From a virus (Duplodnaviria > Caudoviricetes): 48,072 nt of DNA. The translations under genes and the position numbers were made by a program. Shown here one piece after another: positions 1 through 48,072 of the stretch (positions within the stretch are counted from its first letter, which is position 1; each line of letters starts with the position of its first letter). The stretch is from the IMG/VR virus record IMGVR_UViG_3300048851_000022, positions 1-48,072 of that record; one strand, written 5' to 3'. The notes beneath the pieces were generated by a model. It saw only the letters and a list, made by a program, of their open reading frames with translations. It was not told where the DNA came from and did no database searches.

Positions 1-127
1 GCAGCGCGAGGGAACTACTCCTCTCTCGCGCTGCGGTTGGCTGCCGCAGGGATCGGGATCGGCACCCCGACCACCACGCCCACCGGCACCAAGAACACCT
101 ACCTCGGCGCGGGGAACACCTACGCAG
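1..127. repeat. Terminal direct repeat, identical to 47946-48072 (circular-assembly overlap)
   Basis: First 127 nt match the last 127 nt. An ORF reads in frame across the join, and 127 is a common assembler k-mer. Confidence 0.95.
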
Positions 128-147
128 CCGCGTTCAACCGCTACTGA
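1..147 (+). CDS. C-terminal part of a small virion-associated protein that starts at 47808 and wraps the join (94 aa in total)
   Basis: In-frame continuation AARGNYSSLALRL...AAAFNRY with TGA at 145-147; lies between tail appendage genes. Confidence 0.75.
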   Translation, partial: AARGNYSSLALRLAAAGIGIGTPTTTPTGTKNTYLGAGNTYAAAFNRY

Positions 148-156
148 GAGGCCAGC

Positions 157-2139
157 ATGGTTGACATCAACCTGACCCTCCCTGCCGACCGTTCCGAGAA
201 CGGGCCGGGGAAGATCAACGAAGACGTGAACGTCCTCAAGGCAGCCATCGCCAAGACGGCTGACCTGAGCACCGCCAACTTCACCGACATCCAGGCTCTG
301 CTCACGACCCTGGTCGCCAGGGTCACGGCGCAGGGCAACGACATCACCGTCCTCAAGGGTGGCACCGTCACCCAGCCGACCGGTGGTTCCGACGTGACGG
401 TCACCTCCGTCAGCCTCACCCCGGCCAACCCGGTCGAGGGCGACAACGTCACCTTCACCGCCGTGGTCAAGAACGTGGGCACCCAGCCCACGGACGCGCT
501 GGTGCCGGTCATCGTGACCTTCGTGGTGGACGACGTTCCCACGCTGGTCTCGCGCTCCACGGCCTACTCCGTCTCGATCCCGGTCGGGGCCTCGGTCACG
601 CTCTCCGCTGCTGGCGGGGCCAGTGCGGGCAACGCCTACAAGGCCGTGAAGGGCAACCACAAGGTGGTCGCCACGGTCAACGACAACTCCAACGGCGGGT
701 ACGCGAACGGGGCAGCGAGCAACGACTCGCTGAGCCTGAACTTCTCGGTCGGCGGGATCTCCTCCGGTGGCCCGAGCACGGGGGACACCCCCACCGGCTA
801 CGACTCCAACGGCCTGTCCTGGTCCACCGTCACCCTCGGTGCGGCCACGCTGGCCAGCGGCACAGCGGCCACGCTGAGCGCCACGCTGTTCGCAGACCCC
901 ACCCGGGCAGCGGTCAGCCTGGACTACGGGTTCTCCATCCGCCAGGTCAGCGAGAGCGGCACCGTCATCTCCCCGGACACCGGGGACCTGGACGTGGCCA
1001 CGACGTTCACCGACTCCTCGGCCACCTGGACGAACTCGCGCAAGACCCTCACCGGCTCGCGGGTCTTCCCGGCTGGTCGCTACGCGGCCACGCCGTTCTA
1101 CAAGCTGGCGGGCACCTCCACCTACGTCAAGGCGAACACCCTCACCAAGTACTTCGTGGTGGCGGCTGACGCATCTGACCCGGGTACCAGTGCTCCCGGC
1201 TCGAACACCACCGGCAAGTGGCTCTCCGGCTCCTCGGGTGAGATGACCGCCAACGGGAAGTTCGGCACCTGGCGTGGTCGTCCCGACGACATCGCCGCCA
1301 CCTGGCGGGGCATGTTCGGGGGCAGCTCGCTGCCGGTCCTGGACGCGGGCGACGAGTACGGGGCCTGGACCAAGGACCTGGTCATCGCGGTCCCGGGCAA
1401 GGCCAACAACCAGACCTGGGCGCAGGCCGCATCCGGTGCGACGGACCAGAACTGGACCGACTTCCTCAACGAGCTCAAGACCAAGTGGACCCGCATCCAG
1501 CGGGGTACGCCGTGGGTCGTGTTCGGCTGGGAGTGGAACGGCGACTGGTTCGACTGGTCGGTGCGCAACACCGCTGACCAGGCCAACTTCGTCACCGCCT
1601 TCAAGCGGTTCCGTGCGCTGCAGAAGTCGATCTTCCCGGCTGCCAAGCTGGGCACGATCGTCAACAAGGACAGCAAGTACGGGCTGGACTGGCGCAAGGC
1701 GATCCCCGGCTACCTGGACGGCACCAAGGCGTCCTCGTGGATGGATTTCGGCGGGGTGGACTGGTACAACAACTACGACGTGATCACCAACGCCAGCCAG
1801 GTCCAGGCGCAGTTCAACGCGCTCGGCCCGGTCGGTGAGCCCTACGGTCTGGAAACCCACCGCAAGTTCTGGGAGGACCAGGGCGTCCCGCTCATCGTGC
1901 AGGAGTGGGGCAACAACGCCCTGTTCGGTGACAACCCGCCCTACATCCAGGCGATGTTCGACTTCTTCAAGAAGAACGGTGGCACTGGCGCGGGGAACGT
2001 GGTGGCTGAGATCTACTTCAACACCCTCGTCCCCGAGCAGGACTACAAGTTCTTCCTCTACAACGATGGTCGCGCGACCCGCAACCCGTTGTCGGCTGCG
2101 CTCTACAAGCAGCTCTGGCCCACGGCCTCCAAGCCGTGA
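157..2139 (+). CDS. Tail fibre/appendage with CARDB-like Ig domain and C-terminal GH26-like (clan GH-A) glycoside hydrolase
   Basis: CARDB-type motif (VTFTAVVKNVGT). C-terminal domain has WEWNGDW (acid/base Glu), DFGGVDWYN and IVQEWG (nucleophile Glu). RBS GAGG. Confidence 0.75.
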   Translation: MVDINLTLPADRSENGPGKINEDVNVLKAAIAKTADLSTANFTDIQALLTTLVARVTAQGNDITVLKGGTVTQPTGGSDVTVTSVSLTPANPVEGDNVTFTAVVKNVGTQPTDALVPVIVTFVVDDVPTLVSRSTAYSVSIPVGASVTLSAAGGASAGNAYKAVKGNHKVVATVNDNSNGGYANGAASNDSLSLNFSVGGISSGGPSTGDTPTGYDSNGLSWSTVTLGAATLASGTAATLSATLFADPTRAAVSLDYGFSIRQVSESGTVISPDTGDLDVATTFTDSSATWTNSRKTLTGSRVFPAGRYAATPFYKLAGTSTYVKANTLTKYFVVAADASDPGTSAPGSNTTGKWLSGSSGEMTANGKFGTWRGRPDDIAATWRGMFGGSSLPVLDAGDEYGAWTKDLVIAVPGKANNQTWAQAASGATDQNWTDFLNELKTKWTRIQRGTPWVVFGWEWNGDWFDWSVRNTADQANFVTAFKRFRALQKSIFPAAKLGTIVNKDSKYGLDWRKAIPGYLDGTKASSWMDFGGVDWYNNYDVITNASQVQAQFNALGPVGEPYGLETHRKFWEDQGVPLIVQEWGNNALFGDNPPYIQAMFDFFKKNGGTGAGNVVAEIYFNTLVPEQDYKFFLYNDGRATRNPLSAALYKQLWPTASKP

Positions 2140-2588
2140 GCAACGCCCGGGTGTTCGCCTCTGAACCAGAGCGCATGACCACCCGGGCACGCCTGTACCT
2201 CTTCGCCACGGCAGCGGCCAACCTCCTGTTGGCCTACTTCCTGATCGTCCGACCGGGAGACTTCACCAGTTCGAGCTTCGACTCGATCAAGCTGGTGGCC
2301 AGTCTCCCGGTCTGGGGGTTGGGGCTGTTCGTGGTGGGCCTCGCCTGTGCTCTGGGCGGGGCCACACGGAGGGAAGGCGTTGCCCGGCTCGGGGCCGCAC
2401 TCGCGGCTCTGGCTGCAGGATCCTGGTCCTTCGGTTTCGTGGGGGCCTGGGTCATTGGCTCCCTGCAGGGTCCATCTGGCCCGGTGGCCTGGACCCTCGT
2501 CACCATCTTCCATCTGCTGCAGTGCAGGTCGCCCCTGCGTATGCCACTGGAACCGATCCTGCGCAGGCTCGCAGCAAGCCGGAGGTAG
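2136..2588 (+). CDS. Four-TM membrane protein of the lysis cassette (holin-like)
   Basis: Four hydrophobic segments; GTGA overlap with the upstream gene; just upstream of the endolysin. Confidence 0.6.
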   Translation: MSNARVFASEPERMTTRARLYLFATAAANLLLAYFLIVRPGDFTSSSFDSIKLVASLPVWGLGLFVVGLACALGGATRREGVARLGAALAALAAGSWSFGFVGAWVIGSLQGPSGPVAWTLVTIFHLLQCRSPLRMPLEPILRRLAASRR

Positions 2589-2590
2589 CC

Positions 2591-2815
2591 ATGTCTCCGG
2601 GGGAGCTGAGTTCCCTGATCGTTGGAGCAGGCACCGTCGTGGTCGGCCTGCTCACCGTGTACTTCAACCGCAAGGGTCAGGTCGAACAGCGACGTGACGC
2701 CATCGCGGCGCGTGAAGTCGAGCGGATGGAGCGAGAGCTCACCCGCACCAAGGAAGAGGTGGAGGAACTTCGGGACCTCCACGACCTGATCGAGAAGCTC
2801 AAGAAGGAGGAGTAG
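2591..2815 (+). CDS. Small single-TM plus coiled-coil lysis-associated protein
   Basis: GGAGG RBS then ATG at 2591 (MSPGELSSLIVGAGTVVVGLLTVYF...), followed by a charged helical tail. Confidence 0.65.
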   Translation: MSPGELSSLIVGAGTVVVGLLTVYFNRKGQVEQRRDAIAAREVERMERELTRTKEEVEELRDLHDLIEKLKKEE

Positions 2816-3483
2816 TGGCGACAGCCAGCGACAGGGGGTGGTCCTTCCCGGACCCGAAGGCCCTGGTACTCGTGCCGTGCGCTGGCATCCCGCTCCGACT
2901 CCACCCCTTGGTGGCCCCCCTCTTCGCGGAAGTGATCCGCAGGGTGGAGGCCATCAAGGGTGTCGGATGGATGACCAGTTCGGGCGGGTACAACTTCCGC
3001 CCGGTGCGTGGCTACGAGGACAAGTACGCCGCGACCAAGGACGACCGGTGGCTCTCGAACCACTCGTGGGCACTGGCCGGAGACTTCCGCGCCGGGTCCA
3101 ACGGCATGAGCCGCACGCTCAAGACGGACATGCCCAGCAACATCCTGCAGATCCTCGCTGAGGTCTCGCCCCATCTCGAATGGGGGGGGTCGTACGAGGG
3201 CCGCAAGGACCCGATGCACATCGAATACGTAGGTACTCCTGAACAGGCCGCTGCTGACGTGGCCCGCCTGCAGGGCAACGACAACGACTTCTTGGAGGCC
3301 CTCGTGGCGCAGCTCTCCGACAGCGAGAAGAACGAGTTCATGGAGGCGGTGCGGTGCTTCAACCGCACCTTCAACACCAAGCAGACGAGCAAGCTGGACG
3401 GCAAGGGCCAGTACTGGCTGGCCGAGTACTTCCTCTTCGCGGAGGCCAGTCTCGCTCGCCTCGTCAAGAAGGCGGGCGCATGA
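2815..3483 (+). CDS. Endolysin, M15-family (L,D-/D,D-) zinc peptidase
   Basis: SNHSWALAGD (SxHxxxxAxD) and DPMHIE zinc-ligand motifs, plus LEWGG. Confidence 0.85.
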   Translation: MATASDRGWSFPDPKALVLVPCAGIPLRLHPLVAPLFAEVIRRVEAIKGVGWMTSSGGYNFRPVRGYEDKYAATKDDRWLSNHSWALAGDFRAGSNGMSRTLKTDMPSNILQILAEVSPHLEWGGSYEGRKDPMHIEYVGTPEQAAADVARLQGNDNDFLEALVAQLSDSEKNEFMEAVRCFNRTFNTKQTSKLDGKGQYWLAEYFLFAEASLARLVKKAGA

Positions 3484-3707
3484 GCAACGAGGCCAAGGCC
3501 CGCGAGCTGGGCATCTCCTACGGTGAGTTCCTCCGGGGCCACGGCATCCGCGTGGCCTACAGCAACTCGGCCAACGGCTGGGACGCCACCAAGCAGAAGC
3601 GGTTCGACAAGACGAACTCCGACTACCGGGACGCAGTGAAGGCCGGTCTCGAACCGGCCAGCGTCACCGACACTGCGATCCGTCAGGCGTACGAGAAGGC
3701 GAGCTGA
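3480..3707 (+). CDS. Hypothetical protein (75 aa)
   Basis: ATGA overlap with the endolysin stop; MSNEAKARELG...; good codon bias. Confidence 0.65.
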   Translation: MSNEAKARELGISYGEFLRGHGIRVAYSNSANGWDATKQKRFDKTNSDYRDAVKAGLEPASVTDTAIRQAYEKAS

Positions 3708-3708
3708 C

Positions 3709-4596
3709 ATGGCCACCATCGGTGGCAAGGCCACTCTGGCTGACATGGTGGAGGAGGTGGTGGGGAACCTCTACGGGTTCTCCAACTCCTTCGATGCGAT
3801 GGTCGGCCTCACCGCTGAGATCACCTCCACCGCACTGGTCCTGCCGCTCGACTCCGTGGACGGGATCTCCCGGGGCGTGGTCGAGATCGACAACGAGCTG
3901 GTCTGGATCGAGAGCGTGGACCGCGACAACAAGACGGCCCGGGTTCCGGCCTGGGGCCGGGGGTTCCGCAACACGGCCAAGACCACGCACCGCGCTGGCT
4001 CGATCATCACCATCTCCCCGACGTGGCCCAAGGCCACGGTGATCCGGGAGATCAACAACGTCATCCAGGGCCTGTACCCCAGCCTCTTCGCGGTGGACTC
4101 CCTGGACTACACCCTCAGCACCTACGAGGACCGGATGCTCCCGCTGCCCGTGGAGGCCGAGCGGATCCTCGGCGTGCGGGTCAAGGACAACACCGGGGCT
4201 TGGGTTCCCATCCGGGACTACGACCTGATCCGTGAGGCGGACGGCACCCGCGTCGAGCTGCTGGTGAACATCTGGCCGGGGATGAAGTTCCGGGTCCTGT
4301 ACTCCACCAGCCCCAAGACCCTGCTCGCCCTGGACGCGGCGTTCTCCGGCACCGGCCTGCCCGAGTCCACCAAGGACGTGGTGACCCTGGGAGCCCAGGC
4401 CCGCCTCGTGCCCTACCTGGACGTGGCGCGGCTTCCTGTCGCCTCCGTCGAGGCCGACGAGATGAACCAGTCGCGGCCCGTTGGGGCTGCGCTGCAGCTC
4501 TCCCAGGAACTCAAGAAGACCTACCAGTCCCGCCTGCTGATCGAAGCAGGCAAGCTGCAGGACCGTTACCCGGTCCAGATCCGGAGGACTCGCTGA
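3709..4596 (+). CDS. Head-tail adaptor / tail tubular protein A-like
   Basis: 295-aa ORF in the structural block, upstream of a beta-rich nozzle-like gene. Call rests on size and synteny. Confidence 0.5.
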   Translation: MATIGGKATLADMVEEVVGNLYGFSNSFDAMVGLTAEITSTALVLPLDSVDGISRGVVEIDNELVWIESVDRDNKTARVPAWGRGFRNTAKTTHRAGSIITISPTWPKATVIREINNVIQGLYPSLFAVDSLDYTLSTYEDRMLPLPVEAERILGVRVKDNTGAWVPIRDYDLIREADGTRVELLVNIWPGMKFRVLYSTSPKTLLALDAAFSGTGLPESTKDVVTLGAQARLVPYLDVARLPVASVEADEMNQSRPVGAALQLSQELKKTYQSRLLIEAGKLQDRYPVQIRRTR

Positions 4597-4597
4597 C

Positions 4598-6529
4598 ATG
4601 GTGACCGTGGTTCGCGGTACCCGAGACACCAGTCCCGCCATCACGGGCGGGACCAGTTCGTCCACGACGACGACTCCCACCACGACGACCACGCCGACGA
4701 GTTCGCCTGCGCCGGTCGTGGTGGCCAACCCCCGCCCCACCAACAACGTCTCCACCGACAGCAGCGGCAACATCGTGGTCACCCCGACCCCGACGACCAC
4801 CGCTCCTCCGCTGGAAGACATCGGGATGGTCCCGCTCCCGCAGGTGGACCCGACCCCGGTCCCTCCCTTGGAGGACATCGGCATGGTGGACCTGCCCCAG
4901 GTCATCGAGCCCACACTGGGGATCAACCTGAACCTGGGTGCCTCGGTGGGCGGGGGGATCACCGCCCCCGGCGTCAAGGTGATGGGTGGGGCGAACACCT
5001 TCGCCCGCTTCCTCGGTGGCTCCCGGCTGAACACCGACCCGAACTCCGTGTGGTTCCGCTTCCGTGGGACCTTCGAGACCACGGGGCGCATCGACTGGGT
5101 CCTGATCCCGCCCACCGGGGCGGACTCCTCCATCGTCACCGCTGAGTCCAGCGGCCAGGAGATCTACTTCCCGGTCACCCAGCGGGGGATCTACAAGGTG
5201 GTCGCCACCATCCGCGACACCAACGGCAAGGTCCAGTCCAGCTACACCCAGATCGCCTCCGGTGGCGGGACTTCCGACATCCCGGCCTTCGATGACAAGT
5301 GGACCGGCTCGACCGAGGTCGTCGTGGAAGACCCCACGACCACGGACCCGACCAACCCCAGCGACCCGAGCAACCCGACGACTCCGGTCGTCGTGCCGCC
5401 CACCACTCCGGTGGCCCTGGGCGTCCCGCGCAACTACTCCTCCCAGGCTCCGACCCTCATGCTGGCAGCAGCGTGCAACGCGGTGGCCACCCAGATCACG
5501 GTGGACTCCGTGGGAGGCCTGCCCTCCACCACGCCCTACACCCTGCTCCTGGACTACGGCCTGCAGAACGAGGAGATCGTCACCGTCACCTCGCAGTCGG
5601 GCACGGCCCTGACGGTGAAGCGTGGCGAGGACGGCTCGGGTTCCACCTCCCACCCTGCTGGTGCGGTGGTCCGTCACGGCATCACTGGTCGGGACCTGAG
5701 GGAGCCGCAGCAGCACATCAACGCCGGGGCCGGTGTCCACGGCGTGGCAGGCAACGTCGTCGGTACGACGGATGCTCAGACCCTGAGCGGCAAGACGATG
5801 GACGGCTCGCTCAACCTGTTCAAGAACATCCCCGCCTCGGCCATCTCGGGCGAGGTGGTGACCGCGACAGGCTCCGCAGAGCTGACCGGCAAGACCATCG
5901 ACGGCTCGAAGAACACCATCAAGAACATCCCGGCCACGGCCCTCACGGGCACGAGCGGGTACCTGACCCCGGACAACACCGCACGGCTGAGCAACAAGCT
6001 GATCTCGGGTTCGCAGAACAGCTTCTCCGACATCCCGTACTCGGCCATCACCGGTGCTCCCAGCACGGGTGGCAGCACGGGCACGGTGGTGCAGCCCAAG
6101 CACTGGTACCTCAACGGCTACGCCTGGAACATCTGGTCGGTCCTGGTGCAGGACAACACGCTGCGTCAGTTGTACTCGGCCTACCTGGGCAACGTGCCCC
6201 GGGGCATCGTGACCCTGACGGCCTCGGCCACCTTCCGGGTGAACGTGGACTGCCGCGTGGACTTCTACATGTCGGCGGGTGCTTCGGTCGCCGGGGCAGA
6301 GACCCGGCGCACCGTCTACTGGGACGGCACGGCGTTCGGGTCTGAGCGGCGCAACACCTCTGGTGCCAGCGCCACGTTCTACTGGCCCGGGGGGAACCTC
6401 TACATCAAGGGCTCCGCGCGTCGGGTCTCCGGCACTGGTGGCTGGACGAACGAGGCGGCGGACGCCTACTGCGAGGTGGCGTGGGTCTCCACCACCGAGT
6501 CTGACAACGCACTGCAGAACCTGGGCTGA
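4598..6529 (+). CDS. Tail fibre protein
   Basis: Thr/Pro-rich N-terminus with a duplicated PPLEDIGMV. Three L(S/T)(G/N)K..(D/S)GS.N...IP..A repeats typical of fibre shafts. Confidence 0.65.
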   Translation: MVTVVRGTRDTSPAITGGTSSSTTTTPTTTTTPTSSPAPVVVANPRPTNNVSTDSSGNIVVTPTPTTTAPPLEDIGMVPLPQVDPTPVPPLEDIGMVDLPQVIEPTLGINLNLGASVGGGITAPGVKVMGGANTFARFLGGSRLNTDPNSVWFRFRGTFETTGRIDWVLIPPTGADSSIVTAESSGQEIYFPVTQRGIYKVVATIRDTNGKVQSSYTQIASGGGTSDIPAFDDKWTGSTEVVVEDPTTTDPTNPSDPSNPTTPVVVPPTTPVALGVPRNYSSQAPTLMLAAACNAVATQITVDSVGGLPSTTPYTLLLDYGLQNEEIVTVTSQSGTALTVKRGEDGSGSTSHPAGAVVRHGITGRDLREPQQHINAGAGVHGVAGNVVGTTDAQTLSGKTMDGSLNLFKNIPASAISGEVVTATGSAELTGKTIDGSKNTIKNIPATALTGTSGYLTPDNTARLSNKLISGSQNSFSDIPYSAITGAPSTGGSTGTVVQPKHWYLNGYAWNIWSVLVQDNTLRQLYSAYLGNVPRGIVTLTASATFRVNVDCRVDFYMSAGASVAGAETRRTVYWDGTAFGSERRNTSGASATFYWPGGNLYIKGSARRVSGTGGWTNEAADAYCEVAWVSTTESDNALQNLG

Positions 6530-6541
6530 GAGGAGTAACCC

Positions 6542-8509
6542 GTGGCGCTCGAAGGATCGCTCGCCCCCGACATCACTGAACGCATCCCCGTTGCGTTCTC
6601 GGGGAACCCGGCCAGTGGGGTGCCGAACCCCCCGAAGCTCGTGCTCAAGGACACCCCTTGGGACGTGGGCATCGGGGACCAGGCATTCCTGCTGGCTGCC
6701 AGCAAGGACACCCCCTACCGGCGTGAGAGCGCCGACGTATCCAAGCAGCAGTTGGATACATCCAAGGAACCGGGGGAGCAGACGCTGAACCAGTGGTGGA
6801 TGCGGAGCCAGAACTCCTGGCACCGTGGCGCTGGCATCAACTTCTACGAACCCGGTTCCGACGAGGGGGTCACCCAGCACCGCTTCACCCAGGGCATCGG
6901 GGTGGACGTGTGGACCGAGGGTCAGCTCTCCCTGCTGCACAAGATGGACGGGGTCACCGGTCAGGCTGCTGGTGCAGCCGGTGCCTCTGCCACCACGGCG
7001 GCTTCTGCCACCGCAGCGGTCTCCGGTCTGCCCGACCGGACAGGTCAGCCGGGGACGGTCTTCGTGGCCGTCCTCGTGCACCGCAACCTGGTGTCCACCC
7101 TCAAGGCGGGCGTCCAGACGAACTACGCCCACAGCTTCCAGAACGTCACGAACGCTGTGGCCGTGGGGGACACGGTCTACTTCGGTCACGACCAGGGCGT
7201 GGCCCAGTTCAACGCTGCGACCGGTTCACTGACCAACCTCTGGACCCAGGCCGTGGGTACGGCCCCCGTGCTGGGGTTCGCCAAGTCCCGCCTCATCGCG
7301 GCCATCGGCCCGAAGCTCTTCGAACTGTCGCGTGCGGGTGGGGCACTGGGTACGCAGACGGCGTACTTCACCCACCTGGACCCGAACTACCGCTGGACGG
7401 CGTTCTGCGACAGTCCCACGGCGATCCTCGCCTGCGGCCACTCCGGTGGCCTGGGCCAGGTCTACCGCCTGACGCTGGGCACGTCGAGCGACGGGGCCAC
7501 CCCGAAGCTTGAGTACCCCGAGCAGATCGCTGAGCTCCCCCCGGGGGAGACGATGCACGCGATCCACAACTACCTGGGCAACTACGTCGCCCTGGGTACG
7601 GCCAAGGGGATCCGGATCGGGCAGTTCTCCGAGTACTACAACACCTTCACCTACGGCCCCCTGAGCGTGGAGACCGCCTCTCCGGTGCGAGCCCTGACGG
7701 CTCGTGACCGCTACTGCTACGCCGCCGTCACCAACGAGATCCTCGGCATGTCTGGGGTGGTCCGACTGGACCTCTCCCAGCAGGTTGCGGAGAACCGCTA
7801 CGCCTGGTCCTACGACGTGCAGACGCACGCCAACGGCACGGCCAGCAGCATCGCGTTCGTGGACGACCGGCTGGTGGTCGGGCTGGACTCCTGGGGTCAC
7901 TACCTGCAGAACGCCACCGAGTACGAGGAGCGAGGATGGGTCACCTCCGGCAAGATCCGGTACGGCACCAGCGAGGACAAGAGCTTCCGTCTGGCCCGAG
8001 TGCGGGCGCAGACGAACTCGGGGACGGTGACGCTCTACGCGATCTCTGAGTCCGGAGAGCGCAACGTCCTCGCTCTCACTGACGCCACCAACCGTCGAGA
8101 CGACATCGACATCTCTGGGAGTATCGCTCCTCAGGAGTACGCCCAGTTCCGGCTGCAGCTCGAACCCTCGGTGGGTCGGCTGGGGACGCCAGTGGTGGAA
8201 GCCTTGTCGATCAAGGCCCTGCCCGCTGTGCGACGGCAGCGACTGATCCAGTTCCCGCTCATGTGCTTCGACCGGGAGTCCGACCGCTGGAACACCCAGC
8301 ACGGCTACGAGGGGGCCGCTGCTGAGCGGCTCGCCGCGTTGGAGCAGATGGAGGAGACGCAGACGGTCGTCGTCGTGCAGGACTTCACCAACGGGGAGTC
8401 CTTCACCGGCTCCATCGAGAAGGTGCAGTTCTCCCGGGAGACCTCTCCTCAGCGCCGGAAGCAGAACTTCGGCGGCGTGCTGCTGGTCACGGTGCGGAAG
8501 CTGCTGTGA
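6542..8509 (+). CDS. Tail nozzle / tail tubular protein B-like (beta-propeller)
   Basis: 655-aa beta-rich protein; size and position match a podovirus nozzle; RBS GAGGAG. Confidence 0.55.
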   Translation: MALEGSLAPDITERIPVAFSGNPASGVPNPPKLVLKDTPWDVGIGDQAFLLAASKDTPYRRESADVSKQQLDTSKEPGEQTLNQWWMRSQNSWHRGAGINFYEPGSDEGVTQHRFTQGIGVDVWTEGQLSLLHKMDGVTGQAAGAAGASATTAASATAAVSGLPDRTGQPGTVFVAVLVHRNLVSTLKAGVQTNYAHSFQNVTNAVAVGDTVYFGHDQGVAQFNAATGSLTNLWTQAVGTAPVLGFAKSRLIAAIGPKLFELSRAGGALGTQTAYFTHLDPNYRWTAFCDSPTAILACGHSGGLGQVYRLTLGTSSDGATPKLEYPEQIAELPPGETMHAIHNYLGNYVALGTAKGIRIGQFSEYYNTFTYGPLSVETASPVRALTARDRYCYAAVTNEILGMSGVVRLDLSQQVAENRYAWSYDVQTHANGTASSIAFVDDRLVVGLDSWGHYLQNATEYEERGWVTSGKIRYGTSEDKSFRLARVRAQTNSGTVTLYAISESGERNVLALTDATNRRDDIDISGSIAPQEYAQFRLQLEPSVGRLGTPVVEALSIKALPAVRRQRLIQFPLMCFDRESDRWNTQHGYEGAAAERLAALEQMEETQTVVVVQDFTNGESFTGSIEKVQFSRETSPQRRKQNFGGVLLVTVRKLL

Positions 8510-8826
8510 CCGACCTGCAGATGCTGGCCTGCGCCAAGCTGGGCCTGTCCTACACCACCCCGTGGGAGGCGCTCAGCGCCGTTCTCCGGGGCTGGCAGAG
8601 GCTCCAAGGCCTCCCCGTCACCGGGGAGCTGGACGAGCCCACAGTGGCCCTCCTGGGACCGCGCTCGACCCAGGGGCTTGTGCCCCTGTGGTGGCCTCAC
8701 GATGCCGAGCGCGTGATCCGAGAGCGAGTAGGGGACGAGCAGGCGGTTCGCCGCTTCCAGTCCGCCCACCGCATGACACCCACCGGCCACGCCGACGAGG
8801 CGCTGGCCATCGAGCTTGGAGACTGA
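8506..8826 (+). CDS. Stand-alone peptidoglycan-binding (PG_binding_1-like) protein
   Basis: Two motifs, LRGWQRLQGLPVTGELDEPT and AVRRFQSAHRMTPTGHADEA. Confidence 0.75.
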   Translation: MTDLQMLACAKLGLSYTTPWEALSAVLRGWQRLQGLPVTGELDEPTVALLGPRSTQGLVPLWWPHDAERVIRERVGDEQAVRRFQSAHRMTPTGHADEALAIELGD

Positions 8827-8827
8827 C

Positions 8828-9037
8828 ATGGCTGCACACCGCGCCACTGCTCTGGAACTGACGAGCTACCGCAAGGTGATCGTCGGCATCGCCGCGTTCC
8901 TCGTGACCGTGGCTGCGACCTTGCTCGACGGGCACCTGATCCCGGACCAGGCCCTGCCCTACGTCCAGGCGGGGATCGCTGTCGCCGGGAGCTACGGGAT
9001 CTGGCGAGTTCCCAACCGTCAGACCGAAGAGGTCTGA
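8828..9037 (+). CDS. Holin (two TM segments)
   Basis: YRKVIVGIAAFLVTVAA ... GIAVAGSYGIWRVPN, resembling small actinophage holins; last gene before the terminator. Confidence 0.7.
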   Translation: MAAHRATALELTSYRKVIVGIAAFLVTVAATLLDGHLIPDQALPYVQAGIAVAGSYGIWRVPNRQTEEV

Positions 9038-9145
9038 CTGGTAGCATGACCACTGCGATGCCGTCATGCTCACACAGCGGACAAGTGGGGACGCAGGAGC
9101 CCCGCCTCTGACCGACTGATACGAGGGCGGCACCGCCCACAACAC

Positions 9146-9186
9146 GAGAGGCCCCTCACCGTCATGGTGGGGGGCCTTCTCTGTTT
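9146..9186. terminator. Intrinsic terminator between convergent operons
   Basis: GAGAGGCCCCTCACC-GTCAT-GGTGGGGGGCCTTCTC followed by TGTTT. Confidence 0.75.
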
Positions 9187-9506
9187 CAGGACTCGGGCAG
9201 CCGTTCCAAGGGCTCCCCGTCATTGTTCACCTTGTGGACCCTGCGGAGCAGCGTCTCGATGACCCCGTCGTACCGGCTGTTGTTGGCGAACGCATTCTCC
9301 GGGTTGGACCGGAGGATCCACCTCAGTGCCAGCAGGCCGTCCACGTCCAGGCTGTCCAGAAAGCGGTCCTCCCGAGCCTGCTCCGCTTCGAGGCTCATGT
9401 GCTGCTTGTCGTGCTCGGCGCTCAGCCGAGCGAGCAGCTCGGCGGGGAGGGGGATGCTCATCCCCCCGAGGATGTGGTCGTCGGGTTCGCGGTCGTCATC
9501 ACTCAT
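9186..9506 (-). CDS. Hypothetical protein
   Basis: 106-aa ORF in the recombinase operon with good codon bias. Confidence 0.65.
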   Translation of the reverse strand: MSDDDREPDDHILGGMSIPLPAELLARLSAEHDKQHMSLEAEQAREDRFLDSLDVDGLLALRWILRSNPENAFANNSRYDGVIETLLRRVHKVNNDGEPLERLPES

Positions 9507-9519
9507 GATCCCATCCTAG

Positions 9520-9747
9520 TCAGGAGGCAGCCATCGTCATGAGCTCGTGCATCCGCTCGCGCACCGCGTCAGCAGCCGCAGTTCGCTTGGCCTCAGAGGC
9601 CTCCTTCTTCTCGACGGAGTGTGTGTTGTCCAGGGCGTAGATCCCCTGGACCACCCCGTCGTTCCACTCGGCCTGCTGGGACTCCGTGATCGCCTCGCTC
9701 AGCGCGACCCAGAGTTCGATGAGCTTCTTCTTCTCGCCCTTGGTCAT
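9520..9747 (-). CDS. Hypothetical protein
   Basis: 75-aa ORF coupled to the upstream mini-ORF by an ATGA overlap. Confidence 0.65.
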   Translation of the reverse strand: MTKGEKKKLIELWVALSEAITESQQAEWNDGVVQGIYALDNTHSVEKKEASEAKRTAAADAVRERMHELMTMAAS

Positions 9748-9833
9748 CGCGTCTTCCCGCAGCGGATGCAGACCCAGCCCCTGGTGGCTGGGTTGTAGGA
9801 CCAGCGGTGCTGCCGCCAGTTCCCGCAGGTCAA
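9744..9833 (-). CDS. 29-aa Cys/His mini-protein (zinc-ribbon-like)
   Basis: MTCGNWRQHRWSYNPATRGWVCIRCGKTR. TTGA overlap with the recombinase stop and ATGA overlap with the next gene. Absent from the ORF track. Confidence 0.6.
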   Translation of the reverse strand: MTCGNWRQHRWSYNPATRGWVCIRCGKTR

Positions 9834-10858
9834 GAGACCACCGCCAGGTGCTTCATGTTCTCGCGCTCCTGGACCGGGAGGTTCTTGGCGAACATCGCCT
9901 TGCCCTTGATCGCAGAGTTGCGGACCTGCCTGTCGATGTCGAGCCCGAGGTACTTCTCGGTCATGGCCCCCGTCGTGTGGTGCAGCATGGCCTGGACCTG
10001 CCTCAGCGCACCGTCGTAGCCCTCTGCCAGTCGAGCATCGAAGAGCGCCCGTGCGCCCGAGCGGCGCAGGGTGTGCTGGCCTTCTCGCAGCGACTCACCG
10101 TTCTCCCCACGGACCTGGTACCCGGCCAGCTCAAGGACGCGCTGGACGTTGCGGTAGGCCTGCGGGTGGGGCTTGCCCGGCACGAGCAGGGGCTCGTGGT
10201 TGAGGTGGTTCACCGACGCCGGGACGATGTAGTTCTCGCGCCGCACGATGCCCGCCTGCCGCCCGTACTCCACAGCCCACCGACGCAGCTCGTAGTCCAG
10301 CTCCTTGGAGATGGGCATGATGTCGCGCTGCTTGGTCTTGGGCACGGTGACGTGGATCTCCTGGCTCTTGTAGTCCACGTCCTGCCAGCGCAGCTCTGCG
10401 ATCTCGCTGCCTCGCAGGAAGAGGAAGAGGCCCAGGGCCACGATGATCCGGTCCTTGGGGGTGGGAGCGGCGTCGAGCAACCTCGGGAACTCATCCGCTG
10501 GGATCCGCAGCTTGGCCGAGGGCATGACCTTCACGGCCCGGGTGGTGGAGAGCGGGTTGGACGCCGGAGGCATGTAGCCGTTGGCCCGTGCCCACTCGAA
10601 GAAGGCCGCGAGGTGGTACCTCCGCTTGTTCAGCGTGCCGTCAGCATCTCCGGCCTTCCGACGCCAGCCGGTGAAGTCCGCAACCAGCTTCGGGGTGACG
10701 GCGTCCAGCGCCTGGTCACCCGAGTGGGTTAGCAGGAACCCCAGAGTGACGCGGATGGATCGCATGGTGGCGGGGGAGTACCCCGCCGCGAGCCGCTCCT
10801 TCTCGAAGAGCGGGATGGCCTGCGAGAGAACCAGGCTGTCGGTGAGCGTCGGCTGCAT
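9830..10858 (-). CDS. int: Tyrosine recombinase / integrase
   Basis: Catalytic residues R (LRGSEI), K (PKTK), HxxR (HTLRR), H (MLHH), Y (TEKY). Core-binding domain present; no evident arm-binding domain. Confidence 0.9.
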   Translation of the reverse strand: MQPTLTDSLVLSQAIPLFEKERLAAGYSPATMRSIRVTLGFLLTHSGDQALDAVTPKLVADFTGWRRKAGDADGTLNKRRYHLAAFFEWARANGYMPPASNPLSTTRAVKVMPSAKLRIPADEFPRLLDAAPTPKDRIIVALGLFLFLRGSEIAELRWQDVDYKSQEIHVTVPKTKQRDIMPISKELDYELRRWAVEYGRQAGIVRRENYIVPASVNHLNHEPLLVPGKPHPQAYRNVQRVLELAGYQVRGENGESLREGQHTLRRSGARALFDARLAEGYDGALRQVQAMLHHTTGAMTEKYLGLDIDRQVRNSAIKGKAMFAKNLPVQERENMKHLAVVS

Positions 10859-10864
10859 GAGTAG

Positions 10865-10873
10865 AAGCTACCA
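10865..10873 (-). promoter_or_regulatory. Probable leaderless promoter (extended -10 TGG-TAGCTT) of the recombinase
   Basis: TAGCTT lies 6 nt upstream of the ATG and there is no RBS, typical of actinobacterial leaderless mRNAs. Confidence 0.45.
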
Positions 10874-10940
10874 CGGAAGCAGCGAAGCGAGTAGGGGGTA
10901 GTAGAACCATCAACTCACAGTCTCTTGACAGGGCCGTGTC

Positions 10941-10970
10941 TTGACACGTCTGTAGCATGTGCGCCACTCT
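10941..10970 (+). promoter_or_regulatory. SigA-type promoter for the repressor, with an operator-like motif in the spacer
   Basis: TTGACA-N18-CACTCT; spacer contains TGTAGCATGTGCGC. Confidence 0.65.
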
Positions 10971-11053
10971 GAGGGAGGTCGGAGACGTGAACCATCGAGT
11001 GTGGTTTTCACCCGATCAGATCCACGCCGGGGGGCGACCAAGAGGAGCGAATA

Positions 11054-11524
11054 GTGGCCGAGAAACTGATCCCAGACGCAGAGGTTGACCGCCTACTGCG
11101 GGCAGGACTGGACCAGGGTGAGGTGGTCGAGTACCTCGCCACACACCACAACATCCACGTCTCGCGCAAGGCCATCTCGCTCTGGTCGCGTCGTCGTGGC
11201 CTGCCGCGTCAGCGTCCCGCCACTCCCTACGAGATCATCCCCTGGAAGATCGAGCCCAACCACCGCTTCAAGCAGGTGGCCCACATGCTCAGGGCCGCTG
11301 CCCGTGAGGACCGGGGGGACGCTGTCCCCCCTCGCATCGCTGGCACTTACGCCAAGTGGAGGCAGATGCTCAAGGACATGGACTACGTCGTGGACTACGA
11401 CCCCGAGACCGAGGGCGGGTTCCTCTACCGCAAGCGCAAACCCTCTGACGGGGACCTCCTCGTGCGGATGCCGAGCAAGGTCACAGCGGCCAACCGCTGG
11501 GAGGACGGCCCCTACCCGAAGTGA
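11054..11524 (+). CDS. Immunity repressor, mycobacteriophage L5 gp71 / cluster A-like
   Basis: N-terminal HTH followed by PW...H...MLR...W...L...VVDYDPET.GGF.Y..R..D.DLLVR, matching the cluster A repressor pattern. Divergent from the integrase. Confidence 0.7.
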   Translation: MAEKLIPDAEVDRLLRAGLDQGEVVEYLATHHNIHVSRKAISLWSRRRGLPRQRPATPYEIIPWKIEPNHRFKQVAHMLRAAAREDRGDAVPPRIAGTYAKWRQMLKDMDYVVDYDPETEGGFLYRKRKPSDGDLLVRMPSKVTAANRWEDGPYPK

Positions 11525-11542
11525 CTCCTTCGATCAAGTAAC

Positions 11543-11578
11543 GAAACCCCGGTGCCGACCGATAGGTGCCGGGGTTTC
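11543..11578 (+). terminator. Terminator-like hairpin after the repressor
   Basis: Perfect 10-bp stem GAAACCCCGG/CCGGGGTTTC, extended by G-U pairs. Confidence 0.7.
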
Positions 11579-11607
11579 ACTGTGTGACGACACTCTCACG
11601 GAGGGTG

Positions 11608-11637
11608 TTGACATCCGTGGGATGTGTGTGTCACTCT
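11608..11637 (+). promoter_or_regulatory. SigA-type promoter of the replication operon, with an operator-like motif in the spacer
   Basis: TTGACA-N18-CACTCT, same architecture as 10941; spacer contains GTGGGATGTGTGT. Confidence 0.65.
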
Positions 11638-11711
11638 GGTGAAGCCAGCGAGGCAGCCGACGAGCGGCGGTCAGGGGCAACAGCGCAGGGCCGCTTGAGA
11701 GGGAGCGTTCG

Positions 11712-12023
11712 TTGAGCACCAGCACCATCGTGGGGACCGCCGTCACGAGCACCGAGGTCCGGGACGAAGACGGCGACCTCATCATCTCCGTCACCGAGCC
11801 CTCCGGTATCACCGGGGGCTGCCGGATCATCTACGTCAGCGGTGTCGGCTTCACCGCCGAGATCGACCGGAGCGCGACTCTGGACGACATCGGAGACCTG
11901 GAAGAGACCCTGGCCAGCCTGGGCCTGGACTTCCTGGACTACGACGAGAAGGGGATGCCGATCCCCGAGGTCGAGGCCGGAGACGGCGTCGGCTTCTCGG
12001 TCTACTCGGTGGTGGAGCTGTGA
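11712..12023 (+). CDS. Acidic hypothetical protein
   Basis: GAGGGAG RBS, TTG start, GTGA overlap with the next gene. Confidence 0.65.
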   Translation: MSTSTIVGTAVTSTEVRDEDGDLIISVTEPSGITGGCRIIYVSGVGFTAEIDRSATLDDIGDLEETLASLGLDFLDYDEKGMPIPEVEAGDGVGFSVYSVVEL

Positions 12024-12877
12024 CCGTCACCCTGCGGGACCTGCCCACCCACGCCAGCTACTCCCAGCTCGACACCTGGATGACGTGCGGGGAGAAGTAC
12101 TGGCTGCAGAAGGCCACCGACATCCCGAACAAGCCATCGTGGGCGCTGCTGGGTGGCAGCACCGTCCACTCCCTGACCGAGGAGATCGACCGCGATCTCT
12201 TCGAGCGAGGTGTGGTATGTGCGGAGGGCGACATCGAGCAGAGGTTCCGGGAGCACCTGGCCCAGCACCTGCGCTCTGAGACCGAACGCAACGGCTACAC
12301 CGAGGACCAGATCATGGCCTCCGGCAGGGCCAGCAAGGCCTGGCCCGAGAAGGAGAACAGGGCCTGGTGGGAACACCACGGCCCGCCGATGATCCGGTCC
12401 TGGATCGAGTGGCAGAAGGTCACCCCCTGGCAGCTCTGGCAGACGCCAGCAGGGGAGTGGGCCATCGAGCTCGAACTGGAAGTCCAGTTCGGCGGCGGTC
12501 CCATCAAGCTGGCCATCGACCGGGTCTACGAGTGGGCCGGGAACCTGATCGTGGTGGACATCAAGTCCGGTCGGGAACCCATCAACCAGTTCCAGCTCGG
12601 TCAGTACGCAGCAGCCATCGAGCAGGAGCTGGGTGTCCGTCCTGGCTACGGCTCCTACTGGATGGCTCGAACCGGTGAGTCCACGGTGGCTCACCCCCTG
12701 GCGCAGTACTCCCAGTCCTACATCGACGCGACGTTCCGCAAGTTCCGGATCGCCAAGGAGCACGGCCTGTTCATGCCCCACCCCTCCAACCTCTGCGGGT
12801 CCTGCGGGGTGAGGGAGTTCTGCACAGCTAAGGGCACCCGAGCCCACGAGATCCCGCGTTCGTACATGGAGGTGTAG
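12020..12877 (+). CDS. RecB-like / Cas4-like PD-(D/E)XK exonuclease
   Basis: SYSQLDTWMTCG, GSTVH, IDRV, VVDIKSG, QLGQY and C-terminal CGSC...C Fe-S ligands. Confidence 0.85.
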   Translation: MTVTLRDLPTHASYSQLDTWMTCGEKYWLQKATDIPNKPSWALLGGSTVHSLTEEIDRDLFERGVVCAEGDIEQRFREHLAQHLRSETERNGYTEDQIMASGRASKAWPEKENRAWWEHHGPPMIRSWIEWQKVTPWQLWQTPAGEWAIELELEVQFGGGPIKLAIDRVYEWAGNLIVVDIKSGREPINQFQLGQYAAAIEQELGVRPGYGSYWMARTGESTVAHPLAQYSQSYIDATFRKFRIAKEHGLFMPHPSNLCGSCGVREFCTAKGTRAHEIPRSYMEV

Positions 12878-12887
12878 GATGTTCGTC
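12872..12887 (+). promoter_or_regulatory. Operator/stoperator-like motif copy
   Basis: GTGTAGGATGTTCGTC at a gene junction (15/16 to consensus GTGTAGGATGTGCGTC). Confidence 0.55.
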
Positions 12888-13085
12888 AACGAACTGGCCA
12901 AGCGCCAGGCCAAGGTCCGCAAGGACATCAACAGGGTGATGAAGGCCCTCCGTGACGTGGACGACCGGCGCAACCAGCGCGGGACCGACCCCCGGACCTG
13001 GTGGCACCTGACCGATCTGCTCGAAGAGCTGCTCGATGACCTCCACGTCCTCATGATCCGTCGGGAACTGCTCGATGAGTCCTGA
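12879..13085 (+). CDS. Hypothetical protein
   Basis: 68-aa helical ORF with GGAGG RBS. Confidence 0.65.
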   Translation: MFVNELAKRQAKVRKDINRVMKALRDVDDRRNQRGTDPRTWWHLTDLLEELLDDLHVLMIRRELLDES

Positions 13086-13659
13086 CGAGGAGGCCGAGCT
13101 GTGCGCTGAGCACTTCGACTGGGTCGTCCGCTACAGCCAGAACTACGCCCGCAAGCAGATGACCGACCAGTTCGCGGACTGCGAGTCCGACGCTCTGCTG
13201 GGGATGCTGCTGGCCATCCGCTCCTGGGATCCAGAGGGCGGTGCTGAACTCACCCAGTGGATCCGCTCGAAGGTCTTCCACCAGATGGTGGACGGCCTGC
13301 GTGAGCGGCTGGGCCGGGTGGTGCCGAAGCACCAGGAGAGGCTGGCGAACTTCAACGCCCCCCTGGACCTGCACTTCCAGATGATCCAAGCCGATACCCC
13401 CGGCATCACCCTCTTCCACGAGCTGATCCCCGAGGTGCAGGAGCACCTCTCGGAGTTCGAGCGTGTGGAGCTTGTGGCCGACCTCTCCCGGGTCGTGCCC
13501 TGTCTGACCGAGAAGCAGCGCAGGATCCTCGGCGCTGTGTTCTGGGAGCAGAAGACCCAGGCTGAGCACGCTGCTCAGCAGGGAGTCACCGAGTCGGCGT
13601 CGAGCCACCTCATGAAGAACACCCTCAAGAAGATCCGGAAGTCCTACGCCCAGGTGTAG
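13075..13659 (+). CDS. Sigma-70 family RNA polymerase sigma factor (FliA/WhiG-like)
   Basis: Region 2 (DALLGMLLAIRSWDPEGG..L..WIR...MVDGLR) and region 4 (LTEKQRRIL...TQAEHA...GVTESASSHL). Confidence 0.8.
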   Translation: MSPDEEAELCAEHFDWVVRYSQNYARKQMTDQFADCESDALLGMLLAIRSWDPEGGAELTQWIRSKVFHQMVDGLRERLGRVVPKHQERLANFNAPLDLHFQMIQADTPGITLFHELIPEVQEHLSEFERVELVADLSRVVPCLTEKQRRILGAVFWEQKTQAEHAAQQGVTESASSHLMKNTLKKIRKSYAQV

Positions 13660-13669
13660 GATGTGCGTC
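13654..13669 (+). promoter_or_regulatory. Operator/stoperator-like motif copy
   Basis: GTGTAGGATGTGCGTC (consensus) at a gene junction. Confidence 0.65.
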
Positions 13670-13680
13670 CAAGGAGAGTC

Positions 13681-14202
13681 GTGACCGACTTCAACTTCCA
13701 GCTCAGCACCAAGCTCGCCTCCGGCGCGCTGGTGAACATCCGCGCGATCACTGCGGAAGAGTTCATCGACCACCTCAAGGAGTTCGAGGGCGAGCTGTCC
13801 CAGCTCCTCGTGGACACCGACGCCACCCTGGTGGCCGCGTCCCGCGTGGCCGCTGGTGGCCTGACCGGCATCGCCCCCGCCCCTGCTGCGGTGGCCCAGG
13901 CCCCCGTCGCCCAGGGCTTCGACACCAGCAACCCCCACGGTGGGTTCACGCCCCCGGCTGCCGCCGCTGGCGTCTCGCTTGAAGGCACCGACCGGTTCGG
14001 GAACTCCTACTACCAGGGTCACCCGAAGGCTCCGCTCACCCCGCGAGGACCGGCGCTGCTCAAGTTCGCCACCTCCCGTGAGGGCAAGCCCTACGCGGTG
14101 TTCGTGGACCCCTGCAAGGGCACCCAGTTCCGTGGTGACCGCAAGCCCGCCGACATGCTGGCCGACGACTACAACGCGGCTCGCGGGATCCAGAAGCCCT
14201 GA
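13681..14202 (+). CDS. Hypothetical replication-module protein
   Basis: AAGGAG RBS and GTG at 13681; Ala/Pro linker; directly upstream of the helicase. Confidence 0.65.
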   Translation: MTDFNFQLSTKLASGALVNIRAITAEEFIDHLKEFEGELSQLLVDTDATLVAASRVAAGGLTGIAPAPAAVAQAPVAQGFDTSNPHGGFTPPAAAAGVSLEGTDRFGNSYYQGHPKAPLTPRGPALLKFATSREGKPYAVFVDPCKGTQFRGDRKPADMLADDYNAARGIQKP

Positions 14203-14203
14203 C

Positions 14204-15010
14204 ATGCTGACCGCCTCTCGCGCACTGCAGAAGGCCCGCAACACCGGGCACCCTCTTCCCGAGGTGCCCGAGCTGGCGGGTTTGTACGCCTCGGGGTGTC
14301 GGCCCAAGAAGGGCCAGATGCTCCTGCTCACCGGGATGCCGAAGGCGGGCAAGTCCCTCTTCGGTCTCTGGTGGGTGAAGCAGATGGGTCTGCCAACCCT
14401 CTACTTCTCCGCCGACATGGACTCCCACGAGGCCCTGACCCGGCTGGCCGCGAGCCAGACCGGGACACCCTCGGACATGGTGGCCACCCACCTCCTGCAA
14501 GACGGTGGCCCGGAGTTCTACCAGGAGGCCGTCGAGAACCTCCCGATCCAGTGGAGCTTCGACTCCGCTCCCACCCTGTGGGACGTGGCCGAGGAACTGG
14601 ACGCCTACGTGGAAGCACACGGCGTCTGGCCCGAGGTGATCGTGATCGACAACCTCATGAACGTGGTGGGGGAGAGCGACGGCGACGACCCGACCGTGGG
14701 GATGCAGGGCATCCTCAAGGAACTCCACGGCCTGGCCCGCACGACAGGTGCTGCGATCTTCGTGCTGCACCACGTCTCCGAAGCTGTGCAGACCGACGCC
14801 ACCATCCCGGCTCCAAGACGGGGTGTGCAGGGGAAGGTCAGCCAGCTGCCCGAGATCGTCCTGACCGTGGCGTTGGATCCGTCCAACAACCGGTTCGGGG
14901 TGGCGTGCGTGGCCAACCGTGGTGGGGCCTGTGACCCCACCGGCAAGCGGTTCGTCAAGCTCAAGTCGGAGCCCAACCTCTGCAGGTTCTCGCACTGGAC
15001 GGGGTACTGA
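14204..15010 (+). CDS. DnaB-like replicative helicase (ATPase domain only)
   Basis: Walker A GMPKAGKS, LYFSAD, Walker B IVIDNL, VLHH; ATG at 14204. Confidence 0.85.
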   Translation: MLTASRALQKARNTGHPLPEVPELAGLYASGCRPKKGQMLLLTGMPKAGKSLFGLWWVKQMGLPTLYFSADMDSHEALTRLAASQTGTPSDMVATHLLQDGGPEFYQEAVENLPIQWSFDSAPTLWDVAEELDAYVEAHGVWPEVIVIDNLMNVVGESDGDDPTVGMQGILKELHGLARTTGAAIFVLHHVSEAVQTDATIPAPRRGVQGKVSQLPEIVLTVALDPSNNRFGVACVANRGGACDPTGKRFVKLKSEPNLCRFSHWTGY

Positions 15011-15011
15011 C

Positions 15012-15353
15012 GTGGGCGTGAACGGGGCCAAGGGCGGGCTGTGGGAGCGCAACATCCTGGACTGGCTGCGCAAGGCGGGGTTCGACGCCGAGCGACTCCG
15101 GCTGGCGGGCAAGGAGGATGAGGGGGATCTGGTCGTCAAGGACGGCCAGGCCCGCTACATCATCGAGGCCAAGGACGTGGCCCGCTGGCAGCTCAAGGAG
15201 TGGTGGCGTCAGGCCGTGGTCGAGCGCGACAACTACTGCAAGCACCGGGGTCTGGACCCCACCACCATCATGCCGATGGTGGTCGTCAAGCACCGGGGCA
15301 CCGGCACCGGCAAGGGCTGGGTCATCACGAGCTTGGAGGAGTTCTTCCAGTGA
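15012..15353 (+). CDS. Holliday junction resolvase (Hjc-like PD-(D/E)XK)
   Basis: KG..WER..., D.GDL, IIEAKD pattern. Confidence 0.75.
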   Translation: MGVNGAKGGLWERNILDWLRKAGFDAERLRLAGKEDEGDLVVKDGQARYIIEAKDVARWQLKEWWRQAVVERDNYCKHRGLDPTTIMPMVVVKHRGTGTGKGWVITSLEEFFQ

Positions 15354-15466
15354 GCGGTAGAGGGATCCCCCTGAACGGCAGCCTCGCTGCCTTCTGGGAA
15401 CTGGAACGCCAGTGGGAGATCAACTGCGAGGCCCGCGAGGACGAGGACTGGGAGGGGGACCGGTGA
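15350..15466 (+). CDS. 38-aa hypothetical protein
   Basis: GTGA overlaps at both ends; GGAGG RBS; MSGRGIPLNGSLAAFWELERQWE... Confidence 0.5.
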   Translation: MSGRGIPLNGSLAAFWELERQWEINCEAREDEDWEGDR

Positions 15467-15858
15467 ACCTGCACGCCCGACCGGACCTCAGCAAGGTGCT
15501 CGACCACTACGTGATCGACCACAAGGTCTTCCAGGACGGCAACCAGAAGATCCGTTGCCCCCACCCAGCACACGACGACCGAGACGCTTCCTGCTCCCTC
15601 CGACTGGATGAGGGGGTGTGGAACTGCTTCGCCTGCGGAGAACGTGGCGATGCCATCACCCTGATCCAGCTCATGGAGGGATTCGAGCAAGTTGTTGACG
15701 CCTTCAAGTTCGGCCAAGCGTTCGTCTCTGGAAGCTCTCAGCCGGGAGTGCGAAAGCAACCTCGGGCAGGGGGCGTCCTATCTGGCAAAGCGGGGTATCA
15801 ACCGCGCTACCGCCGAGAGGTTCCGGCTCGGGGTCGTCCCGACCGACCCTTCTCCTGA
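15463..15858 (+). CDS. DNA primase zinc-binding domain (CHC2)
   Basis: CPHPAHDDRDASC...WNCFACGERGDAI. Confidence 0.85.
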   Translation: MNLHARPDLSKVLDHYVIDHKVFQDGNQKIRCPHPAHDDRDASCSLRLDEGVWNCFACGERGDAITLIQLMEGFEQVVDAFKFGQAFVSGSSQPGVRKQPRAGGVLSGKAGYQPRYRREVPARGRPDRPFS

Positions 15859-16339
15859 ACTGCGACCGTTCATCGGTCGCCTCGCAGTCCCGAGCGTCTC
15901 TCGCTCGGGGGTGGAGGGCCTGCGGTTCAAGCTGATCGACGGCAGCGACGGCCCGAAGATGCTGCCCCTGGCAACGGGGGACGTGACCCGGGTCTACTAC
16001 CCGCAGATCCTCTTCGAGCGCACCAGCATCATGGCGATCACCGAGGGGGAGCCCGACGCCTGGGTCCTCTGGCAGTGCGGGATCCCGGCAGTGGGGATCG
16101 TCGGCTCGAACAACTTCAAGAAGCACCACCCCCGGCTCTTCGCCGGGTTCAGCGATGTCCTCGTGTTCGGGGACAACGACGACGCAGGCAGGAAGTTCGC
16201 CAAGCAGGTCGTCGCTGACATCCCGACCGCTCGTGCGGTCATCGTTGGGACCGAGGGCTCCGACGTGAACGACTTCTACATCGCAAACGGAGGAGAAGAC
16301 GGTGGCGCAGAAGCTGTCCGAGATGCTGCAGGACTCTGA
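15692..16339 (+). CDS. DNA primase TOPRIM domain
   Basis: YLAKRGI, ITEGEPDA, FGDNDDAG, DVND. Overlaps the zinc-domain ORF in another frame. Confidence 0.85.
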   Translation: MLTPSSSAKRSSLEALSRECESNLGQGASYLAKRGINRATAERFRLGVVPTDPSPELRPFIGRLAVPSVSRSGVEGLRFKLIDGSDGPKMLPLATGDVTRVYYPQILFERTSIMAITEGEPDAWVLWQCGIPAVGIVGSNNFKKHHPRLFAGFSDVLVFGDNDDAGRKFAKQVVADIPTARAVIVGTEGSDVNDFYIANGGEDGGAEAVRDAAGL

Positions 16340-16697
16340 GATCCAGTACGACATCCACCCGAAGATCATCGCCGAGATCTACAACATCCTCGGGTTCCGG
16401 TTCGAGCGGGTGGGCAAGGACTTCGAGTCCGAGGTCACCGGCAAGGACATCCACAAGCTGGGCGAGTACCTGCTCCACACGGCCACCCGTGGTGTGACCG
16501 AGGGGACCTACGCCACCGCCCGCATGGCGGTCGAGCGTTACGACGAGAAGGAACTCGGTGGTGGGCGCGGTGTCGCCACCTTCGACCTCTACCTCAAGGT
16601 GGGCACCTCCTCCTTCGAGTACCTCGTGCCCGAGGAGCTGGACGACTCCCTCTCCAAGTGGGAGCAGGACGTGCTGGAAGGGTGGACCGAGCTGTGA
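16302..16697 (+). CDS. Hypothetical protein
   Basis: 131-aa ORF with good codon bias; start uncertain (16302 or 16323). Confidence 0.6.
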   Translation: MAQKLSEMLQDSEIQYDIHPKIIAEIYNILGFRFERVGKDFESEVTGKDIHKLGEYLLHTATRGVTEGTYATARMAVERYDEKELGGGRGVATFDLYLKVGTSSFEYLVPEELDDSLSKWEQDVLEGWTEL

Positions 16698-16939
16698 GCA
16701 ACCTCAACGCTGACCAGCGCGGCGCTCTGGCGCGACAGGGCATCGAGCCCGACGACTACGAACTGCGCAAGGCCAAGGTCCGGATCCGGATCATGGGTGA
16801 CTTCATCTCCCGCAAGGACCTGAGCGTCGAGCGGTTCGAGCAGTCGCTGTTGGAGTGGTTCGAGCGGGATCTCGAAGAGATCAGCTCGTCCATCCTGGAC
16901 CGCAAGGTGCGCGTCACGGTGGAGAACCAGCATGACTGA
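16694..16939 (+). CDS. Hypothetical protein
   Basis: GTGA overlap; MSNLNADQRGALARQGIE... Confidence 0.6.
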   Translation: MSNLNADQRGALARQGIEPDDYELRKAKVRIRIMGDFISRKDLSVERFEQSLLEWFERDLEEISSSILDRKVRVTVENQHD

Positions 16940-17681
16940 GCTGATCCCGGTCATCTCAGATCTGCAGGCCCCCTACCAGGACAACCGGGCTGTGGCTGCG
17001 GTGGCAACGTTCATCGCTGACCGCAACCTCAACTCCGTCTGCGTCGGTGACGCGATGGACGCCCCGCAGATGAGCCGCTGGCACCGTGGTGCCAAGGGTG
17101 AGTTCACCGGGACGGTGGGCAAGGACCGCAACACCACCCTCGGCCTACTGCGGGACCTGCGGGTGAAGCACCTGACTAGGAGCAACCACGATGACCGGTT
17201 GGAGAACTACGTCCGAGAGTTCGCCCCGGCCCTCTACGGAGACCCGGAGCTTCCGGAGTATCGCTTCGAGAACTTCATGCGACTCGACACCATCGGGTGC
17301 GAGTTCCACCGTGAGCCCTGGTCTCCTGCTCCCGGCTGGCTTCTCCTCCACGGGGATGAGTCGGGGCTGTCCCAGATCCCCGGCACTACGGCGATGGGGC
17401 TGGCCAAGAAGACGGGCATGTCAGTGGTGTGCGGGCATACCCACCGGCTGGGCCTGCAGCACCAGGGCGCAGCGTTCGGGGGCAAGGTTCTCCGTCAGCT
17501 CTGGGGGTTCGAGGTGGGCAACCTCATGGACCTCAAGAAGGCTACGTACCTCAAGGGTGGCATCGCCAACTGGCAACAGGGGTTCGGGATCCTCGCCGTG
17601 GACGGCAAGGACGTGACCCCCATCCCGGTCCCGATCAAGGACGGCAAGTTCTACTTCGACGGGAAGGTCTGGAAGGGATGA
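16932..17681 (+). CDS. Calcineurin-like metallophosphoesterase
   Basis: ISDLQ, VGDAMD, SNHD, LHGD and GHTH motifs. Confidence 0.85.
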   Translation: MTELIPVISDLQAPYQDNRAVAAVATFIADRNLNSVCVGDAMDAPQMSRWHRGAKGEFTGTVGKDRNTTLGLLRDLRVKHLTRSNHDDRLENYVREFAPALYGDPELPEYRFENFMRLDTIGCEFHREPWSPAPGWLLLHGDESGLSQIPGTTAMGLAKKTGMSVVCGHTHRLGLQHQGAAFGGKVLRQLWGFEVGNLMDLKKATYLKGGIANWQQGFGILAVDGKDVTPIPVPIKDGKFYFDGKVWKG

Positions 17682-17884
17682 GCCCCAACGACATCCTCCA
17701 CCGGTTCAAGTACCACCGACCGGACGCGGAGAAGGCTGAGCGGCACCAGTTGGTCCGAGACCAGGTGCTGGCCCTGGCCACGGTCCTGAACGCTGTCCTG
17801 CCCGATGGCCGCGAGGCCTCGCTGGCCATCACCAAGCTCGAAGAGGTCATGTTCTGGTCCAACGCGGCGGTGGCCCGCTCGTGA
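17678..17884 (+). CDS. Acb2/Tad1-like helical-hairpin protein (candidate nucleotide-signal sponge)
   Basis: MSPNDILHRFKYHRP...PDGREASLAITKLEEVMFWSNAAVAR matches the F.YH.P ... RE.SLA.TKLEE..MW.NA.IAR pattern; ATGA overlap. Confidence 0.6.
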   Translation: MSPNDILHRFKYHRPDAEKAERHQLVRDQVLALATVLNAVLPDGREASLAITKLEEVMFWSNAAVARS

Positions 17885-18027
17885 AGCGTCTGCCTGAGTT
17901 TCGGATCTGGAAGAACCGTCAGACGGGGGAGTGGTACCTCGCTGCCCCCGGGAACATCGTGGCCTCCTGCCCCAGCCACCGGGCGGCGGTGGCCATCATG
18001 GACATCTGGCATGACGACCGTCGCTGA
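17881..18027 (+). CDS. 48-aa hypothetical protein
   Basis: GTGA overlap; MKRLPEFRIWKNRQTGEWYL... Confidence 0.5.
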   Translation: MKRLPEFRIWKNRQTGEWYLAAPGNIVASCPSHRAAVAIMDIWHDDRR

Positions 18028-18619
18028 CCGGTTCATCCGTCGAGCAGCGCGCCGGGTCCACGCCAACTACTCCGAGTTCATCGAGCTTGAGGACTTGGTG
18101 CAGGAGGGTGCGATCTGGGCGCTGCACAACGAGGCCACGATCGAGCGGCTGCTGGGCGGGCCGGTGCTCTCACCGGCTCGCTTCATGGCCACGGTCATGG
18201 CTCGGATGGACAGCGTGGCGATGGACGCCAAGGCCATCGTCAGCGGCTACGAGGAGAGCGCCCTCTACCTGGACCGGATGGTCGTGGTGGAGCTGGCGCT
18301 GACCCAGCTCTTCAACGAGGTGGGGGAGCAGGACCACCCCGAGGGCTGGGCCAGCGTGCTCGACGACGTTCAGCGGGCCTGGAAGGCCGCAGGGCTGGAC
18401 GAGAGCACCCAGTGGGTCCTCGGGGCCAGGTACGCCGCGATCATGCCGGAGAGAGCCACCGGTGACCTCCTGGGCCTATCGAAGACCACCGTCCACCGCA
18501 GGGTCCGTCAGGGCCTGCTCGCGGTGGCCAAGCAGTTGACCACCACCACAGACCTGCTCCGCAAGGGCGGCTGCTACATCGACGCCCCCCATCGGGGCGT
18601 CTTTCCGGAGGAACCGTGA
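18011..18619 (+). CDS. Divergent sigma-factor-like HTH protein
   Basis: ELEDLVQEGAIWAL (region 2.2-like) and C-terminal HTH ERATGDLLGLSKTTVHRRVRQGL. Confidence 0.6.
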   Translation: MTTVADRFIRRAARRVHANYSEFIELEDLVQEGAIWALHNEATIERLLGGPVLSPARFMATVMARMDSVAMDAKAIVSGYEESALYLDRMVVVELALTQLFNEVGEQDHPEGWASVLDDVQRAWKAAGLDESTQWVLGARYAAIMPERATGDLLGLSKTTVHRRVRQGLLAVAKQLTTTTDLLRKGGCYIDAPHRGVFPEEP

Positions 18620-18831
18620 AGCTCACCCTGTCTGCACCGGCCCTGTGGCCGCTGTGCATCCTGACCACGATCGTGTTCGTGGTGCTGCGACTGACCGACC
18701 ACATCGGCTGGCCCTGGGTCTGGGTCCTGTCCCCGCTCTGGATCGGCGTCGGCCTGATCTGCGTGGTCATCGCCTGCGTCATCGGGTTCGTCGCGTCGGC
18801 ACCGAGCAAGCTCCGCTGGCGGCTCTCGTGA
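18616..18831 (+). CDS. Small membrane protein
   Basis: TIVFVVLRLTDHIGWPWVWVLSPLWI pattern; two TM segments. Confidence 0.7.
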   Translation: MKLTLSAPALWPLCILTTIVFVVLRLTDHIGWPWVWVLSPLWIGVGLICVVIACVIGFVASAPSKLRWRLS

Positions 18832-19094
18832 GCGAGCCCCTGACTCCTTCCGAGAAGGAGATGGAGTGGTACGAGTCCCAGTGGTGGGAGGAGGCCCAGA
18901 ACGCAGCCGAGGAGGCCGAGGGCCTCGTGCACTTCCTGGGTGACTTCATCGACCACTACGCCAAGGTCGTCCGGGTCAGCCGGTTCACCGACCAGGCGGT
19001 CGAGCGGCTCTCCGCTCTGCACCAGGTGCGCGAGTCCCTGGTCCACGCCTGGGGTCTGAACCCTGCGTTCACCGGCAAGGGTCAGCCCTACTAG
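18828..19094 (+). CDS. Hypothetical protein
   Basis: GTGA overlap; MSEPLTPSEKEMEWY... Confidence 0.6.
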   Translation: MSEPLTPSEKEMEWYESQWWEEAQNAAEEAEGLVHFLGDFIDHYAKVVRVSRFTDQAVERLSALHQVRESLVHAWGLNPAFTGKGQPY

Positions 19095-19882
19095 CCGAAG
19101 ACGACCGTCCTGCGGTCCTCTGCCAGCCAGATCGGCTGGCCGTGATGTCTGGTGGCCTGGATGGCCTGCCAGAGGCTCTCGCGGCCAGCCAGGGGCAGAT
19201 CAGCGGGCCTCCTGATCCGTCGCACCACCGGCACACCAGCCACCAGCAACTGAGGAGAGTCGTGGACCGCCCTGACTGGGACCACTGGGCGATCGGCGTC
19301 GCCCAGGCTGTCGCTCTGCGCAGCGACTGCCTCCGCAGCAAGGTCGGTGCGGTGATCCTGGACCGCGAGCAGCGTGTCGTCAGCGTCGGCTACAACGGCT
19401 ACCCCAGCGGGAAGGCCGCTTGCGGCAGCCAGCAGGGCTGTCCCCGTGGCCGTACCTCGGTGGAACTTCTGCCCCACGGGAGCTCGTACACCAGTCCGGG
19501 GATCGGGCGCTGTCGGGCAATCCATGCCGAATCGAACGCCGTCCTCTACTCGGACCCGCTCCGCAGGCACACGCTCTACGTCACGCGGGAGCCGTGTGAT
19601 GGGTGCTGGGACCTTCTTGCGGGCGCGGGCCTTGCGCGCGTCTGCTGGCTGGGTTCGTCGGGTTTTCTCAGTGACCACCTCTTCGTCAGCGGGTATCAGT
19701 CCCCGCTTGCGTAGGTCTCGGATCGCACCGGTCACCGAATGCTCGCCGTTGGTCATGTTGTACCCGGCGACATGCTTCTCGCCCCGGTACACGTCGCACC
19801 CGTTCCGCCCGGGGATGATCTCTAGCCCCAGGTCCTTGACCGCAGCCTGTAGCTCGCGCGCCGCCTTCTTGAAGCTGCTCAC
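19091..19882 (-). CDS. Protein with an N-terminal ~63-aa HicA/dsRBD-like domain; the rest overlaps the deaminase antisense
   Basis: GAGGAG RBS before GTG. MSSFKKAARELQAAVKDLGLEI...SVTGAIRDLRKRGL has an alpha-beta3-alpha pattern. C-terminal extension doubtful. Confidence 0.45.
   Translation of the reverse strand: MSSFKKAARELQAAVKDLGLEIIPGRNGCDVYRGEKHVAGYNMTNGEHSVTGAIRDLRKRGLIPADEEVVTEKTRRTQPADARKARARKKVPAPITRLPRDVERVPAERVRVEDGVRFGMDCPTAPDPRTGVRAPVGQKFHRGTATGTALLAAASGLPAGVAVVADADDTLLAVQDHRTDLAAEAVAAQSDSLGDADRPVVPVRAVHDSPQLLVAGVPVVRRIRRPADLPLAGRESLWQAIQATRHHGQPIWLAEDRRTVVFG
19262..19714 (+). CDS. dCMP deaminase family protein
   Basis: SDC...KVGAVI, GYNG, HAESNA and PCDGC zinc motifs; GAGGAG RBS before GTG 19262. 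Confidence 0.85.
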   Translation: MDRPDWDHWAIGVAQAVALRSDCLRSKVGAVILDREQRVVSVGYNGYPSGKAACGSQQGCPRGRTSVELLPHGSSYTSPGIGRCRAIHAESNAVLYSDPLRRHTLYVTREPCDGCWDLLAGAGLARVCWLGSSGFLSDHLFVSGYQSPLA

Positions 19883-19949
19883 CGGTGACTCCTCGTGATC
19901 GGGTGGTCGCTCGCTCTCACGTTACCCAGTGGACGATCAGTGTGGCCGG

Positions 19950-20510
19950 GGTGGACAACAGGAGACCTGGCCCAGGCCAGTAGCCGACACCGTGTCGTCT
20001 CCCGCTGAGGTACTTGGCCCGTACCCGGCGAGGCGGGGGAGTCGGTGAGTTCTCGTCCAGTCCCCGCGTGGTCATGCAAGGCCAGGAGCTGACGCGCGCA
20101 CCTCCCTCCCCCCTTACCCCCCGGAGGGGATCTCGGAGCCCACCCGAAGCGATGGCGGTCAGCCATGCGGGCTGTGCCACTTCTGCCCGGAGGCGTGCGT
20201 GGGTTAACCCTGGCAGTTGAGTGCCGGGCAGGGTAAGGTGCGAGCTGTCTCTGAGGGCCGCCAAGCTTTTGAGACTGCTCGATCCCGGACTCCCTAGTAC
20301 CGGGACTCCCCTCTGGGGGAGCACGCTTCGGGACGACGGTGTCCCGGGGCAAACTGGGTCAGGTCAGCCCGTGTTGCCTCCTGCGTGGGTACTGGGCGTG
20401 TCGCGGGTCCTTGTCGGACTCTCCGCGTACACTCTTGAGTAGCACCTGCAGCCACCGATCCTGGTTCGTAGGTGGAAGGCCCTGGGGGTTCCAGCCCCGG
20501 GGCCTTCGTC
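19950..20510 (+). ncRNA. Candidate large structured non-coding RNA
   Basis: Nested long-range stems, at least six internal hairpins, a potential pseudoknot, G-U polarity favouring the + strand, a 3' terminator-like hairpin and no credible ORF. Confidence 0.6.
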
Positions 20511-20514
20511 TGTT
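20475..20514 (+). terminator. Terminator-like hairpin closing the ncRNA candidate
   Basis: GAAGGCCCTGGGG-GTTCCAG-CCCCGGGGCCTTC (13 bp, one U-G) followed by GTCTGTT. Confidence 0.55.
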
Positions 20515-20567
20515 CCAGGGAACCTAGCGGATCACCGGCACCCTCCGTGGGAGGTGCGTGTCGTAGC

Positions 20568-20927
20568 GTGTCGCGGGTGACCGAGATCCTCAACGACTCT
20601 CGCCAGTGGTGCGGCAAGTCCTACCCCTGGGACGACGAGGGCAAGGCCTGGACGATCAAGTCGGGGACCAAGGACGGGGACGACTGGGTCGTCATGGTGA
20701 CCCAGTTCATCTACGCGTCCGGGGTGCTGATCCGGTACGGCGACGACCTGGGTGGCTTCAACTTCTACAGCGACCGCTGGTGCTACCACCTGCCGAGCGC
20801 GGCCTTCGCTGCCGCTGAGGCCTGGGATCCGGAGACCCAGGACGAGCCCGAGGGGTGGCACCGGCACCCTCAGAGCGGGCGTCGTAGGACCAACGGTGAC
20901 CCCCGCGAGGAGTACGTGGCCCCGTGA
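20568..20927 (+). CDS. Hypothetical protein
   Basis: GGAGG upstream; Trp-rich, ending EPEGWHRHPQSGRRR; start uncertain. Confidence 0.6.
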   Translation: MSRVTEILNDSRQWCGKSYPWDDEGKAWTIKSGTKDGDDWVVMVTQFIYASGVLIRYGDDLGGFNFYSDRWCYHLPSAAFAAAEAWDPETQDEPEGWHRHPQSGRRRTNGDPREEYVAP

Positions 20928-21382
20928 CTCCCGACGAGGTGCGCTACTGCGCCGTCTGCGGGTACGTCCTGGACCACACGTTCATCGACGGGGTCCACGA
21001 GTACCTCCACCTCCACTTCCGAGGTGATGACCACCTGGCCGTGCCAGTCCTCCGCGAGGAGCTGGCCCACATCAACGAGTGCTGCGACATCTGCGAGCAG
21101 GAGCCGGTCACCCACGAGTGGCCCGCCACTGACTTCGAGCCCTACCCAGGGCTCGGTGCCGTCTCCGTGGGGGCGTGGGCGCTCTGCGTGGACTGCGCCC
21201 CGCTGGCCGCGCGGATGAAGATGGGTGCCCTCGTGACCCGGGCGATGAGGCGGAACCGCGAGCATGGTCGCCGCGATCCGCGAGTGGCGTTCGCAGAGGC
21301 CTACGAGAGGCTGGCTCAGCACGTCACCGGACCTCCGCGTCCGGTGCGGGGAGACGTGCTGCCGAGGGGGCTGAACTCGTGA
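20924..21382 (+). CDS. Cys/His-rich zinc-binding hypothetical protein
   Basis: Three CxxC pairs (CAVC, CDIC, CVDC); GTGA overlap. Confidence 0.65.
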   Translation: MTPDEVRYCAVCGYVLDHTFIDGVHEYLHLHFRGDDHLAVPVLREELAHINECCDICEQEPVTHEWPATDFEPYPGLGAVSVGAWALCVDCAPLAARMKMGALVTRAMRRNREHGRRDPRVAFAEAYERLAQHVTGPPRPVRGDVLPRGLNS

Positions 21383-21465
21383 GCTGGTACTGGTGGGTTG
21401 CCCCGGCGATCAGTCTGGCCATGCTGGGCTGGGCCTTGGTGGCCATGCGCAACTCACGGAGGTAG
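21379..21465 (+). CDS. 28-aa single-TM mini-protein
   Basis: MSWYWWVAPAISLAMLGWALVAMRNSRR; GTGA overlap. Confidence 0.5.
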   Translation: MSWYWWVAPAISLAMLGWALVAMRNSRR

Positions 21466-21506
21466 GACCACTCCCCCGGCCTTCTCAGGGGCGCATGAGT
21501 AGTCAG

Positions 21507-21713
21507 CTACTCAGTAACGATCATGGTGGGGGAGCGTCGGGCCAGCAGCTCGCGGCGGGCCTTCTTCGTGGTGGCGAACCAGGTCTTGCGGGTCCAGGGC
21601 CAGGCCGGGTCGAACCGGACGCGCCAGTCTCCCCGGCAGGCGACCCAGGTCTGACGCAGGTGCATGGCGTAGTCCCGCTCGTAGCGTCGGTCCCTCCAGA
21701 CCGGGCTGCTCAC
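21507..21713 (-). CDS. Basic Trp/Arg-rich hypothetical protein
   Basis: GTGA overlap with the upstream gene; last gene of the leftward block. Confidence 0.5.
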   Translation of the reverse strand: MSSPVWRDRRYERDYAMHLRQTWVACRGDWRVRFDPAWPWTRKTWFATTKKARRELLARRSPTMIVTE

Positions 21714-22183
21714 ACCGACCACTCGGGACGTTGCTGACCCTTGCGCCGGTAGACGACGTGCTCACCGTCAGGCCCCCTCAGAGGGGCCTCGGCTGCGACG
21801 GACACCGGAGTTCCGCTCGGGTCCTTGGGGCAGCCCACTCGGTGGCCGCTGACCATGTGGCAGACCTGGCACTCGTCCGGGTCGGGTGCGAAGGCGGCGT
21901 CGTCGTCGGGGTCCACGCGGCCTGCGGTCTCGGCCTCGGCGTCCAGCTCGCGGCTCACGAGGAAGTCCCGGCGAGGTGCCAGCACGGCCGCAGCGTTGCG
22001 ACCGGCGAGGTCGAACATCCGGTCTTCGACCTCGTCCAGGGCGGCGCTCAGCTCCCGGAGGTAGTACTCCATGTCGTGCCTGACGGCCTCGTCCAGGTAG
22101 CCCCGGCCCCTCCACTTCTCGATGTCCACCGCGATGAACACGAGGAGCTGGCGGATCCTCTCGGAACCCTCCTTCTTGTCCAT
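21710..22183 (-). CDS. Hypothetical protein with a CxxC-x4-H-x3-C motif
   Basis: GAGGAG RBS before ATG 22183; CQVCHMVSGHRVGC. Confidence 0.65.
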   Translation of the reverse strand: MDKKEGSERIRQLLVFIAVDIEKWRGRGYLDEAVRHDMEYYLRELSAALDEVEDRMFDLAGRNAAAVLAPRRDFLVSRELDAEAETAGRVDPDDDAAFAPDPDECQVCHMVSGHRVGCPKDPSGTPVSVAAEAPLRGPDGEHVVYRRKGQQRPEWSV

Positions 22184-22355
22184 GCCCCGACTCCTCTTCT
22201 GCTTGACTGACCAGGTGGCGAGACTCCCCACCCCCCGGGGGGCGGATGGGCAGAGGAGCCCCGCCATGAGCGGGACGGAGAACCGTCAGGGGTCGAGATT
22301 CCGGTTCCCCGTCCCGCCCCCTGAGCCTATCGGTTCTGTGGGGTGTGTGCCGAGG

Positions 22356-22904
22356 TCACGCGAGGATGAGCCGCAACTCTCTGGCCGCGCCCTTGAACAG
22401 CTTGTCCACGTTCTGCGGGGTGCAGCCCATGCGGGCTGCGATCTCGGTTCGGGACTCCCCCGCGAGTTTCCCGAGGATCACCTCGGCCTGGCGCTCAGGG
22501 AAGGTCCGCGCGAGTTTGCGCAGCCACTCCCCCTCCTCGTGCTCGATCACCTCGTCCTCGGCTGAGACGGTGCTGCCCATCGCGTGGTTGATCATGGCCT
22601 GCTGGCCAGGAGACATGTCCGCGTCCATCCATGCGGAGATCTCCGGCTCGCGCCGGTGACCGGCAGCGCCACTCTCACGGTGGGCCAGCGACTTGTCCTC
22701 CACCACGACGGCGAGGATCCGGCGCTTGATGATGTAGCTGGCGACTCCCTTGAGGTCGTCCCCCGGCTTCTTCACGGTGGCCTTCCACAGGGCGATGTTC
22801 GCTTCCTGCATGAGGTCTTCGAGCGGCCACCGATCCGTGCGGTACTGCTGCGCCAGGCGGCGCACCAGGCCCCGGTGGCTGGCGATGACCTCTTCGGGAG
22901 TCAC
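22356..22904 (-). CDS. Sigma-70 family (ECF/SigH-like) sigma factor
   Basis: HRGLVRRLAQQY...EDLMQEANIALWKA (region 2); PERQAEVI...ESRTEIAARMGCTPQNVDKL (region 4); GTG at 22904. Confidence 0.8.
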   Translation of the reverse strand: MTPEEVIASHRGLVRRLAQQYRTDRWPLEDLMQEANIALWKATVKKPGDDLKGVASYIIKRRILAVVVEDKSLAHRESGAAGHRREPEISAWMDADMSPGQQAMINHAMGSTVSAEDEVIEHEEGEWLRKLARTFPERQAEVILGKLAGESRTEIAARMGCTPQNVDKLFKGAARELRLILA

Positions 22905-23311
22905 GCTGCGTCCTGTCGTCGGGCCAGCTCGACGCGGGCCAGGTGGTCCCGCACCGTGCGTCCGATGTGCGACTTGCACGCCTCCCCTGCTGGGGAGAGG
23001 CAGCGCGGGCACTCGAACTGCAGGGTTGGTCGGGGGATGGGTTTCTTGCCGCTGTTCAGCTTGCGCTGGTCCACGTAGCCGTGCTGCTCCTTGAGCTGCT
23101 CGTGGGCCTTGACGTAGAGGCTGGCGAAGCGTTTCGGGTGGCGCTTCTTGAGCACCACTCCGGCGACGTAGGTGCGCCGGTTCGCCTTGCTCGCAGGATC
23201 CAGCTCGCGGAGTTTCTTGGTGATCTCCTTGTACTCCTGGCGGTAGATCAACCGCATGGAGCGGTTGGTCCACGAGATGGCCCGGTGCTGGATCTGAGCG
23301 GCGGTGAGCAT
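22901..23311 (-). CDS. Basic protein with a C-terminal zinc finger
   Basis: CPRC...GEAC...H..R motif. Confidence 0.65.
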   Translation of the reverse strand: MLTAAQIQHRAISWTNRSMRLIYRQEYKEITKKLRELDPASKANRRTYVAGVVLKKRHPKRFASLYVKAHEQLKEQHGYVDQRKLNSGKKPIPRPTLQFECPRCLSPAGEACKSHIGRTVRDHLARVELARRQDAA

Positions 23312-23312
23312 G

Positions 23313-23642
23313 TCAGAACGGGGTGTCCGACCACGCCTTGTAGGACTCCCAGCCGCAGGCCGCGTAGCCCGCGATGTCCACGGCTGTGTCCTGGGTCATG
23401 TTGTTCACGCCGCGTGCGACCTTGAGCAGGATCATCATCTGCGCCACGTCGGAACCCATGATGTTGTGGAACCCACGGTTCTGCCGGAAACGCAAGTAGG
23501 AACTCCACAGTTCCGCGATGCGCTCGAAGTTCTCGGTGGGGGTTCCGTAGTGGATGTTGCGGTCACCGTGGATGGCGTCGTGCGCCGTCTGCAGGATCTC
23601 GCCACGAGGCGTGACCTGTTGCGGCGCAAGCGTTTCAGACAC
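23313..23642 (-). CDS. DUF6378-like protein
   Basis: IL..A...I.GDR...YG.P..NFERIA.LWS.YL...DVA.MMILLKVAR...D..VDIAGYAAC pattern. Confidence 0.7.
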   Translation of the reverse strand: MSETLAPQQVTPRGEILQTAHDAIHGDRNIHYGTPTENFERIAELWSSYLRFRQNRGFHNIMGSDVAQMMILLKVARGVNNMTQDTAVDIAGYAACGWESYKAWSDTPF

Positions 23643-23826
23643 GTTCAGTCCTCTGTTCCTGAGTAGTTGTGTGGTACCCACCGCACATGTTGCAGTAGTA
23701 GACCCGCTGGGGTTCCCAGTCGTCCCCGCTCGGGTGGCGCGCGGCGTATCCTTCGATCTTCACGGCTCGGATCTTGGCGTCGAGCTCCGTCGTGTAGCGG
23801 AACTTGCCTGTCCTGCAGCGTTTCAT
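23635..23826 (-). CDS. Small zinc-finger protein
   Basis: C..GK.RY ... RVYYCNMCGGYHTT; GGAGG RBS. Confidence 0.65.
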   Translation of the reverse strand: MKRCRTGKFRYTTELDAKIRAVKIEGYAARHPSGDDWEPQRVYYCNMCGGYHTTTQEQRTERV

Positions 23827-24239
23827 GCGTGCCTCCTTTCACAGGGGCAGTTCGGGTGGATGCACCCAGGAGCGATCCCGGTGTCCATGTGGATGTCGAA
23901 CTTGTGCCCGCAGTCCGGACAGGGCAAGTCGATGGGTTTCGACAGGGAGAGGATGGTTTCCTTGAGTTTCGCGGCCGGGTAGACCTTCACGACACCAGCG
24001 ATGGGACCACCGAGAGTGGTCGCCGCCTTCACGGCTTCCTTGTCGGTGGAGTAGAACCCGTACGCCAGCGTCAGGTCGTCCAAGGTGGCTCCGAAGACCC
24101 ACCACGGGCGAGCCTGCAACAGCTCGTAGGACGCCTTGAGCAGGGCGTCGGCCAGCTTGTCGGCAGACTCCCAGTCCTGTTCGAGCAGAGCGGTGATCTG
24201 CTCGCGCTCGTCCTTGCGTGTGCGGATGGCCACGACCAC
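23823..24239 (-). CDS. Hypothetical protein with a C-terminal Cys cluster
   Basis: CPDCGH...H...C...C.C; strong RBS. Confidence 0.65.
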   Translation of the reverse strand: MVVAIRTRKDEREQITALLEQDWESADKLADALLKASYELLQARPWWVFGATLDDLTLAYGFYSTDKEAVKAATTLGGPIAGVVKVYPAAKLKETILSLSKPIDLPCPDCGHKFDIHMDTGIAPGCIHPNCPCERRHA

Positions 24240-24267
24240 CCCTCCCCTCGTACGCTACTCAGGAGCG

Positions 24268-24321
24268 CAACGCGCTCCCCCTCTGACGCACATCCTACAT
24301 GCACAGAGAGGGAGCACGCAA
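24268..24321 (-). repeat. Intergenic stem-loop element, copy A (operator-like motif in the loop)
   Basis: CAACGC-GCTCCCCCTCTG-loop-CAGAGAGGGAGC-ACGCAA; contains GACGCACATCCTACA at 24285. Confidence 0.8.
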
Positions 24322-24338
24322 CCCCACTGAGTGACAGC

Positions 24339-24563
24339 TCAGCTCGCCGGGCTCCCGGCGCTCGGGCGAGACGCTCGCACGTCCTGCTCGACCAGGGCCA
24401 GCCTGGTGTCGATCCCGGCCAGCTTGGCATCGACCACATCGAACCGAGCCTTGAGACGGTCCTCCGTGGCCCGCACGGTGGCCTTCATGGCCCGCCACTG
24501 CAGGCCACCCACGATCACCAGCAGACCAGCGATGATCGACAGGTCACCGAGCCCCAGCGTCAC
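24339..24563 (-). CDS. Small TM plus coiled-coil protein
   Basis: N-terminal hydrophobic helix; GTGA overlap. Confidence 0.6.
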   Translation of the reverse strand: MTLGLGDLSIIAGLLVIVGGLQWRAMKATVRATEDRLKARFDVVDAKLAGIDTRLALVEQDVRASRPSAGSPAS

Positions 24564-24739
24564 GACTCGTCCTCTGCGAGGACGTGGGCGGTCTGGCCCA
24601 CCTCCACGGTCAGCTTGTGGCTCACGACTGCGCCGTTGGGCCAGCCAGCCACGGCCAGCTCGGTCGCCATGCGGGCCTCGGCCCCCGAAGAGGCCTGAAA
24701 CGTCACGATGGCTGTGTACTCGATGGGCGAGAGCTTCAT
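24560..24739 (-). CDS. Hypothetical protein (59 aa)
   Basis: MKLSPIEYTAIVTF...; ATGA overlap; GGAGG RBS. Confidence 0.55.
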   Translation of the reverse strand: MKLSPIEYTAIVTFQASSGAEARMATELAVAGWPNGAVVSHKLTVEVGQTAHVLAEDES

Positions 24740-24825
24740 CGACCCACCCTCCCGGTCGGCTGGGAGCAGTCCATCTTGTGCTGCCCCACCATGTGGCACT
24801 GCGGGGAGCGGCTGTCCTTGGTCAT
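24736..24825 (-). CDS. 29-aa mini-protein with a C-x4-H-x3-C motif
   Basis: MTKDSRSPQCHMVGQHKMDCSQPTGRVGR; GAGGTGA RBS. Confidence 0.5.
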   Translation of the reverse strand: MTKDSRSPQCHMVGQHKMDCSQPTGRVGR

Positions 24826-24905
24826 CTCTCTCACCTCTTCTTGACTCACTGCCAGTCTGGCAGCTTGCCCCGCCCACGTCACCAGGACGTGGACGAGACG
24901 AGCGG

Positions 24906-25256
24906 TCAGTCCTGCAGCTTGAGCTGTTCGAGCAGGAACGCGGGCACGTCGGCGTTCATCCCCGTCTCGGGGTCGCAACCGATGAGCACGCAGTCCCCCA
25001 CCAGGTAGTCCCCCGGGACGCGGTACGACTGGGGCAGGAGGAACTCCCACACGGTGTCGGCGCGCTCGTTGAGCGGCAGGCCTTGGATCTTGCCCTCCTC
25101 GTTGGCGAAGAACGACACGTTGTCGTGCTCCACCGGGACGACCTGGATGTACCCGCCCACGAGCTGCTGCAGGTGCCCCAGCGCGTCCCGTTCGGTCACG
25201 TCCACGACGTGCATGGGGATCTCGATCTCGGCAGGGATCACGATGGCCTTGGTCAT
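24906..25256 (-). CDS. DUF3846-like protein
   Basis: LQQLVGGYIQVV...NEEGK..GLPLN.RA...D.LVG...L.G; AAGGAG RBS. Confidence 0.75.
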   Translation of the reverse strand: MTKAIVIPAEIEIPMHVVDVTERDALGHLQQLVGGYIQVVPVEHDNVSFFANEEGKIQGLPLNERADTVWEFLLPQSYRVPGDYLVGDCVLIGCDPETGMNADVPAFLLEQLKLQD

Positions 25257-25290
25257 GTCTCTCACTCTCCTTCTCGGTTGGCTGAGTTGC

Positions 25291-25330
25291 CAACGCACCC
25301 CCCAGGGATCCTGGGGAGCACGCAAGCGGC
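25291..25330 (-). repeat. Intergenic stem-loop element, copy B
   Basis: CAACGC-ACCCCCCAGG-GAT-CCTGGGGAGC-ACGCAAGCGG, abutting the stop codon at 25331. Confidence 0.8.
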
Positions 25331-25828
25331 TCAGAGCTCGGAGTCGTCAAACTCCTCGTCGTCCTCGTCCTCGTCGTGCAGGTGGCTGCTCGGGCAGTGG
25401 TCGTAGTCGCGGCGGGTCCAGGTGTCCCCGCAGGCCTCGCAGGTCAGCTCGTCGTACTCCCCCGCTTCGATCGCCTGCAGGACGTACGAGATGTCCTCGC
25501 GGGAGTTGGTGCCCTCGAAGAGCGCGTTCGCACCAGCGGACGGGAGACCCAGCAGGTCGCACGCAGCAGTGCTGACGTGGACCTCCTCGGTGCGCCCGAA
25601 GGCTCCGGGCATGATGACCTGGGTGACGGCGATGCTGTCCTCGTTCGGGTCCTCCTGGACCCACTTGACGCCGTTCTTCTGCGACAGCTCGACGGTCCAG
25701 CCTGCGAAGCACATGCTCGTGCCGCAGCGCCAGTGGTTCTGGTCCCACGTCTCGGGGTGCGCGTCGATCTGGTCGAGCACGCTGTCGATGAGGGGCCAGT
25801 TGGTGGTGCTGGTGGTCATGTCGTTCAC
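25331..25828 (-). CDS. Hypothetical protein with an acidic tail
   Basis: HPETWDQNHWRCGTSMCFAGW motif; AAGGAG RBS. Confidence 0.7.
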   Translation of the reverse strand: MNDMTTSTTNWPLIDSVLDQIDAHPETWDQNHWRCGTSMCFAGWTVELSQKNGVKWVQEDPNEDSIAVTQVIMPGAFGRTEEVHVSTAACDLLGLPSAGANALFEGTNSREDISYVLQAIEAGEYDELTCEACGDTWTRRDYDHCPSSHLHDEDEDDEEFDDSEL

Positions 25829-25863
25829 TCCTTCTCACGGTTTGACTCACTCGGCTGAGTGGC

Positions 25864-25905
25864 CAACGCAGCGGGCAGGAAACTCCTGCCCACCACGCAA
25901 GCGGC
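25864..25905 (-). repeat. Intergenic stem-loop element, copy C
   Basis: CAACGC-AGCGGGCAGGA-AAC-TCCTGCCCACC-ACGCAAGCGG, abutting the stop codon at 25906. Confidence 0.8.
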
Positions 25906-26271
25906 TCAGAACCAGCGGTGGCTCAGCATGTACCCGCCGTCGTGGTCGAGACCGGCACCACGGGTGATCTCGGGCTCGACTTCCTGCGCGGAGAACAGGG
26001 CTCGTCCGAGGCTGTAGACCACGAGGAACCCGAGGTCCATGCCTCCCCCACCCATGAACAGAGATCCATCCTTCAAGCGTCGAGCGCCGATCACGCGGGC
26101 AACGTGGCCCGTGATGTCCCAGATCTCGCCGTGCACGATGGCAGCGACTTCGATCTTGCGACCCGCCTGGGTGAAACCCTGGTGGATGGTGGTCACGGTG
26201 TCCCCGGGCTTGAGCCACGAGCGGAGCAGTTCCTTGGACTCCGCGACCTCTTCGGCGGTGTACTTGGTCAT
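25906..26271 (-). CDS. Hypothetical protein
   Basis: LKPGDTV.T..., GGGGMDLGF.VVYSLGR.LF motif; GAGGAG RBS. Confidence 0.7.
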   Translation of the reverse strand: MTKYTAEEVAESKELLRSWLKPGDTVTTIHQGFTQAGRKIEVAAIVHGEIWDITGHVARVIGARRLKDGSLFMGGGGMDLGFLVVYSLGRALFSAQEVEPEITRGAGLDHDGGYMLSHRWF

Positions 26272-26318
26272 CTCGTCTCACTCCTCAGTGTGCTTGTGTG
26301 GCAGTCGGTTTCGGCTAC

Positions 26319-26363
26319 CAACGCGATGCGCACATCCTACACCAGGACGTGCGCACCACGCAA
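26319..26363 (-). repeat. Intergenic stem-loop element, copy D (operator-like motif in the arm)
   Basis: CAACGC-GATGCGCACATCCT-ACACC-AGGACGTGCGCACC-ACGCAA. Confidence 0.8.
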
Positions 26364-26373
26364 GTGGTCGAAC

Positions 26374-27081
26374 TCAGCGAGCGAGCAGCTTGTTCAGGAT
26401 GGCCACGCGGTAATCCTTCACGACCTCGGCCATGATCCGCTCGTGGTCTTCCTTCGGGAAGATCACGGAGTCAGCGGACTCCCACTGGTAGCCCCAGTGG
26501 CACACGTCCTGGTGGGAGTTGTAGCTGTTCCACAGCCACTCGTCGTTCACGACCTCGGTCGAGTCCTCGTAGGTGAACTCCACACGTTCCAGGTCCTGCC
26601 GGATGTCCGGGAGGACGTAGTCACGGCTGTCCTGCCAGACCTCTTCGGACAGAGCCGAGTGGTCTTCCTCGTCGTACAGCGGGTACTCGTCCAGGCCACG
26701 GATGATGTCCTCCACGAGAGTGGGGACGCCACGACCCGCAGGCAGGGCCAGGGCCATGCCGTCGTGCCCAGAGAACCCGATCTCCACGAAGGTGTCCGGG
26801 AAGTCGCGCAGCAGGGCACGGTGGTTCGACCGCTGGATGTCGCTCGATCCCCCGGAGTACTCACCCCAGGAAGTCGCGTCGATCACGTAGAGGTCGGGGG
26901 CCTGGTAGGACAGCAGGGGTCGCACGGCAGACCACGAGTAGGACGAGCCAGGCTGCGGGAAGAGGTCCCCCCCGTTCAGGCTGTCGTACTCCGACCAACG
27001 GTGACCCGTGAGCCCGTACATCTCCTCGGCCATAGTGGCAGGGAAGGTGAGACGGTCAAGGGTGATGGTCATATCTTTCAC
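26374..27081 (-). CDS. Acidic hypothetical protein
   Basis: 235-aa ORF containing QRSNHR and LDEYPLYDEEDHS; GAGG RBS. Confidence 0.7.
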   Translation of the reverse strand: MKDMTITLDRLTFPATMAEEMYGLTGHRWSEYDSLNGGDLFPQPGSSYSWSAVRPLLSYQAPDLYVIDATSWGEYSGGSSDIQRSNHRALLRDFPDTFVEIGFSGHDGMALALPAGRGVPTLVEDIIRGLDEYPLYDEEDHSALSEEVWQDSRDYVLPDIRQDLERVEFTYEDSTEVVNDEWLWNSYNSHQDVCHWGYQWESADSVIFPKEDHERIMAEVVKDYRVAILNKLLAR

Positions 27082-27132
27082 GTCCTCTCACAGACGATCC
27101 CAGAAGCCGCTGGGTGCGGTAGGCCAGAAGGC

Positions 27133-27177
27133 CAACGCGATGACGCACATCCTACACGGAAGTGCGTCATCACGCAA
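27133..27177 (-). repeat. Intergenic stem-loop element, copy E (operator-like motif in the arm)
   Basis: CAACGC-GATGACGCACATCC-TACAC-GGAAGTGCGTCATC-ACGCAA. Confidence 0.8.
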
Positions 27178-27186
27178 GCTCTCAGG

Positions 27187-27663
27187 TCAGGCTTTCTCGC
27201 AGTCCCAGGCATTCGCACGGGAGAGCTCTTCGTCGTTCTCGGTCCACGTCAGGCAGTTGTCACAGCGGGAACGTCCGGAAGGCCACGACACCCAGCGGTG
27301 CCCGTTGTCGTACCGGTAGAACCCTGCCTCTGCAGGGTCGTTCTCGTTCACCTCGTACACCCAGCCTTCGGGAGTACGTTCGGTGATCCACGAGACTGCA
27401 GCTTCGATGGTCCACGCAAGGGACTCGTGAGAGGCCGAAGCGGATTCGATGTCGAAACCATCGGTGCCTTCTGCTTCGAGGTTGCCCACGAAAGCGTCAC
27501 GAGCACCACGAAGGTCTGCCGCCATGCCTTGTGCCTGCGATTCCTCGGCGTGGCCAGAGGCCACGAGGTGCATGATGGCGAGGCACTGGCCATCGGCCAC
27601 GTCCTGGGGACGCATGGTCCCAGAGCGGGTGATGATCGGGTAGGTGCCGTCGAAAACGGTCAT
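27187..27663 (-). CDS. Hypothetical protein, first gene of the leftward early operon
   Basis: AGGAG RBS; SGTMRPQD motif; 158 aa. Confidence 0.65.
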   Translation of the reverse strand: MTVFDGTYPIITRSGTMRPQDVADGQCLAIMHLVASGHAEESQAQGMAADLRGARDAFVGNLEAEGTDGFDIESASASHESLAWTIEAAVSWITERTPEGWVYEVNENDPAEAGFYRYDNGHRWVSWPSGRSRCDNCLTWTENDEELSRANAWDCEKA

Positions 27664-27936
27664 GTCTAGTCACACTCCTGATGTCAGTTGAAAGGGGCAT
27701 CGAGGGCACGAAGATGGACACCCTCCGTGGATAGGCGTGATCTTGTGAATCACCCTAGAGCCGTGGAGCGCGTTGATCCTCGCATCGCGCCCTCTCTTGC
27801 CCCCGTCACGTAGACGGGGCGTGAGAGGAAAGATCGCTGTTGAGTTCTCAAGAATCGTGCAAGGTCGTCCGCTGTTCGGTCAGACACTGGCAAGCCAGCC
27901 GATACGACGTTCGCGTCATCCCCGTTGCATGAGTAG

Positions 27937-27965
27937 ATCTTGGCACACATCCCACACCCTGTCAA
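27937..27965 (-). promoter_or_regulatory. Leftward early SigA-type promoter with an operator-like motif in the spacer
   Basis: TTGACA-N17-CAAGAT on the minus strand; spacer GGGTGTGGGATGTGTGC. Confidence 0.7.
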
Positions 27966-27969
27966 GCTG

Positions 27970-29190
27970 GCCTCTCCCCCCGTGGTGCTGACAGCGTTCC
28001 TGCCCCACTAGGTGGGTGCTCGGTCGGCCGATCTGCTGGGTGAGCTGGCCCCGTGGGGCCTGCCCGCTTGCCTGGTGTGTGGAGTTGTGATCTTCAGAAC
28101 CGATCACCGTTGCGGTGATGAGGAGGACTCTGCACCCTCCGGAGCTGGTGTGTCAACTCCACTCATGCACCGATGCCCTGAGCTGGGCCGATGCCATCGG
28201 TGGCAAGCCTGCGGAGCTTGCGGAGCAGGCGCGGCAGGGAGTCAGCCCGCTAGGGCTGCTGCTCTCATCCATCCCCCCCCCCGCAGCGACTCCTCCCCTG
28301 GACTGTCAGCACACGAGCGTGCTGCAGGACGGCTGGTGCTGGCTGGTGCCCCCTCTCCCCCACCTGGTGCCCACCTGGTGCGTGTCCTGCCCCGTCCCAC
28401 GGGGCATGAGTAGGGCTCTACTCCCTGGTGAGCGGTGGGTGTGGGTGTGATCAGCCGGTCACAGGCTGGCATCACTGCAGGTCAGGGAGCTGAGGGTAGC
28501 CTACCCTTACCAGTCACCGTCCGTGTAACCGGAACCACAGTCCGTGACATCCCCATCGACCGGGGGATGCTTAACCGCGACCCCCACCCCTCACATCTAG
28601 AGTCTGCCGAGAAGATTTTTCCCGGTTGGTCGGGGGCATGTCGGGGCTGTGGACAACGGGCCGTCCTACACCTGCATCGTCGCAGGTCAGGGGGTGTTTC
28701 CACAGGGAGGCTCGGAGAGTCTCCGATCGTGGTCCAGAGAACTTGTATAGATGAGGGCTGCTTCGCTGCAGCCCCTCGCGCACAGCATGAGCCGGGTCGA
28801 GTTGAAGCCATCGACCCGGCAGGCCTCACGGCCTGCTGGTCACGGATGAGAGCCCGGCAGAGAAGCCGGGCATCCAGGCAGCTCCCAGGGTCGCTGCTTC
28901 CTCTTCATCGACTGGAAGAGCCGGGGCCTTGAAGCCCCGGGTATCCGGAGTACCCCTGGGAGAGCCGCTGCTGGCCCCTGAGGGCCGCTGAGGAGTGGTC
29001 TGGCATGAACCCCCAGACGAGGCCCTAGCGGGCCTCCTAGAGGCACTGGGGGCCGTAGAGGCCGGAGAGGGTCGTAGCCCTCATGGGACCGCGTCGTTGC
29101 CAGGTGTAGGACGGCCGCCGCCGCTCATGATCCAGCCCCGTTGCGTCGAGTGTGGGATGAGGGTCTGCATCAGGCAGACCCATGAGCGGG
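27970..29190. other. Long low-coding region between the divergent early and late arms (candidate physical genome end / origin)
   Basis: No ORF with a clear RBS or codon bias; short repeats and hairpins; directly upstream of the terminase. Confidence 0.45.
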
Positions 29191-29200
29191 GGAGTGGGGC

Positions 29201-29440
29201 ATGGGCGTCACCGCCGTCTGGTCCGACTCCGAGCAGGCCTTCGTGCCCGTGAGCGACCCCCCGTCGATGGAGCTGCAGTTGATCGGCCCCACCCGCGCTG
29301 CCCAGCTTCTGGGCCGCGAGATGGAGCACCGCGTCCTCGGCCAAGCCGAGCTCAGTGCTGCAGTCGATCCTACTCGGCCCGAGCTGTACCGGGGAGCACT
29401 CAACTCCCGCATCGAGAGCGCCCTGGCGCGTCTCGCCTAG
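29201..29440 (+). CDS. Hypothetical protein
   Basis: 79 aa; GGGAG RBS; good GC3 bias. Confidence 0.5.
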   Translation: MGVTAVWSDSEQAFVPVSDPPSMELQLIGPTRAAQLLGREMEHRVLGQAELSAAVDPTRPELYRGALNSRIESALARLA

Positions 29441-29593
29441 AACGCCCTGTTGACCGGCGCTGGATGTGACCGGCCAGGGAAGGCCCCTCGGGGCCAAGTC
29501 GTGAAGAGGTCGATCCGTAGGTAACACCCCGCGTGCAAGAAGAACGGATGCCGCACCCCGGGGGACCTCACCCAACTTCGATAGGGGATACCC

Positions 29594-31492
29594 GTGGCGA
29601 ATCGCCCGCAAGGCCTTTCTAAGGCAGAAGCCCAGAAGAAGGTCTTGGCGGGAATCGCTGCTGGCCTTTCCGTCGCGGAAGCCTGCGAGCAGGCTCAGCG
29701 CACCGTGAAGGCGCACGAGAACTGGCGTGCGACCGATCCGGACTACGCCCGTGCCGTCGATGAAGCCCGGTTCAACCGCGCCCAGGCAGTGAAGCAGGGC
29801 AAGGACGCCGATGTCTCCAACATCGACTTCGAGACCTTCTGCCGCGACTTTCTCAACCAGCCCCTCTACCCCCACCAGAAGATCTGGGTGGACGTGCTGG
29901 AAGGAAAGAAAGAGCCCGAGCTGCACGACTCGATGACGTACAAGCCGGGGGACAAGTCCCGGGTGCTCATCAACGTGCCCCCCAACCACGCCAAGTCGAT
30001 GACGCTGACGATCCAGTACGCCCTCTACCGGCTGTGCATGGACCCCAACATCCGGATCATCATCGTCTCCAAGACCCAGCAGTTGGCCAAGGACTTCCTC
30101 TGGGCCATCAAGCAGCGACTCACTTCTCCGAGGTGGGCCGCGCTACAGGCCGCGTTCGGTGGCCCCAACGGGTTCAAGAGTTCCGAGAGCGGCTGGTCCG
30201 CCGACCGCATCTACCTTTCCGACGAGCTGCGAACAAGCGGCGAGAAGGACCCCAACATCCAGGCCATCGGGCTTTCCGGCCAGATTTACGGGGCAAGAGC
30301 TGATTTGATCATCGTTGACGACGCGGTGACCCTGACCAACGCCGCCGAGTACGAGAAGCAGATCCGCTGGCTGACCCAGGAGGTGGCCTCCCGTCTGCCC
30401 GGTGCCGGTGGCCGACTGCTGGTGATCGGCACCCGCGTGGCCCCGGTGGACCTCTACTCCGAACTCCTCAACCCCGACCGGTTCATCTCCGGCAAGAGCC
30501 CCTGGACCCACCTGGCCATGCCAGCGGTCCTGAGCTACGCCGAGGATCCCAACGACTGGGAGACCCTGTGGCCGGTGGCCCAGGAACCCTGGGACGGGTC
30601 GGAGAACGCGGAGCCCGACGAGAACGGGAACTACCCCCGCTGGGACGGCTACCACCTGAGCCGGGTCCGGGACCAGATCCCAGCCCGCATCTGGGCTCTG
30701 ACCTACATGCAGCTCGGGGTGAGCGAGGACAGCGTCTTCGACCCGATCTGCATCAACGGCTCCCAGGACAAGCGCCGCCGTCCCGGCCTACTGGTGCCGG
30801 GTGCGATCGACCACCCTCGCCGGGGGATGGAGGGGCTCTACACGATCCTCTCGCTCGACCCCGCGATGGCCGGTGACTCCTTCGCCATCGTCATGGCGGT
30901 GGACCGCCAGACCCAGAAGCGGTACGTCCTGCAGGCCTGGGTCCAGCACAGCCCCACCCCGGAGTGGATCCGCAACCTCATCAAGAGCGTGGCGGTGGAG
31001 TACTCCGTCAACGAGGTCGTCGTGGAGACCAACGCCTTCCAGCTCTTCCTCTTCCACGACCCCGAGGTCAACGAGTTCCTCCGTCAGCGGGGGATCCGGA
31101 TGCAGCCGCACTACACGGGCCGCAACAAGCAGGACCCTGATTTCGGCGTGGCCTCCGTCGCCCCGCTGTTCGGGTCCACCCGAGGGGTCAACGACGGCGC
31201 GGGCCGCAAGGTCCACTCCGGTGACAACCTGATCCACCTTCCCCGGGTCGATGACAGCGAGGGCCTCAAGGCCCTGGTCGAGCAGCTCATCACCTGGCAA
31301 CCGGGGGTTCGCGGGAACAAGCTCAAGATGGACGGCCCGATGGCTCTGTGGTTCGCGGAACTCCGCGCCAGGGAGATGTTGCACGTCGGCAAGAACATCC
31401 AGCACTTCACCAAGAACCCCTACGCCTCCAAGCGCGACCGCGCTTCGAGGGTGGTCGTGCCGTTGGCCGACTACGGCAGCTACACAGGCTAG
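29594..31492 (+). CDS. terL: Terminase large subunit with an N-terminal HTH-like extension
   Basis: Walker A variant PPNHAKS, GARADLIIVDD, IGTR, nuclease LDPA ... ETNAFQ ... D.PMALW. Confidence 0.9.
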   Translation: MANRPQGLSKAEAQKKVLAGIAAGLSVAEACEQAQRTVKAHENWRATDPDYARAVDEARFNRAQAVKQGKDADVSNIDFETFCRDFLNQPLYPHQKIWVDVLEGKKEPELHDSMTYKPGDKSRVLINVPPNHAKSMTLTIQYALYRLCMDPNIRIIIVSKTQQLAKDFLWAIKQRLTSPRWAALQAAFGGPNGFKSSESGWSADRIYLSDELRTSGEKDPNIQAIGLSGQIYGARADLIIVDDAVTLTNAAEYEKQIRWLTQEVASRLPGAGGRLLVIGTRVAPVDLYSELLNPDRFISGKSPWTHLAMPAVLSYAEDPNDWETLWPVAQEPWDGSENAEPDENGNYPRWDGYHLSRVRDQIPARIWALTYMQLGVSEDSVFDPICINGSQDKRRRPGLLVPGAIDHPRRGMEGLYTILSLDPAMAGDSFAIVMAVDRQTQKRYVLQAWVQHSPTPEWIRNLIKSVAVEYSVNEVVVETNAFQLFLFHDPEVNEFLRQRGIRMQPHYTGRNKQDPDFGVASVAPLFGSTRGVNDGAGRKVHSGDNLIHLPRVDDSEGLKALVEQLITWQPGVRGNKLKMDGPMALWFAELRAREMLHVGKNIQHFTKNPYASKRDRASRVVVPLADYGSYTG

Positions 31493-31500
31493 GAGGCTCT

Positions 31501-33336
31501 GTGGCTTACGACGAAGCAACCGCGCTCACAGCGATGCAGCGGATACTTCCCCGGGTCCAGGCCCTGCAGAACCGCTACGCCCAGCGCGACAAGCGCGCTG
31601 CGGACGTGCAGGCGGTTCGCCGTGGGGACTTCGACAAGGTCGCCCCGGACCTGTTCTCCGACGACTGGCCCCGACCCATCGTGGCCAACACCGTGGACCA
31701 GACCGCGCGAGACATCGCTGCGGTCCTGGCCCCGCTCCCGTCCTTCAACTGCAGCAGCAGCTCCATGCTGGGGGACCGGGCTCGCAAGTTCGCGGACAAG
31801 CGGACGAAGATCGTGAACGGCTACATCCAGCAGTCGCGCCTCTCGGCGCAGATGTCGCGGGGTGCCGACCAGTACATCACCTACGGGATCCTCGCCTTCT
31901 GCGTGGAACCCGAGTTCGAGGGCAAGACCCCTCGGATCGTGGTCGAGGACAGTGCGGGCATGTACCCCCTCTGGGACCGCTACGGTCGCACGGTGGCCGT
32001 GGCCCGGGTGTTCTACCGGGACCAGCTCGAACTGATCGCTGAGTACCCCCACCTGGCGAACAAGCTCAAGGCCCCCGGTGTCGCCGTGGGCTCGCGGCTG
32101 GTCAAGGTCATCAAGTACAACGACGACGACTACTGCGCCCTGTGGTGCCCCGACGCCCAGGACTGCCTCTTGGAGTTCGGGCCGAACCCCCTCGGCAAGT
32201 GCTGGTACGTCTGCATCAAGCGCCCCGGCCTGGACGAAGAGGTGCGCGGGCAGTTCGATGACCTGATCTGGGTCCAACTGGCGCTCAACCGGTTCCAGAT
32301 GCTCGCGCTCGAAGGCGCGGACACCGCCGTGCGGGCTCCGCTGGTCGTCACCCCCGACGTGGGGGAGATCCCCGTTGGTCCTGGTGCGGTCATCCGCGCC
32401 CAGGGTGGCGTCAACTCGGTCGGTCGTGCTCGACTCGACCTGCCGCCCCAGACCTGGCAGGGAGTCCAGTACCTCAAGAGCGAGCTGACCGGTGGCATCG
32501 CAGGTGCCGACGCGCGCAACGGGCAGGTGGACGCCAGCGTCATCACCGGCAAGGGCGTCCAGCAGCTCATGGCCGGGTTCTCCACCATGATCTCCGATGC
32601 GCAGGTGCAGTTCCAGGTGGGCCTGGAACTCGTGGCCCAGAAGTGCTTCGAGATGGAGGAGAAGCTCTGGCCCAACCGGGAGCGGACCATCCGGGGCAAC
32701 GACTCCGGTGTGCCCTACGAGATCACCTACGTGGCCTCCAAGGACATCAAGGGCGACCACACGGTGGAGTGCACCTACGGGATGCTCGCCGGTCTGGACG
32801 CCAACCGCGCCCTGGTCTACACCCTGCAGGCCCAGGCCGCTGGCCTGCTCTCCAAGGACTTCTCCCGCCGTCAGCTCCCGGCAGGCATCAACGCCGCCGA
32901 GGAGGGCAAGAAGATCGAGGTGGAAGCCATGCGGGACTCGCTCCTGCAGGCCATGTCGGCCCTGGCCCAGTCCACCCCGCAGCTCATCGCCAACGGCCAG
33001 GACCCCTCCCAGATCCTCGGGGTCGTCGCTCAGGTCACCGACGCGCTGCAGAAGAACAAGCCGCTGGAACAGATCGTCATGGAGGCCTTCCCCCCGCCCC
33101 CGCCCCCGGAGGCCGCGCCGGAGGCCCAGCAGCAGATCGACCCCCTGACCGGCCAACCGGTCGAAGGTGACGCCACGGGCTTCAACTCCTCGGGCCTTCC
33201 TGGCGAGATGCAGTTGGGACAGGCCACCGAAGGGCCGGGTGGACGCCCGGACCTGAATCAGTTCTTCGCTGGCATGACCCAGGGCGGTCAGGCCAACCTC
33301 GGCATGAGCGTCTCGCGCATGTCGCCCGCTCAGTAG
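31501..33336 (+). CDS. Portal (head-tail connector) protein
   Basis: 611 aa directly after terL; AGGAGG RBS before GTG 31501; Pro/Gln-rich C-terminus as in podovirus portals. Confidence 0.8.
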   Translation: MAYDEATALTAMQRILPRVQALQNRYAQRDKRAADVQAVRRGDFDKVAPDLFSDDWPRPIVANTVDQTARDIAAVLAPLPSFNCSSSSMLGDRARKFADKRTKIVNGYIQQSRLSAQMSRGADQYITYGILAFCVEPEFEGKTPRIVVEDSAGMYPLWDRYGRTVAVARVFYRDQLELIAEYPHLANKLKAPGVAVGSRLVKVIKYNDDDYCALWCPDAQDCLLEFGPNPLGKCWYVCIKRPGLDEEVRGQFDDLIWVQLALNRFQMLALEGADTAVRAPLVVTPDVGEIPVGPGAVIRAQGGVNSVGRARLDLPPQTWQGVQYLKSELTGGIAGADARNGQVDASVITGKGVQQLMAGFSTMISDAQVQFQVGLELVAQKCFEMEEKLWPNRERTIRGNDSGVPYEITYVASKDIKGDHTVECTYGMLAGLDANRALVYTLQAQAAGLLSKDFSRRQLPAGINAAEEGKKIEVEAMRDSLLQAMSALAQSTPQLIANGQDPSQILGVVAQVTDALQKNKPLEQIVMEAFPPPPPPEAAPEAQQQIDPLTGQPVEGDATGFNSSGLPGEMQLGQATEGPGGRPDLNQFFAGMTQGGQANLGMSVSRMSPAQ

Positions 33337-33346
33337 GAGGTAGTTC

Positions 33347-33805
33347 ATGGCAGGACGCGGTGGCTACCAAGCCCCAGCGAAACCTGCGGCGGTGTCTGGC
33401 CCCGGTGCGCTCTCGCAGCGCACCGACGGCCAGCCTGTCCGCGACATCACGGGAGGGGACTACGGGGACGCCTCGGAGTTCCGCAACCTGCAGCAGTCCG
33501 CGCCACTGGCCAAGGGACCGAACCTCAGCCGTGGGGGAGCCCAGGTGGGCACCCCCGCCCCGCAGGTCACCCCGTTCGGCGCAGCGAGCACCGAGCCCGG
33601 TACGCCGGTCACGGCGGGCGCGGAGATGGGCGCAGGCCCTGGCCTGAGCGCCATCGGTCTGGGCAACCAGAACTACAAGGACAACCTGGCGCAGGACAAC
33701 GAGTACATGCGCCAGTACCTGCCCGCGCTCCTGTCGGCCACGACCGACGAGAACGCCTCGCCCAACTTCCGGCGCTACGTCCGGTCCCTGATCGCCCGCA
33801 TGTGA
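33347..33805 (+). CDS. Small virion-associated protein
   Basis: RGGYQ.P..PA.VSGPGALSQRTDG motif; AGGAGG RBS; post-portal position. Confidence 0.7.
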   Translation: MAGRGGYQAPAKPAAVSGPGALSQRTDGQPVRDITGGDYGDASEFRNLQQSAPLAKGPNLSRGGAQVGTPAPQVTPFGAASTEPGTPVTAGAEMGAGPGLSAIGLGNQNYKDNLAQDNEYMRQYLPALLSATTDENASPNFRRYVRSLIARM

Positions 33806-33815
33806 GGAGCACCTC

Positions 33816-36800
33816 TTGAGTTTCTGGTCTCGACTGGGGGACGTGGGTCACAACCTGAACCCCGTGAACTGGATCCTCCCCTCCATCGCGTGGGGTACGG
33901 CTAAGGCGCTGGGTGACGACGACGTGGCCCTGCGGGCCACGCACGACTTCCAGGAGAACGTTCAGCGCGCCGGGAAGGTCGCTGACGCGACCGGCCTGGA
34001 CACCGTGGCCGAGAAGGTCGGCCCCCCGCTGCACTGGCTCTACAACAACATCTGGAACCGCCCGGCCTCCACGCTGGCCCAGATGAACACCAACGTCCAG
34101 AACCACTCCCAGGGCATCGGGTCCTACGTGGACGGCGGGGAGTGGAAGACGGCCTGGGACAACTCCAACTGGTACTCCTCCGGGCAGGCCATCACCGACC
34201 ACGCTGCTGCGCTCAAGCGGTCGCTGGGCCAGGGCCTCACCGCCGACCCCGACGCGCTGGACGCCCAGTACAAGCGAGAGTACGAAGAGTCCAAGGGCGA
34301 GCAGCGCAAGGCCTACTACATCGTCAACCAGTACGGGTTCGAGGAGGAGGTCGCTGAGAACGACCCCCGCCTGCAGGACCCCAAGAACGGGCCGCACAGC
34401 AGGAACGCCTCCGATGGTCTGAGCGGCGGTCTGGCCGGGAACCCCTACGCCACGCTGGAAGAGCGCAAGGCGTTCTACCAGACCACCTGGTCTGGGCGGA
34501 TGACCTCCGGCTCGATCGACTTCGTCTCCAACATCGCAGCCGACCCGCTGAACAAGATCCTCCCGGGGATCGGCCAGGTCGGTAAGCTGAACCGGGGCGT
34601 GCTCACCAACGCCGACGAGCTGGGCAAGGCCCAGGCCGCGTTGGAGACCGGCGAGCGGGTGCGGGCGAGCAACTTCGACCAGGGCTCCCTGAGCGAGCGG
34701 GCCGAGTCGGCCTTCCGGGTCAACCGGTTCCGCGAGAACACCCTCAAGCTCTACGACCAGGTGGACAAGGCGGGTACCGCCGCCGAGGTCATGAAGCTGC
34801 CGATGTTCTTCAACACCGCCGACAAGGGTGCGCTGGCGTTCGCGTTCGCGCGAACCAACGCCATCGCGGACCCCACCGAGAAGCTCATGACGCGCAACAA
34901 CATCATGGGTGCGATCACGGGGGACGCCACCGCGCTGCAGAAGCTGGCCACCGAGCACGCCGACCTGAGCGCGGAACTGCGTCGTCTCGGTGAGGCACCG
35001 GAGGCCATGAAGGCCCCGGAGCCCAGGTTCACCTCGGCCAACGCCGCAGAGCGGTCGGCCTACTGGATGGAGCAGGGGCGGATCGCTGAGGTCAACGCCA
35101 AGAAGGACGCGATCGAGTACCAGCTCGACTCGGCCAACGCGCTGTTCCGCAACGCCGGGGCCTACACCGACCGGGGTGTCCTGCCCGCGATCGTGCAGCG
35201 CGGGGTCACCGAGCTGCGCAACGGGCGGACCATCCTCAAGGACTCGGCCACCGGTCGCACGGTGCACGTCGTCAACGCCTTCGACACCGTCCGTCCCTCC
35301 TACATCAACCTCACCAACGTGGGGGAGGGCGCGACCCAGCTCCGCAACAACCTGAACCGGATCCCCAACGTCTCGCGCGAGCAGGTGGAGATCTGGACCA
35401 ACGGGTTCCTCAACGCCCCCACCCGGGCCGCGCGGCAGTCCGTGGTCCACCAGGCCACCGAGGAGATGTTCTCCGCTGCCGGTCGCCAGTTCGGGATCTC
35501 GACCGAGAAGGTCGAGGAGATCATGAAGGTGGCGGGGCAGGTCTCCGCCGACGTGCGCAAGCAGCTCGACACCGGGCGACGGCTCTACTCGGCGGCGGAC
35601 GGTCGCACCGCGACGGTCATCGACCACAACGGTGAGGCCATCGCCTACGACAAGCCGCTGCTGAACACGATGCTGGAAGACTCCACCCACATCCCCGACG
35701 CCGACCTCATCAACGCCACGGTGAAGGCGCTCAAGGACGTGGACCTGTCCAAGGGCGCAGGGGATGCCTACCAGGCCCGTGTGATGGCCAAGAAGGCCCT
35801 GGACGAGGTGACCGGGGCCTGGTCCTCGGCCATGCTGCTCCGTCCCGCGTACGGGCTCCGTGTGGCCGCTGACGACCAGGCCCGCACGCTCGCCCTGCTG
35901 GGCGGGCACGTCTACACCCAGACCGCGCTCGAAGGCATCAAGAACTTCGTGGGCAACTGGCGGCGCTACGCCTACAAGGACTTGCAGGCGGCGGGCGCTC
36001 AGCGCGCCGGGATCGACTACCGGATCCAGCGCCTGGAAGCGGAGATCAAGGGCCTGCGCAACGGTGGCCCGACGTGGCAGCAGACCGGCCCCAAGGTCAG
36101 CCGCGAGGAGTTCGAGAAGAACCCCGAGGTGCTCTACCACAGCAGCACCAAGCTCCCGACCGAGCTGGACAACACCCGGGGGATCTACACCTCCGACACC
36201 GAGGTCTCGGCCCAGCGGTGGGGGAGCCAGGCTGCCAACGGGTGGGCGCGTCCCTCTGGCGCGACCAAGGACGCCTTCACCCAGCTCCGCGAGGCCGCTC
36301 GGGGCAAGCGCCAGATCCAGCGTCGTCTCTCCGGGGGCAACTGGGTCAACACCCCGTTCTCCTCGGTCTCGGCCAGCGACATCGAGAACGGCCTGATCCG
36401 CTTCCGACCCAAGTCGGTCAAGCCGTCGAGCACCTCCATGACGGTCTACGGCCAGCCGCTGGACCTGCGCTCCTACGACCAGATCCCCGCCGACCTCAAG
36501 ACGGCGATGGGCTGGCAGAACCGCGACGAGTGGAGGGCCTGGATCCAGAACAAGGTCCACCGCCAGGACCAGGACATCCTGCTCGACTACATGGAGTTCA
36601 ACGGCTACGGGCGGGCCTACCTGGACCGGCGACTCAACGGGTCCAAGGACGAGATCCTCGTCAACCCGACCTACGCCAACTACGGCGGCAAGGATGCGTA
36701 CGCCAGCCAGCACGTCTCCAAGAAGGGCGCGCGGATCGTCAACCGCCCCGACGCCAAGCGCACTGCGGAGATCCGTGACCGTCGTCGTCAGATCGCCAAG

Positions 36801-39227
36801 CTCGAACAGGACAAGGGCGAGGTGGAGGCTGCGCTGCTGCGCACCCGCAACGGCAAGCTCGCGCGCCGTCGAGACACCGCCGACAAGCAGTACATCGGCA
36901 TGGCCCCGCAGTTCCACAACGGCCACCAGATCAACCCGTACATGAACCGCAGCGAGGCCGAGGCCAGCTTCGACCAGATGCTGACCCAGGGGCGTCCCTC
37001 CGACGCCTACGGGATCACGCTCTCGGAGGAGATGCTCAAGGATCTCCGCGCCAGCGGGGACTACGGCGTGGTGAACGGGGCGATGGCCAACTGGTCGCAG
37101 TCGATGGCTGCGGCCATCAACCAGTTCCGCAAGGACCCCGTGGCTCGCCGCATGATGGACGGCGGCACCGTCGCGGACATCCAGAAGTTCATGGCCGAGA
37201 ACATCAACGCTCGCAACGAGTGGGCCAACTTCGCCAAGGACCCCCGCTTCAACGGGGACCAGGTGGGCTGGCTGCAGGCGGGCCAGCAGACGCTGGACCA
37301 GGTCTTCCCCGGCAACGCGATGGGTACCGAGCTGTTCGCTCTGGCCCGGGGGCGTGACGTCACTCCGGCTGACCTGGAACGGATCTTCCCGGACGCGGCC
37401 ACCAGGCCCGACGTGCACGGCCCGCTCATGAACCCCTACGTCCCTCACCTGGGGCAGAAGTTCATGGACACCCAGCGCAACGTCATGACCAAGTACTTCG
37501 AGACCGTGGCCGACAAGCCCTCGCTGTACGGGGCGCGCAACCGGATCTTCACCGAGGTCTACCAGGACGAGCTGACCAAGATGGTGGACCGCTTCGGCGG
37601 GACAGCCGACAAGAAGGTCCCCTACGAGATCTTCCAGCAGTTCTCCAAGAACGCCGACGAGCTGGCCAAGAAGGCAGTGCGCGACACCCTCTACGACAAC
37701 TCGGGGAAGATCAACCTCATCGACAAGATGCGGTACATCTCCCCGTTCGCGGGTGCCACGCAGGACGTGCTGGTGAAGTGGAGCCGTCTCTTCTACGACG
37801 ACCCCACCCGCCTCTACAACTACCTCAAGGCAGGTCCCGCGTTCGACCGCCAGCAGGGCAACCTGACGGCGATGGACGACAAGGGCAACGGCTACTTCAT
37901 GGTGCCCAAGGCCCTGCAGCCCTTCCTGGGCAAGGGCGTCGCAGGCAACGACTGGGTGATCCCCAAGGGGAACTTCAACCTGATCTTCCAGGGTCAGGGC
38001 TACGGCCAGTTCTCCCCGGGCTTCGGCCCGATGGTGGCCATGCCGGTCAACTCGCTCGTGATGCACTTCTTCCCAGAGTTCGGGGACAGCAAGGCCGTCT
38101 CGGCTGTGCTGCCCTACGGCATCAAGAACGAGGACATCGGGGGAGCGGTCCTGCCCAACTGGTGGAGGTACACCTTCGCCGCGATGGGCATCGGCAGCGC
38201 GGACGAGGTCAACAACGTCAGCGCCATGCTCCGCGCCAACGAGCAGGTCCGCTACGAGCGGGGCGAGCGGAAGACCTCGCCCATCAACAACCCGGAGTTC
38301 GAGGCTGAGTTGAAGAACCGGACGAGGAACTACTTCCTCACCCGGGCCTGGGACTCTGCCACCAGCCCGGTCTCGAAGCGCCCGCAGGACCAGTACTCCT
38401 TCTACCAGCAGACCTACCGTGAGTACCAGAAGGCGTACGAGGGCAAGACCGAGGTCGGCCCGGACGGGGAGACCAAGCCGGTTGACACCCGGATGAAGTT
38501 CCTGAACGACTACCCGGAGTTCGGGGCCAAGACCATCACGCTCTCGGAGAACACCACCGGCATCAACGCCTACGCCGAGGTGATGGACAACACCCGGAAG
38601 TTCGCCAAGGAGATCAAGGCCAACCCCGAGTTCGGCTACTCCCTCATCGGGGCCGAGAACCTCGGCGGCACCTTCGACTCCGGGGTCTACCAGTCCCAGC
38701 TCGCCTCGGGCAGTCGCCGGACCCTGGACCCCGACGACGCCCAGAAGCGGTTCGATGAGCAGATGGGCTGGGTGGAGTACACCAAGGCCCGGATGGCCGT
38801 GAACATGGAGCTGGAACGCCGGGGCATCACCAGCCTGGACGACAAGCGGGCGAGCAAGCTCAAGACCCGCCTGGGTGAGTACGTGGACGGGGAGCTTCGG
38901 GAGAAGTACCCGATGTTCTACGAGGACTTCAACACCCGCTCCTCGGCGGGTGCGAACACGTTCCTCAACTTCGCCACCAAGACCCTGATCCCCACGGTCG
39001 GCCACGACCGCATGGACATCCAGCTCTTGGAGGAGTACCTCGGCTCGCGCCGGATCATCCAGGCGGAACTGGCCAACCGGAAGTCGAAGACCCTGACGGC
39101 CAAGAGCAACTCCAAGCTGGCCGCGCGCTGGGACGAGTACGTCCAGGGCCTCATCGCCCAGGACCCCGGGTTCGAGCAGATGTACTCGCGCGACCTGCAG
39201 TTCGACAACATGAAGGGCGACTACTGA
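33816..39227 (+). CDS. Giant internal (ejected) virion protein with an ART-like insertion
   Basis: 1803 aa, largely helical, in the structural block of a phage lacking a tape measure; GAGGAG RBS and TTG start. Confidence 0.7.
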   Translation: MSFWSRLGDVGHNLNPVNWILPSIAWGTAKALGDDDVALRATHDFQENVQRAGKVADATGLDTVAEKVGPPLHWLYNNIWNRPASTLAQMNTNVQNHSQGIGSYVDGGEWKTAWDNSNWYSSGQAITDHAAALKRSLGQGLTADPDALDAQYKREYEESKGEQRKAYYIVNQYGFEEEVAENDPRLQDPKNGPHSRNASDGLSGGLAGNPYATLEERKAFYQTTWSGRMTSGSIDFVSNIAADPLNKILPGIGQVGKLNRGVLTNADELGKAQAALETGERVRASNFDQGSLSERAESAFRVNRFRENTLKLYDQVDKAGTAAEVMKLPMFFNTADKGALAFAFARTNAIADPTEKLMTRNNIMGAITGDATALQKLATEHADLSAELRRLGEAPEAMKAPEPRFTSANAAERSAYWMEQGRIAEVNAKKDAIEYQLDSANALFRNAGAYTDRGVLPAIVQRGVTELRNGRTILKDSATGRTVHVVNAFDTVRPSYINLTNVGEGATQLRNNLNRIPNVSREQVEIWTNGFLNAPTRAARQSVVHQATEEMFSAAGRQFGISTEKVEEIMKVAGQVSADVRKQLDTGRRLYSAADGRTATVIDHNGEAIAYDKPLLNTMLEDSTHIPDADLINATVKALKDVDLSKGAGDAYQARVMAKKALDEVTGAWSSAMLLRPAYGLRVAADDQARTLALLGGHVYTQTALEGIKNFVGNWRRYAYKDLQAAGAQRAGIDYRIQRLEAEIKGLRNGGPTWQQTGPKVSREEFEKNPEVLYHSSTKLPTELDNTRGIYTSDTEVSAQRWGSQAANGWARPSGATKDAFTQLREAARGKRQIQRRLSGGNWVNTPFSSVSASDIENGLIRFRPKSVKPSSTSMTVYGQPLDLRSYDQIPADLKTAMGWQNRDEWRAWIQNKVHRQDQDILLDYMEFNGYGRAYLDRRLNGSKDEILVNPTYANYGGKDAYASQHVSKKGARIVNRPDAKRTAEIRDRRRQIAKLEQDKGEVEAALLRTRNGKLARRRDTADKQYIGMAPQFHNGHQINPYMNRSEAEASFDQMLTQGRPSDAYGITLSEEMLKDLRASGDYGVVNGAMANWSQSMAAAINQFRKDPVARRMMDGGTVADIQKFMAENINARNEWANFAKDPRFNGDQVGWLQAGQQTLDQVFPGNAMGTELFALARGRDVTPADLERIFPDAATRPDVHGPLMNPYVPHLGQKFMDTQRNVMTKYFETVADKPSLYGARNRIFTEVYQDELTKMVDRFGGTADKKVPYEIFQQFSKNADELAKKAVRDTLYDNSGKINLIDKMRYISPFAGATQDVLVKWSRLFYDDPTRLYNYLKAGPAFDRQQGNLTAMDDKGNGYFMVPKALQPFLGKGVAGNDWVIPKGNFNLIFQGQGYGQFSPGFGPMVAMPVNSLVMHFFPEFGDSKAVSAVLPYGIKNEDIGGAVLPNWWRYTFAAMGIGSADEVNNVSAMLRANEQVRYERGERKTSPINNPEFEAELKNRTRNYFLTRAWDSATSPVSKRPQDQYSFYQQTYREYQKAYEGKTEVGPDGETKPVDTRMKFLNDYPEFGAKTITLSENTTGINAYAEVMDNTRKFAKEIKANPEFGYSLIGAENLGGTFDSGVYQSQLASGSRRTLDPDDAQKRFDEQMGWVEYTKARMAVNMELERRGITSLDDKRASKLKTRLGEYVDGELREKYPMFYEDFNTRSSAGANTFLNFATKTLIPTVGHDRMDIQLLEEYLGSRRIIQAELANRKSKTLTAKSNSKLAARWDEYVQGLIAQDPGFEQMYSRDLQFDNMKGDY

Positions 39228-39228
39228 G

Positions 39229-40041
39229 ATGCCGATCGACACCTCCGGCACCGAGGAAGACGAAGACCAGAGCGCACAGGACGAGATCGACGCTCAGAAG
39301 ACCAGGATCGCCAGCCCCCAGCAGTCGCGCGCCGAGAACTTCGACGCCCGGGGGAAGACGACCTACAAGAAGGGCAAGCAGGTCCAGGCCAGCGCGCCGT
39401 CCTACCAGACGGTGGGGGCCACCAAGGCCCAGTGGATGACGATGACCCCGACCGAGCGGGCCAAGTGGGGCCAGCACCTGCTGGCGATGGGCATCATCAC
39501 CGCCGCCCAGGCCACCGACCCCAGCACGCTGGCCAAGTACTGGTCGGCCTACGCCGAGGAGGCCGGAGCCTCCTTCGCGGCCGGGAACAAGAAGGCCTCC
39601 CCCTACTCGGTCTCTCTGGCCGACGGGGAGGTCATCAAGCTCCTCGGAGGAGTCGATGGTGGGACAGGGGGCAGTGGCGGGATCCCAGACGGGGACCAGA
39701 CCACGACCTCCACCAGCTTCGACATCACCAACCCCGCCGAGGCGGCGTCGAAGATCCAGGACGTGTTCCGAGCGGCGTTCGGTCGAGAGGCCGCACCGGG
39801 TGAGCTCAGCCAGCTCGCCGCCTCCCTGCAGGAGGCCGAGTACGCCAACCCGGTGAACACCGACCAGGTGACCACCTACGCGGGCGGGAACGCCGTGGCG
39901 CAGAAGACCACCTCCACGGGCGGTCTGGACTCCACGTACTACCTGACCCAGAAGGCCAAGTCGGCTCCGGAGTACGGGGCCTACCAGGCCGCGACCACCT
40001 ACGCCAACGAGCTGTTCAAGGCCATCGCATCTCCGGTCTGA
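39229..40041 (+). CDS. Probable internal virion protein
   Basis: 270-aa ORF between internal-protein genes. Confidence 0.6.
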   Translation: MPIDTSGTEEDEDQSAQDEIDAQKTRIASPQQSRAENFDARGKTTYKKGKQVQASAPSYQTVGATKAQWMTMTPTERAKWGQHLLAMGIITAAQATDPSTLAKYWSAYAEEAGASFAAGNKKASPYSVSLADGEVIKLLGGVDGGTGGSGGIPDGDQTTTSTSFDITNPAEAASKIQDVFRAAFGREAAPGELSQLAASLQEAEYANPVNTDQVTTYAGGNAVAQKTTSTGGLDSTYYLTQKAKSAPEYGAYQAATTYANELFKAIASPV

Positions 40042-40057
40042 CAGAGAGGACCCCCCA

Positions 40058-41113
40058 GTGGCTGTGACCTTCGACGCCCTCTTCGCGGCCCTGGGGGGCC
40101 AGGAGTCGGGCGGTAGCTACGCCGCGACCAACGGTCGCACCGGCGCATCGGGCAAGTACCAGATCATGCCCGCCAACGTGGTGCCCTGGGCCAAGCAGTA
40201 CCTCGGCCAGAACATCACCCTGCAGCAGTACAAGGGCTCGCCCCAGTTGCAGGAGTCGCTGGCCAAGGCGGTGTTCCAGAGCTACTACAACAAGTACGGG
40301 GAGCGGGGCGCGCTGAGCGCCTGGTACTCCGGTTCGCCCAACAAGGCGAACAACTACAACAAGTTCCGGCCCAACGAGCCCTCCGTGGGCCAGTACGTGG
40401 ACCAGGTGCTGGGCCGGATCGGGCAGGGCAGTGGGTCACCGGGAGCCAGCGGCTCCCTGACCAGCATCCCGAACGAGGTCGTGGACAACACGGCCAAGGA
40501 GTCCCAGGTCGAGTCCCTCATCCCGAGCAACAGCGACAGCTACGCGATGATGAGCGCCGCCGTGGGGGCGGGCAACACCGCCCCCGGGATCGAGGCGGGT
40601 ACCCGGGCTCCGGGGTACGACACCGTGGCGCAGGGCGCACAGCTCGCCAGCCAGGTGACGGCACCCAGCTCGGTGACGATCCCCTCCGTGACCGACGAGG
40701 GGACCTACAACCAGATCGCCGGGGTGGGTCAGGGGACCACCACAGGTGCACGAGCGAGCATCATCAACCTGGCCAAGCAGTTCCTCGGGACGCCCTACAA
40801 GTGGGGCGGCACCGCGCCTGGCGGGTTCGACTGCAGTGGGTTGCTCTACTACCTGTTCAAGCAGAACGGGATCACCATCCCGCGCGTGAGCTACCAGCAG
40901 GCCACCTACGGGAAGCGGTCGGCGGTCGCCAACCTGCAGGCCGGGGACCTGGTGGCGTGGGACAACTCCTCGCGCAACAACGGAGCCGACCACATCGCCC
41001 TCTACCTCGGCAACGGCCAGATCCTGGAAGCTCCCAAGGCCGGGGTGCCAGTCCGAATCCGATCCCTGGGCAAGGGGGACGCCTCCGCTTGGGGCGTCCA
41101 GATGAACTACTAG
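40058..41113 (+). CDS. Virion-associated peptidoglycan hydrolase: lytic transglycosylase-like plus NlpC/P60
   Basis: QESGG...GASGKYQIM...AWYSG; GTPYKWGG...FDCSGL...HIALYLG. Confidence 0.88.
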   Translation: MAVTFDALFAALGGQESGGSYAATNGRTGASGKYQIMPANVVPWAKQYLGQNITLQQYKGSPQLQESLAKAVFQSYYNKYGERGALSAWYSGSPNKANNYNKFRPNEPSVGQYVDQVLGRIGQGSGSPGASGSLTSIPNEVVDNTAKESQVESLIPSNSDSYAMMSAAVGAGNTAPGIEAGTRAPGYDTVAQGAQLASQVTAPSSVTIPSVTDEGTYNQIAGVGQGTTTGARASIINLAKQFLGTPYKWGGTAPGGFDCSGLLYYLFKQNGITIPRVSYQQATYGKRSAVANLQAGDLVAWDNSSRNNGADHIALYLGNGQILEAPKAGVPVRIRSLGKGDASAWGVQMNY

Positions 41114-41120
41114 GAGACCC

Positions 41121-42014
41121 ATGTCCGTCGAGACGACGACACCAGAACTGGACCAGGCCGAACTCGCTCGCCAGTACGGCTGGGCCTCCTCGGTCCTGAA
41201 CTCTGACCCCGAGCTGCAGGGGCTGTTCAACACCGCAGTCGCGGAGACCTGGGACCCCGCCAAGTTCTCGGCCAAGGTGCGCGAGACCCAGTGGTACAAG
41301 ACGCACAGCGAGAGCTGGCGTCAGAACGAGGTGCTCAAGCTCACCGACCCCACGACCTACGCCACCAAGCAGGAGCAGGCCAAGACCAGCTTCTACGCGA
41401 TGGCCACGTCGATGGGTGCCGACATCTCTGGTGGGCAGGCCGACGCCCTGGCCCAGCAGGCCTTCGACCTCGGCTGGTCCGAGCAGCAGGTCCGCAACGT
41501 CCTCACCGGCTACATCAACATGTCCAGCCCGAACTTCGGTGGGGTGGCCGGTGCCGCAGCCGACCAGCTCCGGGAGTACGCCACCCAGATGGGCGTGCGG
41601 ATGGACGACGGCTCGATCCAGAACTGGGCGCGCATGGAGGCCCAGGCCGGTGGCACCGGGGGCGGGGTGCAGATGGGCAAGCAGTTCATCCTGCAGAACG
41701 CCGTCTCGGCGTTCCCGCCACTGGCTCAGCGCCTGCAGGCGGGGGAGACCGTGGACCAGATCATCTCCCCGTACAAGCAGTCGATGTCGAACATCCTTGA
41801 GGTCAGCGGCGACAGTCTCGACGCCTTCGACCCCACCATCCGGGGAGCGATCCTCAACAAGAACAAGGACGGGTCTCCGGGGACCCAGAGCCTGTGGGAG
41901 TTCGAGAACAACCTCCGCAAGGACGCACGCTGGCTCAAGACCAGCAACGCCCAGAACTCGGTGATGAGCACCGCCCGCAAGGTGCTCACGGACTTCGGAT
42001 TGGCGGCTGGCTGA
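41121..42014 (+). CDS. Probable internal virion protein
   Basis: 297-aa ORF; AGGAG RBS; position in the internal-protein block. Confidence 0.6.
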   Translation: MSVETTTPELDQAELARQYGWASSVLNSDPELQGLFNTAVAETWDPAKFSAKVRETQWYKTHSESWRQNEVLKLTDPTTYATKQEQAKTSFYAMATSMGADISGGQADALAQQAFDLGWSEQQVRNVLTGYINMSSPNFGGVAGAAADQLREYATQMGVRMDDGSIQNWARMEAQAGGTGGGVQMGKQFILQNAVSAFPPLAQRLQAGETVDQIISPYKQSMSNILEVSGDSLDAFDPTIRGAILNKNKDGSPGTQSLWEFENNLRKDARWLKTSNAQNSVMSTARKVLTDFGLAAG

Positions 42015-42015
42015 G

Positions 42016-42951
42016 ATGGCCACGGTGAGCAGGGGCACGCGCACGAGCGCGGGCCAGGAGCAGGTCAACAGTTCGCTGGGCAGTGGACCCACCCCGCAGC
42101 CCAACACCGCCGACGACCCCTTCGGAGGTCTGGCCGGGGAGGACAGGGACGCCTACGCGGCCCTGACCAACATGCTCAAGCAGTACGGGTTGGAGTCGCT
42201 GTCCGGGGTGGTGCTCAACTACATCCAGGACGGCTACAGCGAGGACACCATCTCCCTGCTGCTGCCCGAGACCAACGAGTACAAGCAGCGGTTCTCGGCC
42301 AACGACACCCGCAAGAAGGCGGGCCTGTCGGTCCTGACCCCTGCGGAGTACCTCTCCTTGGAGTCCAGCTACCGCCAGCTCATGCAGGCCGCTGGCCTGC
42401 CGGTGGGCTTCTACGACAGCAACGACGACTTCACCGGCTGGATCGCTGGGGACGTGAGCCCCACGGAGGTGGCGTCCCGGGTGCAGGTGGCCAGCGACCT
42501 GGTCAACTCTGCGGACAGCGCGACCAAGGACTACTTCTCCCGGTACTACTCCCACGGGGACATGGTGGCCTACGCCCTGGACCAGGCCAAGGCTGCGCCG
42601 ATCATCCAGCAGCAGTACAAGAACGCTCAGGTCGGGGGCGCTGCTGCGGCCCAGGGGCTGAACGTCAGCCAGGCGACCATCGAGAACCTGGCCAAGCAGG
42701 GCGTCACCCAGAACCAGGCCCAGACCGGCTTCGGCTTCGTCGCCACCGAGATGCCGAACGCGAACAAGCTGGCCGACATCTACGGCCAGTCGCAACTCTC
42801 GACCGACGACCTCATCTCTGAGACCTTCTCCTCCGATAGTGCAGTGAGCGAGAAGCGCAAGGGGTTGGCCTCGCGCGAGCGTGCCACCTTCAACGGCAGC
42901 TCGGCGGCCAACAAGACCTCGCTGAACCGCGAGACCGCAGGACAGATCTGA
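42016..42951 (+). CDS. Probable internal virion protein
   Basis: 311-aa ORF; YKQRF.AN..R.KAGL.VL.PAEYL.LE motif; position. Confidence 0.6.
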   Translation: MATVSRGTRTSAGQEQVNSSLGSGPTPQPNTADDPFGGLAGEDRDAYAALTNMLKQYGLESLSGVVLNYIQDGYSEDTISLLLPETNEYKQRFSANDTRKKAGLSVLTPAEYLSLESSYRQLMQAAGLPVGFYDSNDDFTGWIAGDVSPTEVASRVQVASDLVNSADSATKDYFSRYYSHGDMVAYALDQAKAAPIIQQQYKNAQVGGAAAAQGLNVSQATIENLAKQGVTQNQAQTGFGFVATEMPNANKLADIYGQSQLSTDDLISETFSSDSAVSEKRKGLASRERATFNGSSAANKTSLNRETAGQI

Positions 42952-43023
42952 CACCAGCCGCTTCGTCGGCTGGTTGCGGGGGTACTGAGCTGAGACCCCC
43001 TGCTTCGACCGGGACGCCGGTCA

Positions 43024-43083
43024 GGGGTGAATGGACGGCGCGGTGAGCCGCGTCACTGGGGTTCGATTCCCCGGCACCCCGCC
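43024..43083 (+). ncRNA. tRNA-like element lacking a D arm (not a canonical tRNA)
   Basis: GGGGTG/CACCCC acceptor-like stem stacked on a CTGGGG-TTCGATT-CCCCGG T-arm, with a single internal hairpin. Confidence 0.5.
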
Positions 43084-43199
43084 CCATCGAGGATCGACCG
43101 GCCCCTCGTGGCGACATCGACCGGTAGCAGGAGCCACTCCCACTTCCCCTGGTGACGAGTGCGGTCTGCGTTCTGCTGAGAACAGGGAGACAGCTCATC

Positions 43200-43688
43200 A
43201 TGAGCGACTTCGACTACGACGACGACACCGCTGACGACACCCCGCTGGTGAAGCAGCTCCGCAAGCAGATCGCTGGGTTCGAGAAGAGCCAGAAGGAACT
43301 GCAGGAGCAGCTCAGTACCTTCCAGAAGGACACCCGGGACCGCTCGGTGAAGTCGGTACTCGAAGCACGGGGCGTCAGCCCCAAGGTGGCCGCGTTCATC
43401 CCGGCTGACAAGTCCTCTGCGGAGGACATCACCGCATGGCTTGAGGAGTACGGCGACGTGTTCGGGGCGACGGCCTCTGCGTCCACCCCGGACTCCCAGG
43501 TCGAAACCCCCGAGGCTGACGACGATCTCGTCGCCACGCTTCGGCGGATCCAGGGTGCTGACTCTGGTGCGGGTGCGGTCAACCTGGATGTCGAGACACA
43601 GGCTGCCGCCACGTTGGCCTCCATCGGAGCCAACGCCAAGACCTCTGAGGACTTCTTCCGCGCTCTCGCTGCAGCGCAGCGGAGCTGA
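43200..43688 (+). CDS. Capsid scaffolding protein
   Basis: Acidic N-terminus and coiled coil, directly upstream of the capsid; GGGAG RBS before ATG 43200. Confidence 0.75.
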   Translation: MSDFDYDDDTADDTPLVKQLRKQIAGFEKSQKELQEQLSTFQKDTRDRSVKSVLEARGVSPKVAAFIPADKSSAEDITAWLEEYGDVFGATASASTPDSQVETPEADDDLVATLRRIQGADSGAGAVNLDVETQAAATLASIGANAKTSEDFFRALAAAQRS

Positions 43689-43728
43689 CGGTAGGGGCCT
43701 CATCCCCTTCCAGTAGAACGGACCAACG

Positions 43729-44691
43729 GTGGCTAACCAGTTCACCTCCGTGGCTACCAAGCCCGGTCTCTCCGACGCTCTCGTCCAGCAGGCCTACGAC
43801 CTCGCGGTCTCCTGGGTTCTGCGTGAGATGCCCCAGTACCGCTCCTTCGTCTCGAAGCGCCCCGAGCGTCCGAGCATGGCCGGTGCCAGCATCGTCCTGA
43901 GCCTGTTCGACTACTTCGGTGACGCGGCCATTACTCAGGCCCTCACGCCGTTGAACGAAGAGCAGGACATCGACAGCACCAAGATGCCTCCGCTCAAGAC
44001 GGTCACGCTGACCCCGAACGAGTACGGCTTCGCGGTCACCCGCACCAAGCAGCTCGCCCTCAAGTCCTTCGCGGACGTGGACCAGCCCATCGCTCGCGCG
44101 GTTGCGCAGCACATGGGTGAGGTCATGGACGAGCTCGTCCAGAACACCCTCGTCACCGGCACGCAGATCCTGCGTCCCTCGGCCCGCGCCACCACGGGCG
44201 CGGTCACCGCGACGGACAAGCTCACCGCTGGCCTCATCCGCCAGGCCGTCACCAAGCTCCGGGTCAACAAGGCCGTCCCCACTGCGGGCGACCTCTACCT
44301 GGCCGGTGTCCACCCGCACGTCCTGCACGACCTGCGCGAGGAGACCGGTTCCGGCTCTTGGCGTCTGCCGACCGAGTACGGCTCGCTCGACGCCTCGCTC
44401 ATCAAGAGCGGCGAGATCGGTGAGTTCGAGGGCGTTCGCTTCGTTGCGAACACCCGCACCCGCAAGGCGGTTGACGGCGCGTCCGGTGCCACGGTCTACC
44501 GGTCCTTCATCTTCGGCCAGGAGGCCGTCGCTGAGGTGAACCTGGAAGAGCCGCACACGGTACTGGGTCCCGTTGTCGATAAGCTCAACAGGTTCCGTAC
44601 GGTCGGCTGGACGGGCACGTTGGGCTTCGGCATCTACCGCCAGGAGTCCCTGCTCCGACTGGAAACTTCCAGCTCGGTCGCCAACCTCTGA
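43729..44691 (+). CDS. Major capsid protein (N4-gp56-like, HK97 fold)
   Basis: 320 aa; LNE...VTLT..EYG, VHP.V.HDLR, GEIGEFEGVRF, GP..DKL.RF..VGW; followed by a strong terminator. Confidence 0.88.
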   Translation: MANQFTSVATKPGLSDALVQQAYDLAVSWVLREMPQYRSFVSKRPERPSMAGASIVLSLFDYFGDAAITQALTPLNEEQDIDSTKMPPLKTVTLTPNEYGFAVTRTKQLALKSFADVDQPIARAVAQHMGEVMDELVQNTLVTGTQILRPSARATTGAVTATDKLTAGLIRQAVTKLRVNKAVPTAGDLYLAGVHPHVLHDLREETGSGSWRLPTEYGSLDASLIKSGEIGEFEGVRFVANTRTRKAVDGASGATVYRSFIFGQEAVAEVNLEEPHTVLGPVVDKLNRFRTVGWTGTLGFGIYRQESLLRLETSSSVANL

Positions 44692-44701
44692 TCTGACTCG
44701 T

Positions 44702-44738
44702 AGAGAGGCCCTCATCGTACGCGGTGGGGGCCTCTTTT
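44702..44738 (+). terminator. Intrinsic terminator after the capsid gene
   Basis: AGAGGCCCTCATCG-TACG-CGGTGGGGGCCTCT-TTT. Confidence 0.8.
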
Positions 44739-44757
44739 CGTATGGGGGAGAACCCAC

Positions 44758-44874
44758 ATGGGCAAGCGCCCAACGATCCTGCGGCGTGACTACACGCAGG
44801 ACAACCAGCCCGCAGTCCTGGTCAAGGACGCGGCTGCTGCACCCATCTTCGACGCGACTCCGCGAACTTCCTGA
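44758..44874 (+). CDS. 38-aa hypothetical protein
   Basis: GGGGAG RBS; MGKRPTILRRDYTQDNQPAVLVKD... Confidence 0.5.
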   Translation: MGKRPTILRRDYTQDNQPAVLVKDAAAAPIFDATPRTS

Positions 44875-44886
44875 GAGAGGTAACTC

Positions 44887-45273
44887 ATGGCGAACAACCT
44901 CACCACCGTCGCCCTCAACCTGCTGCTCGACCTGGCCAGCGGGAAGACCTCGGCTGCTCCCTTCACCACTCCGGTCAAGGTGGCCCTGGTCACCAGCAAC
45001 GGCACTGCCGGTGCCAACGGCACCGAGGTCACGGGCGGTTCCTACTCCCGCCAGAACGTCACGTTCAACTCCGCGTCCGGTGGCGCGGCCACGAACTCGG
45101 CTGCGATCTCGGTCACCAACATGCCCGCGACCACCGTCGTGGGCGTGGAGCTGTGGGACAGCGCCGGTACCCCGAAGCGCATCTGGTTCGGCCCGCTCAC
45201 CGCGAGCAAGACGACCCAGGCTGGCGACACCTTCACCATCGCGGCTGGGGCGCTCTCCGTCAGCTTGGCCTGA
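44887..45273 (+). CDS. Small beta-rich virion/tail protein
   Basis: GTEVTGGSYSRQ.VTF ... GDTFTIAAGAL.V.L pattern common in phage tail/fibre subunits. Confidence 0.7.
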   Translation: MANNLTTVALNLLLDLASGKTSAAPFTTPVKVALVTSNGTAGANGTEVTGGSYSRQNVTFNSASGGAATNSAAISVTNMPATTVVGVELWDSAGTPKRIWFGPLTASKTTQAGDTFTIAAGALSVSLA

Positions 45274-45286
45274 TCGGAGGTAGCTC

Positions 45287-47797
45287 ATGGCGAACGCGCT
45301 GGTAGCGACGTTCGACAGCGCCTCGGACCTCTCCAACTTCGAGGCGACGGGGACCTGGACGGTCTCTGGTGGGGCGGCGGTTCACACCCGCGCGGCAGCC
45401 GCTGCGGACGCCCTGCTCACCTGGTACGCGCCAGGGAGCATGGCCGGGGCCACCCTCGTGGCCAACGTGACCTGGGCTCCGGACGCCCCGTCGGGGTACT
45501 TCTCCTACCTAGAGATCAACTTCAACGGCCAGCACCGGCTGGTGTGGGGCTTCGACGGGTTCGGGATCAACGCCAACGTCGAGGACGGTGGCGGCAACGT
45601 CATCAACTCGATGTACGTCGGTCACTACGACCCGAGCACGTACGCCTGGCTGAAGATCGAGGTCGGGCCGTACGGGGCTCCGACGTTCTCGTACTCAACC
45701 AACGGGTCCACCTGGACCACGGTCGTCCCGGACTACCCCTACCCCCAGCCGGACACCGCGCTGCTGAGCCAGCCCTCGGGGGTGCGCCTGGGGGCGGGGA
45801 CCTGGCAGGCCGTCAGCCCTGCGCAGACGGTCCAGTTGAAGTCGATGGAAGTCACCACGGTGACGCCCACGGTGGACGGCGGCTCGCTCAACCTGAGCGG
45901 GCTGTCCAACCTCGCCTCCACCGCGTTCGCCACCAGGGCGGGAGCTGCTGCGCTCAGCGCGGCCAGCAACCTGACCTCGGGCAGCGCAGTCCTGCGCAGC
46001 GGCTCTGCGGCCCTCTCGGCCCTCAGCAGCCTGAGCGTGGGTGCTGGGCTCGAACTCACCGGCTCCGCGCTCCTGAGCGCCACTGGTGACCTCCTGGCGG
46101 CAGGTGCGCCCGCGCGCCTGGGCACGGCGGTCCTCTCCGCCCAGAGCAGCCTGCGGGCCACGGCCCGCGAGGTCGAGATCCTGCTGGGGGAGGCGCTGCT
46201 CGACGCGGTCGCCGTGCTGGACCAGATCGACGGGATCATCGAGAGCTTCGGTGAGGTCGAGCTGGATGGTCGTCTGCAGGGCAGCCTCACGGCTGACTCC
46301 ACGGTCTACCCGATCACGTACAAGTTCAAGACCCCCTCTCGCCGGGTGCACCACCGCTCGATCAGCGTCCACGTCCAGGGGATCAGCGTCGTCCGCGACG
46401 GTGAGTTCTGGTCCACCGTGGAGGGCGAGGTGGACTTCGCAGCCCATGACCGGGTGTTCCTCGGGGGCTACGACCACACGCTCACCTACGCCGAGTACGC
46501 CAGCCTCCTGGCTGCGGGCTACGGGGAGTGGCTCACGATCATCCTCCCGCAGGTGCCCTCCGACATCCCGGTCACGGGGAGTGGGTACGGCTCCGGTCCC
46601 TTCGGGTCCGGTCCCTACGGGCAGAGCCAGGGTCAAGTTTCGCCCGCGCCCGACGAGGAGGAGCCAGAGACTCCTCGTGGTCCGATCGAGCAGTTCGCGT
46701 TCGCGGATCTCTCCGCGTTCTTCGAGCTGGTCGCCACGGCCCTGGATCCTGCGACGGTCTTCATGGACCCGGTCTACCTGGACGGCGTCTCCCGCCTCTA
46801 CGCGGAAGCCGCCCCCGACCCGGTCATCCCGGTGGTCTACGGCGGCGCGGCTCTCTCCGCGTCGGCTGCGATGGCTACCACTGCCTCGGGGTTCAGCGTG
46901 GCCCTGGGCCAGGCGAACCTCTCTGCTGCATCGAACGTGTCCGTGGTGGGCACGCGCGCTGTGGTGGCGAGCATCGCAGCGTTCAGTGCGGCCTCCAAGG
47001 TCACGGTGGCTGCGACCATCAGCACCCCGGTCAACCAGTCCGCCACGGCCATGCCCAAGACCAACCTCAACGGTTGGCGACTGCTGGCCAACGAGGACTT
47101 CAACACGCCGGTCTCGATGGGCAACTTTGCTGCGGCGTACCCGAGCTGGACCGCCTACGACGGGCTCGAAGACACCAGCCGGAACATGGGACGTGCCTCC
47201 GGCAAGGCCGGTCTCTACAACACGGCCAAGACGGCCACGGTGGCGAACTCGGTCCTGGACCTCTACGTGCACACGGAGAACGGCAGGCCACTCGTGGCCG
47301 CGCCGACCCCTCCGCTTCCCAACGACGGCTGGGCTCAGAAGTACGGACGCTACGCCGTCCGCTTCAAGTCCACTGCCGCAGACGGGTACAAGGTGGCCTG
47401 GCTGCTCTGGCCCGCCGAGCCCTACGACTGGTCCTCCGGGGAGATCGACTTCCCCGAGGCCGAACTGGGGTCGGGGATCGGGTTCTTCTCCCACCAGGTG
47501 GACGGGGACCCCAGCGTCAACCAGTTCTACAACGACGACACGGGCTACTCGATGCTCGACTGGCACACGGCAGTCATCGAGTGGTCTCCGAACAAGCTGA
47601 GGTTCTTGCTCGACGGCGTTGAGGTCGGTTCCACGACCGACTCCAAGGCCATCCCGCACGTCCCGATGTTCTGGGTCCTGCAGACCGAGACCTGGCTCTC
47701 GTCCTCCCCGCCGCCCACCAGCGCCAGTGGGCACGTCCAGATCGACTGGACAGCGGTCTGGGCCTACGACACCACAGCAACAGCTCCTACCACCTGA
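45287..47797 (+). CDS. Multi-module tail appendage with a C-terminal GH16 glycoside hydrolase
   Basis: EDF, YGRY.VR, WLLWP, catalytic GEIDFPE (ExDxxE), WHT..IEW...F..DG, QIDW..VW; Ala/Ser-rich shaft repeats. Confidence 0.8.
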   Translation: MANALVATFDSASDLSNFEATGTWTVSGGAAVHTRAAAAADALLTWYAPGSMAGATLVANVTWAPDAPSGYFSYLEINFNGQHRLVWGFDGFGINANVEDGGGNVINSMYVGHYDPSTYAWLKIEVGPYGAPTFSYSTNGSTWTTVVPDYPYPQPDTALLSQPSGVRLGAGTWQAVSPAQTVQLKSMEVTTVTPTVDGGSLNLSGLSNLASTAFATRAGAAALSAASNLTSGSAVLRSGSAALSALSSLSVGAGLELTGSALLSATGDLLAAGAPARLGTAVLSAQSSLRATAREVEILLGEALLDAVAVLDQIDGIIESFGEVELDGRLQGSLTADSTVYPITYKFKTPSRRVHHRSISVHVQGISVVRDGEFWSTVEGEVDFAAHDRVFLGGYDHTLTYAEYASLLAAGYGEWLTIILPQVPSDIPVTGSGYGSGPFGSGPYGQSQGQVSPAPDEEEPETPRGPIEQFAFADLSAFFELVATALDPATVFMDPVYLDGVSRLYAEAAPDPVIPVVYGGAALSASAAMATTASGFSVALGQANLSAASNVSVVGTRAVVASIAAFSAASKVTVAATISTPVNQSATAMPKTNLNGWRLLANEDFNTPVSMGNFAAAYPSWTAYDGLEDTSRNMGRASGKAGLYNTAKTATVANSVLDLYVHTENGRPLVAAPTPPLPNDGWAQKYGRYAVRFKSTAADGYKVAWLLWPAEPYDWSSGEIDFPEAELGSGIGFFSHQVDGDPSVNQFYNDDTGYSMLDWHTAVIEWSPNKLRFLLDGVEVGSTTDSKAIPHVPMFWVLQTETWLSSSPPPTSASGHVQIDWTAVWAYDTTATAPTT

Positions 47798-47807
47798 GGA
47801 GAACCAG

Positions 47808-48072
47808 ATGACGTGGCCTGACAAGGCCCTCGTCGGTGGAGATGTCGGCACCTGGGGCACGAAGATCAACGCGATCTTCGATGCCCTGTTCGCCGCACAG
47901 GACGGGGACCAGACCCTGTTCGTGGCGATCGCCAAGGAGCTGACTGCAGCGCGAGGGAACTACTCCTCTCTCGCGCTGCGGTTGGCTGCCGCAGGGATCG
48001 GGATCGGCACCCCGACCACCACGCCCACCGGCACCAAGAACACCTACCTCGGCGCGGGGAACACCTACGCAG
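47808..48072 (+). CDS. N-terminal part of the small virion-associated protein that wraps to 147
   Basis: GAGGAG RBS; MTWPDKALVGGDVGTWGTKINAIFD... Confidence 0.75.
   Translation, partial: MTWPDKALVGGDVGTWGTKINAIFDALFAAQDGDQTLFVAIAKELTAARGNYSSLALRLAAAGIGIGTPTTTPTGTKNTYLGAGNTYA
47946..48072. repeat. Terminal direct repeat (copy of 1-127)
   Basis: Exact match to the start of the window. Confidence 0.95.

Follow-up and report, generated by a model that had tools for sequence, protein, structure and literature searches.

A conserved structured element in a temperate actinophage that may serve as an RNA-controlled origin for plasmid-like lysogeny

The DNA analyzed here, which we call the window, is a complete virus record of 48,072 bp with direct terminal repeats, and it raises the question of what occupies a gap of ~690 bp (19883-20570) between a small leftward ORF on one side and two rightward ORFs on the other. 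Its terminase is 43-44% identical to those of the Streptomyces phages FlowerPower and WRightOn, and the window also encodes portal and capsid proteins, a tyrosine recombinase, a repressor, a helicase, a primase, and three sigma-like proteins. We read it as a temperate, podovirus-type actinophage. A dCMP deaminase gene just precedes the gap. A first-pass annotation, made from the letters alone, had placed in the gap one large plus-strand noncoding RNA, closed by three nested helices and folded into a pseudoknot. A structured noncoding element that is conserved and uncatalogued does lie here, but three parts of that reading lack support: its pseudoknot with the three closing helices, the assignment of the long part to the plus strand, and the idea of one single RNA. 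The gap instead holds two conserved structured elements, one long and one small, and our tentative preference, which we put somewhat below an even chance, is that they form an RNA-controlled replication origin for plasmid-like lysogeny as an extrachromosomal circle.

A protein search of GTDB genomes yielded one relative, from Kineococcus sp. NPDC059986: a contig of 48,871 bp (L153, hereafter the Kineococcus phage) that is collinear with the window at ~70-84% identity. It matches the gap in three pieces (E values of 4e-5, 1e-11, and 3e-18), and none of the gap ORFs of at least 20 aa has a matching ORF in it. Four-fold degenerate sites in two genes common to both phages are 58% (67/116) and 55% (32/58) identical, and noncoding blocks of 10 to 15 nt that are invariant despite this divergence point to selection. 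The features of the locus are as follows.

19142..19714, plus strand: dCMP deaminase, left anchor of a variable slot, syntenic in L153 and in a second relative (L004)
19685..19882, minus strand: small basic ORF adjoining the element, weakly HicA-like; 42% identical to its L153 counterpart; PHROG 2089 at E 0.031
19955..20427, no strand assigned: long conserved structured element, ~475 nt; homologue at L153 13205-13672
19955..19981, plus strand: two invariant 5' blocks (12 nt and 14 nt), the latter forming an inverted repeat; identical in L153 at 13205 and 13219
19982..20197, no strand assigned: variable middle, ~215 nt, with hairpins in both phages and no alignment between them; carries the 5' arm of the first-pass pseudoknot
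20201..20240, plus strand: invariant 10-nt palindrome GGGTTAACCC, a small hairpin in which one pair is compensatory, and a purine-rich run of 15 nt, also invariant
20242..20280, no strand assigned: hairpin A, 10-bp stem with four compensatory changes and an invariant CGCCAA loop; predicted from the window alone and kept in L153
20284..20304, no strand assigned: hairpin B, invariant 5-bp stem; 11-nt loop, 10/11 identical
20308..20319, no strand assigned: hairpin C, C-run/G-run with a 4-nt loop
20329..20346, no strand assigned: hairpin D, 6 bp with two compensatory changes
20402..20427, no strand assigned: hairpin F, TTGTC loop and 3' bulge; 7/9 pairs compensatory
20428..20433, plus strand: predicted -10 hexamer TACACT of a putative promoter, identical in L153 at 13963; a short inverted repeat overlaps downstream
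20441..20515, plus strand: predicted small RNA, ~75 nt, a hairpin followed by a terminator-like hairpin; candidate countertranscript
20520..20534, minus strand: invariant 15-nt block, identical in L153 at 14058

Forty pairs of the long element, in helices registered by hand between the two sequences, comprise 24 that are unchanged, 14 that are compensatory, and 2 that are broken. Among the 15 changed pairs that are paired in the window, 14 are still paired in the Kineococcus phage (null mean 7.2, p = 2.6e-4), and the core alone keeps 7 of 8 (p = 0.023). Most of the counted helices recur in folds of the window alone, so selection bias is limited, though not removed; the lower stem of hairpin F, whose register is the least sure, gives 5 of the 14 compensatory pairs. 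The retained changes altered both sides, all as Watson-Crick swaps, and because neither G-U nor A-C occurs among the changed pairs, strand, and RNA versus DNA, are not fixed for the long element. Should the idea of an origin fail, what is left is still a structured family of ~475 nt that no catalogue lists and that compensatory changes support.

Nine of the ten helices named in the first-pass annotation are fully complementary as placed, including the pseudoknot CCTTACC/GGTAAGG; in the tenth, the third closing helix (19986-20004/20329-20343), 8 bp form in register before a bulge is needed. None of the three closing helices is kept in register in the Kineococcus phage, where their 3' strands differ, and the local hairpin D takes the place of the third. 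The pseudoknot likewise loses its register, with one mismatch and one G-U in 7 bp of a poorly aligned stretch. The inner hairpins fared better in part: GTCTC/GAGAC is kept, TCCCGG/CCGGGA retains five of six pairs, and CTCCCC/GGGGAG retains its CCCC/GGGG core, but CTGCCCGG/CCGGGCAG is not in register. Ensemble pairing probabilities were 0.0 for GCTGAC/GTCAGC and for CCCTCC/GGAGGG and 0.07 for the third closing helix.

The plus strand of 19950-20510 folds better than its dinucleotide shuffles (z = -3.63, 0/100), and the minus strand does so as well (z = -2.92, 0/100). The preference for the plus strand over 19956-20376 (z = -4.21, 0/40 shuffles, versus -1.31, 4/40) was not repeated with other bounds (19950-20427, -2.98 plus and -1.86 minus, 25 shuffles each) or in the L153 homologue (-2.64 plus and -3.87 minus, 25 shuffles each), and neither these scores nor the wobble pairs settle the strand of the long part. 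Three 150-nt plus-strand windows inside 19951-20400 were unremarkable (z of 0.22, 1.02, and 0.62) when set beside a mean of -0.94 over 278 such windows in the first 41.7 kb (12 shuffles each), and 20088-20238 gave -0.72.

The last 90 nt of the RNA first proposed make up a separate promoter-terminator unit that lies ~290 nt further off in the Kineococcus phage, so the single-RNA reading is unsupported. This right-hand part folds well (20377-20510, z = -4.36). All eight changed pairs of the small unit are kept in the Kineococcus phage (8/8, p = 2.1e-4), six of them through G-U on the plus strand, which supports a plus-strand small RNA. A sigma-70 scan found no promoter at the TACACT hexamer. On the other strand, TAGGTT (minus strand 20526-20521) is a candidate -10 for a leftward RNA that would start at ~20514. 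In the Kineococcus phage a conserved 89-aa ORF, which the window does not have, lies between the two elements with its ATG directly 3' of hairpin F; the elements are therefore separable, and a leftward primer would be ~290 nt longer there. The ORF is 81% identical in one relative, and P0003 and P0004 are two further carriers. A 167-nt contig from a soil RNA library is identical to 20259-20425, at a depth of 2.5; it is unstranded and possibly DNA. Three identical contigs, two of them in neighboring genes, came from the same run (X2) between 17500 and 23000, at depth 2-3, and none came from 29500-48000; neither strand nor level can be read from such contigs, and a lack of coverage is no proof of anything.

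Comparison with catalogued RNAs agreed with the first-pass annotation, in which no hallmarks of tmRNA, RNase P, or group I/II introns had been recognized. No Rfam 15 family, including GOLLD, ROOL, OLE, raiA, and the riboswitches, reached its gathering score in the window or in L153, and the five matches in the window at E values up to 10 were all weak. Rfam ruled out likenesses to RNase P, tmRNA, T-box RNAs, and introns, and ARAGORN returned nothing at the element. The small unit weakly matches RF00236, the ctRNA of pGA1, over 20444-20520 (at 21.5 bits, below the gathering score of 45). The sampled sets searched contained no third homologue. blastn against phages (50,697 records) and plasmids gave no real homologue, and four pattern scans of viral contigs (3, 1, 12, and 54 loci) gave matches that were all attributed to chance by inspection and profile. 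The element was not found in the best 80 of 140 loci neighboring the phosphoesterase, 59 viral and 5 metagenome loci neighboring the deaminase held no third member, and the two flanking ORFs used as bait returned one locus each and no further member. Five of 30 host-family genomes besides G001 matched the terminator hairpin only, and nine of 401 genomes of the phylum besides G001 had short matches in apparent coding DNA. The covariance model R3, built from the window and L153, gave one candidate match besides G001 among 151 genomes of the order, at 19.2 bits (E 0.007), and its 16.2-bit match to L096 was not convincing. Since the genomes searched are samples, the absence holds for those searched. 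Searches of the openly accessible literature gave no description of the element.

A role as ribozyme, decoy, or anti-defense RNA is possible, although nothing tested points there, and the surroundings in the genome speak more for a part in replicating or maintaining the prophage. The second relative, L004, is 67-79% identical to the window in shared genes and does not have the gap sequence. After the same deaminase, its slot carries short repeats, a ParA gene (AAA_31, E 9e-44), an ORF of 109 aa, and a Rep-like ORF with an HTH_36 match (E 5e-10), and two tRNA genes lie nearby. In the window, in L153, and in L004 alike, the frame of the tyrosine recombinase stays open for more than 340 codons. 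Neither the window nor the whole Kineococcus contig showed a ParA or ParB-like gene, and tblastn with the L004 ParA, the L004 109-aa ORF, and the Alma ParA returned nothing at E 0.1 in either. There is no Rep initiator gene among the 46 larger window ORFs scanned; the L004 Rep-like protein had no match in the window and a single one, 28 residues long (E 0.006), in another part of the Kineococcus contig. Cumulative GC skew does not turn at the element. The Kineococcus phage makes up a separate contig of 48,871 bp; its two ends share 95 nt, which lie within a gene of the tail region. Comparison of the host with 2.2 kb surrounding the recombinase of this phage gave no match resembling an attachment site, and the longest exact match, of 23 nt, is coding on both sides. 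The overlap and the missing attachment-like match fit a free circle, although an induced integrated prophage can look alike.

If the two elements form an origin, a long leftward RNA would start near 20514 and extend for a predicted ~560 nt in the window. Its fold would keep a hybrid with the template and prime host DNA synthesis, comparable to ColE1 RNA II. The 75-nt plus-strand RNA, complementary to the 5' end of the long RNA, would block that fold and set the copy number. The recombinase might resolve multimers or offer a second, integrative route, and the small neighboring protein might bind RNA or stabilize the replicon. The two elements, their covariation, the strand of the small unit, and the slot content of L004 are observed; the leftward promoter, the primer, its control, and the extrachromosomal state we infer. 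The slot content of L004, the circle of the Kineococcus phage, and a layout that echoes the RNA origins of cluster A mycobacteriophages support the proposal. The main objections are the ORF between the elements in the Kineococcus phage and the lack of Par genes; the leftward promoter, moreover, is one 6-nt motif, and the long element could be read from either strand. The intact recombinase, the GC skew without a turn, and the failure of profile and covariance models to link the element to cluster A also count against the proposal.

Other readings of the locus share part of this evidence. The long element could be a stand-alone, large plus-strand RNA of a new class that acts in trans as a ribozyme, a decoy, or a scaffold for protein binding and might self-pair by way of the invariant palindrome, with the small RNA as an unrelated neighbor. 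Invariant unpaired blocks of 10 to 15 nt against a four-fold site identity of 55-58% speak for such an RNA, as do the z-scores over 19956-20376 (plus -4.2, minus -1.3), the persistence of the element where the downstream ORF is absent, and the two tRNA genes carried by the same variable slot region in L004. We consider it unlikely; the closing helix and pseudoknot are not conserved, the strand asymmetry is reversed in L153, no Rfam family or catalytic motif was recognized, and two members are all that the searches found. A bolder proposal, unlikely in our estimation, is that the element founds a class of ornate phage RNAs unrelated to known origin RNAs, which would assemble through its palindrome and loops, be switched by the antisense RNA, and serve defense or the upkeep of the prophage together with the small protein, which is RNA-binding-like. 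A leader under antisense control is rather unlikely: the leftward transcript would encode a HicA-like protein that the small RNA silences, forming an addiction or anti-phage module, or, alternatively, the element would lead the plus-strand 89-aa ORF of L153. The small ORF and its ribosome-binding site at the same position in both phages, the ATG directly after hairpin F, and the weak countertranscript match at 20444-20520 (21.5 bits, gathering score 45) are in keeping with a leader. Set against it are a protein that has neither a Pfam match nor a histidine common to both copies, a frame without a stop, more than 600 nt with invariant loops where attenuation needs less, and the absence of the 89-aa ORF from the window.

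The long element might not be RNA at all and could act as folded single-stranded or cruciform DNA (a priming, lagging-strand initiation, or protein-binding site), with the small unit alone transcribed. None of its 14 retained changes passes through a G-U step, compared with six such steps in the small unit, several invariant blocks are palindromic, and shuffles are beaten on both strands. Fifteen changed pairs are few, however, the unaligned stem extensions of the window use G-U on the plus strand, and the soil RNA-library contig covers 20259-20425, though this 167-nt contig is unstranded, has a depth of 2.5, and is possibly DNA; we regard folded DNA as distinctly improbable. Very improbable is the chance folding of a GC-rich spacer with ordinary promoters and terminators. 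The unremarkable local 150-nt z-scores, a middle of 215 nt without alignment, and helices registered by hand in two sequences would suit it, but 14 of 15 and 8 of 8 changed pairs are kept in the long element and the small unit (p of 2.6e-4 and 2.1e-4), and 7 of 8 in the core (p of 0.023).

HicAB modules pair a HicA domain, which has a catalytic histidine and a dsRNA-binding-domain-like fold, with an adjacent HicB. A HicAB identity of the neighboring protein is not supported: neither the window protein (19685..19882) nor its L153 counterpart has a Pfam HicA match, and no histidine is common to both. Pfam gave no match of any kind for the window protein, an atlas search gave none that was usable, and only the small protein of L004 scores as HicA (E 0.025). 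The frame of the small ORF has no stop and continues antisense to the deaminase down to 19091. It is open for more than 190 codons antisense to the deaminase in both phages (window 19091-19882, minus; L153 12252-13133, minus), and its L153 version finally joins, in the same frame, an ORF of the helix-turn-helix type.

The closest functional parallel to the proposed origin lies in cluster A mycobacteriophages. In those that do not use RepA, ~600 bp upstream of parA are required for stable lysogeny, suffice for plasmid replication without parABS, and yield RNA in the reverse direction, according to the passages of Wetzel et al. (2020, PMC7157519) considered here. RedRock, Alma, Gladiator, LadyBird, and Et2Brutus carry such RNA-based origins, which stand beside parABS and replace the integrase (PMC7157519); the same passages give no RNA structure, start site, or control RNA for them. 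We compared 18 cluster A origin loci (L244-L246 and L257-L271). At their right-hand end come, in order, a hairpin, a -10, a short RNA whose first letters are often RGCACC, a T-run-bearing GC hairpin, and a conserved block of the form GTAAC...GCGTGTCG, and the corresponding parts of the locus in the window follow in the same order. As in cluster A, a temperate actinophage carries 600-700 bp that are noncoding, with a long covarying part followed by a promoter-terminator unit; about 600 bp have no shared ORF, no Rep initiator is present, and neither the window element nor the cluster A origins are in Rfam. An NGCCAM hairpin loop followed by a CCCGG-type hairpin occurs in the window and in some cluster A members, and phage Vanisoa has the same two hexamers as the window, 11 nt apart. 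Unlike the cluster A origins, the element has no parABS, its phage keeps a recombinase and podovirus-type head genes, and its junction architecture is different. In the cluster A loci themselves, the core covaries (11 of 38 pairs have compensatory changes) and a small rightward promoter-terminator unit is present; 10 of the 12 broken cells in that core are A-C on the plus strand, which fits an RNA made from the reverse strand.

Four descriptors built on these likenesses fit 6, 5, 1, and 3 of the 18 origins, and each matches the window once, at the element, compared with 56, 170, 0, and 0 matches in 1.62 Mb of other loci. The one that joins the loop, the -10, and RGCACC fits 3 of 18 origins, the window once (20412), and nothing in the 1.62 Mb. 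Two of the four match L153, and the two with the loop term miss it. All were composed after the likeness had been seen, one being widened to fit the window, and they are therefore a lead and not a test. Profile HMMs from 3, 16, and 18 cluster A origins missed the element, as did covariance models of the cluster A right module and core run unfiltered over 89.6 kb; model R3, from the window and L153, missed all 18 cluster A origins, and blastn in 50,697 phage records showed no homology of the element to known origins. The top match of a cluster A small-RNA model in the 89.6 kb fell just upstream of the L004 Rep-like gene (E 0.07). Because of the HMM and covariance misses, the missing ParA, and the intact recombinase, we do not file the element under the cluster A family; at best, it may work like those origins without being a member.

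Among other known systems, ColE1 offers a similar arrangement of RNAs. Its RNA II is ~555 nt and its RNA I ~108 nt long, and replicons of this type depend on a persistent RNA-DNA hybrid, RNase H cleavage, and extension by Pol I. A predicted long RNA whose 5' end faces a short one resembles RNA II and RNA I (discussed in the passages of PMC7157519 considered here), but the resemblance is one of predicted geometry, the long RNA here is itself predicted, and its length would differ by ~290 nt in L153. G-runs and C-runs were listed in the element, and no hybrid-forming pair was identified among them. The small unit resembles the RF00236 plasmid countertranscripts in being a two-hairpin RNA of similar size with a terminator end; unlike the RF00236 type, it is not accompanied in either phage by a rep gene downstream of the predicted leftward leader. 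The large ornate phage RNAs GOLLD, ROOL, and OLE (PMC12286853) are, like the element, large, helix-rich, noncoding, and prophage-borne, and the invariant palindrome could permit self-pairing. In contrast to them, the element has no conserved closing helix or pseudoknot and no sign of high abundance, and a dedicated small promoter-terminator unit abuts it.

Among the papers returned by searches of the openly accessible literature, RNA-initiated prophage replication in Actinobacteria is shown for cluster A mycobacteriophages only. An origin at this locus would add a second example, unrelated in sequence to the first, from a phage of podovirus type whose host has been cultured, and would make the mechanism testable by comparison. 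The predicted two-RNA layout extends to the cluster A origins, where it could be put to the test at once. A replicon free of Rep and Par could, if the proposal is true, serve actinobacterial vectors.

Several further observations concern the surroundings of the element and the rest of these genomes. A 13-nt exact direct repeat (20396-20408 and 20566-20578), which includes the GCGTGTCG motif that ends cluster A origins, flanks the small-RNA unit, and a 13-bp complement (20094-20106/20549-20561) joins the variable middle, in a part without alignment to L153, to the likely ribosome-binding region of the next gene. The gene 3' of the element (window 20568-20927; L153 14581-14913) is common to both phages in opposite orientation. 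L004, which bears a recombinase, also has ParA, a Rep-like HTH gene, and two clusters of short CTAG-rich repeats within 13690-16400, where a hairpin at 16046-16089 resembles the cluster A small-RNA terminator. ARAGORN made a tRNA-like call with an unreadable anticodon, and without Rfam support, at 43010-43084 of the window, before the scaffold gene. Another ~1.5 kb of the window without a clear ORF (27700-29200), before the terminase, is conserved in parts in the Kineococcus phage and carries a pair of leftward promoter-like sites (TTGACA) along with many hairpins (z = -5.3 for 28801-28950). The highest local folding scores in the scanned part of the window are at 33601-33750 (z = -9.7), 12301-12450 (z = -8.7), and 8551-8700 (z = -6.6), with 12 shuffles each.
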